In this document: positions 1 through 64,000 of the stretch, piece by piece | Layout: each line of letters starts with the position of its first letter | How positions within the stretch are numbered: position 1 is the stretch's first letter | Sequence record: PZ168832.1 | Length of the DNA: 64,000 nt | Source of the DNA: a phage | Strand: one strand, 5' to 3' | The notes under the pieces: model-generated | Databases searched by the model: none | The model's input: the letters and a program-made list of their open reading frames with translations, nothing else | Told to the model about the DNA's origin: nothing | Made by a program: the position numbers and the translations under genes

Positions 1-354
1 ATTATTAGAACTCATTGATGTAAAGATTTCTGCACCAGAACGGTTTTCACCAATCAGGTTAATAAAGCCGCCAGTTGAACGAGGCTGAACGAAAGTGAAA
101 CGTTGCATCCACGGAGTGCGGTTGGCACCTTTCCCTGTGAATCCTTGAATCTGAATATTCAGGCCTTCTTGCTCGTTCACACCGATGTAAGTGGTAATTG
201 TTGCGCCAGTCGTCGCTGCGGTCTTGCCGTCCATCGCTTCGCAATCGTAAACAGCGATTGAATCGGAAGTACGGACAGCGGCTTCAGTCGCTTCCATATA
301 CATGGTTCCGAGAATAGCAGTTGCGGCAAGCGCGATTCCAGTGATGCGTTTCAT
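1..354 (-). CDS. Secreted protein, partial (ATG at 354; runs off the window start with no stop)
   Basis: Open frame read by hand from ATG 354..352 to position 1 (118 codons, not in the ORF track because it lacks a stop). N-terminus MKRITGIALAATAILGTMYMEA is signal-peptide-like. Confidence 0.45.
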   Translation of the reverse strand, partial: MKRITGIALAATAILGTMYMEATEAAVRTSDSIAVYDCEAMDGKTAATTGATITTYIGVNEQEGLNIQIQGFTGKGANRTPWMQRFTFVQPRSTGGFINLIGENRSGAEIFTSMSSNN

Positions 355-419
355 TTTCGTTTCCTCTATGATTTCTGCTTCAATGATTAAAGTATACGCC
401 CATTGAAGCAGAAAGCAAA

Positions 420-1415
420 TTATTTATTAGCAATATAAGCAAATTTTTGATAGTTATTTGCTTTGATGAGTTTTTCAACTTCAACAAGGTCATGAGCTAC
501 GTCATCAAGCAAGATGTTGCGCCATGTAGCGAATCGGCCAACACTGAATACGTTCAAATCCATAGTCAGCTGGAGCAGTAAGGCGTGTCGCAAGTCTTTC
601 GGAATGTCGACAATCTTGCCATATTTCTGGTCGACCTTTTCAACTTCTTCAAGAGCAATGTCACTCCATGAGAGGCCAAAGGCTGTCAATACTTCGTCAA
701 CTTCTGCACGCAACTTAATGTCACGGTAACGAGTGATGCCGCCAGCGGCTTCAATTGCGGCTTCACTTACGCTAACCAAAGGAATTGTTTCAATGATCAA
801 TGTGTCGCCAGTGATTGATGCGCGGTAAGTTCTGACGGAGTAGTCAGGAAAGTAAATGGTTTGATACAGTTCACACTTGCGTTTAATCTTAAAGCGGTAA
901 ACACGAATGTTTGCCTTGTCGAATGAGAAATCAATCTTTTGATCAATCCCAGCAAGCTTCATTATGACTGGCAGCGGCGATGTGTTGATGATTGGCGTCT
1001 CGCTATAGCCGCAAAGAGTATCAACAGGAGTATTAAAGAATATGCGGTCACCCAGTTTGTCGACAAGCTGATCATAAAAGTCATCAGGCGCAATATAACG
1101 CGTTGCAGTTTTAAGCTTCATGATTGAACGGCTGCCAAACTGATTGGTGACCTTCATGGAATACATGTTGGCAAGGTTGATTGGGCAATGGTCGTGGTAG
1201 TAGTTGCCGCGAAAATACACAGCCTTGTCAACTGTCACTGCCTTAAAAGGGATTCCGGTAATACGGCTTACTTCTTCGCCGCGAAAGCGTAGCAGCGCCT
1301 TGTGCTGTGGCGCTCGCTCCCCTGCTTCGTACACAATAGAGTTCGGGAAGTGACACGCGGTAATAAGTCCTGCCAAACCGCCGCCGATAATCATTACAGG
1401 TTGTTTCATGTTCAT
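420..1415 (-). CDS. FAD/NAD(P)-binding oxidoreductase, UDP-galactopyranose-mutase / amine-oxidase-like
   Basis: N-terminal dinucleotide-binding motif MIIGGGLAGL (GxGxxG) and C-terminal GRFATWRNILLDDV resembling the GR..Y..MD flavoenzyme motif. ATG at 1415 and 1409; AAGGA RBS is better spaced for 1409. Confidence 0.6.
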   Translation of the reverse strand: MNMKQPVMIIGGGLAGLITACHFPNSIVYEAGERAPQHKALLRFRGEEVSRITGIPFKAVTVDKAVYFRGNYYHDHCPINLANMYSMKVTNQFGSRSIMKLKTATRYIAPDDFYDQLVDKLGDRIFFNTPVDTLCGYSETPIINTSPLPVIMKLAGIDQKIDFSFDKANIRVYRFKIKRKCELYQTIYFPDYSVRTYRASITGDTLIIETIPLVSVSEAAIEAAGGITRYRDIKLRAEVDEVLTAFGLSWSDIALEEVEKVDQKYGKIVDIPKDLRHALLLQLTMDLNVFSVGRFATWRNILLDDVAHDLVEVEKLIKANNYQKFAYIANK

Positions 1416-1439
1416 TTGTCCTTTGTGGGTGATATGAGA

Positions 1440-1468
1440 AGTATAATAGCTAAATTATTTTACAGCAA
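1440..1468 (-). promoter_or_regulatory. Sigma70-like promoter for the oxidoreductase / secreted-protein unit
   Basis: On minus strand TTGCTG, 17-nt spacer, TATACT, between the upstream terminator and the ATG at 1415. Confidence 0.35.
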
Positions 1469-1494
1469 CAAGTCATTTCTATTTAGTACAGACG

Positions 1495-1521
1495 AAAAAA
1501 GACCCACAACAAGTGTGGGTC
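1495..1521 (-). terminator. Rho-independent terminator after the Lys/Ala/Glu-repeat gene
   Basis: Perfect 8-bp stem GACCCACA/TGTGGGTC with 5-nt loop, followed on the minus strand by TTTTTT. Confidence 0.5.
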
Positions 1522-1549
1522 AATTACCGCTATATAACCGTCCTACAGG

Positions 1550-2389
1550 TTATTCCGCTTGATCACCGTCTTCGGCATTGTCGTTGGATTCAACATCGAC
1601 AAACTCGATGTGTCCCATCTCTTCCAGCTTGCTCAGGTAGGAGCGAACGGAAGCGCCAAACAGTTGATCTTTAACTTTCTCGCCCAGCTCATCGATAGAC
1701 TGTGCCACGCCAACTTCGCCTTCTTTGATCGCCGCCAGAACGCGTCCACGGGTGGAATGCTCTTGCGGCTGGCTCAGGCCATTGCCAGTGTAGATGAAGT
1801 GAGTGGCTTTTGCACGACGCTGACCGTTTGCCTTTTTAGCAGCCTTGCGCTCTGCGATAGCTTTGCGACGTTCTTCAGCTTCTTTCTTACGCTGTTCTTT
1901 CTGCTGTTCCGCAGCTTCTTTCGCCGCAATCTTAGCAGCTTCACGCTCTGCCTTGCGTTTCGCCTTGGCTTCTTCTTTGGCCTTCTCTTTTTCGGCCTTC
2001 GCTGCAGCACGGGCTTGATCACGCTCTGCTTTCTTAGCAGCAGCCTGCTCTGCTTTCAGGCGCTTGGCTTCTTCTTTAGCCTTTGCCTTTTCGATTTCTT
2101 TTGCTGCTTTAGCGGCTTCACGCTCTGCTTTCTTAGCAGCAGCCTTTTCTGCACGCTCTTTAGCTTTCTTAGCTGCTTCTTCAGCACGCTTCTGAGCCTT
2201 CTCATCAGCAGCCTGTTTGCGCTTCAGCGCGGCTTCTTCACGCTTGGCTTGTTTTTCCTGCTCACGCTTCTGGCGTTTTTCTTCGGCTTCTTTCTTTTTA
2301 GCCAGGCGTTTTTCTTCAGCCACGCGACGACGTTCTGCTGCGGCTGCTTGTTTTTCTTCTTTAGATAATACTTTGATTGCTTCGGCCAT
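1550..2389 (-). CDS. Lys/Ala/Glu-rich low-complexity protein with a C-terminal globular domain (histone-H1-like / nucleoid-associated candidate)
   Basis: About 200 aa of KAE repeats (AEKAAAKKAEREAAKAAKE...), then a roughly 80-aa non-repetitive C-terminal region. ORF-track start at 2395 is GTG; ATG at 2389 has an AAGGA RBS 8 nt upstream. Confidence 0.6.
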   Translation of the reverse strand: MAEAIKVLSKEEKQAAAAERRRVAEEKRLAKKKEAEEKRQKREQEKQAKREEAALKRKQAADEKAQKRAEEAAKKAKERAEKAAAKKAEREAAKAAKEIEKAKAKEEAKRLKAEQAAAKKAERDQARAAAKAEKEKAKEEAKAKRKAEREAAKIAAKEAAEQQKEQRKKEAEERRKAIAERKAAKKANGQRRAKATHFIYTGNGLSQPQEHSTRGRVLAAIKEGEVGVAQSIDELGEKVKDQLFGASVRSYLSKLEEMGHIEFVDVESNDNAEDGDQAE

Positions 2390-2548
2390 ATTCACAGTCC
2401 TTAAATAAATTAGTTTATTTTATATTCCCCGTTTGGGATAACTTAATTATGCCTTCAGTCGCCGCCAGTAGCAACTAAAAACTATGGCGGCAATGCCACT
2501 TTAATTAAACTGATTTTCAGTTTTATTTTTCGTAAATTTACGTCAACA

Positions 2549-3733
2549 TTAACGCGCTTTCAAATCACGGTACACGGTCAGATTCTTCTTAGCACGGGTG
2601 ATAGCGGTGTACATCATCTTGGAGTACGGAACGCCGCGCAGGATTTCTTCCAGCACGCACACGTTGTCCCACTCGCTGCCTTGCGATTTGTGGACCGTGA
2701 TTACATAGCCATAGTCCATCCCGCCAACAGCGCGTTGAGCCTCTTTGCGCACTTCCTGATCAGTAGAGAAGGAAAGAGGATTAATCTTAACCTTTATATC
2801 TTTGCCATCGGTAAGCGAGCGCAAATTGACATACATGATTTCATTGGACTCGTCTTCGTCCCTTTCAAAGTCCGGCACTGGCTCATAGCTAATAACAATC
2901 CCTTGCTCGCCATTACAGAATCCTGGGCCGTGTTGGTTGAAGGTGCAAATAACCTTCTCGCCGATTCCTGGCATTGGCGTTATACGTCCGCTCACTTGCC
3001 GTAATAATGAATTCCATTTGTCTTTGGTGCTATTATAGGAGCAAATAATTTGATCATCTTCGCCCATGAATTTCTTCAATGCAGTAACGCGCGGCGATTC
3101 TGCCAACACTTTGACGTCATCATATTCACGCGGAGGAAGGCGGTTGCCTTGGCGCACGAAGAAGGAGGCGCGGATAATGTTGGACTCTTTCCCTTGCCGC
3201 ATGATTTCTGTTAACAGTACGTCAACGGCTTCTTCGGTAAAGTAGGCGGCGGCTTTTACCGGAGGGACTTGTCCAATGTCGCCTAATGCCAGGACAGGGA
3301 TGCGGTGATCAAGAAGGCGCTCTGTGTCCCACTCGCCAACCATCGACGCTTCATCGAGTACAACAAGGTGCGGCCTTTCATCCAGCTTTGACTTTCTCGA
3401 AAAGATTGGCTCATTGTCGTCATTTACGCCGCGCACGTTATAGATGAACTGGTGAAGGGTCTTAGCGCCACGACAGCCTTTTTGCTTTAATCGGCTTGCA
3501 GCCTTTCCGGTCGGCGCAATATAGATAGCGCCGTACTCACCGACACAGCGGCGCACAATCTCGCGAGCAATAGAGGTTTTACCAGTCCCTGCATAGCCAG
3601 CGATGAAAAACACGCGCTTCGTCGTTTTACCGTCCTGCAATCGCTTGTACCATGCAACGGCTTTCTCGATGGCGTCGATTTGTTGCGCGTTAAACTGAAT
3701 CACTGGCTCATCATTAAATTCTGGAATGTTCAT
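2549..3733 (-). CDS. dda: Dda/RecD-like SF1 DNA helicase
   Basis: Walker A GYAGTGKT, DEAS-like LVVLDEASM, C-terminal VITVHKSQGSEWD motif; 394 aa. Confidence 0.8.
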   Translation of the reverse strand: MNIPEFNDEPVIQFNAQQIDAIEKAVAWYKRLQDGKTTKRVFFIAGYAGTGKTSIAREIVRRCVGEYGAIYIAPTGKAASRLKQKGCRGAKTLHQFIYNVRGVNDDNEPIFSRKSKLDERPHLVVLDEASMVGEWDTERLLDHRIPVLALGDIGQVPPVKAAAYFTEEAVDVLLTEIMRQGKESNIIRASFFVRQGNRLPPREYDDVKVLAESPRVTALKKFMGEDDQIICSYNSTKDKWNSLLRQVSGRITPMPGIGEKVICTFNQHGPGFCNGEQGIVISYEPVPDFERDEDESNEIMYVNLRSLTDGKDIKVKINPLSFSTDQEVRKEAQRAVGGMDYGYVITVHKSQGSEWDNVCVLEEILRGVPYSKMMYTAITRAKKNLTVYRDLKAR

Positions 3734-4059
3734 TATAACTCCACTACGCTTTCAAGGTCCAGATATACTGGAATAAAATGGCAATCTTCTTTTCGTTCAA
3801 ACATCTCACCATCAACATGGCTGAAGAAAACAGTTGTGTTTGGTATCTTCCATCCTTTCTCGTCGCGCACTAAGTACGCCATGGATTCAACAGGGATGTA
3901 CAGCGATACCGGATTCGCGGCAAAAATAAATTTGATTCTGTCTGGTTGACCCAGGAATCGCATGATTGTTAGGCTTGAATTCAATCTTGTATTAAGGAAG
4001 GACTCAACGATTCCGACGTGTGTTGCACGCTCGCGTTGCTTCGTCTCTTTTTCGTTCAT
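3733..4059 (-). CDS. Hypothetical protein
   Basis: 108-aa ORF with AAGGT RBS; its stop overlaps the helicase start (TAATG), suggesting translational coupling. Confidence 0.5.
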   Translation of the reverse strand: MNEKETKQRERATHVGIVESFLNTRLNSSLTIMRFLGQPDRIKFIFAANPVSLYIPVESMAYLVRDEKGWKIPNTTVFFSHVDGEMFERKEDCHFIPVYLDLESVVEL

Positions 4060-4162
4060 TTCAGGCGACCTTTGTTAGTGCGGAAATATTTTTTGATAGT
4101 ATAATTGCAGATATAGTATAAAGCAAAGTAAATCGAAATTGTGAACTAAATGGTAAATATTG

Positions 4163-4190
4163 TTGACTTTGTATCACTCAATATTATACT
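4163..4190 (+). promoter_or_regulatory. Sigma70-like promoter upstream of the primase-polymerase gene
   Basis: TTGACT (4163-4168), 16-nt spacer, TATACT (4185-4190), in the divergent intergenic region. Confidence 0.45.
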
Positions 4191-4219
4191 GCAGGTATTG
4201 ATTACCGAAGGAAAGAAAG

Positions 4220-5302
4220 ATGGCTAGTTTAAGAGAAGAAGCAAAAATAATTGAAGAGTTTTTAACAGAACTCCAAAGAGGCATCCCAGAAGATGAGCGC
4301 GTCATGACGGTGTTTGCTCCTGAAGCAACGGTACAGACCGACGAGCGCGGCAAGAAGATCAACAGCAGCTTCTGGCCTAAGCCTTGGAAGTTGGGCAAGC
4401 CGCTCATGCAGCACCAAAACGGCTATGCGTGCATCAGTTCAATGCGTAAGTCTCCCAACCCAAAGACGGGTGAGATGCGATACTGGCGTACAGAGTCGGC
4501 CTTTGGTCACGGTATGGCGATGATGGTCGACGACATCGGCCACGGTAAAGGGTCCAAAGGCGATTTAGATTTGGAATTCTTTTTCGAGCGACTGAAGCCG
4601 ACTGTCATTGTCGAGACGTCACCGAACAACCACCAGCTTTGGTACTTCTTTAAAGAGCCGATTGACCATCTTATTCAGTTCAAAGCATTCCTTGGGTCTT
4701 TCGTAAACATGGTACTCAAGAAGGGCGGCGACAATACGATTAAAGACGTGACGCGCGTGGGCCGTGTTCCTGGGTGCATCAACAACAAGCGTGTGACTCA
4801 CGACGGCCCCTATAAATATGTCGATGAGAACGGCGACCCGTTCCGCTGCCGACTTGTCCATGCAGACTACTCCTTGCGCTACACCATCGAAGACATCTGT
4901 CAGGCATTTGGCTTTCACGTCGTTATGTCGCAAAAGCGTGAGATTCAAATTGACGTCGATGAATACAAGTACGATGCTGTTTGGTATAAAATAGCCCAGC
5001 AGATTCTAGCGCGCAACAAAATGGGTGAAGGGTCTGATGGCGACGTCATCGAGAACATGTCAGGCAAGTGCCGCATAATCTGTCCTTGGGGTGAAGAACA
5101 CACCAACGGCGACCCGTATGGCGCTTATTTTCGCGGCCCCATCCCTGGTGCTGAACATGAATTCGTTTTCGGTTGCGCTCACGACTGTCACCGGAAAGGG
5201 GAAGGCAAGAAAGGTTGGACCGCTTTTGTTGAAGCAGTAGTCATGCCTTATATTGAGAATCAACTTGATATGATAAATCGTCGCGCAGGTGGCATAAAAT
5301 AG
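4220..5302 (+). CDS. Primase-polymerase (archaeo-eukaryotic primase superfamily, Prim-Pol type)
   Basis: Motifs consistent with Prim-Pol: acidic MVDDIG, SPNNHQLWYF (sG.G.H-like), DVTRVGRVPGCINNK (D...R.PG..N.K); Cys/His-rich C-terminus. Confidence 0.6.
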   Translation: MASLREEAKIIEEFLTELQRGIPEDERVMTVFAPEATVQTDERGKKINSSFWPKPWKLGKPLMQHQNGYACISSMRKSPNPKTGEMRYWRTESAFGHGMAMMVDDIGHGKGSKGDLDLEFFFERLKPTVIVETSPNNHQLWYFFKEPIDHLIQFKAFLGSFVNMVLKKGGDNTIKDVTRVGRVPGCINNKRVTHDGPYKYVDENGDPFRCRLVHADYSLRYTIEDICQAFGFHVVMSQKREIQIDVDEYKYDAVWYKIAQQILARNKMGEGSDGDVIENMSGKCRIICPWGEEHTNGDPYGAYFRGPIPGAEHEFVFGCAHDCHRKGEGKKGWTAFVEAVVMPYIENQLDMINRRAGGIK

Positions 5303-5360
5303 TTTGCTTTTATTTTCATAGCAACTATAATCATTTTATGAACTGAAGCAGAGGTGATTT

Positions 5361-5507
5361 ATGCAAAGCGAAGAATTGAACATCGAGGTTGAATGTCTGT
5401 TAAAGTCGTTAGAACATAAACCAGTAGAGCTTCCGACCCTTCAAGGAGTCATGGCTCACCATCAAGCGGCTGCGGCCAAACACTACTCTGAATTTGTTAA
5501 GGAATAA
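5361..5507 (+). CDS. Small hypothetical protein (48 aa)
   Basis: GAGGTG RBS then ATG at 5361; below the ORF-track length cutoff; fills the gap before 5510. Confidence 0.3.
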   Translation: MQSEELNIEVECLLKSLEHKPVELPTLQGVMAHHQAAAAKHYSEFVKE

Positions 5508-5509
5508 AA

Positions 5510-5800
5510 ATGAACGAACCAAAAATGATGACCGTTGAAGAAGCGCAAAAGCTTCGTGTTGAAAACGAGCTTAAGCTTGTCAACCAGATTCTCCCCTTGT
5601 TTGCAGGCTACGCAGTGGAGGAAGTTGTTGGGGCAATCCTTAACGTATCCACACATGTCGCTATGAATCTTCAGGCCGAACGATTCAATACGCTGCTGAC
5701 TATTAAAAACCTTACGGTCAGTGCAACGTTCACCGTTGAGCCAGTCAATTTTGACGAAGCTGCAGCCGCGATTCAACAACAGCGAGATCAAGAGGTGTAG
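5510..5800 (+). CDS. Hypothetical protein
   Basis: 96-aa ORF in a coupled gene array. Confidence 0.5.
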   Translation: MNEPKMMTVEEAQKLRVENELKLVNQILPLFAGYAVEEVVGAILNVSTHVAMNLQAERFNTLLTIKNLTVSATFTVEPVNFDEAAAAIQQQRDQEV

Positions 5801-5801
5801 C

Positions 5802-6065
5802 ATGGGTGCTTTCCGTAACGAGTTCACCTGGAACGTTACCAGAAATCTCTCGACTTGTCCTAACTGTGCAAGCGATGTTATCAAGGTGCGGCAGCATCGC
5901 AACGCGGAGGAAGGTGCCTGGGAAGATGGCGACCTTGTAGAGTGCCAGTGCTGCTCTCATGAAGGCGTTGTGGAGCTTTACGCTGGCGAAGGTTGCCCAC
6001 CAGCAGAGCGCACAGCACGCGTTGAATGGGATGCAACAGACTCCATTGGTGATCCTCAACAGTAA
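5802..6065 (+). CDS. Cys-rich (zinc-ribbon-like) small protein
   Basis: AGAGGTG RBS then ATG at 5802; CPNC ... CQCCSHEG pattern. Confidence 0.5.
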   Translation: MGAFRNEFTWNVTRNLSTCPNCASDVIKVRQHRNAEEGAWEDGDLVECQCCSHEGVVELYAGEGCPPAERTARVEWDATDSIGDPQQ

Positions 6066-6083
6066 ATTTAGGTATAGATACTT

Positions 6084-6188
6084 ATGAAAGCCGTAAAGAA
6101 ATACACATTAATCATTTCCCTTGTCATCATCCTGGGGCTATTATATGTATTGGATATGGCATATTATTTGGCAGGGGTGAGTGGATGA
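6084..6188 (+). CDS. Small hydrophobic peptide (34 aa)
   Basis: MKAVKKYTLIISLVIILGLLYVLDMAYYLAGVSG; stop overlaps the next ATG (ATGA). Confidence 0.3.
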   Translation: MKAVKKYTLIISLVIILGLLYVLDMAYYLAGVSG

Positions 6189-6475
6189 ATATTGTAATTC
6201 TTTATGGTGAAAATATCAGCGATGACGACATCGAAGTTGCCGTTGATGTTTACGGTATCGATGAGGTGAAACGTGTTGAAGAAATTAGTGGCGCAAATCT
6301 CAATGAGATTGTCAAAGAAGCTGGCTGCCCTTCGGAAGAGATTCTGGTGGTTACTAACGATGACCTGTCTTCTATGGATCATTTGCGCCGCATCTTCACC
6401 GATTGCCAATACCTTCATGCTGTTCAATCAGTAAACAAATTGAGAAAGGCATACGCCAACCAATTTCCTTGCTGA
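6185..6475 (+). CDS. Hypothetical acidic protein
   Basis: 96-aa ORF. Confidence 0.5.
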   Translation: MNIVILYGENISDDDIEVAVDVYGIDEVKRVEEISGANLNEIVKEAGCPSEEILVVTNDDLSSMDHLRRIFTDCQYLHAVQSVNKLRKAYANQFPC

Positions 6476-6525
6476 TAGTTCACCAGTTATATTGCTTTAA
6501 ATTGAGTTTTACTATATTAATATAC

Positions 6526-6550
6526 AACGCCAGATTTCTGGCGTTTATTT
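6526..6550 (+). terminator. Rho-independent terminator
   Basis: Stem AACGCCAG/CTGGCGTT, loop ATTT, followed by a T-rich tract. Confidence 0.5.
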
Positions 6551-6611
6551 ACCGCACCCTGAAAGGATATATCCATGCAACAATATAACAAAGCCGTATC
6601 AGGAGGATTAA

Positions 6612-8282
6612 ATGTCAATTGAACATGACAATCTTCCAGAGGATACAGGTGATGAATTTGGTGCAATCTTTGACGAAATTCAAGACGCTGGTGTTTCAGA
6701 AGAAATGCAAGCAGCAGAGCAGCAAGGCACCAGAGCTAAAATAAGCCTTCAGCACAAGGCTGTTGAGAAAGATGCAGAGCGCATGGAATGCTACGGTGAA
6801 GAAGACTTGGTTGAAAGGGCACGTTTGCTCGCCTCACTTCAGGTAATCAAGTTCCCTCACTATAAACCGACGAAAGATGATTTTGTTCTTCAGGCGGACC
6901 GGACGAGTGACATGAACCGTTATGCGGTTTTCGACGCGTTGTTTGATAAGGGAAGCGGCGTTGTTCCATTCCCTCACAAAGATACTTTTCGTGGGCGCTT
7001 AGTCGACCATCGCGGCGAAACATTCACCGACCGGACGTTGGAAGTCACAGAGATAGTTGCCGCTGTCGACGCAGCAGGCCTGTCCAACCCAAACTCACGG
7101 CAGGTCGCTCAATCCTATAAGGAATGGGCCATGCGTTATCAGCGCGACGACCTGATGGACTTCTTCTACAAGAAGCTGCCTGAATGGGACGGTACTGCGC
7201 GCATTGAGAAATACCTTATCGAGCTATTCCGACCGTTCGATACAGAGTTAAACCGACAAATCGGTGTGTATTTTTGGCTATCGCTCTATAACCGCCTGAC
7301 CAACCCTGGCTGTCAAGCGCCAATATCCATTGCGCTCATCGGCGGCCAGAACGCAGGGAAGAGTTATTTTAGTAAGCTGCTTTGCGAAGCTATTATGAAC
7401 GACCGCCACGCAACACCGATTCCGTTGAACTTGGCCGCGCAAAACTTCAACCCGTTCTTGCGAGCTATTACGGGTCGCTCAATTATCGCGAACGTTGGCG
7501 AGATGACAGGCTTTAAAAAGGCCGACATCGAAAACATGAAAGCATTCCTGACTAAGACGGAAGATGACCTGGACTTCAAATTTGAAGACACGCAGGTTAA
7601 ACCACGCCAGTGGATTGCGATCATGGACGGCAACGAATACGCAGGCATGCAGCGTGACGACACGGGCAACCGTCGTGTTTACCCTATCTTTGTTGGCCAA
7701 CTTGCTGACAAGGACGGGCAACCGAACTGGTCTAAAGACTTCCAAGCTGACCTTTCCACTTTGAAAGAAGATGTTTGGCAGCTTATGGCTGAGTGCGCTG
7801 CGTGGATGGAGAAGCACGGCGAAGCAGGTTACAACGCCTTTGTTGGTGAAACGTCTCGTATGCTTACTGAGTTCAGCAAGAATGAAATGGAACGCGCTCG
7901 CGGCGTTATCCGTGATGAGATGGTCGACAACGACCTTGTTGAAGTCGTCATTACTGCGCCTTATGACCGACATCACAGCGGACGCTGGCACATCACCAGT
8001 GGTGCAATCGCTATGGGATTCAGAGCTAAGTGCGGCAAGTCGCCTTTCTCACGTACCCTTGCGCCGCACATGTCGAAACTTGGATTTGAGCCTGCAACCT
8101 ATCGCAACCAGCGTGGTTACTTTACGCCGCTGATTAAGAATGAAGCAGGGGAATACATTTCTGACTTGATGACTATCTTGGCGTATCTTATCCGCGACGA
8201 GTCTGACCCTGAAGATATTGAATTCTTGAAGAAGGTTATTGAACGCAAACGTTCTTTAGGAAGAGATAAGGATGAATTCTGA
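6612..8282 (+). CDS. Primase-associated P-loop helicase (VirE / D5-like, SF3-type)
   Basis: Walker A GGQNAGKSYFSKLL; 556 aa; sits downstream of the Prim-Pol gene, giving a split primase-helicase arrangement. Confidence 0.6.
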   Translation: MSIEHDNLPEDTGDEFGAIFDEIQDAGVSEEMQAAEQQGTRAKISLQHKAVEKDAERMECYGEEDLVERARLLASLQVIKFPHYKPTKDDFVLQADRTSDMNRYAVFDALFDKGSGVVPFPHKDTFRGRLVDHRGETFTDRTLEVTEIVAAVDAAGLSNPNSRQVAQSYKEWAMRYQRDDLMDFFYKKLPEWDGTARIEKYLIELFRPFDTELNRQIGVYFWLSLYNRLTNPGCQAPISIALIGGQNAGKSYFSKLLCEAIMNDRHATPIPLNLAAQNFNPFLRAITGRSIIANVGEMTGFKKADIENMKAFLTKTEDDLDFKFEDTQVKPRQWIAIMDGNEYAGMQRDDTGNRRVYPIFVGQLADKDGQPNWSKDFQADLSTLKEDVWQLMAECAAWMEKHGEAGYNAFVGETSRMLTEFSKNEMERARGVIRDEMVDNDLVEVVITAPYDRHHSGRWHITSGAIAMGFRAKCGKSPFSRTLAPHMSKLGFEPATYRNQRGYFTPLIKNEAGEYISDLMTILAYLIRDESDPEDIEFLKKVIERKRSLGRDKDEF

Positions 8283-8929
8283 TGAATAAAGCAATCAACA
8301 TCGCTAAATTCTTTCAAAATCTCGGTGAACTGAACAAAGAGAGTGACGTTCACGGAGAAGAAATGAACCGGATGATTTCAACCGTGTTGCGTGGTTTTGG
8401 GTACGATAAGGACTCCATCAACTGTAAGCGCACGAAGCTTGTCGATGAGACATACCTTTACTACGTTGAATTGCGCGTAGGGAAAGAGTTGATGATCATC
8501 GACCCTAAATTGGAAGGGGCGCACTGTTTTGGCGCTCACCCTCGTGCGAGTGAATTCAAGGGTCGCGGTCGCAACCGACTCCAGAAGCTTGATGATGCAG
8601 GCGACTTGAACATCTCGATGTTCCTCAAAGAGTTCCTTGCGCTGCCGAAGGTTGCATCCTCAACGGGCCGTGATGACCTGTGCAAGATTGGATTCAGAAC
8701 TAAAGATTTGCGCAATGCGCTACGCAAGAAGGGATTTGTACCTTCTTATGATAACGTCGCCGCGCTGATGGCTTCCATGGAGGAAGCTGAAGCAATGGAT
8801 AAAGTGCGCGGCTATTTCCTGAATACAGGCTACACAATGTATGAGTGGCACACCAAAGGATTGACTGTCGCCGACTTCATCTATTCATTAGAGCAGAAGT
8901 ATGTACGCAATATGCAGGCCACAGGATAA
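8282..8929 (+). CDS. Hypothetical protein
   Basis: 215-aa ORF, start overlaps upstream stop. Confidence 0.55.
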   Translation: MNKAINIAKFFQNLGELNKESDVHGEEMNRMISTVLRGFGYDKDSINCKRTKLVDETYLYYVELRVGKELMIIDPKLEGAHCFGAHPRASEFKGRGRNRLQKLDDAGDLNISMFLKEFLALPKVASSTGRDDLCKIGFRTKDLRNALRKKGFVPSYDNVAALMASMEEAEAMDKVRGYFLNTGYTMYEWHTKGLTVADFIYSLEQKYVRNMQATG

Positions 8930-8968
8930 TTATCATCAAAATATTTGCTTTTCTGACGAGGTGATATT

Positions 8969-9193
8969 ATGATTAACTTAGACAGGATTGAGTTAGCACT
9001 TAGTACCTTAATCAAATATTACCAGTTTGCTTTTAAGGCTAGTTTGTTCGGCTTGTTCAATCCTCATCAAGCAGCAAAGGCGCGAAGCAATGCCAACCGC
9101 CTGCGCTGTACTGGTATAGTTATCCACGACCGGATATTGACAGAGGGTAGATTCAGCCATGAATACACAAGGGAGAATAACAAATCAACGTAG
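8969..9193 (+). CDS. Hypothetical protein
   Basis: GAGGTGA RBS then ATG. Confidence 0.4.
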   Translation: MINLDRIELALSTLIKYYQFAFKASLFGLFNPHQAAKARSNANRLRCTGIVIHDRILTEGRFSHEYTRENNKST

Positions 9194-9368
9194 GGCTTTA
9201 CAAGTCCTCATCCACTACCTGTCACGCCTTTATCCAACGGCGCACGAGCAGAATCCATCAACGGGTCACCTGTTTAAGCGCCGTAACCTTTCGTTAAAAA
9301 CATTTGCTTTAATCCAATATGACCGCTACCTGGACGGGCGCTACTGCGGCCCGAAGGATTCTCTATGA
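9159..9368 (+). CDS. Hypothetical protein (doubtful)
   Basis: Overlaps the previous ORF by 35 nt; no clear RBS. Confidence 0.25.
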   Translation: MNTQGRITNQRRALQVLIHYLSRLYPTAHEQNPSTGHLFKRRNLSLKTFALIQYDRYLDGRYCGPKDSL

Positions 9369-9643
9369 TTACTACATACAAAGTATTCTTTGTCAAGTGC
9401 ACATCATCTATTGATGACCAATTTACTGCTGGCAAGAATTATCCCGTGATTTCTGAGTCAAGGCTAGATATAATCTTGAACGATCATGAAATCTATGAGC
9501 CGATGCCAGCGACTGCGTTTGATGTTATCGGTCATGTTCGGATTAAGACGAATGTTGAAACGATGCATGACCCGTTGTTCAAGAAGCAAATCAAGAATGC
9601 CATGCAAGACTTTTGCGCGGCCATGTTTAAATATTATAAGTGA
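9365..9643 (+). CDS. Hypothetical protein
   Basis: 92-aa ORF. Confidence 0.45.
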   Translation: MITTYKVFFVKCTSSIDDQFTAGKNYPVISESRLDIILNDHEIYEPMPATAFDVIGHVRIKTNVETMHDPLFKKQIKNAMQDFCAAMFKYYK

Positions 9644-9650
9644 GTTGAAG

Positions 9651-9872
9651 ATGAGCAAGAAAACCCTTAAGGCTGGCGACCGTATCCGTTGGGTGTCAGG
9701 ACAGCATATGCGCGCAGGCACCATCCTTGAGCTGGATGAATACCTTACCGATTCGCGCGGTCGCAATCATTACCGTGTAAGAATCGATACAGTAAAAGAA
9801 GATGACAAGTCACTGGTTGGTGAAGTCGTCATCGTAACTCCACGTCAAATCAAGGCGGCTTGTGAAGCATGA
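9651..9872 (+). CDS. Hypothetical protein
   Basis: In-frame ATG at 9651 within ORF-track entry 9486..9872. Confidence 0.45.
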   Translation: MSKKTLKAGDRIRWVSGQHMRAGTILELDEYLTDSRGRNHYRVRIDTVKEDDKSLVGEVVIVTPRQIKAACEA

Positions 9873-10024
9873 ATAAATATCAATTTAGCGATAATAAAAT
9901 CAGTAAGGCAGATGCAATCAAGCAGCTTCGCCGCGTACTTGAAGCCAGCGGCCATACGAAAGAGCGCGCACGCGTCCTGGCCAAAGAGCATTATAAACGT
10001 TTTGTGTCACAAATCAGAGGTTGA
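9869..10024 (+). CDS. Small hypothetical protein (51 aa)
   Basis: ATGA overlap with the upstream stop; below ORF-track cutoff. Confidence 0.3.
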   Translation: MNKYQFSDNKISKADAIKQLRRVLEASGHTKERARVLAKEHYKRFVSQIRG

Positions 10025-10026
10025 CC

Positions 10027-10374
10027 ATGGCTCATGTTAAAGACGAAGTGTTGTATGGCGCAGAAATTAAGAAGCGCGTGCGTGAGATGGCTTCCGGTGG
10101 CACGCTGCTGCCGCCGCGCGTTCGATGCGACCATGTGATTGGCGTATCCGGCACGAAAGAGATGGGTGTGTTGGTAAAAGACATTCGCGTTGGCGATGTC
10201 ATGGTCATAGACCGACAAGCACGCGTCGTTATCCAGGTGCAACCGAACGATGATGAAGGCTGTGTTCTATTGAAGCTGAAGAAGCTTTCATCCAGCCCAG
10301 CGAAGGCCGTCATCAAGAAGGTGTGGCCCGAAGGATTACGCAAACTCATTCGTCGACCCGTGGAGAATGTATAA
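10027..10374 (+). CDS. Hypothetical protein
   Basis: GAGGT RBS then ATG at 10027 (track start 10021 is TTG). Confidence 0.5.
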   Translation: MAHVKDEVLYGAEIKKRVREMASGGTLLPPRVRCDHVIGVSGTKEMGVLVKDIRVGDVMVIDRQARVVIQVQPNDDEGCVLLKLKKLSSSPAKAVIKKVWPEGLRKLIRRPVENV

Positions 10375-10610
10375 TGGAAGATTATATCAACGCTATGTAT
10401 ATGGCATTCTATGTCGTGCAACTTCCCAATGGCGCGGTATTCTATGGCGAGTATACCTTTGACGTTCAATATGACGTTTCAGAGCGTACAGTGTTAACAA
10501 GGGAGTTAATCGCGGACCTTAAGGACGACATCAAACGCGTCGCGCGGCAGCAGTTCAATTTGGATGACACCGTCATCGTTCGAATTACCGGAATAACAGA
10601 GGTGCAGTGA
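10374..10610 (+). CDS. Hypothetical protein
   Basis: ATG at 10374 overlapping the upstream stop. Confidence 0.5.
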   Translation: MEDYINAMYMAFYVVQLPNGAVFYGEYTFDVQYDVSERTVLTRELIADLKDDIKRVARQQFNLDDTVIVRITGITEVQ

Positions 10611-10939
10611 TGACCCGTGATCAGATACTCGCCGCGCATGAGCGTGGATTGATAAAGGAAGTTTGGAAGAAGGCCAATGTCTTTGCTGATTCTTATTACT
10701 TCTTAAAGAAGTGCATAAAAGAAAATGCAAGAATGGGCAACACAGTATTGACTTTTAATCTTCTATCTTATGGCGAAAAGCTTAATGCAATATATGCTTG
10801 TCGACTAGCCAGCATGAAGTTCGATAGAGGAAACGACGGAGAGTTGACCATCTATCGATTCTCTCACCGGACGGGTGATACAAAGATAACAAGGACACGT
10901 GACCAGATAGAGATTGACCTACTCCACTATGTAAAATGA
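10610..10939 (+). CDS. Hypothetical protein
   Basis: ATG at 10610 in a GTGATGA overlap. Confidence 0.5.
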   Translation: MTRDQILAAHERGLIKEVWKKANVFADSYYFLKKCIKENARMGNTVLTFNLLSYGEKLNAIYACRLASMKFDRGNDGELTIYRFSHRTGDTKITRTRDQIEIDLLHYVK

Positions 10940-10945
10940 ATATCA

Positions 10946-10978
10946 AAAGGTGAGCTAAATGCTTGCCTTTTATTTTAT
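10946..10978 (+). terminator. Rho-independent terminator (copy 1 of a duplicated element)
   Basis: AAAGGTGAGC-TAAAT-GCTTGCCTTT hairpin (10 bp including 2 G-U pairs) plus T-tract; identical to 12199-12223. Confidence 0.55.
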
Positions 10979-10991
10979 CAATACTTATACT
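10963..10991 (+). promoter_or_regulatory. Sigma70-like promoter overlapping the terminator tail
   Basis: TTGCCT (10963-10968), 17-nt spacer, TATACT (10986-10991). Confidence 0.35.
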
Positions 10992-11023
10992 ATTTTCATC
11001 AAGACAAACAAGTGAGGCGAATT

Positions 11024-11341
11024 ATGATTTACTTAGGCATCGACCAGGAACAAGACGAGCGTTTAGGAAGCGTGTTAAACGTAGACTTAAACACAGCTGT
11101 ACACATCAAGCCTTGGCCAGAGGACCACGGCGACGTAGTTGTACCCGTTGCGCCTTGGACGCGTTACGTGGCCATTGACAATGACGGCCTTGTACATTGT
11201 TATTCAGAAAAGCCGACCTACTTCGAAAAGTATCACCAATGGCTCATGACTGGTTGGGCATTGGTACGCTGTTGCGGCGAAGTCGGTCTGGATGGCTGGA
11301 GCTTCGAGGCTAGTGAATCGTGTGTCGAGGTGCGATTATGA
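11024..11341 (+). CDS. Hypothetical protein
   Basis: TGAGGCG RBS then ATG at 11024; the ORF-track start lies inside the terminator. Confidence 0.5.
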   Translation: MIYLGIDQEQDERLGSVLNVDLNTAVHIKPWPEDHGDVVVPVAPWTRYVAIDNDGLVHCYSEKPTYFEKYHQWLMTGWALVRCCGEVGLDGWSFEASESCVEVRL

Positions 11342-11556
11342 ATGCCGCGCTGGGTAAGCTGTCTTTCAACAAGCGCAACGAGTTGCGTATGGTGTCGCGC
11401 TTTCAACAAACGCATTTATCACTAATCAAGATTGCAAACAAGGCCTACTCTCTAAATTGTCCTGAAGAAGAATGGAAAGAATTGAATGAGCGTCGTAAAC
11501 AATTACAAAAGGCTGCGTTTAAGCTGCAGCAATATGCCATGGAGTATGCAAAATGA
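11338..11556 (+). CDS. Hypothetical protein
   Basis: ATGA overlap with upstream stop. Confidence 0.45.
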   Translation: MNAALGKLSFNKRNELRMVSRFQQTHLSLIKIANKAYSLNCPEEEWKELNERRKQLQKAAFKLQQYAMEYAK

Positions 11557-11936
11557 GAATGAAGCGTTGCCCTTACTGCCACGATGTAATGCACCTTCCA
11601 CACGAAGAGTTTGTGCAGCACATGACTAACTGTGATAAGAATCCTAAGAGCGAAAGCCAACTTGAAGAAAGAATGTTCTTGGTGTCATTCAAAGCTTCTG
11701 CTTATGAAGTGCAACGTTCTTACGGCGCACCAAGTACGATTTACTGCCCAACAACATTGAGAAGCGACATCGACTCAATTCAGCTTGCGGCCTGGATTAA
11801 CGTTAAGGAAGGAGTCACGCCGCACTTTATTGCGCGCCTCCAATCTCAGATTCTACAAATGAAGCGCGAATACAACCGTGACATAACTGAAGTGAAGGTG
11901 TTGTCTATCACGCCTATGAATAAGGAGTTGCCGTGA
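11553..11936 (+). CDS. Hypothetical protein with Cys/His cluster
   Basis: N-terminal CPYCHDVMHLPHEEFVQHMTNC. Confidence 0.5.
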   Translation: MRMKRCPYCHDVMHLPHEEFVQHMTNCDKNPKSESQLEERMFLVSFKASAYEVQRSYGAPSTIYCPTTLRSDIDSIQLAAWINVKEGVTPHFIARLQSQILQMKREYNRDITEVKVLSITPMNKELP

Positions 11937-12193
11937 ACAAGGGTCCGATGACGAAGTTGGCCGTTGCCGCGCGGAAGCTTCGACAAGCCGTTAATGGGTC
12001 GCGGCCCGTGGCGTTAACACTCGACGATGCAAAGGCACTGGTAGAGCTGCTCGACGAGCACAACCGACGCAAGAATCTGGAGAACACATTACGCTGGCGC
12101 GTTACTCCGAAAGGGCGGGAGAGCGAAAAGAAAGCTTACTTGCGGCGCAAACTAAGGTCGGTCGGCCTTCACGAAGAGGCGAAGAATATTTAA
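11933..12193 (+). CDS. Hypothetical protein
   Basis: TAAGGAG RBS 5 nt before a GTG start. Confidence 0.45.
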   Translation: MNKGPMTKLAVAARKLRQAVNGSRPVALTLDDAKALVELLDEHNRRKNLENTLRWRVTPKGRESEKKAYLRRKLRSVGLHEEAKNI

Positions 12194-12198
12194 TTCAA

Positions 12199-12230
12199 AA
12201 AGGTGAGCTAAATGCTTGCCTTTTTATTTG
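12199..12230 (+). terminator. Rho-independent terminator (copy 2 of the duplicated element)
   Basis: Same hairpin sequence as 10946-10970, followed by TTTTTATTT. Confidence 0.55.
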
Positions 12231-12243
12231 CCTGTATTATACT
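12216..12243 (+). promoter_or_regulatory. Sigma70-like promoter overlapping the terminator tail
   Basis: TTGCCT (12216-12221), 16-nt spacer, TATACT (12238-12243). Confidence 0.35.
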
Positions 12244-12265
12244 TAGTTCATCAAGCAAAGGAGAA

Positions 12266-12574
12266 ATGATTATGAGTTACGACGAAAGGTTTGGCAGAAG
12301 CGGATTATTTCATGACGCTGTACACAAAGACAGCAAAGATGTTGTCTGCGCATTCAAGGTTGATTCTTACGGTACACTGAAACCTTTTAAGGTCGGCGAA
12401 ACATACAAGCTGTTTCACGGCTGGTTGACGCGTCGCAACAACTTGCCTGACGTGGAGGTGTGGTGGATAGAATACAAGGGTCAGGCTCATCGGTGCAAGG
12501 TTGTAGAGATGCACGGCGTCAAATACTATCAATCGATCATCAGCGGCTTTGTTTTTAAAGAGGGTGAGCTATGA
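12266..12574 (+). CDS. Hypothetical protein
   Basis: AAAGGAG RBS then ATG at 12266; the ORF-track N-terminus is a terminator artefact. Confidence 0.5.
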   Translation: MIMSYDERFGRSGLFHDAVHKDSKDVVCAFKVDSYGTLKPFKVGETYKLFHGWLTRRNNLPDVEVWWIEYKGQAHRCKVVEMHGVKYYQSIISGFVFKEGEL

Positions 12575-12876
12575 GTACAGAAGCGATGAAGAAAAAGATT
12601 TTGAACGCTTTGCAAGAAGGCGTGAACTGTGGTGCTATCAAAGAGTTTAATGAGGCGCAAGTCAGCGGAGAGAATGCAATAGGATTTAGTAATAATAAAG
12701 GCGGCATCGCCGCAATCCTTTTGTTAAACAACACCGATGATAAGTTTATACTTTACGTCGGAGGGTATGAGCTTGTTGTTGATGATTTATTCATCACTTG
12801 TGCCGACGGCCTTAACCCTATGTTGACATTTGAACGTTGCGGAATTCGTGTTGCAACGTTTGGAGGGAATTTATGA
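12571..12876 (+). CDS. Hypothetical protein
   Basis: ATGA overlap. Confidence 0.5.
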   Translation: MSTEAMKKKILNALQEGVNCGAIKEFNEAQVSGENAIGFSNNKGGIAAILLLNNTDDKFILYVGGYELVVDDLFITCADGLNPMLTFERCGIRVATFGGNL

Positions 12877-13058
12877 GTACCGAAGTCCATAACGCTTCAG
12901 CACTGGTGAGCTTTTACCGCAACAAAGGCGTGTCACTCGTTAAAACGCCGCAAGGCATGCTGTTCTTTGGCACGCGCTTCCTTAAGGCTTCGGAGCGTGA
13001 AACGCTGTCCAAGTTTGACCAGAAAACATTGCACGCAGTTTGGAGAAGACAACAATGA
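12873..13058 (+). CDS. Hypothetical protein
   Basis: GGAGGG RBS then ATG at 12873. Confidence 0.45.
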   Translation: MSTEVHNASALVSFYRNKGVSLVKTPQGMLFFGTRFLKASERETLSKFDQKTLHAVWRRQQ

Positions 13059-13291
13059 CATCCAATCTTAAAGCCCGTTTGTTATTCATCAAGCCGCATG
13101 TGCCTTATAAGATTAGTAAGCGCACCTGGCTTAACATTTACAACCGCAGCGGCGACCGTTGTTTGTACAAGGCAAAGCGACGCAAGAAGGTATATTTAAA
13201 GGCTGTGGTGTCGCATCCTGTTGATGCATTCCTCGTCGGCGAAAATGAATTATCAATCGGCTATCAAATTGAATTAGGAGTAAAGAAATGA
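13055..13291 (+). CDS. Hypothetical basic protein
   Basis: ATG at 13055 overlapping the upstream stop. Confidence 0.45.
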   Translation: MTSNLKARLLFIKPHVPYKISKRTWLNIYNRSGDRCLYKAKRRKKVYLKAVVSHPVDAFLVGENELSIGYQIELGVKK

Positions 13292-13614
13292 AAATCGAAC
13301 AACTCGAAGCATTATTGGAAATGGCTGTAAAGGCAGGCGCAATAAAAAGCTATCGCCGCGAGAAGTCTGACGATGCTGCGCACTTTTGTCGCAACTTCTA
13401 TATTGTCGGCAACCTTAACGACCACTACACCATCGAGTGGTATACTAATATGATGACGCTTAAGTCGCGCACCATGGAGCTTTGGTGCGATGACGTTTGT
13501 CTTTCTCATAGCCACCCGTGCTACGACGTTGCGCTTGGATTCTTTTACAAAAGCAACCAGCCAATCGCCCACATCGGAGAGAAGTACGACCACTTGAAGG
13601 AGAAGGTTGAATAA
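13288..13614 (+). CDS. Hypothetical protein
   Basis: ATGA overlap. Confidence 0.5.
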   Translation: MKIEQLEALLEMAVKAGAIKSYRREKSDDAAHFCRNFYIVGNLNDHYTIEWYTNMMTLKSRTMELWCDDVCLSHSHPCYDVALGFFYKSNQPIAHIGEKYDHLKEKVE

Positions 13615-13955
13615 TGGAAGAGCAAGAAGGTCGTGAGCTAACGTTCGACGAGCAAATGAAAGAGCTTCAGCGCACATCGCCGCTGCGCGGTAAGATTGTT
13701 GACATCGAGGCGAGCGAATCCAATCTCACCCAGTGGCGGCTCAAGTGCACCAGCACAAGCAAGGATATGTTAAGCTTCAAAGTCGGTCATACTTATTTGC
13801 TTTATGAGGCAAAAGGACTTATTATTGATGGAAGGCAAATTGTCTTCACCGTCGTCAACGGCATGCGTTGGTTCGTGAAGCGTGATGTCGAGGGCCGTGA
13901 CATGTTTGTCGCAGGCTTTCTAGAAACAAGATTCCAATTGGAGAAGGTTAAATGA
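13614..13955 (+). CDS. Hypothetical protein
   Basis: 113-aa ORF. Confidence 0.5.
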   Translation: MEEQEGRELTFDEQMKELQRTSPLRGKIVDIEASESNLTQWRLKCTSTSKDMLSFKVGHTYLLYEAKGLIIDGRQIVFTVVNGMRWFVKRDVEGRDMFVAGFLETRFQLEKVK

Positions 13956-14284
13956 AATTGAAATGGTATGTGGACCCTGAGCCGACAGGCCAATACAGGT
14001 CATTCCAACGTCGCGGCTGGCCGACTTGTTACAGCGGCAATCCCGATAAAGAAGACTGCGAGCTGCTTGCCGCTATCGTAAGCCTCGACCATCACGGCTA
14101 TGAAGGCCACTACGCGAGAGCAACCAACCTTCGGCTCAAGGTGCGCATCCATTTCAAGGTCGCAGGCGAGGACCGCACCGGACTCTCCAAGGAAGAGTTC
14201 AGCAGCATCGCCGACGCAAAGGCGTGGCTCAAGGCTTTCTATAAGAACAACCCTAAATTCTATCCAACTAAGGATGCATCATGA
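13952..14284 (+). CDS. Hypothetical protein
   Basis: ATGA overlap. Confidence 0.5.
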   Translation: MKLKWYVDPEPTGQYRSFQRRGWPTCYSGNPDKEDCELLAAIVSLDHHGYEGHYARATNLRLKVRIHFKVAGEDRTGLSKEEFSSIADAKAWLKAFYKNNPKFYPTKDAS

Positions 14285-14772
14285 CTAATAAAACTCAGCG
14301 CATCAAGTTCGAAGGCAAAGAATACAAAATAGACGTTCGTGCAAGATTCATTGCGCGCGATTCCAATGGCGGCATTTGGTTGTATGAGTCAAAACCTGTA
14401 TGGGAAGAGCGGCGCGGCCAGTGGTTGTACGAGACTTGTGGTTCGGTTTGGTGCGAGCGCATCGACCAAGTGAAGACGTTGAAAAAGAACCGACCAGCAT
14501 CACGAGATTCTCTGCAAGAAGTCGAATCAATCAAAATCCAAGACCCAGCAACGTCGACCGATAAACAATACGCAGTCGGGCAACGTGACATCGAGCAACT
14601 CGACGAGGGTGGCTATTATACGCGCCACATCTATGCCATGACTCATGAAGGACTTTACAGCAAGTCAGACATCGCCGCTGAACTGGCTCACCGTGACTTG
14701 CAAATTGACCTTCTCAAGATAGAAGTGCAAAACTTACGCAACACCCTGTTAAATACTTGGAGCTTAAAATGA
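14281..14772 (+). CDS. Hypothetical protein
   Basis: 163-aa ORF. Confidence 0.5.
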   Translation: MTNKTQRIKFEGKEYKIDVRARFIARDSNGGIWLYESKPVWEERRGQWLYETCGSVWCERIDQVKTLKKNRPASRDSLQEVESIKIQDPATSTDKQYAVGQRDIEQLDEGGYYTRHIYAMTHEGLYSKSDIAAELAHRDLQIDLLKIEVQNLRNTLLNTWSLK

Positions 14773-15194
14773 TACAACGTTACGACCTGACATATGATGT
14801 GGTATCAGAAGATTGCGCCATCACTCCCGTTCCAGAGAGTCATGAAGGACGTTTTGTTGAATATGAGGACTATGCTGCGCTGGAAGCGAAATATAGTGAA
14901 GCGCAACGCGAGTTGGTTGCATTACGCTCACAGGTCCGTGATGCGTCGGCGCTTGTTAAGCAGTTGCACGACGTCGTTGCTACTATAGGCGTGGATGATG
15001 ATGCACCGAAGGAGGAAGCGTGGACCGTGTGGCTTGGTGGAGATAATCCGGTGCCTGGGAAGATGGTTGAGTTTGAATTACTCAACGGTTATAAATCAAA
15101 AGCTGCCGTTCCTTCGGACAGTTTGACATGGGATAAAGTCACAAGCCCGACTGGTGCAAAGATTATTGCCTATCGGGTCGTTAAGGAGGGGTGA
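14769..15194 (+). CDS. Hypothetical protein
   Basis: ATG at 14769 overlapping the upstream stop. Confidence 0.5.
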   Translation: MIQRYDLTYDVVSEDCAITPVPESHEGRFVEYEDYAALEAKYSEAQRELVALRSQVRDASALVKQLHDVVATIGVDDDAPKEEAWTVWLGGDNPVPGKMVEFELLNGYKSKAAVPSDSLTWDKVTSPTGAKIIAYRVVKEG

Positions 15195-15643
15195 TGGGTA
15201 AAAAGCTTATCGCCGCTGGTTGGGCCATCCCGAAGTGGGCTCATCGTGCGCACTACTTTGATGAAGGAGAAGTGCAAAGCCTTTGTGGTCGCGCAACTTA
15301 TTTCGGTGATGAGCGCGTCAGCGGCGATTACATCGACTCGCTTTTAGGCAAAGGTGATTGCAAGAAATGTCAGGATATATTAAGAGATATTCTTACGCAA
15401 AGAGGATTGCTTGAGCTTGATGAATCGGAGGAAGTAATTGAACTTAAGCTTGAAGCGAATTACCTTATTTATACGTTCAAGAACTATTACGCAACTAATA
15501 TGCGCTCAAAAATGAGCGAGGAAGTAATAGAAAAGGTGTTCACCTACAATCCGCTAAGGATGAATAAAACTAAATTGAAGAAGTTTAATATAATGTTAAG
15601 GAAAGAATTTAAAAGGCTTGGAGTGAAGAATTTTATATTTTAA
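15194..15643 (+). CDS. Hypothetical protein
   Basis: AGGAGG RBS then ATG at 15194; last gene before a strong terminator. Confidence 0.5.
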   Translation: MGKKLIAAGWAIPKWAHRAHYFDEGEVQSLCGRATYFGDERVSGDYIDSLLGKGDCKKCQDILRDILTQRGLLELDESEEVIELKLEANYLIYTFKNYYATNMRSKMSEEVIEKVFTYNPLRMNKTKLKKFNIMLRKEFKRLGVKNFIF

Positions 15644-15660
15644 TAGTGATTAATGTTAAG

Positions 15661-15684
15661 AGGGCCGATTGGCCCTTTTTGTTT
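15661..15684 (+). terminator. Rho-independent terminator ending the plus-strand early array
   Basis: AGGGCC-GATT-GGCCCT hairpin followed by TTTTTGTTTG. Confidence 0.6.
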
Positions 15685-15798
15685 GCCTGTGGAATGTGAG
15701 GCTTTTGTGGTTATTTACGATTCAAGGCTGTAATTTAAGAGAGCGAAAATATTATAATAATTTATCAAGATTATTGCATATTGTGGCAATCAACGTTT

Positions 15799-16499
15799 AT
15801 ACGTATTTATGACAGTTTAATCCACTAAATAATACGGATAGAACAGTGAGGAAAATACAGCGGTGTATTTTAGTGTAAATATTGAATCAAAAATAAATAA
15901 TTATGGTGCTATTATATACGCAGATTGTTTGTAATTTATAGGATATTTTATCGTGGAGTATTGGCTAACGGTGCGTTAGCCGTGGGTCTTGGTGCTTGTG
16001 GTGTTGATGCTCAGAATTTTAATAATGTTTTAGTTTTAGTAATCGTAGTCAATGATGATACGTATAAGAAAATGAGAGTCACCCCTTCACAGGATATTGT
16101 ACCGTGGCCCTGTGGTGCGCCGCGCCTGGGATTGCTGGTATACACTGGTGCTATTTTGCCGCGAAGGCAGTCATTCATACGTATCATGACGTATCATTGG
16201 GCTATTGATTTATAAGGAAAAATACGCTGATACGGATGATACGGGTGCAAACATAATATATATAGAATTCCAGAAAATTAATTAACTCCATTTTGAATTA
16301 ATTTAAATTAATTTTTTTCTACATCCTCATACTTATACTAAACTTATATTTATACGTATCATCCGTAAGATATAAGTAAAAACAAAGACTTGCGGCAATA
16401 CGGATGATACGTCATGATACGCTTCAACCAGCCATCTGCGGCTAAGTCATTGATTTGCATAACAAGCGGCGAAAGGGATGGATTTCTTTTATACGTATC
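15799..16499. repeat. Iteron cluster A: 9-10-bp CGTATCATC / GATGATACG units in both orientations around an AT-rich core
   Basis: Units at about 16057-16065, 16176-16200, 16229-16245, 16353-16369, 16398-16422, 16491-16499; AT-rich core 16261-16316; 8-bp palindrome GGCTAACG..CGTTAGCC at 15962-15980. Confidence 0.6.
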
Positions 16500-16635
16500 A
16501 AACAGTACACCACGCACCACGGTCCGCAATCCACGCAGCATTATGATTTGTGTACATTTATAGCCATAATGAACATCAATCTGCACTTGAATATAATGTC
16601 CATCCATTGTATAATTCACACTATTAATTTGCACT

Positions 16636-17124
16636 ATGGGATTTTGCACTATGAGTCAAGACTATGTAGCGATGCCTGAAGACTTTGAAGACCCGCGATT
16701 TGCAGAGCACAATCAGGCTTTATTCGATGAGTTCATTGACCTTGTTATTCAGGGCCATGACATGCGCGCAGCTTTTGCACTAGTATTTGGAATGGAAGTT
16801 GCAACGGATAACTACACTGGACAGCGAATCCTTTGCGCGCAACGCAACCCATACTACAAAATGCGCTTCAAAAAGCGTATGGAAGAGATGCCACTCAAGG
16901 ATTTGTGGAGCGTAAAAGGTGCAATTCACAATTTGGTTAAGCTTGTGCGTGATCCAGAAGTCGCGGCGTCAGCCAAGCTTAATGCTATTCGCGAACTGAA
17001 TATCATCTACGGCATCACGATGATTGATGAAAACGGCAATAGTAAAATGGGCCGTTCCATGGACGATTTCTACAAGGATTTTGGAGAGGCAGCCAAAGAA
17101 GGCGAGCAATTCTCCCGCCACTAG
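16636..17124 (+). CDS. Terminase small-subunit-like DNA-binding protein (tentative)
   Basis: N-terminal FDEFIDLVIQGHDMRAAFALVFG and QRNPYYKMR resemble the small-terminase HTH pattern (F..EY..d.n...AA..AGYS ... LL.NP.V), by recall only. Alternative starts at 16651 and 16672. Confidence 0.4.
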   Translation: MGFCTMSQDYVAMPEDFEDPRFAEHNQALFDEFIDLVIQGHDMRAAFALVFGMEVATDNYTGQRILCAQRNPYYKMRFKKRMEEMPLKDLWSVKGAIHNLVKLVRDPEVAASAKLNAIRELNIIYGITMIDENGNSKMGRSMDDFYKDFGEAAKEGEQFSRH

Positions 17125-17142
17125 CCAATTTGCACTATAAAA

Positions 17143-17178
17143 CGGCCCTAGAACACATCTTCTCCACTTCTAGGGCCG
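17143..17178 (+). other. 11-bp perfect inverted repeat (stem-loop) just after the terminase-small-like gene
   Basis: CGGCCCTAGAA, 14-nt loop, TTCTAGGGCCG; no T-tract follows. Confidence 0.3.
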
Positions 17179-17523
17179 TCGGTAATACGACGGGGAAGGT
17201 TGCAACCGTAAACGCGTTAGAAAGTGTATTATTATAAGTCATCTTTTAGTCACCTTACGTAACAATTTACGACCTTCAGCCGTCCAATCGAACGACTCCA
17301 CCAGCAGATTCGCACTATAACCTAAGATGATGCGCCCTTTCTCGTTATCGACCCGCCAACAAGTCTCGAATAGCATTCGATTTGCACTATTAACTATCGC
17401 CGCAACGCGCGTAGGGTAAACGCAATTTGCACTATGGTCATAAAGGGATAAGGTGCGACCACTTCCGATGGACAACGTAGCGATGAGAATGAGCGTATTC
17501 ATAAGCCACCAATTTGCACTATG

Positions 17524-17546
17524 AAAAGCGACCCCGAAGGGCCGCC
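17524..17546 (-). terminator. Rho-independent terminator ending the minus-strand arm of the cassette
   Basis: On minus strand GGCGGCCC-TTCG-GGGTCGC (7-bp stem with one G-U, TTCG tetraloop) followed by TTTT. Confidence 0.45.
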
Positions 17547-17552
17547 ATTCGA

Positions 17553-18179
17553 TTAGATAATCTGGAAGGTGTAGGACTTGTTGCCGAACTCGAAGTTCAA
17601 GCGCCCAGCTTCCTTAAGCTTCATGCGGAAGCGAATATGTTTGCTATCCGGTAAGCCCAGCGCGGCGAACGCTACGCGGACCGATTTGAACTCTCCTACA
17701 CCCTCGACCATAACGCCGTTACGGGTAAGACGCTTTTGCGCCACTTCCTTATTATCCCAACTTTTTGCAATGCCTTCGCTATTCGAACGGCGATGGGAAG
17801 GAGTTCCGTTTTGCACTACGCAATTTGCACTATCGTTTAAACCGCTCTTAACGAAGGCTTCATACTCTTCGTCGGTCATCGCGTCGAGTTCTTCCTGCGT
17901 CGGCTCGGCCTTTTTAACGACCGCACGCGCCTTATGCGTTTTTACATCGCTGGACACTTCCTCGCGCGGCTTCGCGTCGGGGATGGGCGATTCGTTGGAC
18001 GGCTCATCGAGCGCGTTTAAGGACTCGATTAACGCGATTACGCGAGTCTCGGCGGTCCGGCGGTCCGAAAACTTCTTAATCGGTTTTGAGCCGGAATTTG
18101 CATTATAGAATGCAACGAGGTCGGCGGTCTTAGTTGCGATAACGTCGCCGCTAGTCGAGAAGCGATTTAAGCTAACCAT
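17553..18179 (-). CDS. Hypothetical protein (208 aa), cassette gene
   Basis: Strong third-position bias with abundant CGC/TCG/GCG/TTA codons unlike the rest of the window; the antisense ORF 17578..18108 is Ser-rich low complexity. Confidence 0.55.
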   Translation of the reverse strand: MVSLNRFSTSGDVIATKTADLVAFYNANSGSKPIKKFSDRRTAETRVIALIESLNALDEPSNESPIPDAKPREEVSSDVKTHKARAVVKKAEPTQEELDAMTDEEYEAFVKSGLNDSANCVVQNGTPSHRRSNSEGIAKSWDNKEVAQKRLTRNGVMVEGVGEFKSVRVAFAALGLPDSKHIRFRMKLKEAGRLNFEFGNKSYTFQII

Positions 18180-18259
18180 AATAAACTCCTATTTGTTAGG
18201 GCGCTAGGCGCGAAAGAATTTTATTAAAGCGCCGCGCACGACGCTCTAAAAATCCTCTC

Positions 18260-18544
18260 TTACGCTTCGACGAGGGAGAAGGTTTCAAATTCTTCTTCTC
18301 CCATAACGAGTAAAATATTCCCGATTTCGACCGCTTCGAAGAAGTATCCGTTAACGTTTACTTCGAATGATTCGCGGTCCGATTCCGGTAACGCCGCGTA
18401 AAGTTTAAAAGCCTCGGCGACCGTTACCCCACCCGCTTCAATAGTTTGATCTACGTTCGCGGCGTAGACTTCGGATAAATTTTGTTTTACGCCGTAGTTC
18501 TCGACGATAGCGTTACGGATAGAAGAAACGTTAAGAATAGCCAT
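18260..18544 (-). CDS. Small acidic protein, paralogue of 19176..19466
   Basis: Aligns by eye with 19176..19466: SIRNA/SAIRAA, LSEVYAANVDQTIE vs LESVYLSNVDATIE, VNVNGYFFEAVEIG vs VTINGFVYTITEIG. Confidence 0.55.
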   Translation of the reverse strand: MAILNVSSIRNAIVENYGVKQNLSEVYAANVDQTIEAGGVTVAEAFKLYAALPESDRESFEVNVNGYFFEAVEIGNILLVMGEEEFETFSLVEA

Positions 18545-18612
18545 TTTAAACTCCTAGTTGGGATAGGCGTTAACGACCTATTCGTTAACTCATCCCGTCC
18601 CGATATGAGTAC

Positions 18613-18640
18613 ATTATAATATAGTGTAGAAAAAAGTAAA
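18613..18640 (-). promoter_or_regulatory. Cassette promoter P1 (sigma70-like)
   Basis: On minus strand TTTACT, 16-nt spacer, TATAAT, followed by a conserved TATCGGGACGGG block. Confidence 0.5.
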
Positions 18641-18684
18641 GCACTTTTTCGATAAAAATGCGATAAATTATTTTATCTTTTTTC

Positions 18685-18712
18685 TTTACTTCTTCGTACA
18701 CTCGCGTATACT
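18685..18712 (+). promoter_or_regulatory. Cassette promoter P2 (sigma70-like)
   Basis: TTTACT (18685-18690), 16-nt spacer, TATACT (18707-18712), then conserved GTTTATATCGAGACGG. Confidence 0.5.
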
Positions 18713-18767
18713 TGTTTATATCGAGACGGGCGATGGCCTTTCTTCTACTAGCATCGGGAGCTTTATT

Positions 18768-19070
18768 ATGACTACTTTGATCTCTTCCATCCTTACTTAC
18801 GACGAAGACCGCTTAACCGTTCGCTCTCTTATCGCCGCCGTTAACGCGGAACTAGAATCTAGCGCCATTAAGGTCCGCGCGGTCGCCTTCATCGGCCTTT
18901 CCTTCGACGATATGAAGTACGCCGAACGTAGCGCCATCCGCTTCACGAAGACCGACGACGAAGCCGTTACCCTTATCGAGACGGTTACGCCGCGCGACGA
19001 AGCGTTAATTATCATCGAGTATATCGATATAGAAGGTGATAAAGCTTATAAATATTTTATCGCAAAATAA
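18768..19070 (+). CDS. Small acidic protein (100 aa), cassette gene
   Basis: ORF with GGGAG RBS; same codon bias as the other cassette genes. Confidence 0.55.
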   Translation: MTTLISSILTYDEDRLTVRSLIAAVNAELESSAIKVRAVAFIGLSFDDMKYAERSAIRFTKTDDEAVTLIETVTPRDEALIIIEYIDIEGDKAYKYFIAK

Positions 19071-19081
19071 CGAAAAATTGC

Positions 19082-19110
19082 TTTACTTATTCGTACACTA
19101 AGACTATAAT
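19082..19110 (+). promoter_or_regulatory. Cassette promoter P3 (sigma70-like)
   Basis: TTTACT (19082-19087), 17-nt spacer, TATAAT (19105-19110), then conserved GTTTATATCGAGAGGG. Confidence 0.55.
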
Positions 19111-19175
19111 GTTTATATCGAGAGGGATGAGGAAGCGAATAGGTCGCTACCCTCCCGACTAACTAGGAGAATATT

Positions 19176-19466
19176 ATGATTACTTTATCCGCTATCCGCG
19201 CCGCTCGCGTCGAAACTTCCGAAAACTCTAATGTATTTGGCGAAACCTTAGAGAGCGTTTATCTCTCTAACGTAGACGCGACTATCGAGTCTATTTATGA
19301 ACCGATCAACTTCCTCGACCTTTACAAGTATCGCGACGAGGACGTAGCATCCTACCGCGTAACGATTAACGGCTTCGTCTATACGATTACCGAAATCGGC
19401 GGCGAATATCTCGCGATCCCGCAACTCGGCGGAGAAGTGACTTATTTTAAAATCGTAAGCCTTTAA
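19176..19466 (+). CDS. Small acidic protein, paralogue of 18260..18544
   Basis: See alignment under 18260..18544; TAGGAG RBS. Confidence 0.55.
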   Translation: MITLSAIRAARVETSENSNVFGETLESVYLSNVDATIESIYEPINFLDLYKYRDEDVASYRVTINGFVYTITEIGGEYLAIPQLGGEVTYFKIVSL

Positions 19467-19477
19467 GGAGAAGAAAA

Positions 19478-19687
19478 ATGACTAATATGAATAACTCTCT
19501 TAACGCGCGCGCCCATCGTACCGCCGTCATCGATATGTTCCGCGAACTTAAGGAATTATGCGATAATATGAACGCGATGTTATCCATCGGCGGCTGGGGA
19601 TACGAAGAAGAGGTTAAATACGCGGTTATGCGTCGTAAGCGCGATAACGTCCTGGGACAAATTAAACGCGCCGGATTATTCCTTTAA
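19478..19687 (+). CDS. Small hypothetical protein (69 aa), cassette gene
   Basis: GGAGAAG RBS then ATG; followed by a terminator. Confidence 0.45.
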   Translation: MTNMNNSLNARAHRTAVIDMFRELKELCDNMNAMLSIGGWGYEEEVKYAVMRRKRDNVLGQIKRAGLFL

Positions 19688-19713
19688 TTATAATTACCCA
19701 CCGTTACTAATAG

Positions 19714-19739
19714 GCCGCGCTTAGTCGCGGCTTTTCTTC
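19714..19739 (+). terminator. Rho-independent terminator ending the plus-strand arm of the cassette
   Basis: GCCGCG-CTTAGT-CGCGGC hairpin followed by TTTTCTTCG. Confidence 0.55.
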
Positions 19740-19857
19740 GTCCCTATTTCGATGCGCTTCTCCGCGAAAACTCCTTTATCCTTCCCTTCGTCGTCGCATA
19801 ATCTTCTTCGAGATGCTCCTTAGTTCGCATAACAGGTATTACGTTAAATGGAGAACA

Positions 19858-19931
19858 TCGCGTAAGTCCTTGTTTTATATAGACACCTATATCGGACCGT
19901 TAGGGCGGGTCGCGTAAGTCGTTGTTTTATA
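19858..19931 (+). repeat. Direct repeat pair TCGCGTAAGTC(C/G)TTGTTTTATA
   Basis: Copies at 19858-19879 and 19910-19931, 52 bp apart, in a non-coding stretch. Confidence 0.5.
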
Positions 19932-20056
19932 AAGGCGCAAAACTTTCCCTTCGTTCCGAACTAAAACGAGGAATATGCCGACCCTTCGTCCGAAAATAGT
20001 ACGCATGCGAAATTACATGCATCTAGAATAATCCCCACCGATATTATCCTACACGC

Positions 20057-20120
20057 AATCATTCGCTTTCGAATCATTATGCTTCATATTGTTATGCGTC
20101 AAATCATTCGCTTTCGAATT
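20057..20120 (+). repeat. Direct repeat pair of an internally palindromic unit AATCATTCGCTTTCGAAT
   Basis: Copies at 20057-20075 and 20102-20120; each contains the inverted repeat ATTCG..CGAAT. Confidence 0.5.
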
Positions 20121-20391
20121 GTAACGCTGGAAACTGTAACGGCTATTGATTATTGCGTTCGTGTGGTTTTTATGGCATGGGTCTTTTGGTGCGTTTTGGT
20201 ACTTGATGGAATTTGCGGTACACTAATCAAAATACGACACATTTGGTCCACTAACTTTTCAAAGAAAAAGTCCCAGACAGTACCGTACTATTTTGTACCC
20301 ACAGTAAATTTGCAGTACACTCCTGCGCGGCAGGCAAAATAAAGGGCCGCCACAGCGACCCACGATTCACGGTTAAATCAACAAGCACCCA

Positions 20392-20772
20392 CTATTCACT
20401 CTTATGGGCATCACCAAAGCCATCCGCAATCTGGCTGATCAGCGATTCAATGGACACAGTTTTACCAATTGATCGAGCGGTAATAGCAAGCATATTATCA
20501 ATCAAACCATGATTGGATGCATATGATCCAGGTTTTGAATCATCTTCAGAACAACCAAAAAGCTGGTCGCGCAGACTTTCAAGAGAACGCTCAATATTTT
20601 CCAACTTCTCTTCTAAATCGGATTGGCGACGTAAAACCCACGTCAAGTCACGGTTGCCAACTTCCAATCCATCAGAATAGCAAGGTGGAGCGTCAATTTT
20701 GATGCTGGAACCAAAAGCAATGCCGCTGCCTTTAGTATATGTGTGACTCATAGAATCATTTTTATTTGACAT
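20392..20772 (-). CDS. Hypothetical protein downstream of the tail fibre (possible fibre assembly factor)
   Basis: AAGGT RBS then ATG at 20772 (track start 20838 is TTG). Confidence 0.45.
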   Translation of the reverse strand: MSNKNDSMSHTYTKGSGIAFGSSIKIDAPPCYSDGLEVGNRDLTWVLRRQSDLEEKLENIERSLESLRDQLFGCSEDDSKPGSYASNHGLIDNMLAITARSIGKTVSIESLISQIADGFGDAHKSE

Positions 20773-20847
20773 ATCGTTACCTTCAATATTTGGGTGATTA
20801 ACAATAAGTATAATAAAGCCGCATAGCGCGGCATTCAAATCGATTTA

Positions 20848-21096
20848 TTAATTGTGACGATTGGATTCATCAATCGATACCAATTGTGCAGGGTCGCCGG
20901 ATACAGTTGCGCCGATGATGCCCATCTGAGAGAAAAATTCTGAATAAACTTCCTTCCAGTACTTACGCGCTGCTTTCTGGGCTTGTCCTTTGCGCTTGAA
21001 GCTTTTGCCTTGAAAGATGAAACGGTCTTTTGGCGCGGAATACTCCACCACACCTTCCAGCCATTGTAAGAATGCTACTGATTCATTTTGATTCAT
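20848..21096 (-). CDS. Hypothetical protein
   Basis: GAGGA RBS 5 nt before the ATG. Confidence 0.5.
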   Translation of the reverse strand: MNQNESVAFLQWLEGVVEYSAPKDRFIFQGKSFKRKGQAQKAARKYWKEVYSEFFSQMGIIGATVSGDPAQLVSIDESNRHN

Positions 21097-21103
21097 ATAA
21101 TCC

Positions 21104-21505
21104 TCAATATTTTAATAAGAAAGCGCCCAACCAACTTTCCTCAATCTCGCGGCCAGTAGCCACACGGTCGGTCTTTGCTATGGGTCTGGATTCGCCGCAG
21201 GGTAATCCGTCTTGTAGCTGTGTACTATTGCCAATTCTCACCAAAACCTTTCCATCAGGGTCGATATAAGCGCGACAACCCATGATTTCGAGTCGCTGTA
21301 GACACTGGCGAATCGTTTTCAGCTTCTCACCGGACCGGATAGAGCGTGGTCGCGACCGCGACCGCTGACCGTTCTTATTCACTGTACGCTTGAAAACCGG
21401 AATATCATTGGTGCGTTGTGGCTTGGGTCGGTAGTAGGCTTCTTCACCAGGAGTTGCGCCTGGTGTCAGTTCGCGCTTAAGCGCCTTTTCGATATCGATG
21501 ATCAT
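21104..21505 (-). CDS. Hypothetical basic protein
   Basis: 133-aa ORF, Arg/Lys-rich; no clear RBS. Confidence 0.45.
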   Translation of the reverse strand: MIIDIEKALKRELTPGATPGEEAYYRPKPQRTNDIPVFKRTVNKNGQRSRSRPRSIRSGEKLKTIRQCLQRLEIMGCRAYIDPDGKVLVRIGNSTQLQDGLPCGESRPIAKTDRVATGREIEESWLGAFLLKY

Positions 21506-21506
21506 A

Positions 21507-21607
21507 ATTCATGCCGCAGCAGCATGGATGATTGCGTAAACAATTCCAAACAGGGCGACAACACAAACAGTGCCCCAAAATGCAAAGCGTCGTGACTCTT
21601 TATCCAT
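21507..21607 (-). CDS. Small hydrophobic peptide (32 aa)
   Basis: MDKESRRFAFWGTVCVVALFGIVYAIIHAAAA, bridging two genes with overlapping start and stop. Confidence 0.25.
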
Positions 21608-21809
21608 TGTCCACCGCCCCAATATCAGTTAAGAACTCGTGCAACGCGCCTTTCTTATTGAGTCTTTGCATAGTTTTGATATCATCAAGCGATATACTCT
21701 GATCACTTTGCTGTTTATCTATGCAGACAAGGCCGCCTTTCTTAGCCTTGATTGTCATGCCTTTGGCTTCAATACTTTTTACGAAATCGGACAATAATTT
21801 AATTTCCAT
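21600..21809 (-). CDS. Hypothetical protein
   Basis: GAGGTG RBS then ATG at 21809. Confidence 0.45.
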   Translation of the reverse strand: MEIKLLSDFVKSIEAKGMTIKAKKGGLVCIDKQQSDQSISLDDIKTMQRLNKKGALHEFLTDIGAVDNG

Positions 21810-21890
21810 AATACACCTCACTTGTTAACGTATAATGAGTATAACTTAATAGCCCATAAAGTAAAGGCGCTTTTCAGCGCCTTGAGTGAA

Positions 21891-24248
21891 TTATTTCGCT
21901 GCTTTCAGCGCGGCTATCTCTGCCTTGAGTTCATCTATCTGATCCATCAATGCAAGAATAGCCTCGTGGTGCAGTGCTGCTGCTACACCTGGTGTGTTGA
22001 CAGATTTTATGTTATCCAACGTCGAACCGTCGCGCAGAGTAACAGGCGATGACTGTGTTTCAGATACTGCTTCAGGAAAGTCTTTCTCTACATCCTGGGC
22101 GATGAAGCCAAAACCGACGGAGCCATTAGTTTCCAGAGTCCATGCCACGCCTCTGATGTTGCGCATCTTGACAAGTGGATCAGTGATCCGCTCAATGTTA
22201 CTTTTAATACGTTCATCAGATATACTCCGCCACTCCTGACACCTTGCTATTCCATCGGAGCCAAAAAGATAAGAGGCCGCGCCGCCTGTCCCGCTGTAAA
22301 CGTTCAATTGCGCGCGGTCCAGCGTGGTCGTGCTACTCCTTATGCCTCCGAGAATCCAGCTTCCACTGTACCAGTCACCGCTGATTGAGTTTACAAAATT
22401 TCCTTCTGGAACGTTGGCATAGTTTTGAATCCTTATGGCGTTGTTTTCTGCAGCAGCAACGCCTACTGAATTAACTGGGGATGCAACAAGGTCTTTAGAC
22501 CGGATATATGCATCAACAACTATTGTCCCATCAGGGCGCAGAGTTCCAATCTGGGATGTGGAATTCGGCAACACCAATTTGCCATCTTGGTTAAATGCCC
22601 ACTCTTGCACCCCATTAGATATCACAGCACCTTGTTCAGACGTCAATCCATCAATTTTGCCGTATGCCTGCAAGAATGCTTGATACGCGATGTTCGTGCC
22701 AATCTTATATTCAGATTTTACACTACCGCCTCTGACAAGCATTCCGGCTGCAGGTTTTACTGCGTCGCCGTTAATCACACTCCAAGAAGTATTCGCGGCA
22801 ACAAATCCACCCGATGCACGAATCACCCAAACGCCAACAAAGTTGCGACCCATGATTTCGTCAGTTGCCGCTCCATAAATCGGGCTTGATCTGGATGCAT
22901 CAATATTTATTGTATTGAGACGCCCCTCTACTGCCCCGCTTCCAACAGGTATGGTGTCGCCAGCGCCTTGGGGGTACAAATCGTTGTTTGTGTAAAAAGC
23001 ACCTCGGACGGCTGTGCCAAAGATTTGCGCATAAGTGCCTGCCGATACACCAGCGGCTGAGCCTGTGATGTTTGGTGCAGCAGATTCAAATATTTGACCG
23101 TTCGCAGTGGAGTTGCCGCCATCACCGCGCCCGTAAAGCGCCCGTACAGAGCCTGTCTGAACACCGTTAAGGTCTGGGACACGGAATGTCGTTGTGCCGT
23201 TACCTGAAGAATATTTTGCACGTTTGAACTTATCCGCAAGCCAGTCGGCATCTGCGATGGGCGAAAGCATTTGCGCATACGCCCAAAGTTCAGGCCAGTC
23301 AGCACGGTTTAGCAATTGCCCGTCTGCAACGACTTCGTATGGCTGAATATATGATCTACTATTGCGAAGATGGAAATCGCCAACACCATAGTTCATGACG
23401 CCGTTCATACTTGGACCAACGGTGCCTGTGTTTACTAAGTTTTCAACCCAACGCTTAGTCGCGGCATCATAATCATTTACAGGGTCGCCAGCGAGCGGCG
23501 TTGATCCTTGTGGACGGATGTTTAGCCACGCCTGAGCATTATCTGCAGAGCCTGTGCCGCCCATTGAAGTTGGAACGATGCTCTGATCAGCAACAGGGCC
23601 GAATCCAAAAGCAGACTTCATCCCTTGGATGGTAGTTTGCCCTGTGCCGCCGTTGGCGACTGGGATGACAGATTTACTGTTGTATAATTGCGCCCATTGA
23701 CTCCAAACCCCATTTACCGCGTTGTAAGTCCTTTGGTATGTAACATTGTTGTAATATGTTGAGTATCTTTGGACGCAACTTTCTATTGATGGTCCAGTTT
23801 TTAGGACTTCAAGGACTCCTGCTTGTGAAACTGGGTAATTAAGAACAGTCTGAGCATCTGCATTGAAGTCTTGGAAATAATTTCCAAACCAAGAGCCTGT
23901 CAGAAAGTTGAGATTTATCCCAGAAGGAAGTTTGCCATAATTTCTTACAACCCCTGTTAAGGTCGCAGCAGTGTTACGAATAGAAAGCATGTCACCAGCA
24001 GACCATGCACGCGCTGCCGTACCTTCTTGTGCGCGCTGCACGGTCAGGACGTCTCCAACCACGGCTGTCACTGTGACAATTTCGAATTGGCGGCCTGTTG
24101 CAGCGTCGACGATTGTCGCCACTACACGCTCGTTCGCGCCCAAGGTCGGAAATCCCGACCCTGAGCGAATTGTGATTGTGGTGTCTGAAGTCGTCGTTGG
24201 TTGAGCCAGCGCGACCTCAAAGTTGTTTTTGAATATTAGCCTTGGCAT
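21891..24248 (-). CDS. Tail fibre / tailspike protein with C-terminal intramolecular chaperone (peptidase S74-like) domain
   Basis: 785 aa; Gly/Ser/Thr-rich beta-type body; collar-like FRVPDLNGVQ...GRG; C-terminus SDERIKSNIERI ... GFIAQDVEKDFPEAV ... ALMDQIDELKAEIAALKAAK typical of auto-cleaving chaperone domains; GAGGA RBS. Confidence 0.75.
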   Translation of the reverse strand: MPRLIFKNNFEVALAQPTTTSDTTITIRSGSGFPTLGANERVVATIVDAATGRQFEIVTVTAVVGDVLTVQRAQEGTAARAWSAGDMLSIRNTAATLTGVVRNYGKLPSGINLNFLTGSWFGNYFQDFNADAQTVLNYPVSQAGVLEVLKTGPSIESCVQRYSTYYNNVTYQRTYNAVNGVWSQWAQLYNSKSVIPVANGGTGQTTIQGMKSAFGFGPVADQSIVPTSMGGTGSADNAQAWLNIRPQGSTPLAGDPVNDYDAATKRWVENLVNTGTVGPSMNGVMNYGVGDFHLRNSRSYIQPYEVVADGQLLNRADWPELWAYAQMLSPIADADWLADKFKRAKYSSGNGTTTFRVPDLNGVQTGSVRALYGRGDGGNSTANGQIFESAAPNITGSAAGVSAGTYAQIFGTAVRGAFYTNNDLYPQGAGDTIPVGSGAVEGRLNTINIDASRSSPIYGAATDEIMGRNFVGVWVIRASGGFVAANTSWSVINGDAVKPAAGMLVRGGSVKSEYKIGTNIAYQAFLQAYGKIDGLTSEQGAVISNGVQEWAFNQDGKLVLPNSTSQIGTLRPDGTIVVDAYIRSKDLVASPVNSVGVAAAENNAIRIQNYANVPEGNFVNSISGDWYSGSWILGGIRSSTTTLDRAQLNVYSGTGGAASYLFGSDGIARCQEWRSISDERIKSNIERITDPLVKMRNIRGVAWTLETNGSVGFGFIAQDVEKDFPEAVSETQSSPVTLRDGSTLDNIKSVNTPGVAAALHHEAILALMDQIDELKAEIAALKAAK

Positions 24249-24286
24249 TTTACGGTCCTCGTTTTGTCGACAACCGTATTATAACC

Positions 24287-24628
24287 TTAATTTCTTTTGA
24301 GAGGAATATGACGGTGGCTGCCATTATTTGGTTTAATAATGAGCATAAAAACGATTAGAAAGATGATGGCTGATATACTTAATTCAATCAGCGCGGCTTG
24401 AGATATGGATTGGTCTTCGTGATACTGCTTTTGCATTTCCGCTTTCTTCTGAGCGCAAACTTCAGGTGATATATAATCGCCTTTTGAGTTGCCATAATAA
24501 ATCTCGCCATTCTCAGAAATAAGTCTGCCGCAAATATCAGTTTCAGCCTTTGCGCTTGACATCATAATGACGGTGCCGATGATAGCGGCAATTGTCCAGA
24601 TTAGCAGTTGTGATAAAGTGTTGTTCAT
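24287..24628 (-). CDS. Membrane/secreted protein (N-terminal signal or anchor, C-terminal TM)
   Basis: AAAGAGG RBS then ATG at 24628; MNNTLSQLLIWTIAAIIGTVIMMSSAKA ... AALIELSISAIIFLIVFMLII. Confidence 0.45.
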   Translation of the reverse strand: MNNTLSQLLIWTIAAIIGTVIMMSSAKAETDICGRLISENGEIYYGNSKGDYISPEVCAQKKAEMQKQYHEDQSISQAALIELSISAIIFLIVFMLIIKPNNGSHRHIPLKRN

Positions 24629-24824
24629 GATGACCTCTTTAAATTCCCTTCCCACATCGGGAAGGGTGAATATTATTTTAAACGAAAGAATAGGCGCGTG
24701 CCACACAGAGAGTCCCAACGGCCTTCGCCGTCCCATATCGAACCAACGCCAGCAGTGATTGGGCCAGCAGAATTGGCGGCATTGGCCCAAGCGAGACGTT
24801 TCAACTTCCAACTGCACCAACGAT

Positions 24825-25058
24825 TCACAGTTCACCTCCAGATTGCAAAACAAGTCCCGCATAGAGGATTGCTAAAGCTAAAGGCGCACCACTTCCAGCT
24901 TCTCTATTCTCTTTGATTTGAAGAGTGTCCTTAAGGAATTGCAGCTGAACGTTGAATTCATTTTCAATTCCAAGCACTCCAGCTAATTCTTTTACAGAAT
25001 CTGCATATGCCTTGTCTAGCACTTCTTTTGGTACTGTTAAAGTCAATTCATTTGCCAT
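24825..25058 (-). CDS. Hypothetical protein
   Basis: In-frame ATG at 25058 (track start is GTG). Confidence 0.4.
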   Translation of the reverse strand: MANELTLTVPKEVLDKAYADSVKELAGVLGIENEFNVQLQFLKDTLQIKENREAGSGAPLALAILYAGLVLQSGGEL

Positions 25059-25269
25059 TTTCTTTCCACTCCACAAATGTGCTGCCACTTGTTTCTCTAT
25101 TTAGCAGGTATCTGCCGCGCATTCCATGAAGGCTGAATTCAACCGTCGATGGATTAGATTTTGAAAGCCACATCGCTTGACCGTCGAATGGTCCGCCAAC
25201 GCATGTGTATTTGGCTTTTGGCTCACTCCTTTTGGGCCGTTTTGCCCGCTCTTTGATTGATAGTCTCAT
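25048..25269 (-). CDS. Hypothetical basic protein
   Basis: 73-aa ORF with ATG. Confidence 0.4.
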   Translation of the reverse strand: MRLSIKERAKRPKRSEPKAKYTCVGGPFDGQAMWLSKSNPSTVEFSLHGMRGRYLLNRETSGSTFVEWKENGK

Positions 25270-25484
25270 CAGTCTTCACCTTGAGATTCAAGACAAGTAA
25301 GAACAAGCCATGTCATCGGAAGAATCAAAACCAGAGAAATAAGGGACCAGATGGACCAGCACAAGATGACAGACTTGAATGTGTGAACGTCGCCAAACGC
25401 AGCAGTGAAACAAAATCCCATCACGAAAGCAAGCGCGGTGGAGTGGTTATCAATGGCTTTGATGGCACGGTCGATGAGTTTCAT
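25269..25484 (-). CDS. Two-TM small membrane protein (holin-like candidate)
   Basis: GGAGG RBS 5 nt before ATG; two hydrophobic segments TALAFVMGFCFTAAFG and VILCWSIWSLISLVLILPMTWLVLTCL. Confidence 0.45.
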   Translation of the reverse strand: MKLIDRAIKAIDNHSTALAFVMGFCFTAAFGDVHTFKSVILCWSIWSLISLVLILPMTWLVLTCLESQGED

Positions 25485-25573
25485 ATTACCTCCGGTTTTG
25501 AGTTAATATGATTATAACGCAGAGCTTCAGAAAGGCAAACTTTTTGTGAATTTATGCCGTCCATGGCAAATGA

Positions 25574-25804
25574 TTAGTGAGAAGACACGACTAATGTGCC
25601 GCTTCCTTTCGCGAAAATCTCAACACCTGGCGGGATTGTGACCGTGCCAACCACTGCGATTCCGATCAACTTGTCATCGGCTTTTTCTTCGAAACAGATC
25701 TCTGCGGCACCGCCGCGAACTTGAATAAGTGCGCCTGATACGTTTTCAGCAACAGAAAGAACGGAAGTGTAAGATGGAGTGAGTTGAATATTTACTAGGG
25801 CCAT
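25574..25804 (-). CDS. Hypothetical protein
   Basis: AGGAG RBS 7 nt before ATG. Confidence 0.4.
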   Translation of the reverse strand: MALVNIQLTPSYTSVLSVAENVSGALIQVRGGAAEICFEEKADDKLIGIAVVGTVTIPPGVEIFAKGSGTLVVSSH

Positions 25805-25818
25805 GATTTACTCCTGAT

Positions 25819-25845
25819 AAAAAAATGGCCAGAAAGAATCTGGCC
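25819..25845 (-). terminator. Rho-independent terminator on the minus strand, directly upstream of the RBS of 25574..25804
   Basis: On minus strand GGCCAGA-TTCTT-TCTGGCC followed by ATTTTTTT. Confidence 0.4.
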
Positions 25846-25922
25846 GAAAAGATCACCCTTTATCCACTACTAAGCTGGAATCATAATTTTACTTGATATA
25901 GCTGTCGCAAGCAAACTATAAT

Positions 25923-27383
25923 ATGAATAAAATATTAACACATAATTGGAAAGTCATGTACCAGTTGAATCCTGCTTTAAGAGAAGTCTGGAAGACGAAA
26001 GCGCGATACAAAGTAATATACGGCGGTCGTGCATCTTCCAAATCGCATGATGCCGCTGGTTTTGCTATTTATTTGGCGGCAAACTTTAAATTAAAATTCC
26101 TTTGCGTTCGACAATTCCAGAACAAGATTTCTGAATCAGTATATACGCTATTAAAAGACAAAATAGAAATTTCTGATTTCAAAGATGAGTTCAACTTGTT
26201 AAAGAACTCCATTGAACACAAAAGAACAAAATCTGAATTCTTATTTTACGGTATCGCACGCAACGTTGACGAAATCAAATCAACAGAAGGCGTTGATGTT
26301 CTTTGGCTTGAAGAAGCGCACGCACTTACTGAAGAGCAGTGGGACATCATTGAGCCGACAATTCGTAAGGAAGGGTCCGAAATATGGATCATATTTAACC
26401 CTGATGAAGAGGCTGATTTCGTCTACCAGAACTTTGTTATGCGACCGCCTAAAAATGCCATCGTTAAGAAGATTAACTGGCAGGACAATCCATTCTTGTC
26501 GCAAACAATGCTGGACGTTATCGCTGGCATGTATGAGCGCGACCCGAAAAAGGCAGAACACGTTTATGGCGGAGTACCGAAGACAGGCGGCGACAAGTCG
26601 GTCATCAACCGTGCATTCGTCAAGGCCGCACTAAACCTCCACAAACACCCTACGTTGGGATGGAGCTTGTCAGGGTCTAACCGTATAGGCTTTGACGTGG
26701 CAGACGACGGCGACGACTTAAACGCCACAGCATTTGTCACGGGCAACGTATTGCGCGGCATAAAGACATGGGAAGGTCTGGAAGATGAATTGCTTAAGTC
26801 CGCAAGCGGAGTTTGGAAAGATGCATTAACATTCGGCGCATCAATTACCTATGACGCCATCGGTGTTGGTGCATTTGCTGGTTCAAAATTTGATGAGCTT
26901 AATGAGTATGCAATCCATGAAAATCCAACATTCCCAAGAATCGAATTTAATGCGTTCAACGCGCAAGGTGCTGTTGATGATCCTGATGACGTCTTCCTTG
27001 AGTTACCACACGTTGAAATACTCAATAAAGACCATTTCGCAAACATAAAAGCGCAAAAATGGACTGAGATTGCCGAACGATTCAGGAAGACATATGAGTA
27101 TGCAACAGGGCAGGCCGTATACCCGACTGATGAGCTGATTTCCATCGACACAGACGGCATTCCAGAACTTGGGATTCCTGCTTGGTCTGCGGAAGAAATT
27201 GAGACATTTCTTTTTGAGATGTCAGCGCCGCGCAAAGACACGTCTGTGCTTGGTAAGTTTAAAGTTGAATCGAAAAAGGATATGGCAAAGCGTGGAGTCA
27301 AATCGCCTAACAAAGCGGACGCAGCAATCATGGCGTTGATGAAACCAATTGTTGCAGCATCCGGCTTCTTCTCTAACCTTTAA
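25923..27383 (+). CDS. terL: Terminase large subunit
   Basis: P-loop KVIYGGRASSKSH, Walker B-like VDVLWLEEAH, acidic nuclease-type C-terminal half; 486 aa. Confidence 0.85.
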   Translation: MNKILTHNWKVMYQLNPALREVWKTKARYKVIYGGRASSKSHDAAGFAIYLAANFKLKFLCVRQFQNKISESVYTLLKDKIEISDFKDEFNLLKNSIEHKRTKSEFLFYGIARNVDEIKSTEGVDVLWLEEAHALTEEQWDIIEPTIRKEGSEIWIIFNPDEEADFVYQNFVMRPPKNAIVKKINWQDNPFLSQTMLDVIAGMYERDPKKAEHVYGGVPKTGGDKSVINRAFVKAALNLHKHPTLGWSLSGSNRIGFDVADDGDDLNATAFVTGNVLRGIKTWEGLEDELLKSASGVWKDALTFGASITYDAIGVGAFAGSKFDELNEYAIHENPTFPRIEFNAFNAQGAVDDPDDVFLELPHVEILNKDHFANIKAQKWTEIAERFRKTYEYATGQAVYPTDELISIDTDGIPELGIPAWSAEEIETFLFEMSAPRKDTSVLGKFKVESKKDMAKRGVKSPNKADAAIMALMKPIVAASGFFSNL

Positions 27384-27386
27384 CAA

Positions 27387-27626
27387 TTAAAGCATTCCGT
27401 GCTGAAGGTCGAGTTTTCTTGCGGCAAACGACCTGGCACGGAATCGCTTACCCGCCCTTACTGCCTGTCGAATCTTCTTTTGCAAACACTTACGATCAAA
27501 ATCGTTGCGGTCGACGGCTTCGAGTAAATCACGACGCAAAGCACCCAGTGTCGACTTTTCAGAGACTTCAACGCCCAGCGCCGCTGCAACGTCTTTCAAA
27601 ACATCGAGTTCGGTTAAAGTTCTCAT
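27387..27626 (-). CDS. Small basic protein
   Basis: 79 aa; N-terminal TLTELDVLKDVAAALGV looks helix-hairpin-helix / SAP-like; basic C-terminus. Confidence 0.45.
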   Translation of the reverse strand: MRTLTELDVLKDVAAALGVEVSEKSTLGALRRDLLEAVDRNDFDRKCLQKKIRQAVRAGKRFRARSFAARKLDLQHGML

Positions 27627-28039
27627 TTGATAATCCCCTTGATGTCTGATTCTGCCATAAAGATTGGAGTTCCGCCGCCAGGAACAATCGAGCGCGTGAC
27701 TTTATCAAACATATCGTTTTCTTCAACTTGAATACGATAGAATTTATTTTTGGATGAAGATGGGCACAATCCCATAAATTTGCCGATTCCGCGAACGCAT
27801 TCATCTTCAAAGTATACTGTTTCACCTTGAATGGAGTCGATGTTGTCTACTGGATAGACTTTGCGACCCAACAACCACTCATCCAAAGTAGCTTGCAAGA
27901 CGTTTCGCGCATCTAAAATCCACGGGTCAATAATAGCACCTTCATATCGCGCAGCAGTGGCTTTTGCCAGCTCTTCATATTCGCATACGTTTACCACTTC
28001 GCCTTGATGAAGGACGACAAATACAATTGTTGTGCTCAT
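27623..28039 (-). CDS. Hypothetical protein
   Basis: AAAGGAG RBS 6 nt before ATG; 138 aa. Confidence 0.5.
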   Translation of the reverse strand: MSTTIVFVVLHQGEVVNVCEYEELAKATAARYEGAIIDPWILDARNVLQATLDEWLLGRKVYPVDNIDSIQGETVYFEDECVRGIGKFMGLCPSSSKNKFYRIQVEENDMFDKVTRSIVPGGGTPIFMAESDIKGIIK

Positions 28040-28201
28040 TTCAATCTCCTTTCGTTTGGTTAACTAAAATATAACTCAAAATGATACAAAAGCAAAATAT
28101 TTTATGAACTATTTATGATTACTATACATATCATTTGCTTACAAACACATGAATATTTATAATATAGATTGATTCCCTTTCACTGTCAGGTGGCGTTAAC
28201 A

Positions 28202-30577
28202 ATGAAAATTCTTGGCATAAAACTCTGGGAGAAGACGCAACCAGAAGCCGAACCAGCGGAGATGCCGCCAGGCGACCCATTGGCACCGTTTGAACGCCTT
28301 GAAAGGCGCGGCAGCGGTCAACGCTGGGAAAAGACTGAAAGCAATCGACCGACCTTTAAAACGGTTGATGACTTCCCTTTATATGAGCCTGATATTAATG
28401 GCGATGGTGTTGCAATCATAAAAGGTCGTTCAGTCGATTCCGCAACAGTATCCAAAAAGGTTATGGATAATGCCTTAAAGAACATCAGTTCAGAAGGGCA
28501 AGTCAACCCATACACAGTACCTATTCAACTTCAAAACTGGTATTTGTCACAGTCATTTATCGGCTATCAAGCTTGTGCCATCATCGCACAGCATTGGCTG
28601 GTGAACAAGGCTTGCTCTATGGTAGGCCGTGATGCAGTGCGTAAAGGTTGGGAAGTAAAATCAAGCTCTGAATCAGAATTGTCTGTGCAGGCCAGCGAAC
28701 GCTTAAAGCAAATTGATAAAGAATTTAATATCAAAGAGCACTTAGTTGAAGCCGAACGATTCAAAAATATTTTTGGTATCCGCGTCATCATATTTGATGT
28801 GCGTAGCGATGATCCAGAATACTACAGCAAACCTTTTAACATTGATGGTGTGACAAAGGGGTCTTATAAGGGAATCATTCAGGTTGACCCTTATTGGATG
28901 ATGCCATTTTTGACGTCTGAAAACACCGCCGACCCTGCATCACAGCACTTCTATGATCCAGAATACTGGGTGATCAGCGGACAACGTTATCATCGAAGCC
29001 ACCTGATCATTTTGCGAAACGATGAGCCAGCTGATATTCTCAAGCCGACTTATATTTACGGCGGCATCCCTCTGACTCAGCAGATTTATGAACGCATCTA
29101 TGCCGCTGAACGTACCGCTAACGAAGCGCCATTGCTGGCGATGTCCAAGCGTACAACCACGCTGCGGACCGACGTTGACAAGGCGATTGCCAATGAGCGG
29201 TCTTTTGCTGAACGTCTGATGATGTGGATTAAGTACCGCGACAACTATGCAGTCAAAGTGCTTGGTCAAAAAGAAGAGATGGACCAGTTCGACATCAACT
29301 TGTCAGACTTCGACAGCATCATCATGAACCAGTACCAGCTGGTGGCCGCAATCGCAAAAGTTCCGTCGACCAAACTTCTTGGGACTTCGCCAAAAGGCTT
29401 TAACGCCACTGGTGAATTTGAGATGGTCAGCTATCACGAAGAGTTGGAAACGTGCCAGCAGCATGACCTGACAAAAATTCTCGACCGCCATTACAAAATC
29501 CTTCTCAAATCAGAAGGGGTGGAAGTCGACGTTAAGGTTGCATGGGAACCAGTTGGCTCACTTACTGCTACTCAACTTGCAGAAATCAACGACAAGCGAG
29601 CTAACACTGGCAAAACTCTCATTGATGCTGGCGTCATTTCTCCTGATGAAGAGCGCGACCGCATCAAAGACGACAAAAACAGCGGCTACAACCGTCTGCC
29701 GGAAGACGCAGCAGAAGAAACCCCAGGGATGTCTCCAGAGAATATGGCATTGCTTGGCAAGTCTGCTGGTGAAGTCCTGCAAGGTAAGGCCGATATTGAA
29801 CAGGCGAAAGTTGATGTCGTTAAGATGGGCGGCCAGTTCTATAGCGAAACAGGTATTATGCCAGAGGGTGCCGCGCGTGGTGAGTTGGCGGAAAACCCTG
29901 ACAAAGCGCCTGTCGAAATCAACATGGACGATACCGATGATGAATCAAGCCATCAGGTTGATGTCCTAACGCAGTTGAAAGAAGGGCTGGAGGGTATTGC
30001 GGATTACTACCTGAAAGAAGGTCAGGATGTGGATTTTGACCCTCAAAAAGATTCACGGTCGGTGCAACCGTCTACCCTTCCAAGCGTTAAAGGACACGTC
30101 GTCAACTTACGCCACAACGTGGGTAAAATGGACGCAGCATCATTACCTAAGATGAAGTTGCACGGAATGATTCTTGGCATTGAGAATCCGCGAAACAGCA
30201 TTCGTAGAGGAAACAGCCTTGACGGTGAATGGGCCGTGAAGATGCCGCACCACTACGGATTCATCAAGGGCACCAAGGGCGCAGACGGTGATGAAGTCGA
30301 CTGCTTTGTGGGTCCAAATCTGAAGTCGCCGAAAGTCTTTATCGTGAACCAAAACGATAACTACTCTGGCGAGTTTGATGAACACAAGTGTATGCTTGGA
30401 TTCGATTCAGCAGAAGAAGCGAAAGAAGCTTATCAAGCATCATTTGGTAACGGTTGGAACGGATTCGACTCAATCCACGAATTAGATGTGAACTCATTCA
30501 AGGAGTGGTTGAAGGGTGATTGCTCTCAAGCATACGGAGCACTCAATAATCCTACTAATTCACCGAAGCAAGGTTGA
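28202..30577 (+). CDS. Portal protein with an unassigned C-terminal extension (tentative)
   Basis: Position directly after terminase and before a Mu-F-like head morphogenesis gene; AGGTGG RBS then ATG at 28202; about 790 aa, larger than typical portals. Confidence 0.6.
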   Translation: MKILGIKLWEKTQPEAEPAEMPPGDPLAPFERLERRGSGQRWEKTESNRPTFKTVDDFPLYEPDINGDGVAIIKGRSVDSATVSKKVMDNALKNISSEGQVNPYTVPIQLQNWYLSQSFIGYQACAIIAQHWLVNKACSMVGRDAVRKGWEVKSSSESELSVQASERLKQIDKEFNIKEHLVEAERFKNIFGIRVIIFDVRSDDPEYYSKPFNIDGVTKGSYKGIIQVDPYWMMPFLTSENTADPASQHFYDPEYWVISGQRYHRSHLIILRNDEPADILKPTYIYGGIPLTQQIYERIYAAERTANEAPLLAMSKRTTTLRTDVDKAIANERSFAERLMMWIKYRDNYAVKVLGQKEEMDQFDINLSDFDSIIMNQYQLVAAIAKVPSTKLLGTSPKGFNATGEFEMVSYHEELETCQQHDLTKILDRHYKILLKSEGVEVDVKVAWEPVGSLTATQLAEINDKRANTGKTLIDAGVISPDEERDRIKDDKNSGYNRLPEDAAEETPGMSPENMALLGKSAGEVLQGKADIEQAKVDVVKMGGQFYSETGIMPEGAARGELAENPDKAPVEINMDDTDDESSHQVDVLTQLKEGLEGIADYYLKEGQDVDFDPQKDSRSVQPSTLPSVKGHVVNLRHNVGKMDAASLPKMKLHGMILGIENPRNSIRRGNSLDGEWAVKMPHHYGFIKGTKGADGDEVDCFVGPNLKSPKVFIVNQNDNYSGEFDEHKCMLGFDSAEEAKEAYQASFGNGWNGFDSIHELDVNSFKEWLKGDCSQAYGALNNPTNSPKQG

Positions 30578-30578
30578 T

Positions 30579-31430
30579 ATGGCTTTTAAAGCTTCGAAAA
30601 AACGTGAACGCCGCTCACCCGATAGAATCGGACGCGGCAGTCCGATAATCCCATCAAACGCTATTGCGATGGCCTACCGTCGTGAGATGAAAGGTCTTTG
30701 CTATGCGATGATTGATGACTATCAGGCAGGCATTTCAGAATGGCTTGACAAGAAGCAGGTGCAGAAGTTTTTTGCGCAAGACTCTGCTGATTCGACATTC
30801 CAGACCCTTATGAAACGGCTGCAACTGAAATGGGCAAAGGCGTTTGCACGTGTTGGGTCGAAGATTGCCGCTGATTTTATCAAATCGGTCGAAAAGGGTG
30901 CCACTTCTGCTACATTCGCAAGCCTTAAGTCCGCAGGCATAGAAGCGCCAAAGGCCACATATAACAAATTCGTTGAGAACACTCTTAGAACAAGCGAGAA
31001 GTTTAACACGACTCTAGTGACTAAGGTCGGCGAGGATATTCACAACAGGGTGTACGAAGCGGTGATGCTTTCGCTGACTTCGCCAGACCCAGCACAGCAA
31101 GGCGCATCCGGCATTCAGGCGGCATTAAGAAATGTCAAACACTTCTCTGCAAAACGCGTAGACCTTATCGCCAAAGACCAAACGAGCAAACTTTATTGCG
31201 TATTAAGTGATGAAAGGATGCGACAGAATGGCGTGGAGGAATTTGAGTGGGCGCATTCAGGAGCAGGCAAAGAGCCGCGAATATCACATGAGCACGTCGA
31301 CGGCATGAGATTCAAGCTTGATGACAAACGCTTATGGGAAGTAGGTGGAGAACTTAAGTTCAAAAAGGGTGACATCGGTCCTCCTGGATGGGCAATACAC
31401 TGCAAGTGCAGAAAAATACCAATTATCTGA
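30579..31430 (+). CDS. Head morphogenesis protein (Mu gpF / SPP1 gp7-like)
   Basis: C-terminal HEHVDGM ... PPGWAIHCKCRKIPI, characteristic of this family. Confidence 0.7.
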   Translation: MAFKASKKRERRSPDRIGRGSPIIPSNAIAMAYRREMKGLCYAMIDDYQAGISEWLDKKQVQKFFAQDSADSTFQTLMKRLQLKWAKAFARVGSKIAADFIKSVEKGATSATFASLKSAGIEAPKATYNKFVENTLRTSEKFNTTLVTKVGEDIHNRVYEAVMLSLTSPDPAQQGASGIQAALRNVKHFSAKRVDLIAKDQTSKLYCVLSDERMRQNGVEEFEWAHSGAGKEPRISHEHVDGMRFKLDDKRLWEVGGELKFKKGDIGPPGWAIHCKCRKIPII

Positions 31431-31502
31431 ATTAAGATAGTTGTAAATAAGCGCAATTTAAACTGTGCAATTATTAATTTGATATGAACTAAAGAGGAAG
31501 TT

Positions 31503-31640
31503 ATGCAAAAGATTATTCAGTCACGTTATGTTAAAGTGCGAAATATTAATTGCAACTCTTTGCTTTCTTGGAAATGGGCTGTTTATGACTCAATGCTGAT
31601 TGGCGTTTTAGTTGCTGGAGTGCTTTTTAATATTCACTGA
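31503..31640 (+). CDS. Small hydrophobic peptide (45 aa)
   Basis: AGAGGA RBS then ATG; hydrophobic C-terminus MLIGVLVAGVLF. Confidence 0.3.
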   Translation: MQKIIQSRYVKVRNINCNSLLSWKWAVYDSMLIGVLVAGVLFNIH

Positions 31641-31672
31641 ATCGCCTGGCAATGGATTGCCGCAGGATTTCA

Positions 31673-31950
31673 CGCGTATAATGACGTATCATCCGTATCA
31701 AGTAAGTAGTTGTTTTCAAAAGAATCTTACGGATGATACGGATGATACGCGTTGCCGCGATACTTTATAGGAATTCAAATAAATTAATTTAAAATTATAT
31801 ATCTAATTTAATTTTATTTTTTTATAAACTCTTATATATGAAAAGTATCCGTATCATCCGTATCATCCGTAGCACACCAGTGATAGCGCGGCTTATACAC
31901 CGATACGGATAAAAATACGCCTCATTTTATCCGTATCATCCGTATCACAC
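31673..31950. repeat. Iteron cluster B: same 9-bp CGTATCATC / GATGATACG units and a homologous AT-rich core
   Basis: Units at 31681-31700, 31727-31750, 31845-31873, 31901-31920, 31925-31950; AT-rich core 31767-31824 shares TATAG(G)AATTC and AATTAATTTAAA with cluster A. Confidence 0.6.
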
Positions 31951-32062
31951 TAATTAAGGCGCGGCTATATCGGTTGTTATACATATTCAAACCATAATTA
32001 TTGTTTGCCTAAGTTTTTTTCATTAGATATAATACACAATACTTATTTGAGGGTGGATGCGA

Positions 32063-33475
32063 ATGCAAACGGCACGCGAAATTGACAAAAATGGATTCTT
32101 GACGATTGTGGGTTGTCCCATTTCGTCATTTGGCATTTTTGATTATTCTGCAGGTCAGGTTGGACTTGATGGTGATCCGAATCGCATCGTAAAAGTTTAT
32201 CGCCCAGAGTCAGCGGTGAAAGACCCCGAAGCGATAGATTCATTCAAAAATATCCCTTTCATCGACAATCACGAAATGCTTTCTGGATTCGAAGGTGATG
32301 AGGATAACACAGCACCCGAAGAGTATGGAGTTGATGGCGTTCTGACTGGCAATGTTTATTATGACAAGCCATGGATGCGCGGCGACCTTAAAGTGTTTAG
32401 CCGTCGTCTGAAGAAGGCCATTGATTCTGGAAAGGTTGACTTGTCTTTGGGCTATGACTGTGAATTCATCATACAGTCTGGAGAGTTTGACGGGCAGCCG
32501 TATGAAGTGGTGCAGACAACTCTTCGCGGCAACCACATTGCTCTCGTGGACGTTGGTCGAGTACCAGGTGCACGGGTGCTGGATGGTCGTTGCTTTGACC
32601 ATCTTTGTTTGACGACTGTAACACCATCCAACGAGGATTTAGACATGCCAAAACCGTTAAAAGGTAAAGCGCGTGATAATGCTGTTGAACAGCTGAAATC
32701 ACTGATCCCTGCGCTCGAACAATTTCTGAATGAAGAGAGTACTGAAGCTGCTCATCAGGACGAAGTTGAAGTGAAAGCAGAAGAGAAGGACTCAACCGAA
32801 AATCGTGAAGAAGTAATGGTTGATCCAGAAGTCAAGGCAGAAGCAGAAGAAACCCCAGAAGGTGAAGAGAAGTTTGAAGTTGAAACTGAATCTAACGCTG
32901 GCGGCGAACTTCCGCAATTGATCAGCCAAATCGAAGCACTTATTGCAAAACTGAAAGGTGGCGCGGTAGGTGATGAAGAAGAAGTTGAAGCCGAAGTCAA
33001 AGACGAAGAAGTTGAAGTCAAGGCTGAAGATGTATCACCTTGCGACAAAGCTGAAGATGTGGTTAGCGGCCTGCAAAACAGCAACGTAAAGGGGGCTTCG
33101 GTCGAAAAAGATGACAAACCGACAAAAGCGGCGAAAGCGTCGCCAGGTCCAGCAAAAGGGGAACACTCAATGGCATCTGATTCAGCAGTTGCTGCTTTCT
33201 ACGCTGATTCTGCTCGTAAGAATAGCCTCTACCAGCGCCTGTCTAAAGTTGTTGGTGCCTTTGATCATGCAACTATGGACTCCAAGTCCGTAGCGAAATA
33301 TGGCGCTAAAAAGTTAGGCTTGAAGTGCGTTGATGGTGCTGAGTTTGACGTGGTGGATAATTATCTGCGTGGCGTTGAACACGGTCAAAAACAGCGTGTA
33401 GTCGCAAAACAAAAGGCCGCTGCGGATTCTGCAGCAACTGACGAAGCATTTGAAGCTTGGTTGAAAGGGGAATAA
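32063..33475 (+). CDS. Prohead protease / scaffold-like protein with acidic repeats (tentative)
   Basis: Lies between the head morphogenesis gene and the capsid gene; central region of EVEVKAEE-type acidic repeats. Confidence 0.5.
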   Translation: MQTAREIDKNGFLTIVGCPISSFGIFDYSAGQVGLDGDPNRIVKVYRPESAVKDPEAIDSFKNIPFIDNHEMLSGFEGDEDNTAPEEYGVDGVLTGNVYYDKPWMRGDLKVFSRRLKKAIDSGKVDLSLGYDCEFIIQSGEFDGQPYEVVQTTLRGNHIALVDVGRVPGARVLDGRCFDHLCLTTVTPSNEDLDMPKPLKGKARDNAVEQLKSLIPALEQFLNEESTEAAHQDEVEVKAEEKDSTENREEVMVDPEVKAEAEETPEGEEKFEVETESNAGGELPQLISQIEALIAKLKGGAVGDEEEVEAEVKDEEVEVKAEDVSPCDKAEDVVSGLQNSNVKGASVEKDDKPTKAAKASPGPAKGEHSMASDSAVAAFYADSARKNSLYQRLSKVVGAFDHATMDSKSVAKYGAKKLGLKCVDGAEFDVVDNYLRGVEHGQKQRVVAKQKAAADSAATDEAFEAWLKGE

Positions 33476-33477
33476 AT

Positions 33478-34095
33478 ATGACTTTCCAAACTAGTGTAGG
33501 CCGTCAATATACAACTGGCTTTCCTGGCGACATCGTTCGCGACGGCCCACAGCGTGGGAAGCCAGGTCGAATTGCCAACGCCAACGAAGGCGCAAACGTA
33601 AACGCCATCAGCCGTGTGTTCGGTTTTAAGGCTGACGTATCCTTAATGGGTACTGGTCAAACCAAAACTTTGGGCGCGCAGGACTTTGAAGTTGAGCTGG
33701 GCGGCACCAACTACTACGGCATCCTCGGCAATAGCAAGCGTTACGCGCTGTATGGCAACTCTACTGGTCCTTTGGGCGCCAGCATGGTTCTGCCTCAATA
33801 TAGCGAAGGCGAGTTCTACGACATGTGCACGGGCCTCGTAGTTGAAGTATTCAACCCAAGCACCAGCCCGCAGACGCTTAACTATGGCGATTTGCTCGCT
33901 TATGTACCTAAAGGCATCTCCAGCACGGATAACCCGAACAACTTGCCTATTGGTGCAATTATCGCCTATACTGGCTCACTGCCAACTGGCATGGTTGCCA
34001 TTCCAGGCGGTATCGTGATTGACCCGACTGCTATTGCCCTTTCCGGCCCAAGCGTCCAGTCTTCCACTTATACCATTGTACAATTGACTCGTTAA
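33478..34095 (+). CDS. Capsid-associated structural protein (decoration or scaffold candidate)
   Basis: Immediately upstream of the major capsid gene; Gly/Thr-rich. Confidence 0.45.
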   Translation: MTFQTSVGRQYTTGFPGDIVRDGPQRGKPGRIANANEGANVNAISRVFGFKADVSLMGTGQTKTLGAQDFEVELGGTNYYGILGNSKRYALYGNSTGPLGASMVLPQYSEGEFYDMCTGLVVEVFNPSTSPQTLNYGDLLAYVPKGISSTDNPNNLPIGAIIAYTGSLPTGMVAIPGGIVIDPTAIALSGPSVQSSTYTIVQLTR

Positions 34096-34109
34096 TAGGC
34101 AGGTGAATA

Positions 34110-35249
34110 ATGACTCGCATTAGCCAAACACACTCTCGCCTCCCAGCGAGCAAGGTGCGCCCTTTTGATATGCAATCCGTCACCGACGCGGCTGTTTCCC
34201 AGCTTGCTCGTATCGGTATTGTGTTTGATTCCGCGATTGTGCGTGATCAGATTGAGCACTTAAACCGTGCAGGCGCTTTCCGCGTAGGTGATGCCGCGTT
34301 TACTGCGCCGCAGACTACTCCGTCAATCCCGACCCCGTTGCAGTTCCTGCAGCAGTGGTTGCCTGGCTTCGTCAAAATCATGACAGCTGCTCGTAAAATC
34401 GACGAGCTGGTTGGTATTGATACCGTTGGTCAGTGGGAAGATGCAGAAATCGTTCAGGGCATCGTTGAACCAGCTGGCACCGCAGTTGAATATGGTGATT
34501 TCACCTCTATTCCTCTGGCAAGCTGGAACGTAAACTTTGAACGTCGCTCTATCGTTCGCGGTGAAATGGGCATGGCAGTTGGTATGCTGGAAGAAGGCCG
34601 CGCGTCTGCGATGCGTCTGAACTCCGCAGAAACCAAACGCCAGCAGGCTGCTGTATCTCTGGAAATCATGCGTAACGCAATCGGCTTCTATGGTTGGTAC
34701 AACGGGAACAACCGCACGTTCGGCTTCCTGAATGATCCAAACCTGCCAGCGGCGATGACTTCCACCACCACTTCCGGCTGGGCCACTGCGACTTTCCAAC
34801 AGGTGACTGCAGACATCCGTTTGATGGTTCGTCAAATTCGTGTGAACTCTCAGGACCAGATTGATCCAGAGAAGGTTGACATGACTCTTGCGCTGCCGAC
34901 TAACTCTATCGATTGGCTGTCCAACACCACTGACTTCGGTATTTCTGTACGTGACTGGATCACCCAGACTTATCCGAAGATGAAGATCAAGTCTGCACCG
35001 GAACTCAACGGCGCACTTGGCAGCGACCCGACTTTCTTGAACGTGGCATACCTGTACGCTGATCACATCGATTCCTCAATCGATGGTTCAAGCGATGATG
35101 GTTCCGTATTCAGTCAGCTGGTTCAAACCAAGTTCATGACTCTGGGCGTTGAAAAGCGTGCTAAGAGCTACGTTGAAGACTACGCAAACGCAACAGCAGG
35201 CGTTCTGCTCAAGCGTCCGTTCGCAGTCGTCCGTATGACTGGTATTTAA
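34110..35249 (+). CDS. Major capsid protein (tentative)
   Basis: 379-aa ORF in the canonical position; AGGTG RBS; followed by a stem-loop. Confidence 0.55.
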
Positions 35250-35364
35250 TTGCTGTGATTACACAGTAAAACACATGGGGCGTGGTCGAAAGGCTTCGCC
35301 CCATATCAATAGACCTCAAGGGCTGTAGGGGCTTATCTGAGGCTTATATAAATAGGACTACAAA

Positions 35365-35829
35365 ATGCCAAAATACATCGTTTCAACTATGTCTATGTCA
35401 GTCAACTACACTTTCTATACGGAAGTGAAAGAAAACCCGAATGCAAAAGCTGGTTCAGGCGCTCTTCCAAATATTCGCAAACAGATTCTGATCAAGGGCG
35501 GTGCTGGTCTTACTTCGGCAACTTCCGGCTTTGGTGAAATGGCAAAAGGCGCTGATGGTGCACCTTTGTGGACTCCTGAAGGAATCGTCACCGTTGTAAG
35601 CGATGCTGATTTTGAACATTTAAAAGATCATCACGTATTCAAGCAGCACCTTGAAAAAGGTCTGGTTAAAGTGGTTAACCACGACATCGTTGGCAATCAT
35701 AAAGCTGTCGCTAAAGAAGTGCGCGGCATGTCAGATGACCCGTTCGCACCTATGACGCGTGAGACGGCTGACAAGCGCATCAAGGTTAAATTGAGCGGCG
35801 AACAAGAAGATGATTTGTTCCGCGTTTAA
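35365..35829 (+). CDS. Virion structural protein, unknown function
   Basis: 154-aa ORF in the head-tail joining region. Confidence 0.5.
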   Translation: MPKYIVSTMSMSVNYTFYTEVKENPNAKAGSGALPNIRKQILIKGGAGLTSATSGFGEMAKGADGAPLWTPEGIVTVVSDADFEHLKDHHVFKQHLEKGLVKVVNHDIVGNHKAVAKEVRGMSDDPFAPMTRETADKRIKVKLSGEQEDDLFRV

Positions 35830-35843
35830 ATAAGGTGAATGCC

Positions 35844-36299
35844 ATGTCATTAGATTACGAAAAGTTCAGAATAAAATTTCCACAGTTTGCTGATCAGGTA
35901 AAATTCCCTGACACAACGCTTCAAGTATTCTATGACATGGCATGTGAATTTATTGAATCACAAGACAGTCCTTGTCGTGTTTTAAATGGCAGTAAATTGG
36001 AGCTGGCATTGGAATATATGACGGCTCATCTTTTATGCATAGCCACAGACCAACAGGTGTCTGTGTCTTCTGGTGACGGAGTCGAACAAGGCGGCTTCGT
36101 GACTGGTGCAACAATCGGTGACATCACCGTGAATAAGGTAGCGCCGCCTGCAAGTGATGGTTGGGAATACTGGCTTTCAAGCACTCCTTATGGCATGGCG
36201 CTTTGGGCGCTTCTGCAAGCACTGGCTGTCGGCGGCTTGTCGTTTGGCGGTCTTCCAGAGCGCGAAGGATTTCGTAAAATTGGTGGGGTATTCTGGTGA
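35844..36299 (+). CDS. Head-tail connector candidate
   Basis: AAGGTG RBS then ATG at 35844. Confidence 0.45.
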   Translation: MSLDYEKFRIKFPQFADQVKFPDTTLQVFYDMACEFIESQDSPCRVLNGSKLELALEYMTAHLLCIATDQQVSVSSGDGVEQGGFVTGATIGDITVNKVAPPASDGWEYWLSSTPYGMALWALLQALAVGGLSFGGLPEREGFRKIGGVFW

Positions 36300-36682
36300 G
36301 GATTCCTGGCGTAAACTTATATCGAGTTGCGACAAAGGTCATCGGTCGCCAACCGATTCAATATTACATGTACAAGGGGCGCACTCTTGATAAAATGCGC
36401 AACTACGTTACCACTTATGAAGAACCAATCACGCTACTTGCTTCGGTGCAGGCTGTTCTTCGAAATCAATACGTCGAGCTTGGATTGGAGCTTCAAAAGA
36501 ACTATGTCAAAATATGGGTAGACAAAGACATTGTTGACCTTGACCGCGACGCTTCCGGCGACTATTTTGTGTTTGGTGGGAAAACGTATAAAATGGAAGA
36601 TGAAACGACATGGTTTGACCAAGATGGTTGGACTACTTGCCTTGCCGTGGAAATAAAACAAAGCTTTCCAGTGTCTACTTGA
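36296..36682 (+). CDS. Hypothetical structural protein
   Basis: GTG start overlapping upstream stop. Confidence 0.45.
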   Translation: MRIPGVNLYRVATKVIGRQPIQYYMYKGRTLDKMRNYVTTYEEPITLLASVQAVLRNQYVELGLELQKNYVKIWVDKDIVDLDRDASGDYFVFGGKTYKMEDETTWFDQDGWTTCLAVEIKQSFPVST

Positions 36683-36689
36683 GGTGTAT

Positions 36690-37265
36690 ATGACAGATGT
36701 CGACCTGATTGACATGCTGGCAACGCGAATTGAAGAAGGTCTGGCGGCGTATAGTCGTGCAGACCTTTCTGCTGTTCCGGTCCAGAAAAAGTATCAACCG
36801 ACTCAACAGGGTATTCCGACTGGTGACCAAATTTGGTTTAACCTTTTATTCTCAGTTCCGTTTGGATGGTCCATGAGGAAAAGTGAATTTGTCAATGATG
36901 AGTCTCAATTTGTAAACGGAAAATTCAAAGATATTGAAGATCAAATATACGCTACACGTTTTCAAATCAGCGGCTTATTTCCAGAAGTTCCTGGCAATCC
37001 AGAAAAGCCTACTGCTAATGACGTATTGACTTATTTGGCAAGATTCATAACTCATAAAGCGAATTTGAGGGATTGGTTCAAAAAGCATCAGGCATCAGTA
37101 TATCGAATCGACATGAATAATAATGAAAAGTTTTATGATGACATGTCGCAATTTGAATCATTCCCTTCTTTTGATTTGGTAATACTTCACAGAAACGCAA
37201 TTTCAATTGATACTCCTGCTGTTGCAAGAGCTGTTAATAATGATTTGGGTGATATTCCGGTGTAA
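36690..37265 (+). CDS. Hypothetical structural protein
   Basis: GAGGTG RBS; ATG at 36690. Confidence 0.5.
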   Translation: MTDVDLIDMLATRIEEGLAAYSRADLSAVPVQKKYQPTQQGIPTGDQIWFNLLFSVPFGWSMRKSEFVNDESQFVNGKFKDIEDQIYATRFQISGLFPEVPGNPEKPTANDVLTYLARFITHKANLRDWFKKHQASVYRIDMNNNEKFYDDMSQFESFPSFDLVILHRNAISIDTPAVARAVNNDLGDIPV

Positions 37266-37266
37266 T

Positions 37267-37752
37267 ATGACAAAATCAAAAATGATAGAAAAACAGATTA
37301 AGGCGCTTCAGTCTATGAAGGGTCTTACTGTTGAGGCAGGATGGTTTGATTCTACCAGATACCCTTCAGAAACTGGTGGAGAAGGAATACTGGTGTCAGA
37401 AGTCGCGCGGCTTAACGAGTTTGGTCACATAGCCGTTTTGAACTTTGGACAAGGACCAGTCAGGGTAGAAGTGCCACCCAGACCATTCATGAGATATGCC
37501 TATGAATTATTCGTTAGTGAGCGCAGTGAAATAGAGAATAAAATTGCTAAAAAGATTTTTTCCGGTAAAATAGACGCTAGACAGGCATTGGGTCAAATTG
37601 GGCTTGCGATGGAAGCAAAGATTGTCGAATCAATTAAAAACGGACCGTGGCAACCAAATGCCAGATATACTGTACGTGTGAAGGGATTCGACAAGCCTTT
37701 GATTCACACTAGCCTCATGTGGCAATCTGTCAGCAGCCAAGTCATTAAATAA
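37267..37752 (+). CDS. Neck / tail completion candidate
   Basis: ATG 1 nt after upstream stop; immediately precedes the sheath gene. Confidence 0.5.
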   Translation: MTKSKMIEKQIKALQSMKGLTVEAGWFDSTRYPSETGGEGILVSEVARLNEFGHIAVLNFGQGPVRVEVPPRPFMRYAYELFVSERSEIENKIAKKIFSGKIDARQALGQIGLAMEAKIVESIKNGPWQPNARYTVRVKGFDKPLIHTSLMWQSVSSQVIK

Positions 37753-37764
37753 GAGGACACCGAC

Positions 37765-39303
37765 GTGATCAGTCAATCTCGTTATATTAAAATTGTATCA
37801 GGGGTCGGAGCAGGCGCGGCTGTTGCAGTTCGCAAACTGTCGCTTCGCATCATGACTTCCAATACAGTTCTGCCGCCAGGCATTGTAGCAGAATTTTCAA
37901 CTGCTGATGCCGTTGGATCATATTTCGGTTTTTCTTCCGAAGAATACAAGCGTGCAGCACTGTATTTTGGATTCATCAGCAAGCAAATCAACTCGCCTGA
38001 TTCAATCAGTTTTTCTCGCGTTGTATCCACGGCGATTCCTGCAATGGTTATCGGCGATACTGAGCCTAAAACACTTGCTACTTTTCAGGCATTCACTGGC
38101 GCTATCTTAAGCATCACTTATGACGGCACAGACTACCTGACCGACGCAATCAACCTTTCAGCGGCAACAAGCCTTGCCAACGTAGCGGAACTTTTGGAAA
38201 CGGCAATCAACACCAAGTTTGCAGCAGAAGGTGGGACATCGGTGCCTGCACTTGCTGATGCAGAAGTGTATTGGAACGCCAACACCCAGCAGTTCACTTT
38301 GGAAGCCGCGCCGTCGACCGCTGGCGCTGGCAACCTTTCGATTAACGTTACAGGTCAACCGACAGACCCATCTCAGGCGCTTGGTTGGACGACTACTGGC
38401 ACCGTTACGGTCGATGGTCAGGGCGTAGCAAGTCCGGTAGAAGCCATCGCGGCATCTGTAGAGATTTCCAACAACTTTGGCTCATTCCTTTTCGCTGGAG
38501 CAGACCGAACGCTGGAAGAAATCACCGCTGTTGCAGCTTGGACTCACTCGCAGAACAATATGTACATGTATCTGTTCTCGACTGCATTCGCCAACATCGG
38601 CTCATACTATACCGCGCTGAAAGGTTACTCAGGCGTTGGCATGATGATCCGTGCAACCAACCTCGCGAATGATTACATCGACCAGGCACCTGCTGAAATT
38701 CTTGCGGCAACAAACTATAATACTGTAAACGCAACTCAAAACTACATGTATTATCAGTTTGACACGCGAAATGTTACTGTATCGACTGATTCACGCGCAG
38801 ATACTGCTGATCAAAACCGTGCAAACTATATCGGCGCTACTCAGCAAGCTGGTCAAACGCTCGCATTCTTCCAGCGTGGCGTTCTGATGGGCGGGTCTAC
38901 CGCAGCAGTTGACATGAACACTTATGCCAACGAGATGTGGCTTAAATCTGCTATCACTTCTCAATTGTTCAGCATGTTCTTGAATCTTGGTCGCGTGCCT
39001 GCAAACGAAGAAGGCAAAGCGACTGTACAAGCCATGATTCAAGTTGCTGTTGACAATGCGAAGGTTAACGGCACCATCTCTGTCGGTAAGGCGCTGACGG
39101 AAATCCAGAAACAGTACATCACGCAAACTTCCGGTGACAACACTGCTTGGCGGCAGGTTGAGACTATCGGCTATTGGTTGACTGTCGATTTTGACACTGA
39201 AACCACTTCCGATAACCGAACCGAATACTATGCAACATACACGCTAATCTACTCTAAAGATGATGCTGTGCGTCGCGTTGAAGGTCGTGACGTTCTTATT
39301 TAA
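37765..39303 (+). CDS. Tail sheath protein (tentative)
   Basis: 512 aa, directly upstream of the tube gene; AAGAGGA RBS then GTG start. Confidence 0.55.
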   Translation: MISQSRYIKIVSGVGAGAAVAVRKLSLRIMTSNTVLPPGIVAEFSTADAVGSYFGFSSEEYKRAALYFGFISKQINSPDSISFSRVVSTAIPAMVIGDTEPKTLATFQAFTGAILSITYDGTDYLTDAINLSAATSLANVAELLETAINTKFAAEGGTSVPALADAEVYWNANTQQFTLEAAPSTAGAGNLSINVTGQPTDPSQALGWTTTGTVTVDGQGVASPVEAIAASVEISNNFGSFLFAGADRTLEEITAVAAWTHSQNNMYMYLFSTAFANIGSYYTALKGYSGVGMMIRATNLANDYIDQAPAEILAATNYNTVNATQNYMYYQFDTRNVTVSTDSRADTADQNRANYIGATQQAGQTLAFFQRGVLMGGSTAAVDMNTYANEMWLKSAITSQLFSMFLNLGRVPANEEGKATVQAMIQVAVDNAKVNGTISVGKALTEIQKQYITQTSGDNTAWRQVETIGYWLTVDFDTETTSDNRTEYYATYTLIYSKDDAVRRVEGRDVLI

Positions 39304-39309
39304 ATAATT

Positions 39310-39327
39310 GCCGCCGTAACTGGCGGC
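39310..39327 (+). other. Stem-loop between the sheath and tube genes
   Basis: GCCGCC-GTAACT-GGCGGC, no T-tract. Confidence 0.3.
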
Positions 39328-39350
39328 CATCTCTCTGAGAGGAATCTGTA

Positions 39351-39818
39351 ATGATTAACGTTTCCGGTTTTGGCGCTTCGATTCGTTTGGTAGCATCAAA
39401 CACTTTTCCGAATGGTGTGACTCTTTCTGATTTTGCAGATGATGCTGATCCGATTGACGCGCCGGACCTGCAAATCTCTGAGGCCGCAATGGGCCTTAAC
39501 GGTGACCTAGTAGTATGGAACCGTGCAAACCCACTTGAAGTAGGTGTGAACATCATCCCTACTTCTGAAAGTGATGTCAACTTGGACGTTCTTGCAGCTG
39601 CAAACCGCGTAGGCAAGCGTAAGAACTCCGCAAAAGACGTGATCACACTTGTGCTGACTTATCCTTCTGGAATGGTTATCACGCTAAACAAAGGCACCTT
39701 GACAACTGGTTCAGTAATTCCTGGCATCCAGTCTCAAGGTCGTGTGAAAACACGTCAATATCGCTTCAAGTTTGAGAACGTAGTCAAAACTGGCGTGAGC
39801 AACCAAGAGATTTTATAA
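39351..39818 (+). CDS. Tail tube protein
   Basis: 155 aa directly after the sheath gene; paralogous to 40769..41266 (MINVSGFGASIRLVA vs MVNISGFGTSIRIVA). Confidence 0.55.
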   Translation: MINVSGFGASIRLVASNTFPNGVTLSDFADDADPIDAPDLQISEAAMGLNGDLVVWNRANPLEVGVNIIPTSESDVNLDVLAAANRVGKRKNSAKDVITLVLTYPSGMVITLNKGTLTTGSVIPGIQSQGRVKTRQYRFKFENVVKTGVSNQEIL

Positions 39819-40147
39819 TGTATCAAATACCACTTGACAGCGTACCTAACCAGAATATCAGCTTTAACGTTGACGGTGCATATTGGCAGTTGCACATTTT
39901 TGCCGCTATCGAGCATATGTGTGCCGACGTATATCGCAATGGTGAACTTTTGATTCAAGGGGTGCGCTGTTTTGGTGGTATCCCAATGGTGCCTTATAAG
40001 TATCTCATGATTGGGTACGGTAATTTCATTTTCGACAGCGTACCTGATTATGAAAGTTTTAACTCTGGCGGCTGTAATCTATATTACATGTCAGAATCTG
40101 AGTTGGCTGAATTCCAGGCCACTGCTGAAGCGGAGTTTGCAATTTGA
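39818..40147 (+). CDS. Hypothetical tail protein
   Basis: 109-aa ORF. Confidence 0.45.
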   Translation: MYQIPLDSVPNQNISFNVDGAYWQLHIFAAIEHMCADVYRNGELLIQGVRCFGGIPMVPYKYLMIGYGNFIFDSVPDYESFNSGGCNLYYMSESELAEFQATAEAEFAI

Positions 40148-40500
40148 CAACTCTAACCATTGAAGTGAACGAAAATAATGACCTTTTTCTACCTGATGGA
40201 AGAAACTTAAATATTCTTTCAGGAGAAAAAGCAATGGTGCAAGTAATCAAGGCCGCGCATCAGATGCGACTTGGTGAAGACTTGTACGATATAGAAAACG
40301 GGGTCGATTATTTGGGGACCGTTTTCAAGTCGCCCGTTGACGAAGACGGTGCGCGAAAGTCGATTGCAGATGCTATTCTGAAGAAAGCAGACGTTGCCGG
40401 AATCGACTCATTGACTGTCACCATCCAAAACGGTATCCTTGGATTCACTGCAGAAGTGGTGACTATTTATGGCGAACGTATAAAGGTGAGTAATCAATAA
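40144..40500 (+). CDS. Hypothetical tail protein
   Basis: TTG start with GGAG RBS, overlapping upstream stop. Confidence 0.4.
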   Translation: MTTLTIEVNENNDLFLPDGRNLNILSGEKAMVQVIKAAHQMRLGEDLYDIENGVDYLGTVFKSPVDEDGARKSIADAILKKADVAGIDSLTVTIQNGILGFTAEVVTIYGERIKVSNQ

Positions 40501-40766
40501 TGGCACAAGTAATTCATTTTGCAAATGGCGTCATGAAATTTGGCGAAAAATTTGAAGACGCATCAGAGCTGTTTAATAAGAAGGTTGAGCCTGTTACAGA
40601 AATCAAAGAGCAGGTCGAAGAAAAGTCCGTTGAACAAAAACTCGATTTTGATTCCATGAGCGTTTCAGAATTGAAGTCTTATGCCAAAGAAAATGGCATC
40701 GACATCAAGGGTCTTTCTTATAAGGATGAAATTCTTGCTGCAGTTAAATCTGCATCTGCGGAGTAA
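40500..40766 (+). CDS. Small protein with SAP / Rho-N-like helix-extension-helix motif
   Basis: MSVSELKSYAKENGIDIKGLSYKDEILAAV. Confidence 0.45.
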   Translation: MAQVIHFANGVMKFGEKFEDASELFNKKVEPVTEIKEQVEEKSVEQKLDFDSMSVSELKSYAKENGIDIKGLSYKDEILAAVKSASAE

Positions 40767-40768
40767 AC

Positions 40769-41266
40769 ATGGTCAATATTAGTGGATTTGGCACAAGCAT
40801 TAGAATTGTCGCTCTTCAATCTTTTCCTGTTGGGCTGAATATCAGTTCTTTGTCTGATGACCAGGATTCGCTAATTATTGAGGAAGTTGAATCAGTAGGT
40901 TATCAACTTACTTACGACGGCGGCATTTGCATATACGACAAAGCCGCCGTCGTTCGCGTATCCATTGCGGTCATTCCAAACACTGAAGATGACATAAATC
41001 TTAAGCTTTTATTATCTGCCCGTAAAGGTGGATTCAAGTGGTTGCCAATTCAGGATGTGACATCAATGCTTATTACATATCCTGACGGTGGAAGGGTGGC
41101 ATTCTCTAACGGAACAATAATCAGCGGTCCGCTTGGTGACTCCATAGAGCAATCAGGCCGTCGCAAGACAAACCGATACACATTTGTGTTTGCCAGCTAC
41201 GGTGGCGCACAGAGCACGTCTCAAATTGCCAAGGGCGTGGTGCAAAGCATATTGGGGTCCATTTAA
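40769..41266 (+). CDS. Tail tube protein paralogue
   Basis: Aligns along its length with 39351..39818 (shared KGTL/NGTI ... QSGR.KT.RY.F). Confidence 0.55.
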   Translation: MVNISGFGTSIRIVALQSFPVGLNISSLSDDQDSLIIEEVESVGYQLTYDGGICIYDKAAVVRVSIAVIPNTEDDINLKLLLSARKGGFKWLPIQDVTSMLITYPDGGRVAFSNGTIISGPLGDSIEQSGRRKTNRYTFVFASYGGAQSTSQIAKGVVQSILGSI

Positions 41267-41799
41267 TGGCTATCGATTTACTGTCATATAGTCTATCAAA
41301 CAGAAGCTTCACGATAAAGAGCTTCAACCTTGGAGAAGTATCCACGCTTGGATGGGCCATAGTCAACGTCAAAATAAGACTCCAAGCGAAGATATTCAAA
41401 AACCAAAGGGAAGACGGCAGCTATATTGTCGATGGCAGAGTAAAGATGCCGCGAATACTCACTGTCACCGTGATAGCTCAGACGAAAAGCGCATCAGACG
41501 CAATAGCTAAGATGTTGCAAAACAGGTCGACTATATACACAATTAATTCCCGTGGTCTAATATTCGAACGTATGGTGCTGCAAAATAACAACTTCAGCCA
41601 GGACGCTGACAATATAACGTCTCAGCCCATACAATTGGTCTTCCATGAGATATTAACACAGCAGGATGTGTCTATTCAAACAGCGCAGGCAGGCGACTCA
41701 ACAGTAATAGAGCGCGGCATTGCATACATAAAAGAAACTTCTGCCAGCGTCACTGGCGTCGCTACAAAGGTGATGAATGGTATCAAGGGGATGTTCTGA
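41266..41799 (+). CDS. Hypothetical tail protein
   Basis: 177-aa ORF. Confidence 0.5.
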   Translation: MAIDLLSYSLSNRSFTIKSFNLGEVSTLGWAIVNVKIRLQAKIFKNQREDGSYIVDGRVKMPRILTVTVIAQTKSASDAIAKMLQNRSTIYTINSRGLIFERMVLQNNNFSQDADNITSQPIQLVFHEILTQQDVSIQTAQAGDSTVIERGIAYIKETSASVTGVATKVMNGIKGMF

Positions 41800-42359
41800 T
41801 GGACTTCGTTTCGATTCTGCTTTCTGGTCAATCTTTGACCATAACGAATGAGTCAACAGGTCTTCCTGTCTGGACAAGGCTTTCACCTGTTTCTGCAGAA
41901 ATAACATCCCCAGCAGAAACAACTCAATTCCCTCTTGCTGGTACAGCCATGCAGGTTGTCGAAGTATCAAGCACGTCATCAGTAAGCAATTTACAGGCGG
42001 CAAAGGTTGTAATGCCAGCCCATATGGCGTTAAACGTAATTTGCAATGACCAGTCTACAATTGAAAATATCATAAATTCATTTGATGATGACGAAGTCAC
42101 ATTTTCAATAACTTCTCGAAGCATCATTGCCAGTAAAATGTCGATGTCCGACGTTGAAATAACCCAGTCAGAAGAAAACTTGAATGGAGTCTCAATAGTA
42201 ATAACTTTCGAGCAAACGTCATTTAGCATTCAAGGAAGCTTCGACCCTAAACAATCTGCAGACGAATCATCAAATGGTGTTGCTATTAAAGAACCAGTCA
42301 GTTTGACTACAACTGTGAGTTCGTTATATAATAAAATAAAATCAACAGTAGGAATATAA
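41799..42359 (+). CDS. Hypothetical tail protein
   Basis: 186-aa ORF. Confidence 0.5.
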   Translation: MDFVSILLSGQSLTITNESTGLPVWTRLSPVSAEITSPAETTQFPLAGTAMQVVEVSSTSSVSNLQAAKVVMPAHMALNVICNDQSTIENIINSFDDDEVTFSITSRSIIASKMSMSDVEITQSEENLNGVSIVITFEQTSFSIQGSFDPKQSADESSNGVAIKEPVSLTTTVSSLYNKIKSTVGI

Positions 42360-42360
42360 A

Positions 42361-42777
42361 ATGAAGATCACCAACAAACAAACTGGTCGTACAGTAGAAA
42401 TTAAAATCAGCAAAATGACTGCGATGGAAGGCTGGAATATTCAGCGTCGCTTTGTCGAATTTGCAATGTCGAAGGACCCTGCGTTTCGTTCAGAGTATAC
42501 GATGGAAGTGTTGAGCTTCGCAAAAGTCGAGCTTGATGTTGGCCAAGAAATCCCATTAAGTACTGGTGCACTAATTGACAACCATCTTGGTGACTGGGAA
42601 AACCTTAAAGAAGTCTTCGAAGCAGTCCTCATGGAGAACGGTATAAACCCAGATACTCACGCCGAGCGTGAAGGCTACTGGGAACAAGCTGGCGGCGAAA
42701 TGGCTGCAGCATTCATCGGCGAATCGATGCGATTAATCGCGCCATTCCTCAGCGGCGAGACTCCAAACAAGGGGTAA
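42361..42777 (+). CDS. Tail assembly chaperone candidate
   Basis: 138-aa ORF immediately upstream of the tape-measure gene. Confidence 0.45.
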   Translation: MKITNKQTGRTVEIKISKMTAMEGWNIQRRFVEFAMSKDPAFRSEYTMEVLSFAKVELDVGQEIPLSTGALIDNHLGDWENLKEVFEAVLMENGINPDTHAEREGYWEQAGGEMAAAFIGESMRLIAPFLSGETPNKG

Positions 42778-42780
42778 ACT

Positions 42781-44961
42781 GTGTCTGACTCATTAGAAAA
42801 ATTTGTGCTTCAATATACGGTGGACTTGAAAGAGTCCATCAATCGTCTTGAGCAATTGCAAGATAAGGTTGATCAGACAAACAAAAAGGCAAAATCCGCT
42901 GGCAAAGATTTCTCTGGAGCATTCAAAGATGTTTTTGGCGAGCTAAAGCCGCTTACTGGTGAGCTAGGGTCAATTGACGGAATACTTGCGCGGCTGACAT
43001 ATCGTTTTGCCGCGCTCGTCCCTGTTGTCGCAGGATTGGCAGTCGTCGTCAAATCCATCGTTGATGTTCGAAAAGAATACGAAGCGCAAAGAAAGCTTGG
43101 TTTTGAAGCCGGACTCTCTCCAATGGGTGTCGAACAACTACAACGACAGTTGAATGAAAGTTCAGGTGGCATCCTTGGCGCACAGGGGTCGCGAGACTTA
43201 ATCAGCAAAGCTTCTAATCTGGCATTCAATGCATACACCAACCCCGATGTGATGAACAAGGACAACTTGTTGTTGAACAAGATGGGGACAAGTCCTTTCA
43301 ACAGTAACGGCGGCATCAAAGACACGAATCAGCTGCTTGATGAAATTGGAACAAAGCTGAGAAGTGTGAATGAGCAAACCGCTCGTGCTATTGGTGCTCT
43401 GGCAGGTTTTACCGCCGATGAAGTCCGCGCCCTTCGCGAGCGCAACCAGTCTGTGAAAGAAAGCACACGCATAAGCGATGAGGAAACGGCAAAGCTGCAG
43501 CGCCAACAAGCTGCTCTTGAGACTATACGAAATAGTATGGGGCAAATTCAAGAAGATTGGCGGCGTATTGAGCTGGTTATCGGTGAAAACGTTATGCCTG
43601 CATTCTCGACGCTTGTCAGCAAAACCGCCGATACAGTCGAAGGATTCCAGATGATGTTCCAAAGAATGTCTGACGGATGGAGCGAATTTGTCGACAATTT
43701 CATCGCTGACTTGAAACACCCGTTTGATAAACAGGCGGCTGTTAACGAGCGTCACGAGCGTGCCGTTGATAGATGGATCACGCAGATGGCCGAAGGCGAT
43801 GTGAAACGCCAGAGGAACCAGGAGCAAAACGCAGCTGAACAACGTTCTGCGCAAGCACTTTTCACTCGCGATATAAACCTGTTTTCAAGCGCCGTTTCAA
43901 CATTTGCTGGCGTCATTGATGAGCGACAAGCATGGGCTGCATGGGCTGGTGAAATAGGACGAAGCGCAGGTCAATCTGCCATGCCTGGAACACCAGCACT
44001 AAGTACTGGCGCGACCGTAGGCAACAACTTGGGATCAGGCAATCCGACCGCTTACGACTCAATATATGAGGAAGCATCCAAGCGTTATGGAATCCCTGTT
44101 GCGATGATGAAGGCCGTAACAGAAGTCGAATCTGGATTCAACCCCAATGCCGTAAGCGGAGCAGGTGCGACCGGACTGATGCAAATCATGCCTTCCAACT
44201 TCAAGGGCCTTGGTATCACAGACGGCAACGACCCTAGACAAAACATTATGGGCGGCGCTCAACTGTTGAAAGAGTATTTAAACGCTGCCAACGGCGATTG
44301 GAATCTTGCGCTGACGATGTATCACGGCGGCTACGACCGCAGCGGCTGGGGCAAGAATACACGCGCTTATCCTGGAAAGGTCATGGCCGCTCTCGACCGA
44401 CAATCCAATGGTGAGTATGCCACGGCAGCGCCGCAAGGTGCACCAGTTACTCCAGTACTTAGCGGTAGCGGAGCGGAAGCACCAAAGGGCAGCTATGCAC
44501 CAGTACAAGGCCAATCGCGCCAAACGGTGCAATACAGGCAATTGCAAGAAGCCATTGCAGGATACCTGAACGTACCAGTTGAGCAGTTGATGCAGGGACA
44601 AGTAAACAAAGGTGATATTGACTTTGCTCAAACTTACCTTAAGCTTGGAACGCAAAGGGATTATATTAAAAATATGCAGCTGGCTTCAACTCCAGGTGTA
44701 AGACCGAACATTCAAGCCGAAGCGATGAAAAACGCTCGTCTTGCTGCATTCCAACTTGAAGCATTCCAGAAATATGGCGGCGACCTTTCCGCGAATAGTC
44801 GACCTGGTGGGCGTGATATTACTATGGGTCAGAAAAACGTTGTCATCAACGTAAACGGCGCTCAAGACCCACGCAGCACGGCGTTCGAAACGAAACGGGT
44901 GCTTGAACAAGATGATATCAACGACATAAACAACCTTACTGCTACACCTTTGAAGTGGTGA
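42781..44961 (+). CDS. Tape measure protein with lytic transglycosylase (SLT) domain
   Basis: Coiled-coil-rich N-terminal half; SLT motifs EVESGFNPNAVS ... GLMQIMPSNF ... LTMYHGGY; GTG start with AAGGGG RBS. Confidence 0.7.
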   Translation: MSDSLEKFVLQYTVDLKESINRLEQLQDKVDQTNKKAKSAGKDFSGAFKDVFGELKPLTGELGSIDGILARLTYRFAALVPVVAGLAVVVKSIVDVRKEYEAQRKLGFEAGLSPMGVEQLQRQLNESSGGILGAQGSRDLISKASNLAFNAYTNPDVMNKDNLLLNKMGTSPFNSNGGIKDTNQLLDEIGTKLRSVNEQTARAIGALAGFTADEVRALRERNQSVKESTRISDEETAKLQRQQAALETIRNSMGQIQEDWRRIELVIGENVMPAFSTLVSKTADTVEGFQMMFQRMSDGWSEFVDNFIADLKHPFDKQAAVNERHERAVDRWITQMAEGDVKRQRNQEQNAAEQRSAQALFTRDINLFSSAVSTFAGVIDERQAWAAWAGEIGRSAGQSAMPGTPALSTGATVGNNLGSGNPTAYDSIYEEASKRYGIPVAMMKAVTEVESGFNPNAVSGAGATGLMQIMPSNFKGLGITDGNDPRQNIMGGAQLLKEYLNAANGDWNLALTMYHGGYDRSGWGKNTRAYPGKVMAALDRQSNGEYATAAPQGAPVTPVLSGSGAEAPKGSYAPVQGQSRQTVQYRQLQEAIAGYLNVPVEQLMQGQVNKGDIDFAQTYLKLGTQRDYIKNMQLASTPGVRPNIQAEAMKNARLAAFQLEAFQKYGGDLSANSRPGGRDITMGQKNVVINVNGAQDPRSTAFETKRVLEQDDINDINNLTATPLKW

Positions 44962-44965
44962 TAAT

Positions 44966-45838
44966 TTGAAAAAGAGAATCCTTAAAGTCACCTTATCTAT
45001 GCCGGATGGCACAAGCCAAGTGCTTGATGAAGGATTGATGCTTAGATGCCGAATCAAAAAGGCAGCACTTTCCGTGCAAAATAAGGCCACAATCGAAGTC
45101 GCAGGATTGACAGGGTACTTGAGAGAGCACCTGCTTTCCAACTTCACCGCATTCAACAAACGTCTGCGTGATCAAGGCCAATTGGCGGCGAATTACGTCA
45201 ACGTAACAATTGAAGCTGGATATAGAGAAGGCAACGTTGTTAGCAGCAACTTAGTCTACAAGGGGCAAGTCACAACGGTCGAGATAACAGCGCCGCCGCC
45301 GAACATCGTCATACGCATCACTTGCTACACCAACCAGATAAACAGGACTAAGTTCATCACTCAAGCTGCACCGTCAAACCCAACATTCAAAGAGTTTGTG
45401 GAGTGGTCGGCAAAGCAAATGGATATTGATACTGTTATCTGCGATACTTCGATTAACAATCAGCGTCTTGTTAACCCAGGCCGCACAACATATGTTGCAG
45501 CCGCCTTGCTGCTTGAGATTCAGAACTATCAAAGGAACTCTATTGCGGCATATATCGATGATGATACGCTCATCGTCAAGGATAAAGACAAAATTCTGAA
45601 TCCAGAACAGATAACGGTGATTGAGGAATTTGTCGGAATACCGATGTGGAACGAGTGGGGCGCTGACTTCACTTGCATGTATAACGCGGATTTGAAGCTT
45701 GCCCAAGGTGTGAAATTCAAATCAGTCTTAAACCCAAGCTTGAACGACACCACATTCGTCATCATGCAACTTGAATATGATTTAGCAAGTCGTGATGACA
45801 TATTTACGGTGACGGGCGGCGTTGCACCATCGGCCTAA
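44966..45838 (+). CDS. Tail / baseplate hub-associated protein
   Basis: 290-aa ORF between the tape measure and baseplate genes; TTG start. Confidence 0.45.
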   Translation: MKKRILKVTLSMPDGTSQVLDEGLMLRCRIKKAALSVQNKATIEVAGLTGYLREHLLSNFTAFNKRLRDQGQLAANYVNVTIEAGYREGNVVSSNLVYKGQVTTVEITAPPPNIVIRITCYTNQINRTKFITQAAPSNPTFKEFVEWSAKQMDIDTVICDTSINNQRLVNPGRTTYVAAALLLEIQNYQRNSIAAYIDDDTLIVKDKDKILNPEQITVIEEFVGIPMWNEWGADFTCMYNADLKLAQGVKFKSVLNPSLNDTTFVIMQLEYDLASRDDIFTVTGGVAPSA

Positions 45839-45840
45839 AT

Positions 45841-46362
45841 ATGAGAAAGAATAAAGTAATTGAGTTGTTTGGAGTTACTTATGAAATACATCAATTCAGC
45901 GCAATAGATGCGTTTGAAATGGTTGATGCGATAAGCATATTAACTCCACTTGAATTATTAAGTGAATGTCATGTTATTAAATATGACGGAACTAAAGTCA
46001 GGTTAAACTCTGAGAAGGCCATAAGTGAAGAAGTGAAAAGTGTGCCAAATCACTTGCCGCCAAACCTTGTATTGAAAGTTCTAATGGAAGCGGTAAAGAA
46101 GCACAATTTTGGATTCCTCAGTGATTGGAAAGGCACTAAGATTCCAAATAGATTCTTGGCTGACGTTCCGACCGTGGAGCCTAATTATCTTGAGCCGATG
46201 GTTGCAAGCCTAATAAACAATGGTCTTGCTTCGTTAAAAGAACTGGAAGAATATTATTCATTGCGTGATGCATTCGCCATGTTTGATGGACTAATAGCAA
46301 AATCACTTAATGAAGCCTACTCAAACGAAGCTGCCATTAAAGAATCAAAGTCAAATCGCTAA
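45841..46362 (+). CDS. Hypothetical baseplate protein
   Basis: 173-aa ORF. Confidence 0.5.
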   Translation: MRKNKVIELFGVTYEIHQFSAIDAFEMVDAISILTPLELLSECHVIKYDGTKVRLNSEKAISEEVKSVPNHLPPNLVLKVLMEAVKKHNFGFLSDWKGTKIPNRFLADVPTVEPNYLEPMVASLINNGLASLKELEEYYSLRDAFAMFDGLIAKSLNEAYSNEAAIKESKSNR

Positions 46363-46373
46363 AATATTGCTTA

Positions 46374-46420
46374 TAGACTCCTTATAGATTATAATTTGTT
46401 GATCAGATATAAGGAGTCTA
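46374..46420 (+). promoter_or_regulatory. 13-bp perfect inverted repeat pairing with the RBS of the next gene
   Basis: TAGACTCCTTATA (46374-46386) and TATAAGGAGTCTA (46408-46420); the second arm contains AAGGAG just before ATG 46420; spacer contains TATAAT. Confidence 0.35.
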
Positions 46421-47148
46421 TGATGGCAGAAAAGTTAACCCAACTTACAAGCCCCAACCAAACTGACAAATCAAGTATGTTTGCCGCGCTGCAGGGAATG
46501 CTGGACCGTGGCAAGTATACCACTGACGGCATGATTCCTGCACAAGTAATATCTTATGACCGCAAACAGAATTTAGCAGTCATAAAGCCTGTTATTCATT
46601 TCGTAAGTCTTGATGATAGACCAGTGGAGCGTCAACCACTGGTGTCAATTCCTGTATTGGCAATCGGCGGCGGCGGCTTCGTAATCAACTTTCCTCTGAA
46701 AGAGGGTGATTTGGGCTGGATATTCGCTGGCGACCGCGAGTTGTCGACATTCCTTGAAGAATTGAAGCCGACCGCGCCTACCAATGGCCGCGCGAAAACT
46801 TTCGCTGATGGACTGTTCATACCGGATGTATTTCGAAAATACACCATAAGCGGAGAGGATGCAGGCTCAATGGTAATCCAGTCACTCAGCGGAGCTGTCC
46901 GCATCGCATTAAGTGATGACTCGATAAACATAACTGCATCGGCTGGAGTAAATGTGAAAACACCAATAACCACTATCGACCAACAATTGATAGTTAATGG
47001 AAAGGCAACGTTCAATGGTGGTATAGAAGGGAAAGAAGGAACGACGGCAACGCTTCCGACTGGCACAACAATCGGCGGCACAAATGTATCCACTCACGGT
47101 CACATAGGTAACGGACCTGGAAACAGAACTGGGGATATGATAGAATGA
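46420..47148 (+). CDS. Baseplate spike / hub protein (gpV-like, tentative)
   Basis: About 240 aa with a Gly-rich beta-type C-terminus, upstream of a gpJ-like gene. Confidence 0.45.
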   Translation: MMAEKLTQLTSPNQTDKSSMFAALQGMLDRGKYTTDGMIPAQVISYDRKQNLAVIKPVIHFVSLDDRPVERQPLVSIPVLAIGGGGFVINFPLKEGDLGWIFAGDRELSTFLEELKPTAPTNGRAKTFADGLFIPDVFRKYTISGEDAGSMVIQSLSGAVRIALSDDSINITASAGVNVKTPITTIDQQLIVNGKATFNGGIEGKEGTTATLPTGTTIGGTNVSTHGHIGNGPGNRTGDMIE

Positions 47149-48416
47149 GTGCACAATATTCTTACATAGTAAGCACTGGTGTAATAACCATCGACACAGC
47201 CGATTTGCTGGCTGACGTTCAAAGTGAATGGATTGAGTCATTAGGGGTCGGGCTTGACGTTGATGCCTCGACACCGCAAGGCACCCTAATCGCGACAGAG
47301 ACTTTGGCAAGAACTTCAGTCATGAAGAATAACGCCGAGCTGGGAAGTCTCATCAACCCTAATTATTCATATGGCGTATACCTTGATGCCATCGCGGCGT
47401 TGCTTGGTATTGAGCGAACGAAAAACATCAGCACGATGTTGAAAGGCATTACCGCAGAAGGAACGCCGCTGTTGGAAATTCCTGCTGGAAGTTTGCTGAC
47501 GGATTCAAATGGCACATACTGGTATGTTTTGGAAGACGTTCAAATCACTTCGACTGGCAAGACAAGCAATATGACTCTTGCATCAAAAGAGTATGGCTCA
47601 TTTACTGTTGCACCTGATGAAGAGTTTACCGTGGTGCAAGGATATGACGTCATCGGATGGTCAAGAACGTATTCAACATCAGCAACGACGACCGTACCAG
47701 GTACGCAATACATGGGCGACGGAGCGTTAAAGGCCGCTCGCGTTAAGCGCCTTTACCAGCAGGGAATTGCATCGCTTGGTGCTATTCGCGCTCGCGCCAT
47801 GTCGGTCGACGGCGTGGAATCGGTGATGGTAGTGGAGAATGACACGGGATTGCCTGGAACGGTGCGCGGCATCACCTTTTCAACGCCTAACGGTGTCTGG
47901 GTGTGCGCAAGCGGAACGTTCGATAAGCAAGTTTTTGCTGAGACTATTTTCAAGGCAAAGATGGGCGGCCAACCGTGGGACTTTGGTGCTACCAACCAGG
48001 GTGATCCAGTCAACTCGCCTGATGGAATAGAAGTTGTCGACGAAGAATCGCAACTGTCTTATTTCGTAAAGTTCAACACTGCTGTCATATATGACTTGTA
48101 TGTCGACATTACTGTTGTAAGAGGCACCGCAACCGCCGATGCCGAATCTATTATTGCCGCTGTGTTGAATTACGGTAATGGAAATTTTAACGGCGAGCAA
48201 GGATATGCAGTGGGTCAATCTCAATCTTCTTTTGAGATTGCTTCATCAGTGTCTTGCGAGTATCCAGGTCTGTACATTAAAGATTGCAAAATTGCAGCAG
48301 TTAAAAGCGGACAGGCAGCGCCAAATTATCCATCCGATTACGGCAGCGAGTGGATTGCCAATCCTTGGGATAAGGCTAATACTATGCGCGGCTTCATCAA
48401 CGTTAAATTTGTGTGA
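47145..48416 (+). CDS. Baseplate wedge protein (gpJ-like, tentative)
   Basis: 423 aa, positioned between the spike and fibre genes. Confidence 0.45.
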   Translation: MSAQYSYIVSTGVITIDTADLLADVQSEWIESLGVGLDVDASTPQGTLIATETLARTSVMKNNAELGSLINPNYSYGVYLDAIAALLGIERTKNISTMLKGITAEGTPLLEIPAGSLLTDSNGTYWYVLEDVQITSTGKTSNMTLASKEYGSFTVAPDEEFTVVQGYDVIGWSRTYSTSATTTVPGTQYMGDGALKAARVKRLYQQGIASLGAIRARAMSVDGVESVMVVENDTGLPGTVRGITFSTPNGVWVCASGTFDKQVFAETIFKAKMGGQPWDFGATNQGDPVNSPDGIEVVDEESQLSYFVKFNTAVIYDLYVDITVVRGTATADAESIIAAVLNYGNGNFNGEQGYAVGQSQSSFEIASSVSCEYPGLYIKDCKIAAVKSGQAAPNYPSDYGSEWIANPWDKANTMRGFINVKFV

Positions 48417-48422
48417 GGAACT

Positions 48423-51161
48423 ATGCAAAAGTTTGACACAAACCTGTTGCAAAACCTTAAGTGGATGCAGAACAATGCGCCAAACATCACATCTTTGGTG
48501 CAAAAGAAAAGTGACTGGTATGAAAGATACCAAGATCAGTTTTGGACTGACTGGTACAATAACATTTTTAACATTGACACTTGTGATGCAATGGGCATTT
48601 ATATTTGGTGCGACATCCTTTGCATACCAAGAGACTTTGTGGACTTAAGCAACTATGAGCACAACTGGGCGTTTGGACCCACACGCGACAATTTCGAAGG
48701 GCCGGACAATATCGGCGGCAACTTCTTTGGTGCTGGCGGAAAGGTTGTGAAAAACATCGAAGAAGCCCGCATCCTTCTGAAGCTTCGTTATCTGACGCTT
48801 ACAAGTGATGGCCGCATAGAAAGCATCAACCGTATGCTTAAGTGGATTTTCAACCGTGGAGAAGATTGGGATTACTCTTCATCGCGCTACGCATATGTGA
48901 CAGATAATACTCAAGGCGCGGTGTCTTCTTCTGAAGCAACAAACGGCTCATTCCTTCTGTACGACTGGCAGGGGTCAACTGAGATTCAGCACGATTATAA
49001 ACAAGTTCTTTTGAGCCACGGCAACAACGCAGGACTTACCATAAGTGGGGTGGCAGGGACCGTTTCGCGAATGGCACACCCAGACTGGTATTCATGGGGT
49101 AATGGTTCCGGCGCTGGTATTGTCGGTGGCGACACCAGACAGTACGGCGGCCCTGATTACTATGGACAGTTGTGTGGCGATTACCCAGGTGAGGCAATAG
49201 AGAATTTTGCCAACGCAGTAAGGGTCGTCAAGACGGCTTCAAGCGGTGAGCCTGTGTATTCTTTGGCTAATAATCCAAGCGCACAGTCAATTGCCCTTCC
49301 TTCGCAGGCTGGCGTTAACGTTTGCTATAGCTTCTACATAAAGGTGCTTTCTGAAAACGTCGCTTCTGTTTCTGTTACAGAGAATAGTGATGCATCGAGC
49401 AATGGAAAGCTGTTTGACCCCGTCACCGGCCAGTTCAACTTGGACCCGTCATTGAGCTATTTCATCAAAGGCAAATTCGATGGAGTAAGAAGGGAATCAA
49501 ACCGTGGTGGCATAAAAGCAATTGGCGGCGATTGGTATCGAATCTGGATTGTAGAGCAGACGGCAACCGCTGCTTCTGGAGTAAGTACCAGCTTTTCAAT
49601 AGAGTTGAAGGCGACTGCCGCTGGATCAACTCAAACTCGTGAATTGCCTGAAGGGTCTGATGCACTTCTTTTTGGATACTCGATTTGCGTCTGCGACCCT
49701 GTTCAGAATCCAAATGGGCCTGAGCCTTATTTTTATGGAACGCAAAACCCTCCTTCTGACGGAACAGCAATACTGTCTGTAACGGCGGGAACGCTCAACA
49801 ACATCTCCTGTGCAAACGGACCGCTGACGACAAGAAACGGTGTGGTTGGCGAGTCATTCATGCAACCTGGCTCATCACTTGCATACTCTGGCTCAATCGG
49901 CGGCTACCCGTACCCAGGGAACGCCACATTGATTGCAGAGACTGACGGCATCAGACGCTCATGGAACGTTAGCAGGCTTGATGGAGTACCGCCGCCGCCG
50001 ACCGCTGACTATTACATGGAATACGTCATCGGACCTTATTTCGCCAACAACCTGTCAGACAACTTTAAGACGCTAGTTGGCGACAGGAATGAAGGATTCT
50101 TGCCAGCAAATGCCGGAATACGTTGGCAGCTTTACCAAGAAGTCGCAGACTTATCTGATATTGATTTGACCGTCAGCAACATAACAGACACGCGAGTAGG
50201 ATTCGAAACGGAAGGTGTCGCATGGATTAACACTGACGGCATCATCAGAGTTGGCGGCATAAACGAGTGGCCGTTGAACAACTTCAAAGGTGTTATACGA
50301 CAGCTTGAATCTTTGAAAGGTGTGAACCAAGTTATCGACGGCGCACTTGTCAACGACTATTCAATCTCAAAAGCATCAAGAGATGACTTTGGTCGTGAAA
50401 TCCCACGTGCCGCGATCACAAACTACTGGCGATACACACAGCCCAATGACGGCACATCTTTTGGAAATATCGTCAAGGACGGAGATAACACGGTAACGGC
50501 GACGCCAATCAGCGGTGTGCCCAACCAGTTCCCATCATTCAAGCTTTCCGCTACAATAGGGACTGTGCCAGCGTCCGGCTATGCACGTGCTGTACTTGCT
50601 ACTAAATACACTGGCAACCTGACTGGTCCTTTGTCATTTATCGCAATAGTTAAAAACAACACGGTAAACGGTCAAAAACTTTTCGTAACCGTACCGGATG
50701 GTATGGGCGGCTATATCCCTAAATTCTACAGCATAGGCGCAGGTGATTTGCAACGTATCGAAATTGACCTTGCCGCTGAGATTGTTGCAGGAACGACTTG
50801 GGATGGTTCGACAGGTGGAATCAGCATTGGTTTGATATCAGGGAAAGACTTGCCGACCGAAGTTGGTACGACTCTTGAACTTGATATTTTAAGCTTGATG
50901 CTTGTTTCTGGTAATACGATGAATGCTCTTGCGATTTCAACAAGCGAAGATTTTGCAAAGAAAACTGCAACTTCTATATACATCAAAAACCCAGGGTCAC
51001 TGGCGACTGGAGTTCAATTGATAGCTTCGAATGGGGATGTTGTAGCGACAGTAAACTTTCCAAGAAGTGCTGCTGGCGGTTATGTTTCAAGCATGAATAT
51101 AACTGACTTGACTGGTGATTGGGCATCGACCCTTTTATCAAAAATTAAATACATCGTGTAG
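48423..51161 (+). CDS. Large tail fibre / baseplate-attached protein
   Basis: 912 aa, Gly/Ser/Thr/Asn-rich; GAGGAA RBS. Confidence 0.55.
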   Translation: MQKFDTNLLQNLKWMQNNAPNITSLVQKKSDWYERYQDQFWTDWYNNIFNIDTCDAMGIYIWCDILCIPRDFVDLSNYEHNWAFGPTRDNFEGPDNIGGNFFGAGGKVVKNIEEARILLKLRYLTLTSDGRIESINRMLKWIFNRGEDWDYSSSRYAYVTDNTQGAVSSSEATNGSFLLYDWQGSTEIQHDYKQVLLSHGNNAGLTISGVAGTVSRMAHPDWYSWGNGSGAGIVGGDTRQYGGPDYYGQLCGDYPGEAIENFANAVRVVKTASSGEPVYSLANNPSAQSIALPSQAGVNVCYSFYIKVLSENVASVSVTENSDASSNGKLFDPVTGQFNLDPSLSYFIKGKFDGVRRESNRGGIKAIGGDWYRIWIVEQTATAASGVSTSFSIELKATAAGSTQTRELPEGSDALLFGYSICVCDPVQNPNGPEPYFYGTQNPPSDGTAILSVTAGTLNNISCANGPLTTRNGVVGESFMQPGSSLAYSGSIGGYPYPGNATLIAETDGIRRSWNVSRLDGVPPPPTADYYMEYVIGPYFANNLSDNFKTLVGDRNEGFLPANAGIRWQLYQEVADLSDIDLTVSNITDTRVGFETEGVAWINTDGIIRVGGINEWPLNNFKGVIRQLESLKGVNQVIDGALVNDYSISKASRDDFGREIPRAAITNYWRYTQPNDGTSFGNIVKDGDNTVTATPISGVPNQFPSFKLSATIGTVPASGYARAVLATKYTGNLTGPLSFIAIVKNNTVNGQKLFVTVPDGMGGYIPKFYSIGAGDLQRIEIDLAAEIVAGTTWDGSTGGISIGLISGKDLPTEVGTTLELDILSLMLVSGNTMNALAISTSEDFAKKTATSIYIKNPGSLATGVQLIASNGDVVATVNFPRSAAGGYVSSMNITDLTGDWASTLLSKIKYIV

Positions 51162-51171
51162 AGGAACGGCA

Positions 51172-52959
51172 ATGCCAACACTTATTAACAGACCTTTCGC
51201 GCAAAGCGGTGATGTATCCGTGGTGCCGGATGCAAGCCCAAGTGGTTATGTGAACTTCCAGCGCGGATACACCCCTGACTATGCGCTTGCTCTGGCGGCT
51301 GGAAACGTCTCCGCGAAAGCTGTTGAGCGCGAATCGATGAACTGGTTGTTGAATCTGATTACAGACAACCTTATGTTTATTCAAGATCATGGCGCTCAAC
51401 AATATTTCTCTTCTGACTTGAAGCCGGATGGATACCCGAAAAACGCCATCGTAGTAAGCAACTCTGGAACTCCTTCAGCGCCTGAATGGCGCATTTTCCA
51501 GAGCGTAGTTGACGGAAACACAAGCGCCGTCCCGGCCAACGGAGAAACGGAATCTTGGCAGGAATTAACACTGCCCAGCGAAGCGCGAAAATACATTCCT
51601 ATGCCTGCTGGCGGCGATGCGCAAAACCCGTATTTTGTTCGCGGATTGATTTCAAGTGTTGTTGACTTTGACAATATCACGACTTCCACAACTATCGTGA
51701 TTCAATCCGATGCCGTTGCCGCTCTGTGCTCTAACATACCGAATGCTGTTGGCGCAACGAAGGTTGCAGGTCGGCTGCAGGTATGCGCTTGGCAGGTCGA
51801 TGAACAAACCTTTGCCTTGCAGCAATATACATCAATGAATGGCTATTTGTTTACTCGCTCTTATACTTCTGGTGCTTGGAGTGCTTGGATTCAAAATGCC
51901 ACTGTTCAAGACGTTCAAATTGGAACGCCGAATCTTGCATCAGGTAAAGGAGCGCAAGACATAATCCTTACCGTCCCAGCAGGTTATTCATGGCCTCCGT
52001 CAGCAGGTAGTCGCCTGACAATCGTCAATGATGTGACGACTACCGGACCTGTCACTGTGACCATTGGTGTAAACAAAGTTGCCGTTCTTGGATTCGACGG
52101 CAGCGAGTTGCCAGCTGGCGCTATCGTAGGCCTGTTGCCATTCACCATCATCTATGACGGCACTGTTTGGCGTCTTCTTCAGGCATTCGGCGCGGCGCAA
52201 ATCGGCGTTGATGCTACGGAGCCGCAGCAGTTTGTTACCAAAAGGCAACTTGACGCGCTTGCCGCGAAGTTGATTACCATGGGTGACGTATTCGAAGTCG
52301 GTGAGACTCGATTCCTTACCAACGGGACCAACCCGAATACTAAACTGGGCGCTTACGGCCAGGTATGGACACGACTGCCTGATAACATGGTGATTCGCAC
52401 GTCCGGCGCTGCGCGAAACGGTCTTGATACAGGCGGAGCAGACTCTGTTACTCTCACCGCCGCCATGCTTCCTCTCCATAATCACAGCGTGAACATTACC
52501 ACGCGACAAAGTGGTCCATGGTCCAATACCACTGGAGACGCAGGCAACCATAACCACACAGGCGATACCAGTCAAAACGGCGCTCACGTGCACGGAATGG
52601 ACACGGCAGGCAACCACCATCATGACAGTAGCTGGGGTGAAGCGAATACGAACGATGCACGATACGGCGTTTATGATGGAACACACAACAACTTCGGAAG
52701 TCGAAAGGGCGGCGACTGGGACAACTACAAATACAACACTTCAACCAACGGCAACCACGTCCATAATATTCAGTCGTCTGGATCACACACCCATGGGTTG
52801 AATATAAATTACGCTGGCAATCACAGCCATAGCTATACCCTTCCCGCTCACACTCACGATGTGGTCGGTAACACTGGCAACGCAGGGCAGTCCGTTCCAA
52901 CGGCTGTTTCAACCCTGCCGCGATATGTCGTCTTGAACGGCTGGTACAGAAGCGCATAA
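51172..52959 (+). CDS. Tail fibre protein with His-x-His repeat tip
   Basis: GAGGA RBS then ATG at 51172; C-terminal region has seven HxH motifs (NHNH, AHVH, NHHH, NHVH, SHTH, NHSH, AHTH). Confidence 0.65.
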   Translation: MPTLINRPFAQSGDVSVVPDASPSGYVNFQRGYTPDYALALAAGNVSAKAVERESMNWLLNLITDNLMFIQDHGAQQYFSSDLKPDGYPKNAIVVSNSGTPSAPEWRIFQSVVDGNTSAVPANGETESWQELTLPSEARKYIPMPAGGDAQNPYFVRGLISSVVDFDNITTSTTIVIQSDAVAALCSNIPNAVGATKVAGRLQVCAWQVDEQTFALQQYTSMNGYLFTRSYTSGAWSAWIQNATVQDVQIGTPNLASGKGAQDIILTVPAGYSWPPSAGSRLTIVNDVTTTGPVTVTIGVNKVAVLGFDGSELPAGAIVGLLPFTIIYDGTVWRLLQAFGAAQIGVDATEPQQFVTKRQLDALAAKLITMGDVFEVGETRFLTNGTNPNTKLGAYGQVWTRLPDNMVIRTSGAARNGLDTGGADSVTLTAAMLPLHNHSVNITTRQSGPWSNTTGDAGNHNHTGDTSQNGAHVHGMDTAGNHHHDSSWGEANTNDARYGVYDGTHNNFGSRKGGDWDNYKYNTSTNGNHVHNIQSSGSHTHGLNINYAGNHSHSYTLPAHTHDVVGNTGNAGQSVPTAVSTLPRYVVLNGWYRSA

Positions 52960-52967
52960 GGTGATTT

Positions 52968-53612
52968 ATGATTAATGCAAACGTAATATCTAAAGGGACC
53001 GGATGCAGCATGGATGTCGCAGAGAAATGGGTGGACCCTTTCAAGCAGGCTTGTGAGCACTACGGAATCAAAAGCAAGAATGCCATCGCGGCATTCCTTG
53101 CAAACGTAGGAGTAGAGACAGGCAGCTTGAGAACATTTGTGGAAAATCTCAACTACTCTGCACAGGGTCTTGCCAACACGTGGCCTAGCCGTTACAGCGT
53201 CAGCGGTCGTTTCGGTGGCGCACCAAACTCCTTGGCGTTGTCGATTGCCCGTAAACCAATGGAAATCGCCAATAATACATATGCAAACCGAATGGGAAAT
53301 GGTTCGGTAGCATCTGGCGACGGTTGGAAGTACCGTGGCCGTGGTGCCATTCAGCTGACTGGAAAGGACAACTATGCAGAGTATTCAAAGCAATCAGGGT
53401 ATGACGCCTTGAATAACCCTGACATTTTGACTGAGCCGAAATACATCGCTGACAGCGCGGCGTGGTTCTTCAAGAACAGCGGTTGCATTCCACTTGCCGA
53501 TGCGGGTGCATTTGATTCGACCGTGAAGCGGATTAACGGGGCCGCGCCGAATACGGCTAACCATGGGGATTTGCGACGGAAGCGTTACAAGGATGCACTA
53601 GCAGTTATGTAA
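52968..53612 (+). CDS. Endolysin, glycoside hydrolase family 19 (chitinase-like)
   Basis: AAFLANVGVETGSL and YRGRGAIQLTGKDNY match GH19 catalytic signatures; no signal peptide or TM. Confidence 0.8.
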   Translation: MINANVISKGTGCSMDVAEKWVDPFKQACEHYGIKSKNAIAAFLANVGVETGSLRTFVENLNYSAQGLANTWPSRYSVSGRFGGAPNSLALSIARKPMEIANNTYANRMGNGSVASGDGWKYRGRGAIQLTGKDNYAEYSKQSGYDALNNPDILTEPKYIADSAAWFFKNSGCIPLADAGAFDSTVKRINGAAPNTANHGDLRRKRYKDALAVM

Positions 53613-53615
53613 GAA

Positions 53616-53635
53616 AAAGGCCCATATGGGCCTTT
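53616..53635. terminator. Bidirectional rho-independent terminator between convergent units
   Basis: 20-bp perfect palindrome AAAGGCCCATATGGGCCTTT flanked by T-rich sequence on both strands. Confidence 0.55.
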
Positions 53636-53637
53636 GT

Positions 53638-53850
53638 TTATTTCACGGCTTCAACCTGGACTGGCGGCGCGGAACTTGTATCAATGTCTGGCAAGTCGAA
53701 GTAATACCCCGCCATGCCAATCACGCCAACAATCGCGGCCCGTGCCACCTTGTTGCTAATTGACTCCCCAATAAGCTTTACCAACAGGGACAAGATTTGA
53801 GACGTCAAAGCCTTTTTCAGCCTTTTGTTTTCTTCCAAATCTTTCTGCAT
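53638..53850 (-). CDS. Small single-TM membrane protein
   Basis: GGTGG RBS then ATG at 53850; hydrophobic VARAAIVGVIGMAGYYF. Confidence 0.4.
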   Translation of the reverse strand: MQKDLEENKRLKKALTSQILSLLVKLIGESISNKVARAAIVGVIGMAGYYFDLPDIDTSSAPPVQVEAVK

Positions 53851-53864
53851 AACTACCACCCATG

Positions 53865-54407
53865 TCAACGCACATCCTGTGTCTTAACATTACCTGAAGC
53901 ATCTCTTAAGGGCAGTGGATAGTAGGCCATTTGGTAGTCTGATACGCCTTCAACATGATAAAACACGATTACGTCTTTGCTGTTGATGAGCATGTTAACG
54001 ACATCTGATTTATCTTCTGGAGTGAGTATGAGTGCGCCGCCTGTCCTGCTGTCTACTGCAACAGGGTATGTCTTGTCGACAAGGCCGCTGTCCAATGTAT
54101 TATACCTGACAACGATTTCAGCGGCATCAACTTTTGCAATTGACATTCCGAACACAAACGACACGACTTGGCGACCGCGATCATTCATTACGCACATCTT
54201 TTCCTTATCAAACCTTTCCTTTATCACATCATATTTGTTCCAGCAAAATTCGAACGATTGGCCGTTGTTAAAATATCTCGTTAACACTTTGGCATTACTA
54301 TTTGGCGGCGTAAACATACTTTCAGCCGCTGCACTTTTGGTGAAGAACAAGACTGTCAGCATAGCCATGATGGTGATCAAAACAATCTTTAAAGTTTTCG
54401 ATTTCAT
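53865..54407 (-). CDS. Secreted / periplasmic protein, unknown function
   Basis: N-terminal MKSKTLKIVLITIMAMLTVLFFTKSAAA; AAAGGTG RBS. Confidence 0.5.
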   Translation of the reverse strand: MKSKTLKIVLITIMAMLTVLFFTKSAAAESMFTPPNSNAKVLTRYFNNGQSFEFCWNKYDVIKERFDKEKMCVMNDRGRQVVSFVFGMSIAKVDAAEIVVRYNTLDSGLVDKTYPVAVDSRTGGALILTPEDKSDVVNMLINSKDVIVFYHVEGVSDYQMAYYPLPLRDASGNVKTQDVR

Positions 54408-54438
54408 TATAATTCACCTTTTGATTACGAATATTAAT

Positions 54439-54466
54439 AGTATAGGCCGAAGGTTTTGAAAGTAAA
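54439..54466 (-). promoter_or_regulatory. Sigma70-like promoter for the 54407-53638 two-gene unit
   Basis: On minus strand TTTACT, 16-nt spacer, TATACT. Confidence 0.3.
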
Positions 54467-54480
54467 TAAGGCGAAAGGTA

Positions 54481-54511
54481 AATAAAAGAAAAGCCGGAGA
54501 TTTCCGGCTTT
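54481..54511 (-). terminator. Rho-independent terminator after the ligase gene
   Basis: Stem AAAGCCGG/CCGGCTTT, 6-nt loop, followed on the minus strand by a T-rich tract. Confidence 0.5.
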
Positions 54512-54583
54512 ATGTATACACTGTATATTAAATTCTATAAAACGACGCGATAGATTATCCGCACCAATTATTTATCTAGTGTC

Positions 54584-55546
54584 TTAAAAATACTCCATAT
54601 CGGTAATATCACGGAAGCATTTATACAAAGCAGAGCGCGGCACATCAACGATGCCAAAGTTAAAGAATTTATACGTTAGATATTTATCGCGATAGTTCTC
54701 GCGATTCTCCCAAAGCATTTTTCTCTCTGCCATAGGCATTGAACCAGCGGATACGCGGAAAGGAATCATTTCACCTTTTTCATCCACATATTTTGGATTG
54801 ACGACTACGAATGAGCCAAGGTGTCCTTTCGCAACTAAACCTTCAGCCTCTTTTGAACGCTTGGTGCGACCCAATTCGTCAATGAATGCTTCGTTGTTGT
54901 TCTCCATCATCTCAACGAAGTCTATGATCAATCCTTCTTCATCCGTCCACGGCTTGTCCTTCCACACATCACGTGACTTCGGCGTCGCGCGGCCATGCTT
55001 GTATTTGCCCGTCCAAGACTTGCCATACAAGCCTTCATATCCAAGCTGGTCTGCTTCGATTTGCATCGCCGCGTACTGTTCCATATTTTCGATGTTTCGA
55101 TATTCGAGAGCGCGAAGGAATGGGCGTCGACCATGGTTGATGAGATGTTGATTAACTTCAGCAACTCTGGCTCGATAGTTTGCATAACGCTTTTCAAAAG
55201 GCAGATCAGGGTCGCTGAAGTCATCAAACACCCACCATGTAAAGTTAGTTATTGCGTCAGTATTCATGCATGCAGTATAGGCCTGTTGCATTACGTTCTT
55301 ATCATTTGGATTGCCGTCGATTAGCTCTCCATCAAGTCCGTGAATTAGTTCACCCAAAAAGAGGAACTCTTTTTTGATTTGAACGTTGCGCAACGGCATG
55401 CCGGAAGTGCCCATTGGCAAGTTGTCATACGCCATTGCACGTATGCCATCGACCTTGAATGACAGTCCGCAAGGCAGCGGCACGTCTTCGCCGCGCTCGA
55501 TAATCTGCTTACGTTGGCAACCCTTCATTGGTTTTAATGCTGTCAT
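54584..55546 (-). CDS. ATP-dependent DNA ligase
   Basis: Nucleotidyltransferase motif I KVDGIR (KxDG); 320 aa, similar in size to small phage ligases. Confidence 0.7.
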   Translation of the reverse strand: MTALKPMKGCQRKQIIERGEDVPLPCGLSFKVDGIRAMAYDNLPMGTSGMPLRNVQIKKEFLFLGELIHGLDGELIDGNPNDKNVMQQAYTACMNTDAITNFTWWVFDDFSDPDLPFEKRYANYRARVAEVNQHLINHGRRPFLRALEYRNIENMEQYAAMQIEADQLGYEGLYGKSWTGKYKHGRATPKSRDVWKDKPWTDEEGLIIDFVEMMENNNEAFIDELGRTKRSKEAEGLVAKGHLGSFVVVNPKYVDEKGEMIPFRVSAGSMPMAERKMLWENRENYRDKYLTYKFFNFGIVDVPRSALYKCFRDITDMEYF

Positions 55547-55548
55547 AA

Positions 55549-56172
55549 TTATTGTCCTGTAACTTCTCTGATCACACGGTCTTCAAGTTCCAGCTTCTTT
55601 ACCATTTTGCAGGAGTGCTCATAAGCTGGATCAGTCGATTTGATAAACGTGCCGTTGTACATGACACCTTTGCGGTCCTTGATGTCTTCGTAGGCCGCTT
55701 GCGCACAGTCGGATAATCGAAGGCCATAATCATGAGCTACGCCGGAAAGGTAATCGACTGCGGCCATGATAGTGACGTCAATATCCATGGCCTGATTCTT
55801 GGCAATAGCATCACCAAGTCGTCCAAGGGTCTTTGCCAGGCGAAGGATAAATGAATGAGGGTGAGCGCCCTTATCAGCGCAACCGCCGCCATTAATGTTT
55901 TCGATTTCAGTACCGTTTTGCGCTGCCAGGATGGCCAACACAACAAGGCAATCGCCGATGTCGTCCTTAATTGCCGCCTGCAAGTCACAGATGGCCTGCT
56001 CTGTATATCCAATTTCAGGGTCAAAGAACACAAGGTCATGGAGTTGATCAACGTGGTCGGTTAACTCCCCAAACTCGCTGATAAGCTTCGGATATTGGTC
56101 TTTAAGGTCGCAACCTTGGATGATGTTACGGTCAGAAGCCCACTGGCGAATGTTTGCATAAATCTGGTTCAT
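55549..56172 (-). CDS. MazG-like nucleoside triphosphate pyrophosphohydrolase
   Basis: EFGELTDHV and IGDCLVVLAILAAQNG fit the MazG helical EExxE / D motif pattern. Confidence 0.6.
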   Translation of the reverse strand: MNQIYANIRQWASDRNIIQGCDLKDQYPKLISEFGELTDHVDQLHDLVFFDPEIGYTEQAICDLQAAIKDDIGDCLVVLAILAAQNGTEIENINGGGCADKGAHPHSFILRLAKTLGRLGDAIAKNQAMDIDVTIMAAVDYLSGVAHDYGLRLSDCAQAAYEDIKDRKGVMYNGTFIKSTDPAYEHSCKMVKKLELEDRVIREVTGQ

Positions 56173-56687
56173 TTATTTTCCTTTGATGCATTTAATTGAT
56201 CGATTTTTATTTTAGCCTGATTATAAGTATCAATCAAGCTATTAACTTTCTCTTTTAATCGGTTTGTTTCTGCGGCGAACTGAACAAGAAATCTGACATC
56301 CTCTTCTGATAGTCCACAGTTTCCTTCTGGGATAGAGAGGCGTCCAGTGGTCGCAGAGTCGGGCACACTCCTGAGTAACTCACGGGAGCAGCTGAGTTGC
56401 TCGCGCAGCTTGATATTCCCAGACTTGTAACGAGCAATAGTGTCATCAGCAACCAGTTGCGCTTCCTGGCGACCCTTCTCATATGCCGATGCCGATTCAA
56501 CCTGTAAAGTTGCAATTTGCTCTTCGAGTGCATTTATCTTGTCCTTACGCTCATTAAGCGATGTCAGATATTGATTATCCTTGGCCAGTGATGCGTTGGT
56601 TTGCTGCAGGTCTTCAACGTATGATCCAGCGGCAAACGCACCAACAAGGGCCAGAATCTTCAGGAGCGGTACAATTCTTTCTATCAT
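56169..56687 (-). CDS. Inner-membrane spanin (Rz-like)
   Basis: N-terminal TM LLKILALVGAFAAGS, long coiled-coil region, embedded +1-frame lipoprotein gene; GGTG RBS. Confidence 0.6.
   Translation of the reverse strand: MIERIVPLLKILALVGAFAAGSYVEDLQQTNASLAKDNQYLTSLNERKDKINALEEQIATLQVESASAYEKGRQEAQLVADDTIARYKSGNIKLREQLSCSRELLRSVPDSATTGRLSIPEGNCGLSEEDVRFLVQFAAETNRLKEKVNSLIDTYNQAKIKIDQLNASKENK
56255..56482 (-). CDS. Outer-membrane lipoprotein spanin (Rz1-like), fully embedded in the Rz frame
   Basis: MRRVARKRNWLLMTLLLVTSLGISSC: positive n-region, hydrophobic core, lipobox ISSC; Pro-containing mature part. Start ambiguous (ATG at 56533, 56482, 56446). Confidence 0.5.
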   Translation of the reverse strand: MRRVARKRNWLLMTLLLVTSLGISSCASNSAAPVSYSGVCPTLRPLDASLSQKETVDYQKRMSDFLFSSPQKQTD

Positions 56688-56744
56688 GATGCACCAGATA
56701 AATAAAAGGCCGCCAAACGGCAGCCTTGTTGATTTGATTGTCGA

Positions 56745-57605
56745 TTAAAACTCTTCTGCGTCGGTCGGAGTTTCATTGACAGGACCAGCGGCACCGCTTG
56801 CTTCTTCCTGCTTGCTGCGGTCGATGTTAACGTTACCGCCAACTACGTCGTTGTGGAATGCCTTGGCGACTTCGTACAGGCCTTTGTCCTGCACCAGACC
56901 TTCCAGCTCAAACTTCAGAACAGACCAGGTGTTGCCGTCTTTGGACTGGGATGCAGTACCCATGCGAACGATGTTCATAAAGGTCGGCGGCGTTTTCAGA
57001 CCCTGCGGAGTCTGAACTTTCTTCTGCTGCAGCGCGGTCATCAGCATGCGAGACGGCTTGATCATGGAAGAAGTCAGAGACAGCATTGCGCTACCAAATT
57101 CACCAGTTTCTTCGTTCAACAGAATCACAAAGTGGTTGCGTGTATCTGCGTAGTAAGGCGATTTCTTCTCGTGCACCTTGCCGTTTTCGTCTGGCACAAA
57201 CACCTTACCGTTGATCTCAACAGCGCGGCCTGCCGCGACTTCTGCATCAACGTGCTCTTTGGTGAATTCACCTTTAAAGCCTTTATCGTCGGACTCGCGA
57301 CCGCCCCAAAGAATGAAGGTGCGTTTGAATGCGCAAGGGATGATCTGCACGCCTTTCTTGCCGTCATACAACTCACCAGTAACGGTGTTGTAAAGCATGC
57401 CAGCTTTTGCGCCAGGAACGTGTTTTGGATCATCTTCGTCGACCATAGGAGACATCTTCTGCAGTACGACGATAAAAGGAATGGCATACGCATCGGCATC
57501 GGCACCTTCAAAACCAGCGCCAAAATCGGTCATGTCGACAAAATCAGCCATAGCGGACATCTGGGTGTTTTTCACTGCAACTTCGGTGGTTTCTTTCTTA
57601 GACAT
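56745..57605 (-). CDS. Putative ssDNA-binding / recombination protein (product uncertain)
   Basis: 286 aa; acidic C-terminus ending in Phe (ETPTDAEEF), a feature of T7 gp2.5-type and bacterial SSBs. Confidence 0.45.
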   Translation of the reverse strand: MSKKETTEVAVKNTQMSAMADFVDMTDFGAGFEGADADAYAIPFIVVLQKMSPMVDEDDPKHVPGAKAGMLYNTVTGELYDGKKGVQIIPCAFKRTFILWGGRESDDKGFKGEFTKEHVDAEVAAGRAVEINGKVFVPDENGKVHEKKSPYYADTRNHFVILLNEETGEFGSAMLSLTSSMIKPSRMLMTALQQKKVQTPQGLKTPPTFMNIVRMGTASQSKDGNTWSVLKFELEGLVQDKGLYEVAKAFHNDVVGGNVNIDRSKQEEASGAAGPVNETPTDAEEF

Positions 57606-57664
57606 TTGATATTTTCCTATAGTATCAAGTTTCGTGGCAACCTGATTTCAAGATAAAGGTTAAA

Positions 57665-58222
57665 TTACTTTTTGCTTTTAGGCAAGGTTATTTTAGCTTC
57701 TTTGTATTCAAAAACGCTAATATCTTCACTAACTGGATTGCCCGCTTCCAGCTGTTCTTTTACAAACGACTTCAGTGTAGCAGAATGAACGCCTTGTTTC
57801 AACGTGGCTTCAACACCATCTTCACGCAGCGCGGCAACAATCTCTTGCGCCTGTTCGATTTCTTCGCGACCGAACTCAGCCGTGACGCTGGACTTGATCA
57901 AGCCGCCGTAACCGTTGTTGACAAGCCAATCGAAAACTTTTAATTCGTTTTCTTTCTTGATTGAAGCGTTCACCTTGGACTCGACCTTGATTTTGGTCTT
58001 GTCCTCAAGCTTGATTTCGGACACGCCAAGCTCATCCATAACGCCAGGAAGCAGAACAGTTTTGATTTCACTGATGCGCTGCTTTTGCATATCAGCTTCA
58101 TCTTCAAGCTTTGTCAAAACTTCTTGTCGTTCTGCCAGTTCAGACACTAAGCGCGCAAGGCGCTCTTGAATGCTCTCAGGAGCAACCTGCGGCAAATCAT
58201 CTTCCCAATTAATATTGCTCAT
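57665..58222 (-). CDS. Hypothetical coiled-coil protein
   Basis: 185-aa ORF, ATGA overlap with the upstream gene. Confidence 0.5.
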   Translation of the reverse strand: MSNINWEDDLPQVAPESIQERLARLVSELAERQEVLTKLEDEADMQKQRISEIKTVLLPGVMDELGVSEIKLEDKTKIKVESKVNASIKKENELKVFDWLVNNGYGGLIKSSVTAEFGREEIEQAQEIVAALREDGVEATLKQGVHSATLKSFVKEQLEAGNPVSEDISVFEYKEAKITLPKSKK

Positions 58223-58482
58223 ATTTTACCTTCTTGCATTAGCCCTTCAACACGGGTCATTTGATAACGTTCAGGCTTCCAAGCCGCCAAAGCCTTCTCA
58301 GCGCCTTTTAAGGTTTTATATGCCTTGATGCCAGGCATAATAACGGTATTCACCCCAGCACCGTTGCCATAATCAAACTCTTTAACAACGCGGAACATAC
58401 CGTCAATTTCTTTGACCAAAAGACGTTTGAAAGCGATTGCGCCAGTAGCTTCATTTTTGTAACGTTCAAGGATGCGTACCAT
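58219..58482 (-). CDS. Hypothetical protein
   Basis: AGAGGA RBS 7 nt before ATG. Confidence 0.5.
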   Translation of the reverse strand: MVRILERYKNEATGAIAFKRLLVKEIDGMFRVVKEFDYGNGAGVNTVIMPGIKAYKTLKGAEKALAAWKPERYQMTRVEGLMQEGKI

Positions 58483-58556
58483 TTTGTGTTCCTCTGTTTC
58501 GTTTCGATGAAGTAATTATGACTCATCTTCCATGACAAGTCAAATTATTTTTGATA

Positions 58557-60080
58557 TTAATTCATCTTTTTGCCGTCGAGGATGTGATCAGCAAGCATAG
58601 ATTTCATGCTCAGTGAACGCTGAATTTCTTCGTCGATGGTATCAACGCCAATAAAATCAACATACAACACGCTTGATTTGGTGCCGATGCGGTGATTTCG
58701 GTCTTCGGATTGCTTGCGCAACTCGTTGTCATAGTTGCAAGAATAATAGATTGCCAAGTCGGCGGCTGTAAGCGTGATTCCGATGCCTGCCGCTGCAGCG
58801 TGACAAACAAGCACTTGCGTCCCACCGTTCTCGACTGTGTTCTTCTGGAAGTCATCAATCAAGAACTCACGCTGCTCTTTTGACGTCTCACCGTTATATA
58901 AACCAGTGACCACTCCTTCAGACTCAAGCCAATCCTTAATCTGGTTCATCTCTTCCTTAAAGATGGCCCAAACAATGAATTTGCGCTCTGGGTCGTCTTC
59001 CAGCACCCCTTCCACATAGTCCTTAAAGGCCGTGAATCGTGGGTTGTCTTCCATGTAGACCATCTCATCATACACCTTAACAAAGCCTGATGTAACCTGC
59101 TTCATCTTAGTGCGAGATGCGATCATCTCAAACTTAACGTTTTCTTCTTCGCCCTTGTATTCCATCAAATAGTTGTACTCATTCTTGAGTTCATCGTAGA
59201 CATCGCGTTGTTTAGGCGACAGCTCGAAGTCGATAAACTTATACACCTTCTCTGGAAGGTCAGGCAAGTATTCCGCTTTTGTCGCACGAAAATAGTGCGG
59301 TTCCATCAGCCGGATAAGCTTGTCAAGGTTTTTGTACATCGGTCGGCCAAACTGGTCTTTGCGCGGCACTTGCGGAATCCCATGGCCATTGCCGCCGATT
59401 TTCTTGAGAATGGCCTGCATCTCTGGGTCGTGCGCTTCAAGCAGCACCGTGAATTCAGAATTGAATGCACGGAACGATTTTGTGCCAAGCAAGCCAGCTT
59501 CAAGGAAGTGATACTGCATGTAAATATCAGCAGGCGAGCGCGGCAGCGGCGTACCGGAAAGGATTCGACGGGCCTTTGCCAGCCGTCCCAATTCCACAAC
59601 CTTGATGGAGCGTTTGGCTGTGTTATTTTTGATACGCGTCGATTCATCAATGATCATCAAACAGCGGTACTTCTTCAGGACGGACTCAATGTGTTGATAA
59701 CCGACTGGCGTATTCACCGTATCAATGTTGAATGAGAAGATGCGCGCAGGCACTTCACCTTCAGGGTAGTGATCAGCAAACATCTTCTCCCAAAGCGCCT
59801 TGCCCTTTTTAGTCTTCATCTTGTCATTGCCGCGCCAGTAATGCCCAATCCACTTGATGGAAAGGTGTTCTGGTGCTTCACGACGAATCCAGTTTGAGTG
59901 CACACCGTTAGGAGCGATGACAACCATGGCATCAAATGCGCCAGCGGCGAAGTGTTTTTCAAACTCTGCCAAAGCAGTCCAGGTTTTGCCAAGACCCTGC
60001 TCCATGAAATAAGCAAAGTATTTTCTGCGGCCTGCTTTATCAAGCGCCAATAATTGGTGGCGCATTCCTTGTGTTTTCAT
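58557..60080 (-). CDS. SNF2-family (SF2) helicase / ATPase
   Basis: Walker A MEQGLGKTW, DEAH-like MIIDESTRIK, helicase C-terminal motifs. Confidence 0.8.
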   Translation of the reverse strand: MKTQGMRHQLLALDKAGRRKYFAYFMEQGLGKTWTALAEFEKHFAAGAFDAMVVIAPNGVHSNWIRREAPEHLSIKWIGHYWRGNDKMKTKKGKALWEKMFADHYPEGEVPARIFSFNIDTVNTPVGYQHIESVLKKYRCLMIIDESTRIKNNTAKRSIKVVELGRLAKARRILSGTPLPRSPADIYMQYHFLEAGLLGTKSFRAFNSEFTVLLEAHDPEMQAILKKIGGNGHGIPQVPRKDQFGRPMYKNLDKLIRLMEPHYFRATKAEYLPDLPEKVYKFIDFELSPKQRDVYDELKNEYNYLMEYKGEEENVKFEMIASRTKMKQVTSGFVKVYDEMVYMEDNPRFTAFKDYVEGVLEDDPERKFIVWAIFKEEMNQIKDWLESEGVVTGLYNGETSKEQREFLIDDFQKNTVENGGTQVLVCHAAAAGIGITLTAADLAIYYSCNYDNELRKQSEDRNHRIGTKSSVLYVDFIGVDTIDEEIQRSLSMKSMLADHILDGKKMN

Positions 60081-60499
60081 GACAATTCCTCTAAATACTT
60101 GATGATGTGATGAATAGTTCCCTTCACGATTATCTCACGTTGAACGTCTGCAGTATTATAACGCTTTAATTCAATAGAAGGGTGGACTAAATAAAACATC
60201 TTCTCAGAATCAACCTTAAGCAAAACGAATGATGGGTATCGCCAATCATTCCACGAAGAAAGGAAGCTGCACTGTCCTTTCTCAAATGCATTTCTGAAAG
60301 GTGCAGTGGTTGCCCTTGCAGGCCACGATTCAAAGAACTTCATTTCAAGCCAAAAGCCGCGCCCTTTCCGGTTGGTGCCGATTACGTCCGGCACGCCATC
60401 ACCAGTCATTGACTCGATTCGTTGAAGCTTCAATACCGATTCTGAATGCTTCTTCAAAGGCACGAATATGTATTTCTGCTCACGGTTATTTGTTGCCAT
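60077..60499 (-). CDS. VRR-NUC domain nuclease
   Basis: GDGVPDVIG ... GFWLEMK fits the PD-(D/E)xK pattern of VRR-NUC. Confidence 0.6.
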   Translation of the reverse strand: MATNNREQKYIFVPLKKHSESVLKLQRIESMTGDGVPDVIGTNRKGRGFWLEMKFFESWPARATTAPFRNAFEKGQCSFLSSWNDWRYPSFVLLKVDSEKMFYLVHPSIELKRYNTADVQREIIVKGTIHHIIKYLEELS

Positions 60500-63383
60500 C
60501 TGGATACACCTGTTTGATCACGTCAACGATGAACATGTCAATGCCTTCAAGCTTACGACCTTTCATCAGGAAGAATGCGCCGTTCCCGACGTTTTCAGCA
60601 ATGTACTTCCCGTACTTCTGGAACTTCTCTGGACGAATCCTGAAGCGCATTGGCGAGTCGGTCGAGTCGTCTTTGCACATAAGGTCGATGAACTGAGTCT
60701 CAAGCTTGTTCCCGTACTGGTCAAACTCTGCGTAGCGGCCATCAGCTTGAAGACCCTTTTTAAGCTTTCCGTACTTTGTATAAATGCCGCGCTCAAGACG
60801 TTTGCGGATGCGTGTTGCTTCGTTCTCGTCTGCAAGCACTTTCTTTGTCAACTTGCCGATTACTATTGCGCGCTCGTCATCACCGACTTCCTTCATCTGG
60901 CGTATTGAAGCGCCGGACGTCACGCCAATAAGATAAGGGTCATTATACGCCCAGCCAAACTTTGTGTGCATCTCTGTAAGGTCGCCGTATTTGACTTCAG
61001 CATTGGCCAATGCATCCTTTTGCTTTTGCGTTAAGGTTCCGGCTTCACGTGCTTCGATATACTTCATCGCCTTCACCATTCCGTACCCTTTCGCGTTCAT
61101 GATGCCGCCGATTAGCTTTCCGTTCGCGATGGTCCAGTTCATTGAAGAGTGATCAGGGTCGATTGGCACATAATCCACGCCTTCCTTCGCAAGTTCACGT
61201 AATATCGCAATCGTCTGGTCTTCATCCTTGGCAGCGCGTAAGCAGGCAGCGGCAAATTCCAACGGGTAGTGTCGCTTAAGCCACAAGGTCCAGTAGGTCA
61301 CGACCGCGTATGACACGGAGTGTGATTTGTTAAAGCCCCATGACCCGAACGTAGCCATCGCTTGCCAAAGCTTTCTTGCATCCGCTTCCGGTACGCCGTT
61401 ATTGATTGCGCCTGCAACAAAGTCCTCGCCAAGCTTGTTAAAGTATTCTTCACCCTTACGGCCTGACATCGCCTTACGGACAGCGGACGTTTTCGCCCAG
61501 TCAAATGAACCAATCTCTTTAACCACGGCCATGATTTGCTCTTGGTAAAGAAACACGCCGTAAGTCTCTTTTAAGTACGGCTCAAGCTGCGGCACGTCGT
61601 ATTCAATCGGCGCACGCCCTGCCGCGCGTTCAATGTATTTCTGGGCCATACCGGATGACAACGGGCCAGGTCGACCCAAAGCCGTCAGGTTGTCGATTTT
61701 GTTAAAGTTATCGACGTGCACAAAGTTTGTTACTGAGCGTACAGCGTCGCCTTCAAACTGGAAGATGCCTGACATCTTGTTTTCGTTAAGAATGTCAAGG
61801 ACGCTTTGATCATCAAGCTTGATGCCGTAGAGCGTTTCAGCATCAATAACGCCTGTATCAGAAATAATGCCGAGAGTACGAAGGCCCAGCGCATCAAGCT
61901 TCAAAAGGTTAAGGTATTCGCTGTCAGGCTTATCGATTTGTGCAATCCCTTCTGCAGTTACAGTACAGTAATCAGAGATTGGGTCATTACACACAATGAT
62001 TCCCGCTGCGTGAACACCTGTGTGGGACGGGTGAATCTCAAGGTCACCCATGCAACGCGCGGCGTCAGGATATTTCGCCACGAACTCTTGGCCCGTGGTC
62101 GTTGTTGCAAAGGTATCCTCCAGGCCGTGACCATAACGGGCGTCACCGGATGAGTATTCAAGCAGTGCGTTTTTAATGTTGGCCGTTTCGTGGTATCCAA
62201 TGTTGAACTTCTTACCAACCTGCGCCATTACTGAGTTGGCCTTAAGCGTGTTGATGTTGCCAAGCTTTGCAACGTTCATTTCGCCGTATTTCTCTTTAAG
62301 GTAATCAAACACCATGTAGCGTTTGGTATCTTCAAAGTCGATGTCGATGTCAGGAAGGTCGGCGCGGCTTACGTCGATGAATCGGGCAAACAGCAGCTTA
62401 TACGGGATTGGGTCCACTTCCGTGATGCCGAGGCAATAGCAAACAAGTGAACCAGCCGATGAGCCGCGAGCAGGACCGACGAGCATTTTTGTTTTTGCGA
62501 ATCGTACAAGGTCCGCTACTACCAGAAAGTATGAGTCGAAATCTTTCAGCTGAATCTGGTGAATTTCTTCGTTGAAGCGGTCCTCATATTCCTGAGTCCA
62601 TTCTTTGATGTGACCTGCTTTGAGACGGTACTCCATCCCCTCACGCGCAAGCTTTACCATATCACCAGCAAGGTGAATAATCGGTGCCTTGCGTAATTTC
62701 AGGTCAAGTCCGACTATGCCGTTTGCTATGTCAACAGCATTGGCCGTTGCCTGATTCAGCTCATCTTCCGTCAAGATGCCTTTAAGCTGTTTGCGCAAGT
62801 CTTCCGCGTCAACGATGCAGTGCGGCTTGACCGTGTCGCGCACTTCCCAAGCATAAGCAAAGTCAACGTGCTCAGGTGAAGGCATGTGGTTGTATCCGGT
62901 TAAAACCAGCGGCCTTCCACCGCTACGATGAGCCAATGCCTGGCGCTTTGCCAAAAGGAACGATGATGGGTTGACGTCTATATAGTCGTAGTCCTCTGGC
63001 CGCAGCAACTCCACGGCACCGCCACAGAATTTAACGACGCCATCGAGCGCACCGAACTCTGCACGGGTAAGCCCACCGCGCTGCGTTGAAAGTGTTGTCG
63101 CGTTGTAAAAAGATTTTAAGTCAAGGGCCAATATCCAAGCCTTCGGTTTGAATCCCTTTTTAGGGTCCGCATCAGGGTCGATGATTGGAATCTCCATCCC
63201 AAACATAGGCTTAATATCATTTTTCTGGCATTCCTTTTCCCAGCGAACGTGACCCCATGTGTTGTTATCAACTAATGCCGCGACTTCGCAGCCCAACTCT
63301 TTGAGCCGTGCTATAATTTCAGGATGCCGTCCATAAACTTCTTTGAACGTGTAACCGCTGCAAACTCTCAATTGTGGAAACAT
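60486..63383 (-). CDS. dnaE: DNA polymerase III alpha-like (DnaE family) with N-terminal PHP domain
   Basis: 965 aa; PHP-like N-terminus; core motif GPARGSSAGSLVCYCLGITEVDP typical of DnaE. Confidence 0.85.
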   Translation of the reverse strand: MFPQLRVCSGYTFKEVYGRHPEIIARLKELGCEVAALVDNNTWGHVRWEKECQKNDIKPMFGMEIPIIDPDADPKKGFKPKAWILALDLKSFYNATTLSTQRGGLTRAEFGALDGVVKFCGGAVELLRPEDYDYIDVNPSSFLLAKRQALAHRSGGRPLVLTGYNHMPSPEHVDFAYAWEVRDTVKPHCIVDAEDLRKQLKGILTEDELNQATANAVDIANGIVGLDLKLRKAPIIHLAGDMVKLAREGMEYRLKAGHIKEWTQEYEDRFNEEIHQIQLKDFDSYFLVVADLVRFAKTKMLVGPARGSSAGSLVCYCLGITEVDPIPYKLLFARFIDVSRADLPDIDIDFEDTKRYMVFDYLKEKYGEMNVAKLGNINTLKANSVMAQVGKKFNIGYHETANIKNALLEYSSGDARYGHGLEDTFATTTTGQEFVAKYPDAARCMGDLEIHPSHTGVHAAGIIVCNDPISDYCTVTAEGIAQIDKPDSEYLNLLKLDALGLRTLGIISDTGVIDAETLYGIKLDDQSVLDILNENKMSGIFQFEGDAVRSVTNFVHVDNFNKIDNLTALGRPGPLSSGMAQKYIERAAGRAPIEYDVPQLEPYLKETYGVFLYQEQIMAVVKEIGSFDWAKTSAVRKAMSGRKGEEYFNKLGEDFVAGAINNGVPEADARKLWQAMATFGSWGFNKSHSVSYAVVTYWTLWLKRHYPLEFAAACLRAAKDEDQTIAILRELAKEGVDYVPIDPDHSSMNWTIANGKLIGGIMNAKGYGMVKAMKYIEAREAGTLTQKQKDALANAEVKYGDLTEMHTKFGWAYNDPYLIGVTSGASIRQMKEVGDDERAIVIGKLTKKVLADENEATRIRKRLERGIYTKYGKLKKGLQADGRYAEFDQYGNKLETQFIDLMCKDDSTDSPMRFRIRPEKFQKYGKYIAENVGNGAFFLMKGRKLEGIDMFIVDVIKQVYPDGNK

Positions 63384-63925
63384 TATTTACTCCAGATGTC
63401 ATATATGCCAATTTGTTGGCAGACTTTGTGCAGTAATATTACGTCGTCTAATGCACGGTGTTTCTGTTCATATTTTCCGAAATATAATTCATACAGCTCT
63501 TGAAGCTTAACTCTTCGGCCAAAAATAGGCAAGGTTTGCTCAACTGTACAAATGTTTATTTCTGGAAAATTAACATCATCAAGCGTAAGTCCTTCGCGCT
63601 GTAGTGCATAATCAAGAATGTTTTTATCGAACGCATGGTTGTGCGCGATAGTGGCATCCGTCTTCTTGAAGATTTCTTTTAGCTGCGGGACAAAATTGAT
63701 GAATGGTGGATTGCACTCAAGGTCTTCATTTGTTAATCCGGTAATCTTTGTGATAATTTCTTCAATCACGATTTCAGGATTAATTATGAATTCAAACGTT
63801 TCAAGAATCTCTTTGCCGTCTGTCAACAGACCTGCAAATTCAATAGGGCGCGGCTGCATCCCAAGCGGCGCTTTCGGGTGCACGGTCAATCCGGTTGTTT
63901 CGAAGTCATAAGGGAGAAATAACAC
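63383..63925 (-). CDS. DnaQ-like 3'-5' exonuclease (proofreading epsilon-like)
   Basis: Exo I motif YDFETTGL; 180 aa; GTG start 7 nt after AGGAGG; stop overlaps the polymerase start. Confidence 0.75.
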   Translation of the reverse strand: MLFLPYDFETTGLTVHPKAPLGMQPRPIEFAGLLTDGKEILETFEFIINPEIVIEEIITKITGLTNEDLECNPPFINFVPQLKEIFKKTDATIAHNHAFDKNILDYALQREGLTLDDVNFPEINICTVEQTLPIFGRRVKLQELYELYFGKYEQKHRALDDVILLHKVCQQIGIYDIWSK

Positions 63926-63936
63926 ATTAGCCTCCT

Positions 63937-63963
63937 ACAAAAAGGCCGCCCATTAGGACGGCC
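63937..63963 (-). terminator. Terminator-like hairpin directly upstream of the exonuclease RBS
   Basis: On minus strand GGCCGTCC-TAAT-GGGCGGCC (one mismatch) followed by TTTTTTG, then AGGAGG. Confidence 0.35.
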
Positions 63964-64000
63964 ACAGATTCACGATTTGTTATACAGTGTACGGAGTACC

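What the first reader, a model, noticed from the sequence alone, without database searches (positions are those of the whole stretch)
1..1468. Moron-like unit: secreted protein plus flavin-binding oxidoreductase under its own promoter
A signal-peptide protein (truncated by the window edge) and a flavoenzyme with an N-terminal GxGxxG motif and a UDP-galactopyranose-mutase-like C-terminal motif form an independent minus-strand unit. It has its own sigma70-like promoter and is insulated from the upstream gene by a terminator. Such an enzyme in a phage could remodel host surface glycans or modify phage DNA or nucleotides. The exact enzyme family is not secure from motifs alone.
Basis: partly seen in the sequence, partly recalled or inferred. 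Interest (0 to 1): 0.55.

Follow-up and report, generated by a model that had tools for sequence, protein, structure and literature searches.

The report
Phage flavoenzyme tied to thymidylate synthase
A conserved, phage-only FAD enzyme distantly related to sugar-ring mutases always sits just upstream of an unusual ThyX thymidylate synthase, so it is a testable candidate for the unexplained thymine DNA hypermodification of this phage group, not an accessory 'moron'.

Summary
The window is a Wifcevirus (E. coli myovirus, 95-98% identical to Bas99, WFC and Mansfield). Both ORFs, the GxGxxG motif, the UGM-like C-terminal motif and the upstream terminator are real. The promoter is only a 9/12 consensus match, no better than chance.

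The 'independent moron' reading fails. The flavoprotein belongs to a sharply bounded, virus-only family: 1137 clusters at 50% identity, 362 phage records including Pbunavirus, and only 5 MAG contigs among 185,579 species genomes. It is the first gene of a seven-gene block bounded by two terminators: flavoprotein, ORF148, ThyX-like, HAD/PNKP-like, SDR, ORF56, VOC-like. Five of these genes lie outside the window. A ThyX-like gene follows on the same strand in all 62 loci with enough flank, down to 29% identity.

Published work reports sugar-type thymidine hypermodification in Pbunavirus with no genes assigned, and unexplained restriction resistance in Wifcevirus. My best, unproven, explanation is that this operon makes such a modification. 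ORF148 is a genus-restricted, purifying-selected protein with a signal-peptide-like N-terminus.

The parts
1..354 (-). N-terminal 118 codons of ORF148, a 148-aa protein with a signal-peptide-like N-terminus (MKR + hydrophobic residues 4-17). The remaining 30 codons lie outside the window.
   Evidence: Translation. The full 148-aa frame is present in Bas99. It occurs in Wifcevirus only, 29 of 29 records, and forms a single cluster among 5.8 billion proteins. pN/pS is 0.02-0.15. No Pfam, PHROG or NCBIfam hit.
372..414 (-). Intergenic 15-bp perfect hairpin (CUUUCUGCUUCAAUG / CAUUGAAGCAGAAA, 13-nt loop) between the flavoprotein stop and the ORF148 ribosome-binding site. No T-run follows, so it is not an intrinsic terminator. 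It may be an RNA processing, stability or translational element.
   Evidence: dG -20.3, z -3.9, 0 of 200 shuffles fold as well. 79 of 80 nt are invariant in six Wifcevirus genomes, although synonymous divergence in the adjacent gene is 0.11-0.25.
420..1415 (-). FAD-type flavoprotein of 331 aa from the first ATG; probable start at 1409, giving 329 aa. It is a member of the phage-specific family phrog_4828 and a remote relative of UDP-galactopyranose mutase.
1454..1481 (-). Weak sigma70-like match (TAGAAA-16-AATAAT) in the 85-nt AT-rich spacer between the terminator and the flavoprotein gene. This is a possible promoter, not an established one.
   Evidence: 9 of 12 matches, and the count of such sites is not above shuffles. 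The spacer is almost invariant within the genus. The 53%-identity relative L010 has TATAAT in its corresponding spacer, but at a different aligned position.
1501..1521 (-). Intrinsic terminator ending the upstream gene. It is the 5' boundary of the flavoprotein-ThyX block.
   Evidence: GACCCACA-CUUGU-UGUGGGUC + U6. dG -20.7, z -5.6. Annotated as a terminator in Mansfield, WFC and WFH.
1550..2395 (-). Upstream neighbour of 281 aa: a Lys/Ala/Glu-rich low-complexity region plus a C-terminal globular domain. Some records call it 'TolA'. It is co-conserved immediately upstream of the flavoprotein gene.
   Evidence: phrog_4765, unknown function. Cluster c3 is found on the same strand, median 161 bp upstream, in 41 of 67 loci with enough flank; family median pI 9.6.

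Best explanation
Shown:
- ORF 420..1415 encodes an FAD-binding enzyme of a virus-specific family that is a remote branch of the UGM / protoporphyrinogen-oxidase / amine-oxidase fold class.
- It is a conserved component of the replication and nucleotide-metabolism module, not a moron.
- It is the first gene of a block bounded by two terminators: flavoprotein, ORF148, ThyX-like, HAD/PNKP-like phosphatase, SDR, ORF56, VOC-like.
- Across the whole family it is always followed by a distinctive ThyX-like gene.

Inferred:
- The flavoprotein and the ThyX-like enzyme work together on pyrimidine deoxynucleotides or on thymine/uracil in DNA.
- Together they build or prepare a C5 sugar-type thymidine hypermodification of the kind recently found in the related Pbunavirus phages F8 and 14-1.
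- HAD would remove a phosphate, and SDR and VOC would act as optional tailoring enzymes.
- The same product would explain the unexplained restriction resistance of Wifcevirus.

Proposed mechanism: by analogy with UGM, reduced flavin N5 attacks the anomeric carbon of a sugar or nucleotide-sugar and forms a flavin-sugar iminium. This would either deliver a furanose or open-chain sugar donor, or pass the carbon unit to C5 of the pyrimidine in the way ThyX passes methylene.

ORF148 is a genus-specific accessory protein, apparently exported, inserted in the variable slot between the two conserved genes.
For: Fold and motifs:
- GxGxxG is invariant.
- The AF2 model has pLDDT 90.3.
- hhalign gives a collinear alignment to fungal UGM over 308 columns, E 1e-4. 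Y188FP..YR198AS pairs with AfUGM Y317FP..YR327AT, and GR294F..W pairs with GR447F..W.

Conservation:
- 1912 homologues; 1137 clusters at 50% identity, with a sharp E-value boundary.
- 362 phage records, 292 of them from Pseudomonas phages.
- Only 5 MAG contigs among 185,579 species genomes.

Linkage:
- A ThyX-like gene lies downstream on the same strand in 62 of 62 loci with at least 3 kb of flank, and in all 5 MAG loci at 29-41% identity.
- The same pairing occurs in a 40-kb Vibrio podovirus and a 207-kb Rhizobium phage.
- HAD is present in 51 of those 62 loci by clustering, and the HMM re-scan adds more. SDR is present in 35 and VOC-like in 26.
- Two strong terminators bound the block.

The linked ThyX is atypical:
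- It scores below the TIGR02170 cut-off, 80.3 against 87.9 bits.
- T. maritima H53 is Ile in 64 of 64, H79 is Thr/Ser, Y91 is Val/Ala and H178 is Arg, while the dUMP-binding arginines are kept.

Literature:
- In Pbunavirus F8 and 14-1, about a quarter of thymidines, in TG context, are replaced by nucleosides of 362 and 390 Da, read as tetrose-alcohol and pentose derivatives. No genes were assigned (PMC12191111).
- No glycosyltransferase, base kinase or dioxygenase is annotated elsewhere in the genome.
- A flavoenzyme acting on hypermodified thymidine in DNA has precedent in PaMx11 gp47 (PMC8989533).
Against: - No data show that Wifcevirus DNA is modified.
- The link from this operon to the Pbunavirus modification rests on co-occurrence and exclusion only.
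- A TG-specific modification implies a DNA-level enzyme. This protein has no recognisable DNA-binding domain, and its family median pI is only 8.4.
- F8 is cut by EcoRI, but Wifcevirus is protected from EcoRI and EcoRV, whose sites lack TG. The same chemistry and motif therefore cannot explain both.
- The ThyX-like protein may simply make dTMP, and gene order may reflect shared timing of nucleotide-metabolism genes.
- 14-1 and F8 carry different modifications, yet their flavoproteins are 97% identical.
- UGM similarity is marginal at sequence level: no Pfam GLF hit, and hhalign probability is 58% against fungal UGM and 4.6% against E. coli Glf.
Confidence: 0.45

Rival explanations
1. The flavoprotein is an accessory enzyme for ordinary dTMP synthesis. 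It would support the phage ThyX, for example by keeping a flavin reduced, supplying or recycling the one-carbon donor, or protecting against oxygen. No DNA modification would be involved.
For: The flavoprotein-ThyX gene pair is invariant. It sits among replication genes: Dda helicase, DnaQ exonuclease, Pol III alpha. The linked ThyX keeps all dUMP-binding arginines and hits Pfam Thy1 at 1e-29.
Against: From established knowledge, canonical ThyX enzymes are self-sufficient with NADPH and methylene-tetrahydrofolate, and many ThyX-encoding phages and bacteria have no such partner. The family is absent from cellular genomes that use ThyX. The fold is that of substrate-oxidising or mutase enzymes with tightly bound FAD, not of flavin reductases. 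This reading also does not explain the co-transcribed SDR and VOC-like genes.
Confidence: 0.2
2. It is a genuine nucleotide-sugar pyranose/furanose mutase (Glf-like) that makes a furanose donor for host surface glycan remodelling.
For: UGM is the best structural match. The Mansfield record annotates it as UGM from HHpred. R198 and Y188 align to AfUGM R327 and Y317. The E. coli K-12 O16 antigen that Wifcevirus needs contains galactofuranose; glf and wbbI lie in the rfb cluster.
Confidence: 0.07
3. It is an unrelated oxidoreductase, for example an amine or polyamine oxidase, a renalase-like enzyme or an anti-defence enzyme that destroys a small-molecule signal. Its position next to ThyX would reflect only co-regulation in the early/middle operon.
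Against: Gene-pair conservation down to 29% identity, across unrelated phage architectures, is hard to explain without functional coupling. The UGM-specific motifs (YFP..YRA, GRF..WR) are invariant.
Confidence: 0.15
4. It is a two-gene moron: an accessory, horizontally acquired unit with its own promoter and terminator.
For: A terminator lies upstream and a weak promoter-like site follows it. ORF148 is genus-restricted.
Against: The flavoprotein is conserved in every relative examined and is syntenic. No terminator follows ORF148, and the block continues into ThyX 14 nt later. The promoter match is not above chance. Only ORF148 fits an 'accessory insert' description.
Confidence: 0.03

Closest known systems
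Eukaryotic-type UDP-galactopyranose mutase (T. cruzi 4DSG; A. fumigatus 3UTE/3UKH)
Protoporphyrinogen oxidase / flavin amine oxidase / phytoene desaturase superfamily
   Different: There is no Amino_oxidase Pfam hit. The C-terminal motif is of the UGM type. The protein is much smaller.
PaMx11 gp47, a flavin-dependent lyase acting on glycinyl-thymidine in DNA (thymidine hypermodification pathway; PMC8989533)
   Same: A phage flavoenzyme that works on a C5-substituted thymidine. It shows that FAD enzymes can be part of thymidine hypermodification clusters.
   Different: gp47 is MnmC1/DAO-like, not UGM-like. Its cluster uses a ThyA-type dUMP hydroxymethylase, a 5-hmdU DNA kinase and aGPT-Pplase, none of which is annotated here.
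ThyX / TrmFO flavin-N5 iminium carbon transfer
   Same: This is a comparison of how it may work, not of membership. Both UGM and ThyX use reduced flavin N5 as a nucleophile and form an N5-iminium adduct (established knowledge; discussed in PMC8989533). The gene is always paired with a ThyX-like gene.
   Different: The fold differs, and no sequence relation to ThyX or TrmFO was found.
Rhizobium phage RL38J1 gp084, a bona fide phage UGM in a DNA-glycosylation gene set (PMC13326640)
   Same: A phage-encoded UGM-fold enzyme placed in the context of glycosylated pyrimidines in DNA.

Membership tests
UDP-galactopyranose mutase (Glf/UGM, EC 5.4.99.9) | N-terminal beta-alpha-beta FAD-binding fold with GxGxxG and an acidic residue ending strand 2 | tested here: met
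   IIG11GG13LAG16 and E30. G11, G13 and G16 are invariant and E30 is at least 90% conserved in 120 sequences. They are kept in Pbunavirus, Vibrio and Rhizobium phage members.
UDP-galactopyranose mutase (Glf/UGM, EC 5.4.99.9) | Membership by curated sequence models (Pfam GLF PF03275, NCBIfam) or significant sequence similarity to solved UGMs | tested here: not met
   No Pfam hit at E<1 for the window protein, and no GLF hit in 28 members. No NCBIfam hit. phmmer and hmmsearch against PDB sequences find no UGM. hhalign gives 4.6% probability against E. coli Glf and 58% against a fungal UGM alignment.
UDP-galactopyranose mutase (Glf/UGM, EC 5.4.99.9) | Overall fold closest to UGM | tested here: met
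UDP-galactopyranose mutase (Glf/UGM, EC 5.4.99.9) | Catalytic and diphosphate-binding Arg in the YFP..YRA segment (AfUGM R327) and Arg of the C-terminal GRF motif (AfUGM R447) | tested here: met
   R198 and R294 are invariant and align to R327 and R447. Residue roles come from established knowledge; R327A, R182K, Y317A and H63A mutant structures are listed.
UDP-galactopyranose mutase (Glf/UGM, EC 5.4.99.9) | Diphosphate-binding tyrosines (AfUGM Y419, Y453) and sugar-pocket Trp (W315) | tested here: not met
   Y453 aligns to N300, which is at least 90% conserved. W315 aligns to invariant T186. Y419 aligns to V269, with Y265 nearby, so its placement is uncertain. These are sequence alignments only. 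No structural superposition at residue level was possible.
UDP-galactopyranose mutase (Glf/UGM, EC 5.4.99.9) | Five-helix domain 2 carrying the mobile-flap Arg that closes over the UDP (AfUGM R182) | tested here: inconclusive
   The AF2 model shows only two helices (79-90 and 113-124) where domain 2 should be. The protein is 331 aa against 367-510. Model coordinates could not be inspected.
UDP-galactopyranose mutase (Glf/UGM, EC 5.4.99.9) | Genomic association with furanosyltransferase or glycan genes | tested here: not met
   The neighbours are ThyX-like, HAD, SDR, VOC-like, DnaQ and Pol III. No glycosyltransferase is annotated in Bas99 or Mansfield.
UDP-galactopyranose mutase (Glf/UGM, EC 5.4.99.9) | Pyranose/furanose mutase activity with reduced FAD | not testable with these tools
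   This needs a biochemical assay.
Moron (autonomous accessory transcription unit) | Sporadic distribution among related phages, with its own promoter and its own terminator | tested here: not met
   The flavoprotein is present and syntenic in all relatives examined. The promoter match is not above chance. No terminator follows ORF148, and the next one is five genes downstream. Only ORF148 is genus-restricted.
Canonical flavin-dependent thymidylate synthase ThyX (the linked gene, outside the window) | ThyX motif RHRxxSxxxxSxR(Y) and a score above the TIGR02170 equivalog cut-off | tested here: not met
   The motif is R-T/S-R...T/S-x-R-V/A. T. maritima H53 is Ile in 64 of 64 and H178 is Arg. R78, R80, R90, R147, R165 and R174 are kept. 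TIGR02170 scores 80.3 against a cut-off of 87.9, while Pfam Thy1 is passed at 1.2e-29.
Known thymidine hypermodification clusters (ThyA-type dUMP hydroxymethylase + 5-hmdU DNA kinase + aGPT-Pplase) | Presence of those three gene types | tested here: not met
   None is annotated in Bas99 or Mansfield. Not every hypothetical protein was profiled, so a hidden member cannot be excluded.
Sec signal peptide (ORF148) | Positive n-region, hydrophobic h-region of 10-15 residues, small residues at -3/-1 of a cleavage site | tested here: inconclusive
   K2-R3 is followed by a hydrophobic stretch at residues 4-17 (Kyte-Doolittle about 2.0). Plausible cleavage sites are ILG|T or MEA|T, read by eye. No dedicated predictor was available.

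The most novel reading that the evidence does not exclude
The UGM-like flavoprotein and the atypical ThyX-like enzyme form a previously unrecognised two-enzyme route to sugar-substituted thymidine. A flavin-N5 sugar iminium (UGM chemistry) would be coupled to C5 alkylation of a uracil or thymine nucleotide or DNA base (ThyX chemistry). HAD, SDR and VOC-like proteins would tailor the product.

This route would bypass the known dUMP-hydroxymethylase / DNA-kinase / transferase pathway. It would account for the 362 and 390 Da thymidine derivatives of Pbunavirus and for the unexplained restriction resistance of Wifcevirus. Both masses equal dU + aldose - H2O, with or without 2 H, just as well as 5-hmdU + a sugar one carbon shorter - H2O.
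Probability: 0.25. Interest if true: 0.85.

Novelty: new variant of a known kind. Interest (0 to 1): 0.62.

Why it matters
[quoted passage not shown] A 2025 preprint reported that their DNA carries sugar-type hypermodified thymidine, with no biosynthetic genes identified. The BASEL study reported that Wifcevirus resists most tested restriction systems with no known protection mechanism.

This analysis points to a conserved, virus-only gene pair: a UGM-like flavoprotein plus an atypical ThyX, inside a terminator-bounded operon. That gives a concrete candidate that gene deletion and nucleoside mass spectrometry can test directly.

If the hypothesis is right, it would add a new enzymatic logic for DNA hypermodification and a genomic marker for predicting modified genomes. 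More than 1000 protein clusters carry the family. If it is wrong, the strict pairing with ThyX still marks an uncharacterised partner of flavin-dependent thymidylate synthesis.

Tried and rejected
- Single-sequence AlphaFold gave an unusable model, pLDDT 33. It was repeated with a 120-sequence alignment.
- The afdb50 fold library was not available.
- phmmer and profile searches against PDB sequences found no relative of the flavoprotein, of the HAD protein or of the VOC-like protein.
- hhalign against a single E. coli Glf sequence was uninformative, 4.6% probability.
- The fungal UGM set from the large database was too narrow, at least 81% identity, to build a deep profile.
- The BFVD viral fold search returned only uncharacterised members of the same family.
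- BLAST clustering seemed to show nine loci without ThyX. An HMM re-scan showed that this was an artefact of ORF picking.
- I tested whether a TG-specific thymine modification explains the Wifcevirus restriction pattern. It fits EcoCFT_II (CACAG; my own recollection of the site, supported by the count of 87 in the window) against EcoP1 (AGACC). It does not fit the protection from EcoRI and EcoRV.
- I compared 14-1 with F8, which carry different modifications. The HAD gene is the most divergent at 79%, but much of this is a linker repeat, so I do not count it as evidence.
- Literature searches found no paper that assigns a function to this family or names the Pbunavirus modification genes.
Full report
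**Identity of the window.** Bases 1-2500 match 29 phage records at 90-98% identity. All are Wifcevirus myoviruses of E. coli and Shigella: Bas99, WFC, Mansfield and others. The other end of the window covers the Pol III alpha and exonuclease genes of the same genomes. The window is therefore about 64 kb of a roughly 68-kb circularly permuted map. The roughly 4 kb that is missing lies immediately 'downstream' (minus strand) of position 1.

**Check of the observation.**
- The minus strand carries an ORF at 420..1415 of 331 aa. The better start is the ATG at 1409, because AAGGA lies 9 nt upstream. That start agrees with the 329-aa annotation in Bas99 and Mansfield.
- A second minus-strand ORF starts at 354 and runs off the window edge.
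- The first protein has IIGGGLAG at residues 9-16 and GRFATWRN near its C-terminus.
- The second protein begins MKRITGIALAATAILGTMYMEA. In Bas99 the frame continues to a stop after 148 codons, so it is not interrupted.
- The terminator at 1521..1501 is a clean 8-bp GC-rich hairpin followed by T6, with dG -20.7 kcal/mol and z -5.6.
- The claimed promoter is weak. The best minus-strand match is TAGAAA-16-AATAAT, 9 of 12. The number of such matches in the region equals what shuffled sequence gives. The perfect TATAAT at 1442-1447 is on the wrong strand.

**What the flavoprotein is.**
- It matches phrog_4828 (unknown function) over its full length at E 7e-148.
- It matches nothing in Pfam at E<1, nothing in NCBIfam, and nothing among PDB sequences.
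- Sixteen of 28 homologues give sub-threshold NAD_binding_8 hits.
- A 120-sequence alignment shows invariant G11, G13 and G16, plus many invariant basic residues: R43, R45, K64, K88, R106, R198, K267 and R294.
- With that alignment AlphaFold gives a confident model, pLDDT 90.3 and pTM 0.87.
- Foldseek against the PDB ranks eukaryotic-type UDP-galactopyranose mutases first: 4dsg at E 1.5e-10 and TMq 0.67.
- A low-stringency hhalign against a fungal UGM alignment gives one collinear alignment over 308 columns, E 1e-4 and probability 58%. It pairs Y188-F-P-x6-Y-R198-A-S-I with AfUGM Y317-F-P-x6-Y-R327-A-T-I. It pairs G-R294-F-A-T-W-R-N300 with G-R447-F-G-S-W-R-Y453 (AfUGM sequence verified).
- So part of the UGM active-site scaffold is kept: the equivalents of Y317, R327 and R447.
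- Other parts are lost. Y453 is Asn and W315 is Thr.
- The model has only two helices where UGM has its five-helix uridine-binding domain.
- My conclusion is that this is a remote, distinct branch of the UGM-like flavoenzymes, not a Glf orthologue.

**Distribution.**
- The family has 1912 homologues in the large protein collection, many on 66-73 kb phage contigs.
- It forms 1137 clusters at 50% identity, of which 1006 score below 1e-10. The family edge is therefore sharp.
- It is encoded in 362 phage records. Of these, 292 are Pseudomonas phages (Pbunavirus), and the rest infect Serratia, Pantoea, Xanthomonas, Xylella, Burkholderia, Rhizobium and Vibrio.
- In one genome for each of 185,579 bacterial and archaeal species it appears only five times, always on MAG contigs with phage-like gene order.
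- It is thus a virus-specific gene that is conserved across its phage lineage. That is the opposite of a moron.

**Genomic context.**
- In Bas99 and Mansfield the minus-strand order is: Dda-like helicase, K/A/E-rich protein, terminator, flavoprotein, ORF148, ThyX, HAD/PNKP-like phosphatase, SDR, 56-aa ORF, VOC/glyoxalase-like protein, terminator, DnaQ-like exonuclease, Pol III alpha.
- The only two strong minus-strand terminators in this stretch flank the seven genes from the flavoprotein to the VOC-like protein.
- Pbunavirus E217 and 14-1 keep helicase, basic protein, flavoprotein, five small ORFs, ThyX, HAD, exonuclease and polymerase.
- A 40-kb Vibrio podovirus has the flavoprotein and ThyX 3 nt apart. 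A 207-kb Rhizobium phage has them about 2 kb apart, with a HAD gene nearby.
- I clustered ORFs from 85 loci and then re-scanned with HMMs. Every locus with at least 3 kb of downstream sequence (62 of 62) has a ThyX-like gene downstream on the same strand. So do all five MAG loci, at 29-41% identity.
- Among those 62 loci, clustering alone finds HAD in 51, and the HMM re-scan adds more. SDR is present in 35 and the VOC-like gene in 26.
- Pairing this strict, across unrelated genome architectures, argues for functional coupling.

**The partner ThyX is unusual.**
- It passes Pfam Thy1 at 1.2e-29.
- It falls below the NCBIfam ThyX equivalog cut-off, 80.3 against 87.9 bits.
- In 64 linked ThyX-like proteins the dUMP- and phosphate-binding arginines and Q75 (T. 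maritima numbering) are invariant.
- However, H53 is always Ile, H79 is Thr or Ser, Y91 is Val or Ala, and H178 is always Arg.
- The roles of those residues come from my knowledge of the ThyX literature and were not tested here.

**Link to DNA modification, from the literature.**
- Its raw data give, for Bas99: EOP 0.33-0.42 on EcoRI (listed as 38 sites; the window has 19 palindromic sites, so the table presumably counts both strands), about 1 on EcoRV, about 1 on EcoCFT_II (92 sites), and no plaques on EcoP1 (89 sites).
- A 2025 preprint shows that the related Pbunavirus F8 and 14-1 carry hypermodified thymidine in TG context, replacing about a quarter of T. The nucleoside masses are 362 and 390, interpreted as a tetrose sugar-alcohol derivative and a cyclised aldopentose derivative. 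No biosynthetic genes were named (PMC12191111).
- Later papers in the library do not name them either.
- In Wifcevirus genomes, the annotated enzymes capable of small-molecule chemistry are this operon and a MazG-like pyrophosphatase. No glycosyltransferase, base kinase or dioxygenase is annotated.
- Flavoenzymes acting on hypermodified thymidine in DNA have precedent in PaMx11 gp47 (PMC8989533).

**Best explanation and its limits.** I infer that the flavoprotein works with the ThyX-like enzyme on pyrimidine nucleotides or DNA bases, as part of a sugar-type thymidine hypermodification pathway. HAD would act as a phosphatase. SDR and the VOC-like protein would be optional tailoring enzymes. Both UGM and ThyX use reduced flavin N5 as a covalent nucleophile, which gives a chemically coherent though speculative route. 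The reported masses fit dU + aldose - H2O (with or without 2 H) as well as they fit 5-hmdU + a shorter sugar - H2O.

The arguments against this are as follows.
- Nothing shows that Wifcevirus DNA is modified.
- A TG-specific modification needs a DNA-level enzyme, and this protein has no evident DNA-binding module.
- The restriction pattern fits only in part. CACAG/CTGTG contains TG and AGACC/GGTCT does not (window counts 87 and 78). But EcoRI and EcoRV sites lack TG and are protected in Wifcevirus, while F8 is cut by EcoRI.
- 14-1 and F8 differ in their modification, yet their flavoproteins are 97% identical.
- I put this explanation at 0.45. An accessory role in ordinary dTMP synthesis gets 0.2, an unrelated oxidoreductase 0.15, a true Glf for glycans 0.07, and a moron 0.03.

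**ORF148.**
- It is found only in Wifcevirus, in 29 of 29 records at 95-100% identity.
- It forms a single cluster among 5.8 billion proteins and has no family hit.
- Synonymous differences far exceed non-synonymous ones, with pN/pS 0.02-0.15, so it is a real gene.
- Its N-terminus has the charge and hydrophobicity pattern of a Sec signal peptide, but no dedicated predictor was available.
- It occupies the slot that holds five unrelated small ORFs in Pbunavirus. It is the one part of the finding that does behave like an accessory insert.

**Verdict.** The sequence features are real apart from the promoter. The interpretation as an autonomous moron is wrong. The UGM-like call is right at fold level but not at family level. 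The interesting result is the strict pairing of a virus-specific UGM-like flavoprotein with an atypical ThyX, inside a terminator-bounded operon, in a phage lineage whose thymine hypermodification has no known genes.

Noticed in passing
window 372-414 (minus strand): A perfect 15-bp hairpin lies between the flavoprotein stop and the ORF148 ribosome-binding site, with no T-run after it. 79 of 80 intergenic nt are invariant in six Wifcevirus genomes, while synonymous sites in the neighbouring gene differ by 11-25%. This suggests a constrained RNA or DNA element whose role is unknown.
   Followed up: partly
L002 5088-5894 (Bas99 ThyX, just outside the window) and 64 homologues in L003-L092: The ThyX-like genes linked to this flavoprotein form a subfamily with fixed substitutions at T. 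maritima H53 (Ile), H79 (Thr/Ser), Y91 (Val/Ala) and H178 (Arg). They score below the NCBIfam ThyX cut-off.
   Followed up: partly
whole window (site counts); BASEL-2 supplementary data: Wifcevirus is fully restricted by EcoP1 (AGACC, 78 sites in the window) but not by EcoCFT_II (CACAG, as I recall it; 87 sites in the window), EcoRI (19 palindromic sites) or EcoRV (5). Only the first contrast fits a TG-specific thymine modification.
   Followed up: partly
window 1550-2395 (minus strand); the 269-aa ORF at 1559-2368 on the plus strand: The gene upstream of the terminator is a Lys/Ala/Glu-rich low-complexity protein with a C-terminal globular domain. Some records label it 'TolA'. It is co-conserved next to the flavoprotein in most loci, and the family median pI is 9.6. 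The long plus-strand ORF opposite it is an antisense artefact of the repetitive codons.
   Followed up: partly
L094 (phage 14-1) against L095 (phage F8): Between two Pbunaviruses reported to carry different thymidine modifications, the HAD/PNKP-like gene and the adjacent small ORFs are 78-82% identical, while flanking genes are 94-99%. Part of the HAD difference is an expansion of an acidic EDA repeat in its linker.
   Followed up: partly
L002 4219-5088 (HAD/PNKP-like protein, outside the window): Only the N-terminal 140 residues or so match a known domain (HAD_PNKP). The conserved C-terminal region of about 120 aa has no Pfam, NCBIfam or PDB sequence match.
   Followed up: no
Bas99 record 30456-31079 (a MazG-like pyrophosphatase gene, inside the window's span but not located in window coordinates): A MazG-like nucleotide pyrophosphatase lies in the same leftward replication gene array. 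Such enzymes often clear canonical or unwanted dNTPs in phages with modified DNA.
   Followed up: no

Follow-up and report, generated by a model that had tools for sequence, protein, structure and literature searches.

In the linker histones H1 and H5 a winged-helix domain is joined to a long Lys/Ala-rich segment, a tail that is strongly basic, contains proline and is disordered; when they are bound to DNA, peptides of the H1 tail turn helical, with all their lysines on one face. AlgP (AlgR3), which has tandem KPAA/AAKP repeats, and Hc1 are H1-like proteins of bacteria. The ER/K SAH domains of myosin VI/X, caldesmon and drebrin are very long helices, rich in helix-favoring Ala and with no hydrophobic seam, and domain II of the E. 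coli TolA protein is a helical, low-complexity segment rich in Ala, Lys and Glu. The hendecad (11/3) amphipathic repeat proteins include the group 3 LEA proteins, the apolipoproteins and α-synuclein.

The gene considered here is carried by a PB1-like E. coli myophage of the genus Wifcevirus and lies on the minus strand, at positions 1550-2389 of the analyzed window (the whole stretch of 64,000 nucleotides from record PZ168832.1). A Lys/Ala/Glu-rich region followed by a C-terminal globular domain and an acidic tail had been described in the initial annotation, and this layout is borne out by the ORF, its composition and its homologues; the sizes given then (roughly 200 residues for the repeat part and 80 for the domain) have to be reduced to about 177 and about 68 (residues 197-264). 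The features of the locus are:

1491-1521, minus strand: intrinsic terminator found by a terminator scan, with an 8-bp GC-rich stem (GACCCACA/TGTGGGTC) followed by TTTTTT
1550-2389, minus strand: coding sequence of 279 amino acids plus stop, a member of PHROG 4765 (ORF and translation)
1553-1597, minus strand: disordered acidic tail, residues 265-279 (composition and low pLDDT)
1598-1801, minus strand: predicted winged-helix-like domain, residues 197-264 (68 amino acids), with the order β-H1-β-H2-H3-β
1802-1831, minus strand: conserved basic linker, residues 187-196, G-x-R-R-x-K-A-T-H, at the junction of helix and domain
1821-2152, minus strand: weak 99-nt DNA repeat in about four copies (TRF and a repeat-family search)
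1832-2362, minus strand: continuous predicted α-helix rich in K/R/A/E, residues 10-186 (AF2)
2398-2402, minus strand: ribosome-binding site AAGGA, 8 nt upstream of the ATG (direct reading of the sequence)
2446-2474, minus strand: σ70-like promoter TTGCTA-N17-CATAAT, predicted by a promoter scan from a consensus match only

The ORF listing gives a GTG-start version of the same reading frame that spans 1550-2395; the ATG at position 2389, with the ribosome-binding site upstream of it, yields the 279-residue product. Annotated relatives use this same 840-nt coding sequence, and in phage Mansfield a ribosome-binding site is annotated at the equivalent position. A long ORF on the plus strand (1559-2368) overlaps the gene and is its antisense shadow, the minus-strand frame being confirmed by homologues and by tryptic peptides from a near-identical phage (98.3% identity across the 1.2-kb locus).

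DNA that is 95-99% identical is present in 29 Wifcevirus records. PHROG 4765, a family of unknown function, matches residues 1-279 (E 1e-83) and is also matched by the C-terminal 93 residues alone (E 1e-45), and sequence searches of Pfam, NCBIfam and the PDB gave no significant match, whether the query was protein, domain or family profile. A word-indexed protein search returned just two fragments with the domain as query and six with the alignment; the low-complexity, full-length members seem to be missed by the word index, and the family was gathered by an exhaustive search of representatives and by tblastn against phages. The gene is a core gene of the PB1-like lineage (Wifcevirus, Pbunavirus and relatives). 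Family proteins have been labeled hypothetical, “TolA” or “structural protein”, and literature searches on phage histone-like, winged-helix or SAH proteins yielded nothing on the PHROG 4765 family.

The gene belongs to the module for replication and nucleotide metabolism, a long way from the genes for morphogenesis. Its place in each of the seven named genera is directly downstream of a Dda-like helicase, and this also holds for two of three metagenomic contigs, two genes intervening in the third; distant members from metagenomes sit in that phage replication module as well. The curated annotation of the Bas99 genome lists neither an SSB nor any other DNA-coating protein. The predicted -10 element ends 56 nt upstream of the ATG, and an equivalent TTGCxx-N17-xATAAT occurs 49-75 nt upstream of the orthologue in 6/7 genera, the counterpart in Pbunavirus KPP12 being TTCCCT-N17-GATAAT. 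At the other end, the terminator lies 29 nt past the stop codon; it is annotated at the same place in WFC, WFH and Mansfield, and a comparable hairpin with a T-run lies 3' of the orthologue in 7/7 genera. Judged by these predicted signals, the gene is transcribed by itself in seven genera, as an insulated monocistronic unit between a promoter and a terminator of its own. The main text of the ONT-cappable-seq paper on phage 14-1 makes no gene-level statement on the timing of its transcription. All of the 25 arginine codons of the gene are CGT or CGC, compared with 65% in the other ORFs of the phage.

According to the AF2 model, residues 10-186 form one helix of approximately 26 nm, that is, about 177 residues of Lys/Arg/Ala/Glu sequence, with pLDDT above 90 at residues 50-180. 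Residues 11-197 consist of 30% A, 24% K, 20% E, 12% R and 6% Q, have a net charge of +27 and contain no proline and only seven non-alanine hydrophobic residues in 187. The resemblance to AlgP that had been suggested from the composition does not hold, since proline and KPAA-type units are absent, and neither does the idea of a disordered polycationic tail of the nucleoid-protein type: acidic residues make up 22% of the Lys/Ala region, which is helical, and the helices of the homologues (80-190 residues) have a net charge of just -2 to +16.

The charges of the helix follow a regular order. Basic residues and charge recur with a period of 3.65-3.70 residues (peak 3.68), and the observed power was reached by 0/300 shuffles for basic residues and by 1/300 for charge. 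One face of the helix contains 62-69% K+R and 0-6% D+E, and an acidic face lies opposite. The phase of the basic stripe is coherent along the whole helix (approximately 170 residues) in five genera, and 16 of 20 family members show the periodicity at a significant level. The 3.68-residue stripe is a physical feature kept across genera despite sequence divergence. A canonical heptad coiled coil was rejected, because the charge period is 3.68 and not 3.5 and because the periodicity analysis of residues 11-197 found no heptad hydrophobic seam, that is, no 3.5-residue a/d periodicity; Ala and hydrophobic residues taken together peak at 6.2 residues, which is not significant (p 0.087), and Ala is evenly spread. 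The DNA-level repeats noted initially are real yet modest: TRF reports a period of 99 nt with 1.9 copies and a 78% match (1964-2152), and a looser repeat family (D2) has copies at 1821, 1917, 2019 and 2118, spaced by 96-102 nt. The 99-nt unit corresponds to 33 residues, or nine helical turns, and the periodicity is stronger in the protein than in the DNA.

The helix is also under selection. Within Wifcevirus its codon differences are 8-24 synonymous vs. 0-2 nonsynonymous, with no indels; within Pbunavirus they are 3-25 vs. 0-4, the near-identical pair 14-1/SN, with zero helix differences, falling outside this range. Internal indels in Pbunavirus are confined to the acidic tail, and the sole other difference in length is the annotated N-terminus. 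Variation in repeat number among related phages, which had been envisaged, occurs neither within Wifcevirus nor within Pbunavirus, and purifying selection on the sequence and length of the helix is stronger than that on the globular domain. The lack of indels and the almost exclusively synonymous changes within two genera imply that the helix is not a freely drifting spacer. Of the earlier suggestion of a long charged single-helix spacer, the single helix can be retained (AF2 residues 10-186, no heptad seam), and “spacer” is too weak a word for the region in view of the selection and the conserved stripe. The gene is highly expressed and strongly constrained across the PB1-like lineage.

Structure prediction of the C-terminal region, proposed in the initial annotation, gives a confident winged helix, a compact three-helix bundle against a small antiparallel β-sheet, with invariant Arg, Lys, Ser and Gln residues; residues 198-265 are of ordinary composition. 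The suggested H1-like character survives as a predicted fold class and not as a family, membership in the linker histones (PF00538) being rejected (hhalign against GH5, 7% probability; no Pfam match). The invariant polar or basic residues are R192, Q209, S212, R214, R249 and K254. R192 is accompanied by the nearly invariant R191, T196 and H197 (20-24 family members), and an R-S-Y-L-S-K motif, with R249 and K254 invariant and S250, Y251 and S253 conserved, sits on helix 3, the usual recognition helix of winged-helix folds. This pattern of residues would suit a contact surface for a ligand that stays constant, the backbone of a nucleic acid for instance. The net charge of the winged-helix core ranges from -2 to +5 across members (about neutral), and that of the last 14 residues of the present protein is -6; most members end in an acidic tail, and about 5 of 24 have no tail. 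A Foldseek search of the PDB with the globular domain found nothing below E 0.86, and the matches in BFVD were same-family members only.

A continuous basic stripe along a 26-nm helix, together with a winged-helix domain, suggests that the protein probably binds phage DNA. The explanation preferred here, tentatively and at somewhat less than an even chance, draws on the conserved surface, the charge stripe, the selection on the helix, the genomic setting, the expression signals and the proteomics; it takes the product to be a DNA-associated architectural protein, abundant and specific to the lineage of the PB1-like myoviruses. The winged-helix domain would act as a nucleic-acid anchor, most likely for phage dsDNA, together with the conserved basic linker (G-x-RR-x-KATH) and the helix end, which is Arg-rich and conserved, and the basic stripe of the rod could lie along the DNA or bridge neighboring duplexes, while the acidic face and the tail, pointing away, might reduce aggregation or recruit partners. 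The site of action would be the replicating phage DNA, and some copies may accompany the packaged genome. Several observations speak against a DNA-architectural role: the winged-helix core is about neutral and the tail acidic; the charge of the homologue helices is modest, unlike that of true polycationic nucleoid proteins; the virion association is uncertain; and the orthologue goes unmentioned in the available text of the Pbunavirus cryo-EM papers. A more far-reaching proposal is that of an unrecognized class of viral chromatin protein, in which the winged-helix anchor and the striped rod would coat the replicating genome and be packaged at tens of copies per capsid, organizing or spacing the condensed DNA or shielding the entering genome from host nucleases. 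This is regarded as unlikely; if true, the therapy phages would possess a helical, charge-striped functional analogue of the linker histones.

The protein is made and abundant, and whether it belongs to the virion is uncertain. In CsCl-purified virions of vB_Eco4M-7 the orthologue (vB_Eco4M-7_83) is represented by 422 PSMs and an area of 3.1e9, larger than that of the portal protein in the same preparation (2.0e9), and two Wifcevirus phages have it among the proteins of their CsCl-purified virions, with just two peptides in the ECML-117 sample (PMC7048862). These data, and the label “putative structural protein” in several Pbunavirus and Carpasinavirus records, favor a packaged virion protein with a mainly structural or entry role, be it an internal head protein, a co-injected ejection or protective protein, or a scaffold or ruler for assembly. 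Such a role is nevertheless rated as rather improbable, because the gene has a σ70-like promoter and its place is the replication module, well away from the genes for morphogenesis, and because clearly non-structural proteins (a DNA helicase and a glyoxalase-family protein) were found in the same preparation (PMC7048862). The structural label could not be traced to data: the records of PB1, 14-1 and SN read “hypothetical”, and protein sequencing in the KPP12 paper covered three other proteins only. The peptides of vB_Eco4M-7_83 include residues 11-20 and the intact C-terminus (PMC7048862), which argues against cleavage beyond approximately residue 10 and counts against a virion protein too. 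Finally, the DNase-treated ghost-particle proteome of a Pbunavirus contains no protein of matching mass, and the text available from two Pbunavirus cryo-EM papers (Pa193 and E217), one of which includes LC-MS, does not mention the orthologue. The initial annotation had set a virion-associated function against DNA binding; the orthologue is indeed detected in CsCl virions, and this does not contradict DNA binding.

The proximity to the helicase gene brings up a replisome adaptor or ruler, in which the winged-helix domain and the acidic tail would dock on the Dda-like helicase, the primase or the Pol III-type polymerase, and the rigid 26-nm helix would set a fixed distance or tether replisome components. 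RPA32C, PolB1-binding protein 2 and the acidic tips of SSB and T7 gp2.5 are its analogues as protein-interaction modules. The adaptor is a possible but unlikely solution: the conserved adjacency may be no more than gene order inherited with a syntenic module (with two genes intervening in one contig), about 5 of 24 members have no acidic tail, and portal-level abundance in a virion preparation would not be expected of it; moreover, the invariant Arg/Lys/Ser/Gln residues and the basic stripe would be more in keeping with a polyanion as ligand than with a protein partner that co-evolves. The Lys-rich helix could also bind rRNA or mRNA and bias translation during infection. For such an RNA- or ribosome-associated factor it can be said that the domain most resembles the insert of MetAP2/Ebp1/Arx1, an rRNA contact near the ribosomal exit tunnel; the chances of this idea are considered slight. 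A TolA-like envelope protein, as several GenBank records with the label “TolA protein” would have it, can be practically dismissed. BLASTP against E. coli TolA gives E 1e-32 with composition correction off and E 0.18 with composition-based statistics, at which the match is gone. The N-terminus (MAEAIKVLSKEEK) has no membrane anchor, the whole protein has no hydrophobic segment, TolA domain III is absent from its C-terminus, and Pfam and NCBIfam give no match. The periodicity control agrees, TolA domain II showing no 3.68-residue charge periodicity, and a TolA identity was rejected on both grounds. Once composition is corrected for, no similarity is left, and the label is an artefact of the Ala/Lys/Glu-rich, helical low-complexity composition that the two proteins share.

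Pbunavirus (PB1-like) phages are among those most used in therapy against Pseudomonas aeruginosa, and Wifcevirus phages reportedly replicate unusually fast (PMC11990801). The useful results for these phages are that the “TolA” label is artefactual, that the globular domain is a predicted winged helix, and that the low-complexity region is a charge-striped rod, conserved with precision. An ignored low-complexity ORF becomes in this way a testable candidate for the organization or protection of phage DNA, and its conserved basic stripe is relevant to the understanding of charged single helices.

Compared with H1/H5, the phage protein likewise joins a winged-helix domain to a long Lys/Ala-rich segment, but the order of the domains is reversed, the charged region being N-terminal. 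Whereas the H1/H5 tail is basic and disordered, this region is free of proline, 22% acidic and predicted to be one stable helix of 177 residues, and the protein differs from H1-type proteins in bearing an acidic tail. The tandem repeats of AlgP contrast with residues 11-197, which are Pro-free and hold only a weak 33-residue unit. The best structural neighbors of the globular domain are the winged-helix insert of MetAP2/Ebp1/Arx1, the RiPP recognition elements and RPA32C, which have the same topology, including an N-terminal strand that completes the sheet; their identity is 4-17% (MetAP2/Ebp1/RRE) or 19% (RPA32C), the Foldseek E-values are non-significant, and the ligands of these domains are rRNA, peptides or proteins, in settings unrelated to this one. 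The nucleoid-associated protein YejK/NdpA (NA37), whose overall architecture is unrelated, turns up repeatedly as a weak hint below threshold: the profile against the PDB gives E 0.59, Pfam NA37 gives about E 0.09 in 2 of 24 members, and hhalign gives a probability of 30%, below significance, across 40 residues (helix 1 and strand 2), half of the domain.

The helix itself is like the ER/K SAH domains in its great predicted length, its wealth of helix-favoring Ala and its lack of a hydrophobic seam, and it has 71 potential i/i+3 and i/i+4 Glu-Lys/Arg pairs in 178 residues. It differs from them in that the charges are split into a basic and an acidic face instead of alternating around the helix, with 30% Ala; the SAH-typical pairing E(i)→K(i+4) is not enriched (z -0.5), and the enriched pairs are K→E(i+4) and E→K(i+5) (z 3.2). 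With the hendecad proteins it has in common a period near 11/3 = 3.67, longitudinal charged stripes and a 33-residue repeat equal to nine turns, but it has neither a hydrophobic face nor an 11-mer consensus, and it comes with a winged-helix domain attached.

The 1.2 kb around the gene of the charged-helix protein is 95-99% identical in 29 phage records, all of them Wifcevirus myoviruses of E. coli or Shigella (WFC, WFH, ECML-117, FEC19, Mansfield, vB_Eco4M-7 and Bas98-101 among them), in which the gene is labelled 'hypothetical protein' or 'TolA protein'. Its ATG start at 2389 is preceded 8 nt upstream by an AAGGA ribosome-binding site, and ORF calling adds two more codons, starting from a GTG at 2395. 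The features of the locus are the following:

420-1415, minus strand: gene of a 331-aa neighbour with an N-terminal GGGLAG Rossmann motif (PHROG 4828, function unknown)
1521-1491, minus strand: predicted terminator, GACCCACA...TGTGGGTC-TTTTTT (terminator scan)
1550-2389, minus strand: charged-helix gene (ORF call and the 840-nt CDS of annotated relatives)
2474-2446, minus strand: predicted σ70-like promoter, TTGCTA-N17-CATAAT (promoter scan)
4220-5302, plus strand: RepB-like primase (Pfam E 5.5e-36), divergent from the helicase operon

The composition of the 279-aa product (Ala 23%, Lys 18%, Glu 18%, Arg 9%) confirms the KAE-rich region, globular domain and acidic tail of the initial annotation, with slightly corrected boundaries: A/K/E/R make up 86% of residues 11-197, which contain no Pro, only seven non-Ala hydrophobics and a net charge of +27; residues 198-265 are of ordinary composition, and the C-terminal 14 carry a net charge of -6. 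A 99-nt DNA repeat is present in 1.9 copies (78% match), with four looser copies spaced 96-102 nt, and CGT and CGC account for all 25 Arg codons, as against 65% in the window's other ORFs. A Phe/Leu/Ser/Cys-rich ORF of 269 aa lies antisense (1559-2368, plus strand), and several shorter shadow ORFs occupy other frames; the former was rejected as a gene, being a shadow of GCN/AAR/GAR codon bias in a low-complexity stretch. ARAGORN found no tRNA or tmRNA genes in the 64-kb window (1-64000).

The protein falls in phrog_4765, of unknown function, and has no match in Pfam or NCBIfam. Its C-terminal 93 residues match 357 phage records by tblastn, 293 of them from Pseudomonas phages (among the matches listed, nearly all Pbunavirus at 52-53% identity); others include Pantoea Kyle, Serratia MyoSmar, Burkholderia BcepF1, Xanthomonas XcP1 and Aeromonas Gekk3-15. 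Only 27 clusters emerged when 1.84 billion representative proteins were scanned exhaustively with HMMER. Every full-length member has a K/A/E/R-rich N-terminal region (84-187 residues), a G-x-RR-x-KATH linker and a conserved domain of ~70 residues, and most end in an acidic tail. Of four distant members looked up, three come from phage-like contigs (two of 67-68 kb, one of 28 kb) that carry the same replication module; the contig of the fourth is too short to judge. The family thus serves as a hallmark of a single viral lineage, the PB1-like myoviruses. One member, the JGI metagenome protein P0005, carries the source label 'flagellar biosynthesis GTPase FlhF', probably a composition-driven mis-annotation like 'TolA protein'.

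The full-length AlphaFold2 (AF2) model bears out the suggestion of a long charged single helix: residues 10-186 form one unbroken helix (pLDDT >90 over residues 50-180) with a predicted length of ~26 nm at 0.15 nm per residue. A periodicity test found no heptad hydrophobic pattern in it, and a canonical coiled coil is therefore ruled out. What the helix does have is a stripe of charge. Basic residues recur with a period of 3.65-3.70, at a power reached by none of 300 shuffles; at period 3.667 two adjacent 60° sectors hold 62-69% Lys/Arg and 0-6% acidic residues, the opposite side is 27-41% acidic, and Ala is evenly distributed. Of 20 family members, 16 show a significant basic peak. The best-fitting period in five genera is 3.68-3.69, with no more than slow phase drift (~±35-55° around the mean) from one end of the helix to the other, and acidic residues lie roughly opposite. 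Since the 33-residue repeat encoded at the DNA level equals nine turns of the helix, it preserves the stripe. Domain II of E. coli TolA, of very similar composition, lacks this basic periodicity, and the stripe is therefore not a by-product of composition.

Selection on this region was evaluated by comparing codons among five Wifcevirus and five Pbunavirus orthologues. In Wifcevirus the helix shows 8-24 synonymous against 0-2 nonsynonymous differences and no indels, and the winged-helix domain plus tail, half as long, shows 3-18 and 0-7. The Pbunavirus helix likewise has no indels and 3-25 against 0-4 differences, except in the near-identical pair 14-1/SN, which has none; indels inside the protein occur in the acidic tail alone, and length otherwise differs only at the annotated N-terminus. 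Repeat number varies neither within Wifcevirus nor within Pbunavirus. Drift and slippage are the normal behaviour of low-complexity spacers; the helix is, by these codon counts, under tighter constraint than the folded domain, evidence against a passive linker.

The globular domain is modelled with confidence (AlphaFold2, 24-sequence alignment; mean pLDDT 86.6, core >94) in the order strand, helix 1, strand, helix 2, helix 3, strand. Foldseek against the PDB returned nothing significant, predicted viral structures gave only family members, and the PDB-sequence and Pfam profile searches were empty; the nucleoid protein YejK, a weak recurring match, reaches an hhalign probability of only 30%, and the globular domain of histone H5 7%. 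Thus, as modelled, the domain is clear in fold class and has no family-level relationship to known families. R192, Q209, S212, R214, G227, R249, K254 and L255 are invariant, R249 and K254 within a conserved R-S-Y-L-S-K stretch of helix 3, the usual recognition helix of the fold. The core has little net charge (-2 to +5 across members), and we infer from the conservation that the invariant basic/polar surface may contact an unchanging polyanion.

In all seven named genera (Wifcevirus, Pbunavirus and relatives) the gene directly follows that of a Dda-like helicase, has intergenic flanks of 90-185 nt and carries a strong hairpin with a T-run directly 3' of its stop codon. It also follows the helicase gene in two of three metagenomic contigs, with two genes intervening in the third. 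Six of the seven have a σ70-like sequence match (TTGCxx-N17-xATAAT) 49-75 nt before the start codon; Pbunavirus KPP12 has a weaker TTCCCT-N17-GATAAT at the same place. A short GC hairpin with a T-run (2484-2499, minus strand), ~50 nt past the helicase stop and just upstream of the predicted promoter, could be a weak terminator between the helicase operon and the gene, insulating the latter; BcepF1, KPP12 and Gekk3-15 have similar hairpins ahead of the orthologue's promoter. Downstream, most genomes encode a ~330-aa Rossmann-type protein, then ThyX, PNK, an exonuclease and a Pol III α-type polymerase. The 331-aa neighbour, without a Pfam match, is annotated as UDP-galactopyranose mutase in Mansfield (from HHpred) and as 'oxidoreductase' in Kyle; in at least six genera the charged-helix gene is followed by one for a protein of ~320-333 aa. 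With its adjoining ThyX, HAD/PNK phosphatase, SDR reductase and glyoxalase-family genes it could form a nucleotide or DNA-modification cluster; restriction resistance is reported for Wifcevirus phages (PMC11990801). In Mansfield a second, small RSF1010 RepB-like ORF is annotated a few genes downstream of the primase, and in Bas99 the next large ORF (1671 nt) is labelled DNA primase.

Mass spectrometry of CsCl-purified vB_Eco4M-7 (98.3% DNA identity over the locus) detected the orthologue gp83 ('TolA protein') with 7 peptides and 422 PSMs (area 3.1e9); the portal protein of the same preparation gave 559 PSMs and 2.0e9, and the unannotated gp38 (3.6e10) and gp41 (1.1e11) were among the most abundant (PMC7048862). 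The orthologue's peptides include residues 11-20 and the intact C-terminus (PMC7048862). The protein is thus made, seen from near both ends, and abundant. A DNA helicase and the glyoxalase-family gp77 were also in the sample, the latter at about portal level (207 PSMs, area 2.7e9; PMC7048862 Table 1, supplementary file 3). gp77 belongs to the same nucleotide-metabolism cluster; either abundant non-structural proteins were carried over or several cluster proteins are packaged. The ECML-117 sample yielded only two orthologue peptides (PMC7048862).

We tentatively favour an abundant DNA-associated architectural protein. According to the model, the protein would be held on DNA by its winged-helix domain, basic linker and Arg-rich helix end; the rigid rod would run its basic stripe along or between duplexes, acidic face and tail would point outward, and some copies may be packaged with the genome. 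In the curated Bas99 genome (PQ850618.1), annotation gives helicases of Dda-like and SNF2 type, two primase-like genes, an exonuclease and a Pol III α-type polymerase, and no SSB or other DNA-coating protein, clamp or recombinase. A replisome adaptor or ruler, its winged helix and acidic tail serving as protein-binding modules, is conceivable and rather unlikely.

A packaged structural or entry protein, which the virion sample brings to mind, is somewhat more doubtful still: the DNase-treated ghost-particle proteome of a Pbunavirus contains no protein of matching mass, and no data were traced underlying the label 'putative structural protein' in some records. Structural neighbours of the MetAP2/Ebp1 type suggest an RNA or ribosome factor, for which we see very little chance; the remaining probability goes to something beyond these readings. 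A TolA-like protein is refuted, the BLASTP E value moving from 1e-32 to 0.18 with composition correction and both membrane anchor and TolA domain III being absent. Whatever its role, the protein belongs to the core of a therapeutically important phage lineage, is abundant, tightly constrained and mis-annotated, and has a conserved, unusual physical signature.

As in linker histones, a winged helix is joined here to a Lys/Ala-rich segment, yet the protein has neither of the two features that define linker histones, nor those of AlgP. Single α-helix (SAH) domains share the long seamless helix, although their charges alternate and here they are segregated; pairing also differs from classical ER/K helices, in that K→E at i+4 and E→K at i+5 are enriched and E→K at i+4 is not. 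The 11/3-like periodicity resembles that of LEA and apolipoprotein repeats, but without a hydrophobic face. On these models, the protein is classed as a winged-helix protein extended by a charged helix.

Follow-up and report, generated by a model that had tools for sequence, protein, structure and literature searches.

Does the separation of a primase-polymerase (Prim-Pol) gene and a VirE-type helicase gene by about 1.3 kb of small genes mean that a primase-helicase has been split, and does a zinc-ribbon protein encoded between the two complete the primase? Both ideas had been put forward in an earlier note on a stretch of phage DNA of 64,000 nucleotides (PZ168832.1), referred to here as the window. 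The window comes from a Wifcevirus myophage with 96-97% nucleotide identity to published Wifcevirus genomes, in which the two genes are 99% identical and both already annotated as ‘DNA primase’; the module is therefore already known, as an ordinary annotated replication module of Wifcevirus phages of Escherichia coli. In our view, the region is probably (at a rough probability of 0.8) a conserved replication-initiation and priming module, made up of two proteins that are always encoded by separate genes in the clade, with an accessory cassette between them, and the interpretation given in the earlier note is partly supported.

The first gene (4220..5302, + strand) encodes a 360-aa RepB'-like archaeo-eukaryotic primase (AEP). 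Residues 40-229 match the Pfam family RepB_primase (PF16793; E 5.5e-36, 124.6 bits, cut-off 24.3 bits), and the full-length protein matches phrog_4861 (‘DNA primase’; E 4e-197). After the AEP catalytic domain (about residues 40-229, nt 4337-4906) come a helix, a putative zinc finger and a C-terminal helix that is conserved, and the best Foldseek matches of the AF2 model (pLDDT 86.4) are S-2L PrimPol (6zp9, 1e-7) and RepB' (3h20/3h25; 1e-6, 1e-5). D104-D105, S134..Q139 and D171/D176 are invariant, and the corresponding DD, S..Q and D motifs are intact in 119-120 of the 120 listed homologues. Glutamine in motif II is typical of RepB'-like enzymes (PMC5862659), and the phage primase agrees. RSF1010 RepB' (PDB 3H20/3H25) shares with it PF16793, the AEP fold and the Gln replacing His in motif II, and is likewise a stand-alone primase with a separately encoded hexameric helicase partner (RepA). 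The two differ in that RepB' carries a C-terminal PriCT-1 domain (PMC5862659) in place of the CHC2-type zinc finger and helix found here, and in that RepA belongs to the RecA-type helicase family (the class of RepA-type helicases in PMC5862659); full-length sequence similarity to the RepB' PDB chains is marginal (E 0.04-0.7).

The putative zinc finger of the primase (5081..5191, + strand), a Cys-His-Cys-Cys/His motif recognised from the alignment, motif counts in homologues and the AF2 model, involves C288, H294, C319, H321 and C323/H324. The first four of these residues are invariant in the primase alignment, and the pattern C-x5-H-x24-C-x-H-x(1-2)-C/H is nearly universal (119 of 120 listed homologue clusters). 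The order and spacing of its ligands are similar to those of the UL52-like CHC2 finger in human PrimPol, with C-x5-H-x24-C-x4-C here and C419, H426, C446 and C451 there (PMC4027207). As in human PrimPol and herpesvirus UL52, the Cys-His-Cys-Cys order lies C-terminal to the AEP domain, but the likeness extends only to the pattern and the predicted secondary structure (three short β-strands and a helix, pLDDT 71-93): the fourth ligand is shifted in the window primase (CAHDCH rather than CGHDTC), and no sequence-profile match was found. The finger of human PrimPol binds single-stranded DNA and is essential for priming (PMC4027207).

The second gene (6612..8282, + strand) encodes a 556-aa VirE/VapE-type SF3 (AAA+) helicase, with a match to VapE-like_dom (PF05272; E 1.6e-28, 100.1 bits, cut-off 25 bits) at residues 189-407, a full-length match to phrog_4630 (‘DNA primase’; E 4e-255) and a PDB sequence match to 7pds (E 4e-11). 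The identities and positions proposed for both enzymes were thus borne out by Pfam, PHROGs and Foldseek; the family assignments hold, and neither protein was placed in an unrelated family by the Pfam and PHROGs searches. The helicase begins with disordered acidic residues 1-27, a long helix and an N-terminal domain (about 30-190), followed by the ATPase (189-407, nt 7176-7832), another long helix and a domain (about 436-504, nt 7917-8123) that is predicted, solely from the secondary-structure pattern of the model, to be winged-helix-like. It ends in a flexible tail with Phe556 as the last residue; a C-terminal Phe is present in 115 of the 120 listed helicases. The AF2 model (pLDDT 83.3) matches SaPI1 Rep1 best (7pds; E 3e-16, 480 aligned columns, TM 0.61 on the target), followed by the helicase modules of NrS-1, ASFV, poxvirus D5/E5 and SaPI5 (E 1e-6 to 1e-5).

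The same phage encodes a DnaE-like polymerase, an RNase T-like exonuclease, SNF2 and Dda-like helicases and a ligase. The presence of two further helicase-family proteins, together with the annotation of the VirE-type gene in Escherichia phage vB_EcoM_WFC, which cites COG5545 (‘Predicted P-loop ATPase and inactivated derivatives’), would fit a model in which the VirE-type protein acts as an ATPase for origin binding or loading, or is a derivative that has lost activity, and the Dda-like or SNF2-type enzyme unwinds the fork. We regard this as unlikely. The Walker A residues (G244-Q246-G249-K250-S251), the Walker B glutamate (E297), the sensor asparagine (N341), R348-D349 and the GNRR arginines (G352-N353-R354-R355) are invariant or almost so, with Walker A present in 119 and GNRR in all 120 of the listed homologues, and a genuine hexameric helicase, SaPI1 Rep1, is the nearest protein with a solved structure. 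Replication is not the usual task of SF1 Dda-type and SNF2 enzymes, which normally act as accessory helicases.

With regard to the two-gene state, the earlier note was right that the genes are separate, but not in the implied breaking apart of a fused gene. All 120 listed clusters of primase homologues are stand-alone proteins of 340-407 aa with PF16793 only, and all 120 listed clusters of helicase homologues are stand-alone proteins of 450-693 aa with PF05272 (three also with PF19263). Since all 240 listed clusters, which span Pbunavirus, Wifcevirus and related genera, are stand-alone, the two genes were separate ancestrally in the clade, and what varies is only their spacing. The helicase gene lies downstream of the primase gene on the same strand in every related locus with enough sequence, at distances of -4, 2, 11 and 15 bp, 338 bp in Pbunavirus, 1309 bp in Wifcevirus and 5.8-8.5 kb, the longest gaps holding 15-18 ORFs; in six lineages no more than 85 bp separate the two genes. 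The cargo is unrelated between lineages, and no significant Pfam families were found in the gap cargo of related loci. Spacing that ranges from -4 bp to 8.5 kb marks the junction as an insertion hotspot for accessory genes and not as the site of a recent split.

A recent fission, in which an ancestral fused primase-helicase was broken here by insertion of mobile DNA, is therefore highly improbable. Fused AEP-VirE proteins are common elsewhere, AEP-helicase fusions being noted as frequent (PMC4889955; PMC5862659), and PHROG families of fused primase-helicases match the helicase with their C-terminal halves. Yet no fused homologue is found among the 240 closest clusters listed, both proteins are full length with termini conserved across the clade, the two-gene state is common to at least nine phage genera, the RepB' family is described as being without helicase fusions (PMC5862659), and the gap cargo showed no transposase or homing-endonuclease domains. 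On the upstream side of the primase gene, the divergent Dda-like (RecD/SF1) helicase gene (2549..3733, - strand; Pfam AAA_30, AAA_19 and UvrD_C_2; phrog_325 ‘Dda-like helicase’) is conserved next to the module: in a tblastn-type comparison, almost all related loci have a homologue (48-65% identity) upstream, on the opposite strand. The divergent intergenic region contains a sigma-70-like match (4163..4190, + strand; TTGACT-16-TATACT, 10/12 positions in a consensus scan), a promoter candidate by consensus only. Pbunavirus (PB1-like) genomes, with a 64% identical primase and a 44% identical helicase, share with Wifcevirus the gene order, the Dda-like neighbour and the double ‘DNA primase’ annotation; only the cargo differs: Pbunavirus has a single membrane ORF of 61 aa and Carpasina has none, against five ORFs here.

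As the earlier note had it, five small genes and a terminator-like hairpin occupy the interval, which measures 1309 bp; the five + strand ORFs have Shine-Dalgarno sequences and are annotated as gp075-gp079 in the RefSeq entry for WFC. A tentative promoter-like motif (5304..5331, + strand; TTGCTT-N16-TATAAT, from a pattern scan) lies 2 nt past the primase stop codon, ahead of the cassette. The general pattern TTGCTT-N14-18-TAWWWT occurs 10 times in the window against 0.96 expected (0 of 100 shuffles reach 10). In a close relative (L065), which has a different cassette, this copy is missing and an extra gene of 164 aa overlaps the primase stop codon. Gene 1 (5361..5507, + strand, 48 aa; gp075) is lineage-specific and only 31% identical in L065, and gene 2 (5510..5800, + strand, 96 aa; gp076) is 43% identical; neither has a Pfam, PHROG or NCBIfam match. 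Gene 4 (6084..6188, + strand; gp078), missing in L065, encodes a predicted single-pass membrane peptide of 34 aa, whose hydrophobic sequence, read off the nucleotide sequence, is MKAVKKYTLIISLVIILGLLYVLDMAYYLAGVSG. Gene 5 (6185..6475, + strand, 96 aa; gp079), which is 56% identical in L065 (dN/dS about 0.33), is alone among the cassette genes in having a detectable homologue in Pantoea phage Kyle, located between Kyle's primase and helicase genes (47% identity, tblastn).

The cassette is closed by an intrinsic-terminator-like element (6526..6551, + strand), also annotated as a terminator in WFC, which consists of a hairpin (6526-6545) with an 8-bp stem, AACGCCAG-AUUU-CUGGCGUU, and AUUU loop, followed by UAUUUA. 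The hairpin is real as a structure (-12.4 kcal/mol, z = -4.76; 0 of 200 shuffles as stable) and is a predicted terminator; a simple consensus scan did not pick it up, owing to its interrupted U-tract. In L065, whose helicase is only 75% identical, the stem is kept and the loop changed. A second promoter-like motif (6492..6518, + strand; TTGCTT-N15-TATATT, pattern scan) lies directly upstream of the hairpin, and were it to act as a promoter, the 5' end of the helicase mRNA would lie at about the first base of the hairpin.

The remaining cassette gene (5802..6065, + strand; gp077) is the zinc-ribbon gene that the earlier note had recognised; its stand-alone product of 87 aa contains two CxxC pairs (CPNC...CQCC) and weakly matches phrog_4446 (unknown function) and, below threshold, Zn_Ribbon_YjdM. 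It is 75% identical to its L065 counterpart at the amino-acid level despite saturated synonymous sites (pN 0.16, pS 0.77), so the gene is under purifying selection, and as its pN is close to that of the helicase (0.17), implying about equally slow evolution, the protein does something useful in its lineage. Sequence alone leaves room for a lineage-specific replication role. Selection, the CxxC pairs and the position between the two replication genes would also suit a zinc-binding subunit that has become detached and complements the primase in trans, as had been suggested, but this is very unlikely. The protein is confined to Wifcevirus and the phages closest to it (two clusters in a search of 5.8 billion proteins, three representatives in an exhaustive search of 1.84 billion, and no tblastn match beyond Wifcevirus among related loci), is never a domain of a larger primase and does not significantly match any primase zinc-domain family. 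In relatives whose primases are 52-64% identical, the primase and helicase genes abut or overlap and the zinc-ribbon protein is lacking, small zinc ribbons in the long gaps of other lineages are sporadic and of unrelated types, and a conserved CHC(C/H) motif is present in the primase itself.

Among the closest known systems is the Staphylococcus aureus pathogenicity island SaPI1. It has a separate pri gene upstream of rep, which encodes a VapE-like SF3 helicase; Pri co-purifies with Rep1 (PMC9371898), and Rep1 is a self-loading initiator-helicase (PMC9371898; PDB 7PDS). As Rep1 is the best sequence and structural match to the phage helicase, albeit at only about 17% structural-alignment identity, the two-gene layout is of a known kind. 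SaPI1 differs in having an iteron origin directly downstream of rep; in the window no non-coding iteron region directly 3' of the helicase gene was found, a protein-coding gene being located there, and five genes and a predicted terminator separate primase and helicase. Two iteron and AT-rich origin-like elements are located elsewhere in the window. The fused SaPI5 PriRep5, NrS-1 primase-helicase, ASFV C962R and poxvirus D5/E5 follow the same logic of an AEP primase combined with an SF3 helicase, but in one polypeptide, in contrast to the two genes here and in the whole clade.

No biochemical study of the clade's primase or helicase was found in the literature searched, and we therefore infer priming, unwinding, hexamer formation and primase-helicase contact by homology (14-17% structural-alignment identity). 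In the proposed model, the SaPI-Rep1-like SF3 helicase would, by analogy, assemble as a hexamer and unwind DNA, and may also recognise the origin via its predicted C-terminal winged-helix domain. The RepB'-like primase would engage the single-stranded template with its own C-terminal CHC2-type zinc finger and make primers, which would be extended by the phage DnaE-type Pol III alpha and epsilon-like exonuclease. Primase and helicase are expected to associate non-covalently, like SaPI1 Pri and Rep1, and the 1.3 kb interval would stand outside the replication machine, as a cassette, specific to this lineage, in which five small accessory genes are followed by a predicted terminator.

Over the 4.5 kb around the primase-helicase module, the window shares 94-97% nucleotide identity with 29 published Wifcevirus genomes, among them those of Escherichia phages AV128, vB_EcoM_WFC (WFC), ECML-117 and FEC19 and of the BASEL isolates Bas98-101, and the gene content over the whole window agrees with that of the 66-72 kb Wifcevirus myophages, so that annotated relatives can be used for its interpretation. 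Rfam and tRNA scans of the whole window gave no matches. The RepB'-like primase gene (4220-5302, plus strand, 360 aa) ends with a stop codon at 5300-5302, and the VirE/VapE-type helicase gene (6612-8282, plus strand, 556 aa) starts 1309 bp and five plus-strand ORFs further downstream; for both proteins, annotated database entries with 99% identity already exist. For this pair, our analyses establish intact catalytic motifs, predicted folds, a stand-alone architecture and conserved synteny. An earlier note had placed a Prim-Pol and a VirE-type helicase at these positions, in separate genes about 1.3 kb apart with five small ORFs, including a zinc-ribbon gene, and a terminator between them. The ORF positions, the protein families (PF16793 and PF05272, both above curated cut-offs), the gene layout and the terminator were all confirmed, whereas the two interpretations placed on them, that the zinc ribbon could act as a primase domain and that the module is ‘split’, do not stand.

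The primase matches the Pfam family RepB_primase (PF16793) over residues 40-229, with 124.6 bits against a cut-off of 24.3 (E 5.5e-36), and phrog_4861 of PHROGs from end to end. Its homologues form 179 clusters, and in the best 120 of these 179, on which the statistics are based, the proteins are 340-407 aa long and have PF16793 as their sole domain. They stem from Wifcevirus, Pantoea phage Kyle, Pbunavirus (294 Pseudomonas phage records) and phages of Serratia, Erwinia, Burkholderia, Xanthomonas and Luteibacter, with 52-73% identity to the window protein. The AEP motifs I (D104-D105), II (S134..Q139) and III (D171/D176) are invariant in a diverse 24-member alignment of primase homologues (A1) and are found in 119-120 of the 120 listed clusters; glutamine in place of histidine in motif II is a hallmark of RepB'- and PolpTN2-like enzymes (PMC5862659). 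The AlphaFold (AF2) model (pLDDT 86.4) shows the AEP catalytic fold, and its only strong PDB matches in Foldseek, each with a probability of 1.00, are the cyanophage S-2L PrimPol 6zp9 (1e-7) and the RSF1010 RepB' structures 3h20 (1e-6) and 3h25 (1e-5). PDB searches with the sequence or a profile returned marginal RepB' matches only (E 0.04-0.7).

The C-terminal region of the primase gave no PriCT match in Pfam at E <= 0.1, as would be found for the PriCT-1 domain of RepB', and is modelled as a helix, three short strands with a Cys/His motif and a further helix, the motif being carried on the strands and a helix. C288, H294, C319 and H321 are invariant in A1 and are accompanied by C323/H324, position 324 being a cysteine in most homologues, and the pattern C-x5-H-x24-C-x-H-x(1-2)-C/H recurs in 119 of the 120 listed clusters. 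The order and spacing of these ligands parallel those of the UL52-like CHC2 finger of human PrimPol (C419, H426, C446, C451), a finger that binds both ssDNA and zinc and that priming depends on (PMC4027207). Since Pfam and PDB searches with sequence and profile detected no profile-level similarity to the UL52/PrimPol zinc finger, this is a resemblance by pattern and not membership of the family. The finger is followed by a conserved amphipathic helix, in which W333, F336, D338, P343, I345, L349 and N353 are invariant or nearly so in A1, and by a variable tail that ends the protein. A primase that needs a zinc element in trans is very unlikely, given that 119 of the 120 listed homologues carry these Cys/His residues of their own.

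The proposal of the earlier note that a zinc-ribbon protein encoded between the two genes could supply the primase zinc-binding domain concerns the 87-aa product of the third small ORF (5802-6065), which does contain a zinc ribbon (CPNC...CQCC). This ORF is a genuine gene, because 75% amino acid identity to the protein of L065, a close relative (Logan contig SRR26188688_3650), is kept while synonymous sites are saturated (pN 0.16, pS 0.77), much as in the helicase gene. Outside Wifcevirus, no tblastn match was found in 57 related loci; a word-indexed search of 5.8 billion proteins returned two clusters, and an exhaustive search of 1.84 billion representatives returned three matches, namely stand-alone proteins of 84 and 76 aa and a low-complexity repeat protein, which we read as spurious. 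The protein weakly matches PHROG 4446 (function unknown), and its sole Pfam match, to Zn_Ribbon_YjdM, is below threshold (14.9 bits against 30.8). Pfam, PHROGs and NCBIfam gave no match to a primase zinc-domain family, NCBIfam giving no match for any of the nine proteins tested. Moreover, the gene is absent wherever the primase and helicase genes are neighbours. With its restricted spread, the lack of a family match and the finger of the primase itself, the 87-aa protein is very unlikely to be a zinc subunit in trans; for early small proteins of this kind, one would by default expect a role in regulation or directed at the host that is specific to the lineage.

The second protein of the module is a helicase and probably an initiator too. 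It matches VapE-like_dom (PF05272) over residues 189-407, with 100.1 bits against a cut-off of 25 (E 1.6e-28), and phrog_4630 from end to end. Among its 228 homologue clusters, the best 120, which again provide the statistics, are 450-693 aa long and contain PF05272, three of them together with PF19263. The Walker A motif (G244-x-Q246-x-x-G249-K250-S251), E297 at the VGEM Walker B position, N341, R348-D349 and G352-N353-R354-R355 are invariant in the alignment of helicase homologues (A2), Walker A being found in 119 and GNRR in all of the 120 listed clusters. The ATPase is therefore intact, and on the evidence of its Walker A/B, sensor and arginine residues the protein would not be an ‘inactivated derivative’. 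Its sole PDB sequence match is 7pds (E 4e-11), the complex of SaPI1 Rep1 with DNA; Rep proteins are self-loading initiator-helicases whose C-terminal winged helix binds iterons (PMC9371898). The AlphaFold model (pLDDT 83.3) resembles Rep1 over nearly the whole chain (Foldseek against the 7pds chains, E 3e-16 to 2.5e-14, 477-486 aligned columns, TM 0.59-0.61 on the target) and has the three tiers of Rep1, an N-terminal domain, an ATPase and a putative C-terminal DNA-binding domain. The helicase modules of NrS-1, ASFV C962R, poxvirus D5/E5 and SaPI5 PriRep5 are weaker matches.

In the model, the helicase begins with a disordered acidic stretch, followed by a long helix and the N-terminal domain (about 30-190), in which R69, N102, P121 and D132 are invariant. 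C-terminal of the ATPase lie a 44-residue helix, a unit of helix-strand-helix-helix-strand-strand topology (436-504), which as modelled is compatible with a winged helix, two further helices and a disordered tail. The tail (residues 552-556, window 8265-8279) reads DKDEF here and GGGF in many homologues, and a C-terminal phenylalanine stands behind a Gly/Asp-rich, low-confidence tail in 115 of the 120 listed clusters. The C-terminal phenylalanine of T7 gp4, T7 gp2.5 and the SSB tip docks partner proteins, and by analogy the helicase tail looks like a docking peptide of this kind.

Both genes were located in each of 57 related loci from IMG/VR and GenBank records. Wherever enough sequence is available, the helicase gene lies 3' of the primase gene on the same strand, and a divergently transcribed gene for a Dda-like helicase lies upstream in nearly every locus. 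Six lineages have a spacing of 85 bp or less between the two genes (-4, 2, 11, 15, 74 and 85 bp, the 11 bp being those of Xanthomonas phage Carpasina). In Pbunavirus the gap is 338 bp long and contains a single 61-aa membrane ORF, and in Wifcevirus it measures 1309 bp. Other lineages, Pantoea phage Kyle and Burkholderia phage BcepF1 among them, have gaps of 2.3-3.3 kb, whereas those of Serratia MTx, Erwinia TropicalSun and two metagenomic lineages reach 5.8-8.5 kb and hold 15-18 ORFs. The genes in the gap are unrelated from lineage to lineage, except for one 96-aa protein common to the window and Kyle. Even in L065, with a primase 89% and a helicase 75% identical to those of the window, the cassette differs: a 164-aa gene is added and the 34-aa gene is lacking. 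Ten of the largest gap proteins of other lineages showed no Pfam domain above the curated threshold, and with no homing endonucleases or transposases among them, insertion by mobile elements at the junction was rejected.

A fused bifunctional primase-helicase of the D5/E5, C962R, PriRep5 or pRN1 ORF904 type was likewise dismissed, as the window has two separate ORFs. No fused RepB'-VirE protein was found among 240 listed homologue clusters. The RepB' family has been described as being without helicase fusions (PMC5862659), and VirE domains are often fused to AEP families other than RepB' (PMC5862659, PMC4889955). The conserved gene order, the variable gap and the lack of fusions therefore identify, on comparative grounds, two separate genes as the ancestral state, some of them abutting with overlapping stop and start codons; as the separate genes are ancestral and have no fused homologue in the 240 clusters, the word ‘split’ is not appropriate. 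By the same comparison, the junction is a hotspot at which small accessory genes are inserted, the Wifcevirus cassette being one filling of it.

Small hydrophobic membrane peptides recur in the gap of different lineages. The 61-aa ORF of Pbunavirus SN (6050-6235 of that locus, L005) reads as two hydrophobic, membrane-spanning stretches, and the 34-aa ORF of the window (6084-6188) encodes a predicted single-pass membrane peptide; no sequence similarity was detected between the two. In addition, L065 encodes a Macro-domain protein (9666-10292) among the small early genes 3' of the helicase gene, which could be of the ADP-ribosylation-reversing, anti-defence type.

The five small ORFs of the window (5361-5507, 5510-5800, 5802-6065, 6084-6188 and 6185-6475, all on the plus strand) correspond to gp075-gp079 of the RefSeq phage WFC. 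Shine-Dalgarno sequences are clear for four of them and weak for the 34-aa ORF, and a sixth ORF of 39 aa in the Bas101 annotation, which overlaps the terminator, is probably spurious. The hairpin at 6526-6545, an 8-bp GC-rich stem followed by UAUUUA, has a predicted energy of -12.4 kcal/mol (z = -4.76 against shuffles), is annotated as a terminator in WFC and is kept in L065, whose helicase is only 75% identical. With its hairpin and U-rich tract it is, as judged from sequence and folding, a predicted intrinsic (Rho-independent) terminator, the efficiency of which is uncertain because the U-tract is interrupted. The consensus terminator scan did not list this hairpin; folding with shuffles confirmed it.

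The motif TTGCTT-N14-18-TAWWWT has 10 matches in the window against 0.96 expected, a roughly tenfold excess reached by none of 100 shuffles, and may be the phage's preferred -35/-10 promoter form. Sites lie at 5304-5331, 6492-6518, 8945-8970, 13797-13825, 28135-28163 and 46367-46395 and, on the minus strand, at 417-442, 25886-25914 and 28066-28095. One match (8945-8970), possibly a fortuitous one, overlaps with a ribosome-binding site and a start codon, and L065 lacks the site at 5304, for which reasons we do not claim the motif as a proven promoter. A TTGCTT-N16-TATAAT sequence 2 nt 3' of the primase stop codon opens the cassette and the terminator closes it, whilst the match at 6492-6518 lies just 5' of the hairpin, such that its transcript would start at about the first hairpin base. 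By this layout, transcription of the helicase gene may be independent of that of the cassette.

In SaPIs, rep is preceded by the primase gene and directly followed by the origin (PMC9371898). In contrast to the iterons directly after rep in that layout, the window has a coding gene there (8282-8929), which overlaps the helicase stop codon and is without repeats, and a repeat search of 3700-9500 found no iterons near the module; a SaPI-type iteron origin directly 3' of the helicase gene was therefore rejected for the window, where iteron-like elements lie elsewhere. A 99-nt tandem repeat at 1964-2152 (1.9 copies, 78% matches) is coding low-complexity sequence inside a minus-strand gene for a 281-aa protein that is labelled ‘TolA protein’ or hypothetical in relatives.

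Downstream of the helicase gene come about 7.4 kb of small plus-strand genes and then the first non-coding gap (15643-16636); in the element at 16170-16500 within this gap, 9-bp repeats surround a 100-bp AT-rich core. This architecture recurs in a cleaner copy at 31680-31950, in the non-coding gap 31430-32057, and on sequence the two elements are paralogous. Both consist of the 9-bp repeat CGTATCATC, with the core ATCCGTATC and the variants ATACGTATC and TGACGTATC, arranged on both strands in tandem pairs or triples that flank a very AT-rich core of 70-100 bp. With up to one mismatch, ATCCGTATC occurs 22 times in the window against 10.6 expected; all eight exact copies are inside the two elements, seven of them at 31691-31946, and each of the four Wifcevirus genomes of IMG/VR has the tandem 16-mer at the two sites. 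By their repeat architecture the elements look like replication origins, possibly for the Rep1-like helicase; they could instead be packaging sites of the pac or cos type or sites bound by a regulator.

With regard to origins, several relatives have non-coding, repeat-bearing or gene-poor DNA directly 3' of the helicase gene, the position of the SaPI origin, as in the related loci L006 (8351-8462), L046 (11959-12312), L034 (16264-16290), L062 (13651-13678) and L005 (8139-9104). In Carpasina an 11-nt unit is repeated eight times after the helicase gene, L046 has eight copies of TACGTCAAT from 6 bp past the helicase stop codon, BcepF1 and L062 have 9-nt repeat units and Pbunavirus SN has about 960 bp of gene-poor non-coding DNA. 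The 162-aa product of the window gene at 16636-17124, a member of phrog_4783 (function unknown), shares 41% identity with gp77 of Pbunavirus SN (E 3e-41), and each gene lies just 3' of a non-coding gap; the two gaps are therefore positional homologues, that of Wifcevirus being separated from the helicase gene by the small genes. The same region holds nine copies of the 9-mer TTTGCACTA / TAGTGCAAA within 1.2 kb (16628-17824), a cluster that spans this gene and the divergent intergenic region 17124-17553 and may represent operator-like sites.

In the proposed model, the VirE-type protein would, by homology, form a hexameric SF3 helicase, possibly one that, like SaPI Rep1, loads itself at an origin via the C-terminal domain. 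The RepB'-like primase would hold ssDNA and the initiating nucleotide with its zinc finger in cis and make primers, to be extended by a DnaE-type (C-family) Pol III alpha (60486-63383, minus strand; PF07733, PF17657 and a weak PHP match) with an RNase T/epsilon-like 3'-5' exonuclease, encoded by a separate gene directly upstream (63383-63925, minus strand). Dda-like and SNF2-type helicases and an ATP-dependent ligase may assist. Primase and helicase presumably associate non-covalently, candidate contacts being the conserved C-terminal helix of the primase and the N-terminal domain and tail of the helicase. A more specific combination of these ideas, which we consider unlikely, would make the helicase a Rep1-like self-loading initiator whose winged helix binds CGTATCATC iterons flanking AT-rich cores at two origins (about 16.17-16.50 kb and 31.68-31.95 kb), and whose Phe tail, in place of a fusion, recruits the separately encoded primase or the DnaE-type polymerase. 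Such a docking tail would account for the ability of the clade to do without a covalent fusion of primase and helicase, and the junction would tolerate accessory genes because the proteins assemble post-translationally.

The layout of the module is of a known kind, in which only the cargo of the gap varies. A separate primase gene 5' of a VapE-type helicase gene has already been characterized in SaPI1, where Pri co-purifies with Rep1, and SaPI5 has a pri-rep fusion (PMC9371898). RSF1010 likewise combines a stand-alone RepB'-type primase with a separate helicase, but its RepB' has a C-terminal PriCT-1 domain where the window primase has a Cys/His finger. Both genes and their separate state are already present in every published Wifcevirus and Pbunavirus annotation, and, as nothing departs from the known kind, we rate the finding as already known. 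For annotators, it follows that the VirE-type gene is not a second ‘DNA primase’ and that the zinc-ribbon ORF is not to be taken for the gene of a primase subunit. The clade is therapeutically important, with Pbunavirus phages in wide use against P. aeruginosa, and the junction, as a variable slot for accessory genes, is a sensible place to search for genes of host takeover or anti-defence and can safely receive engineered insertions.
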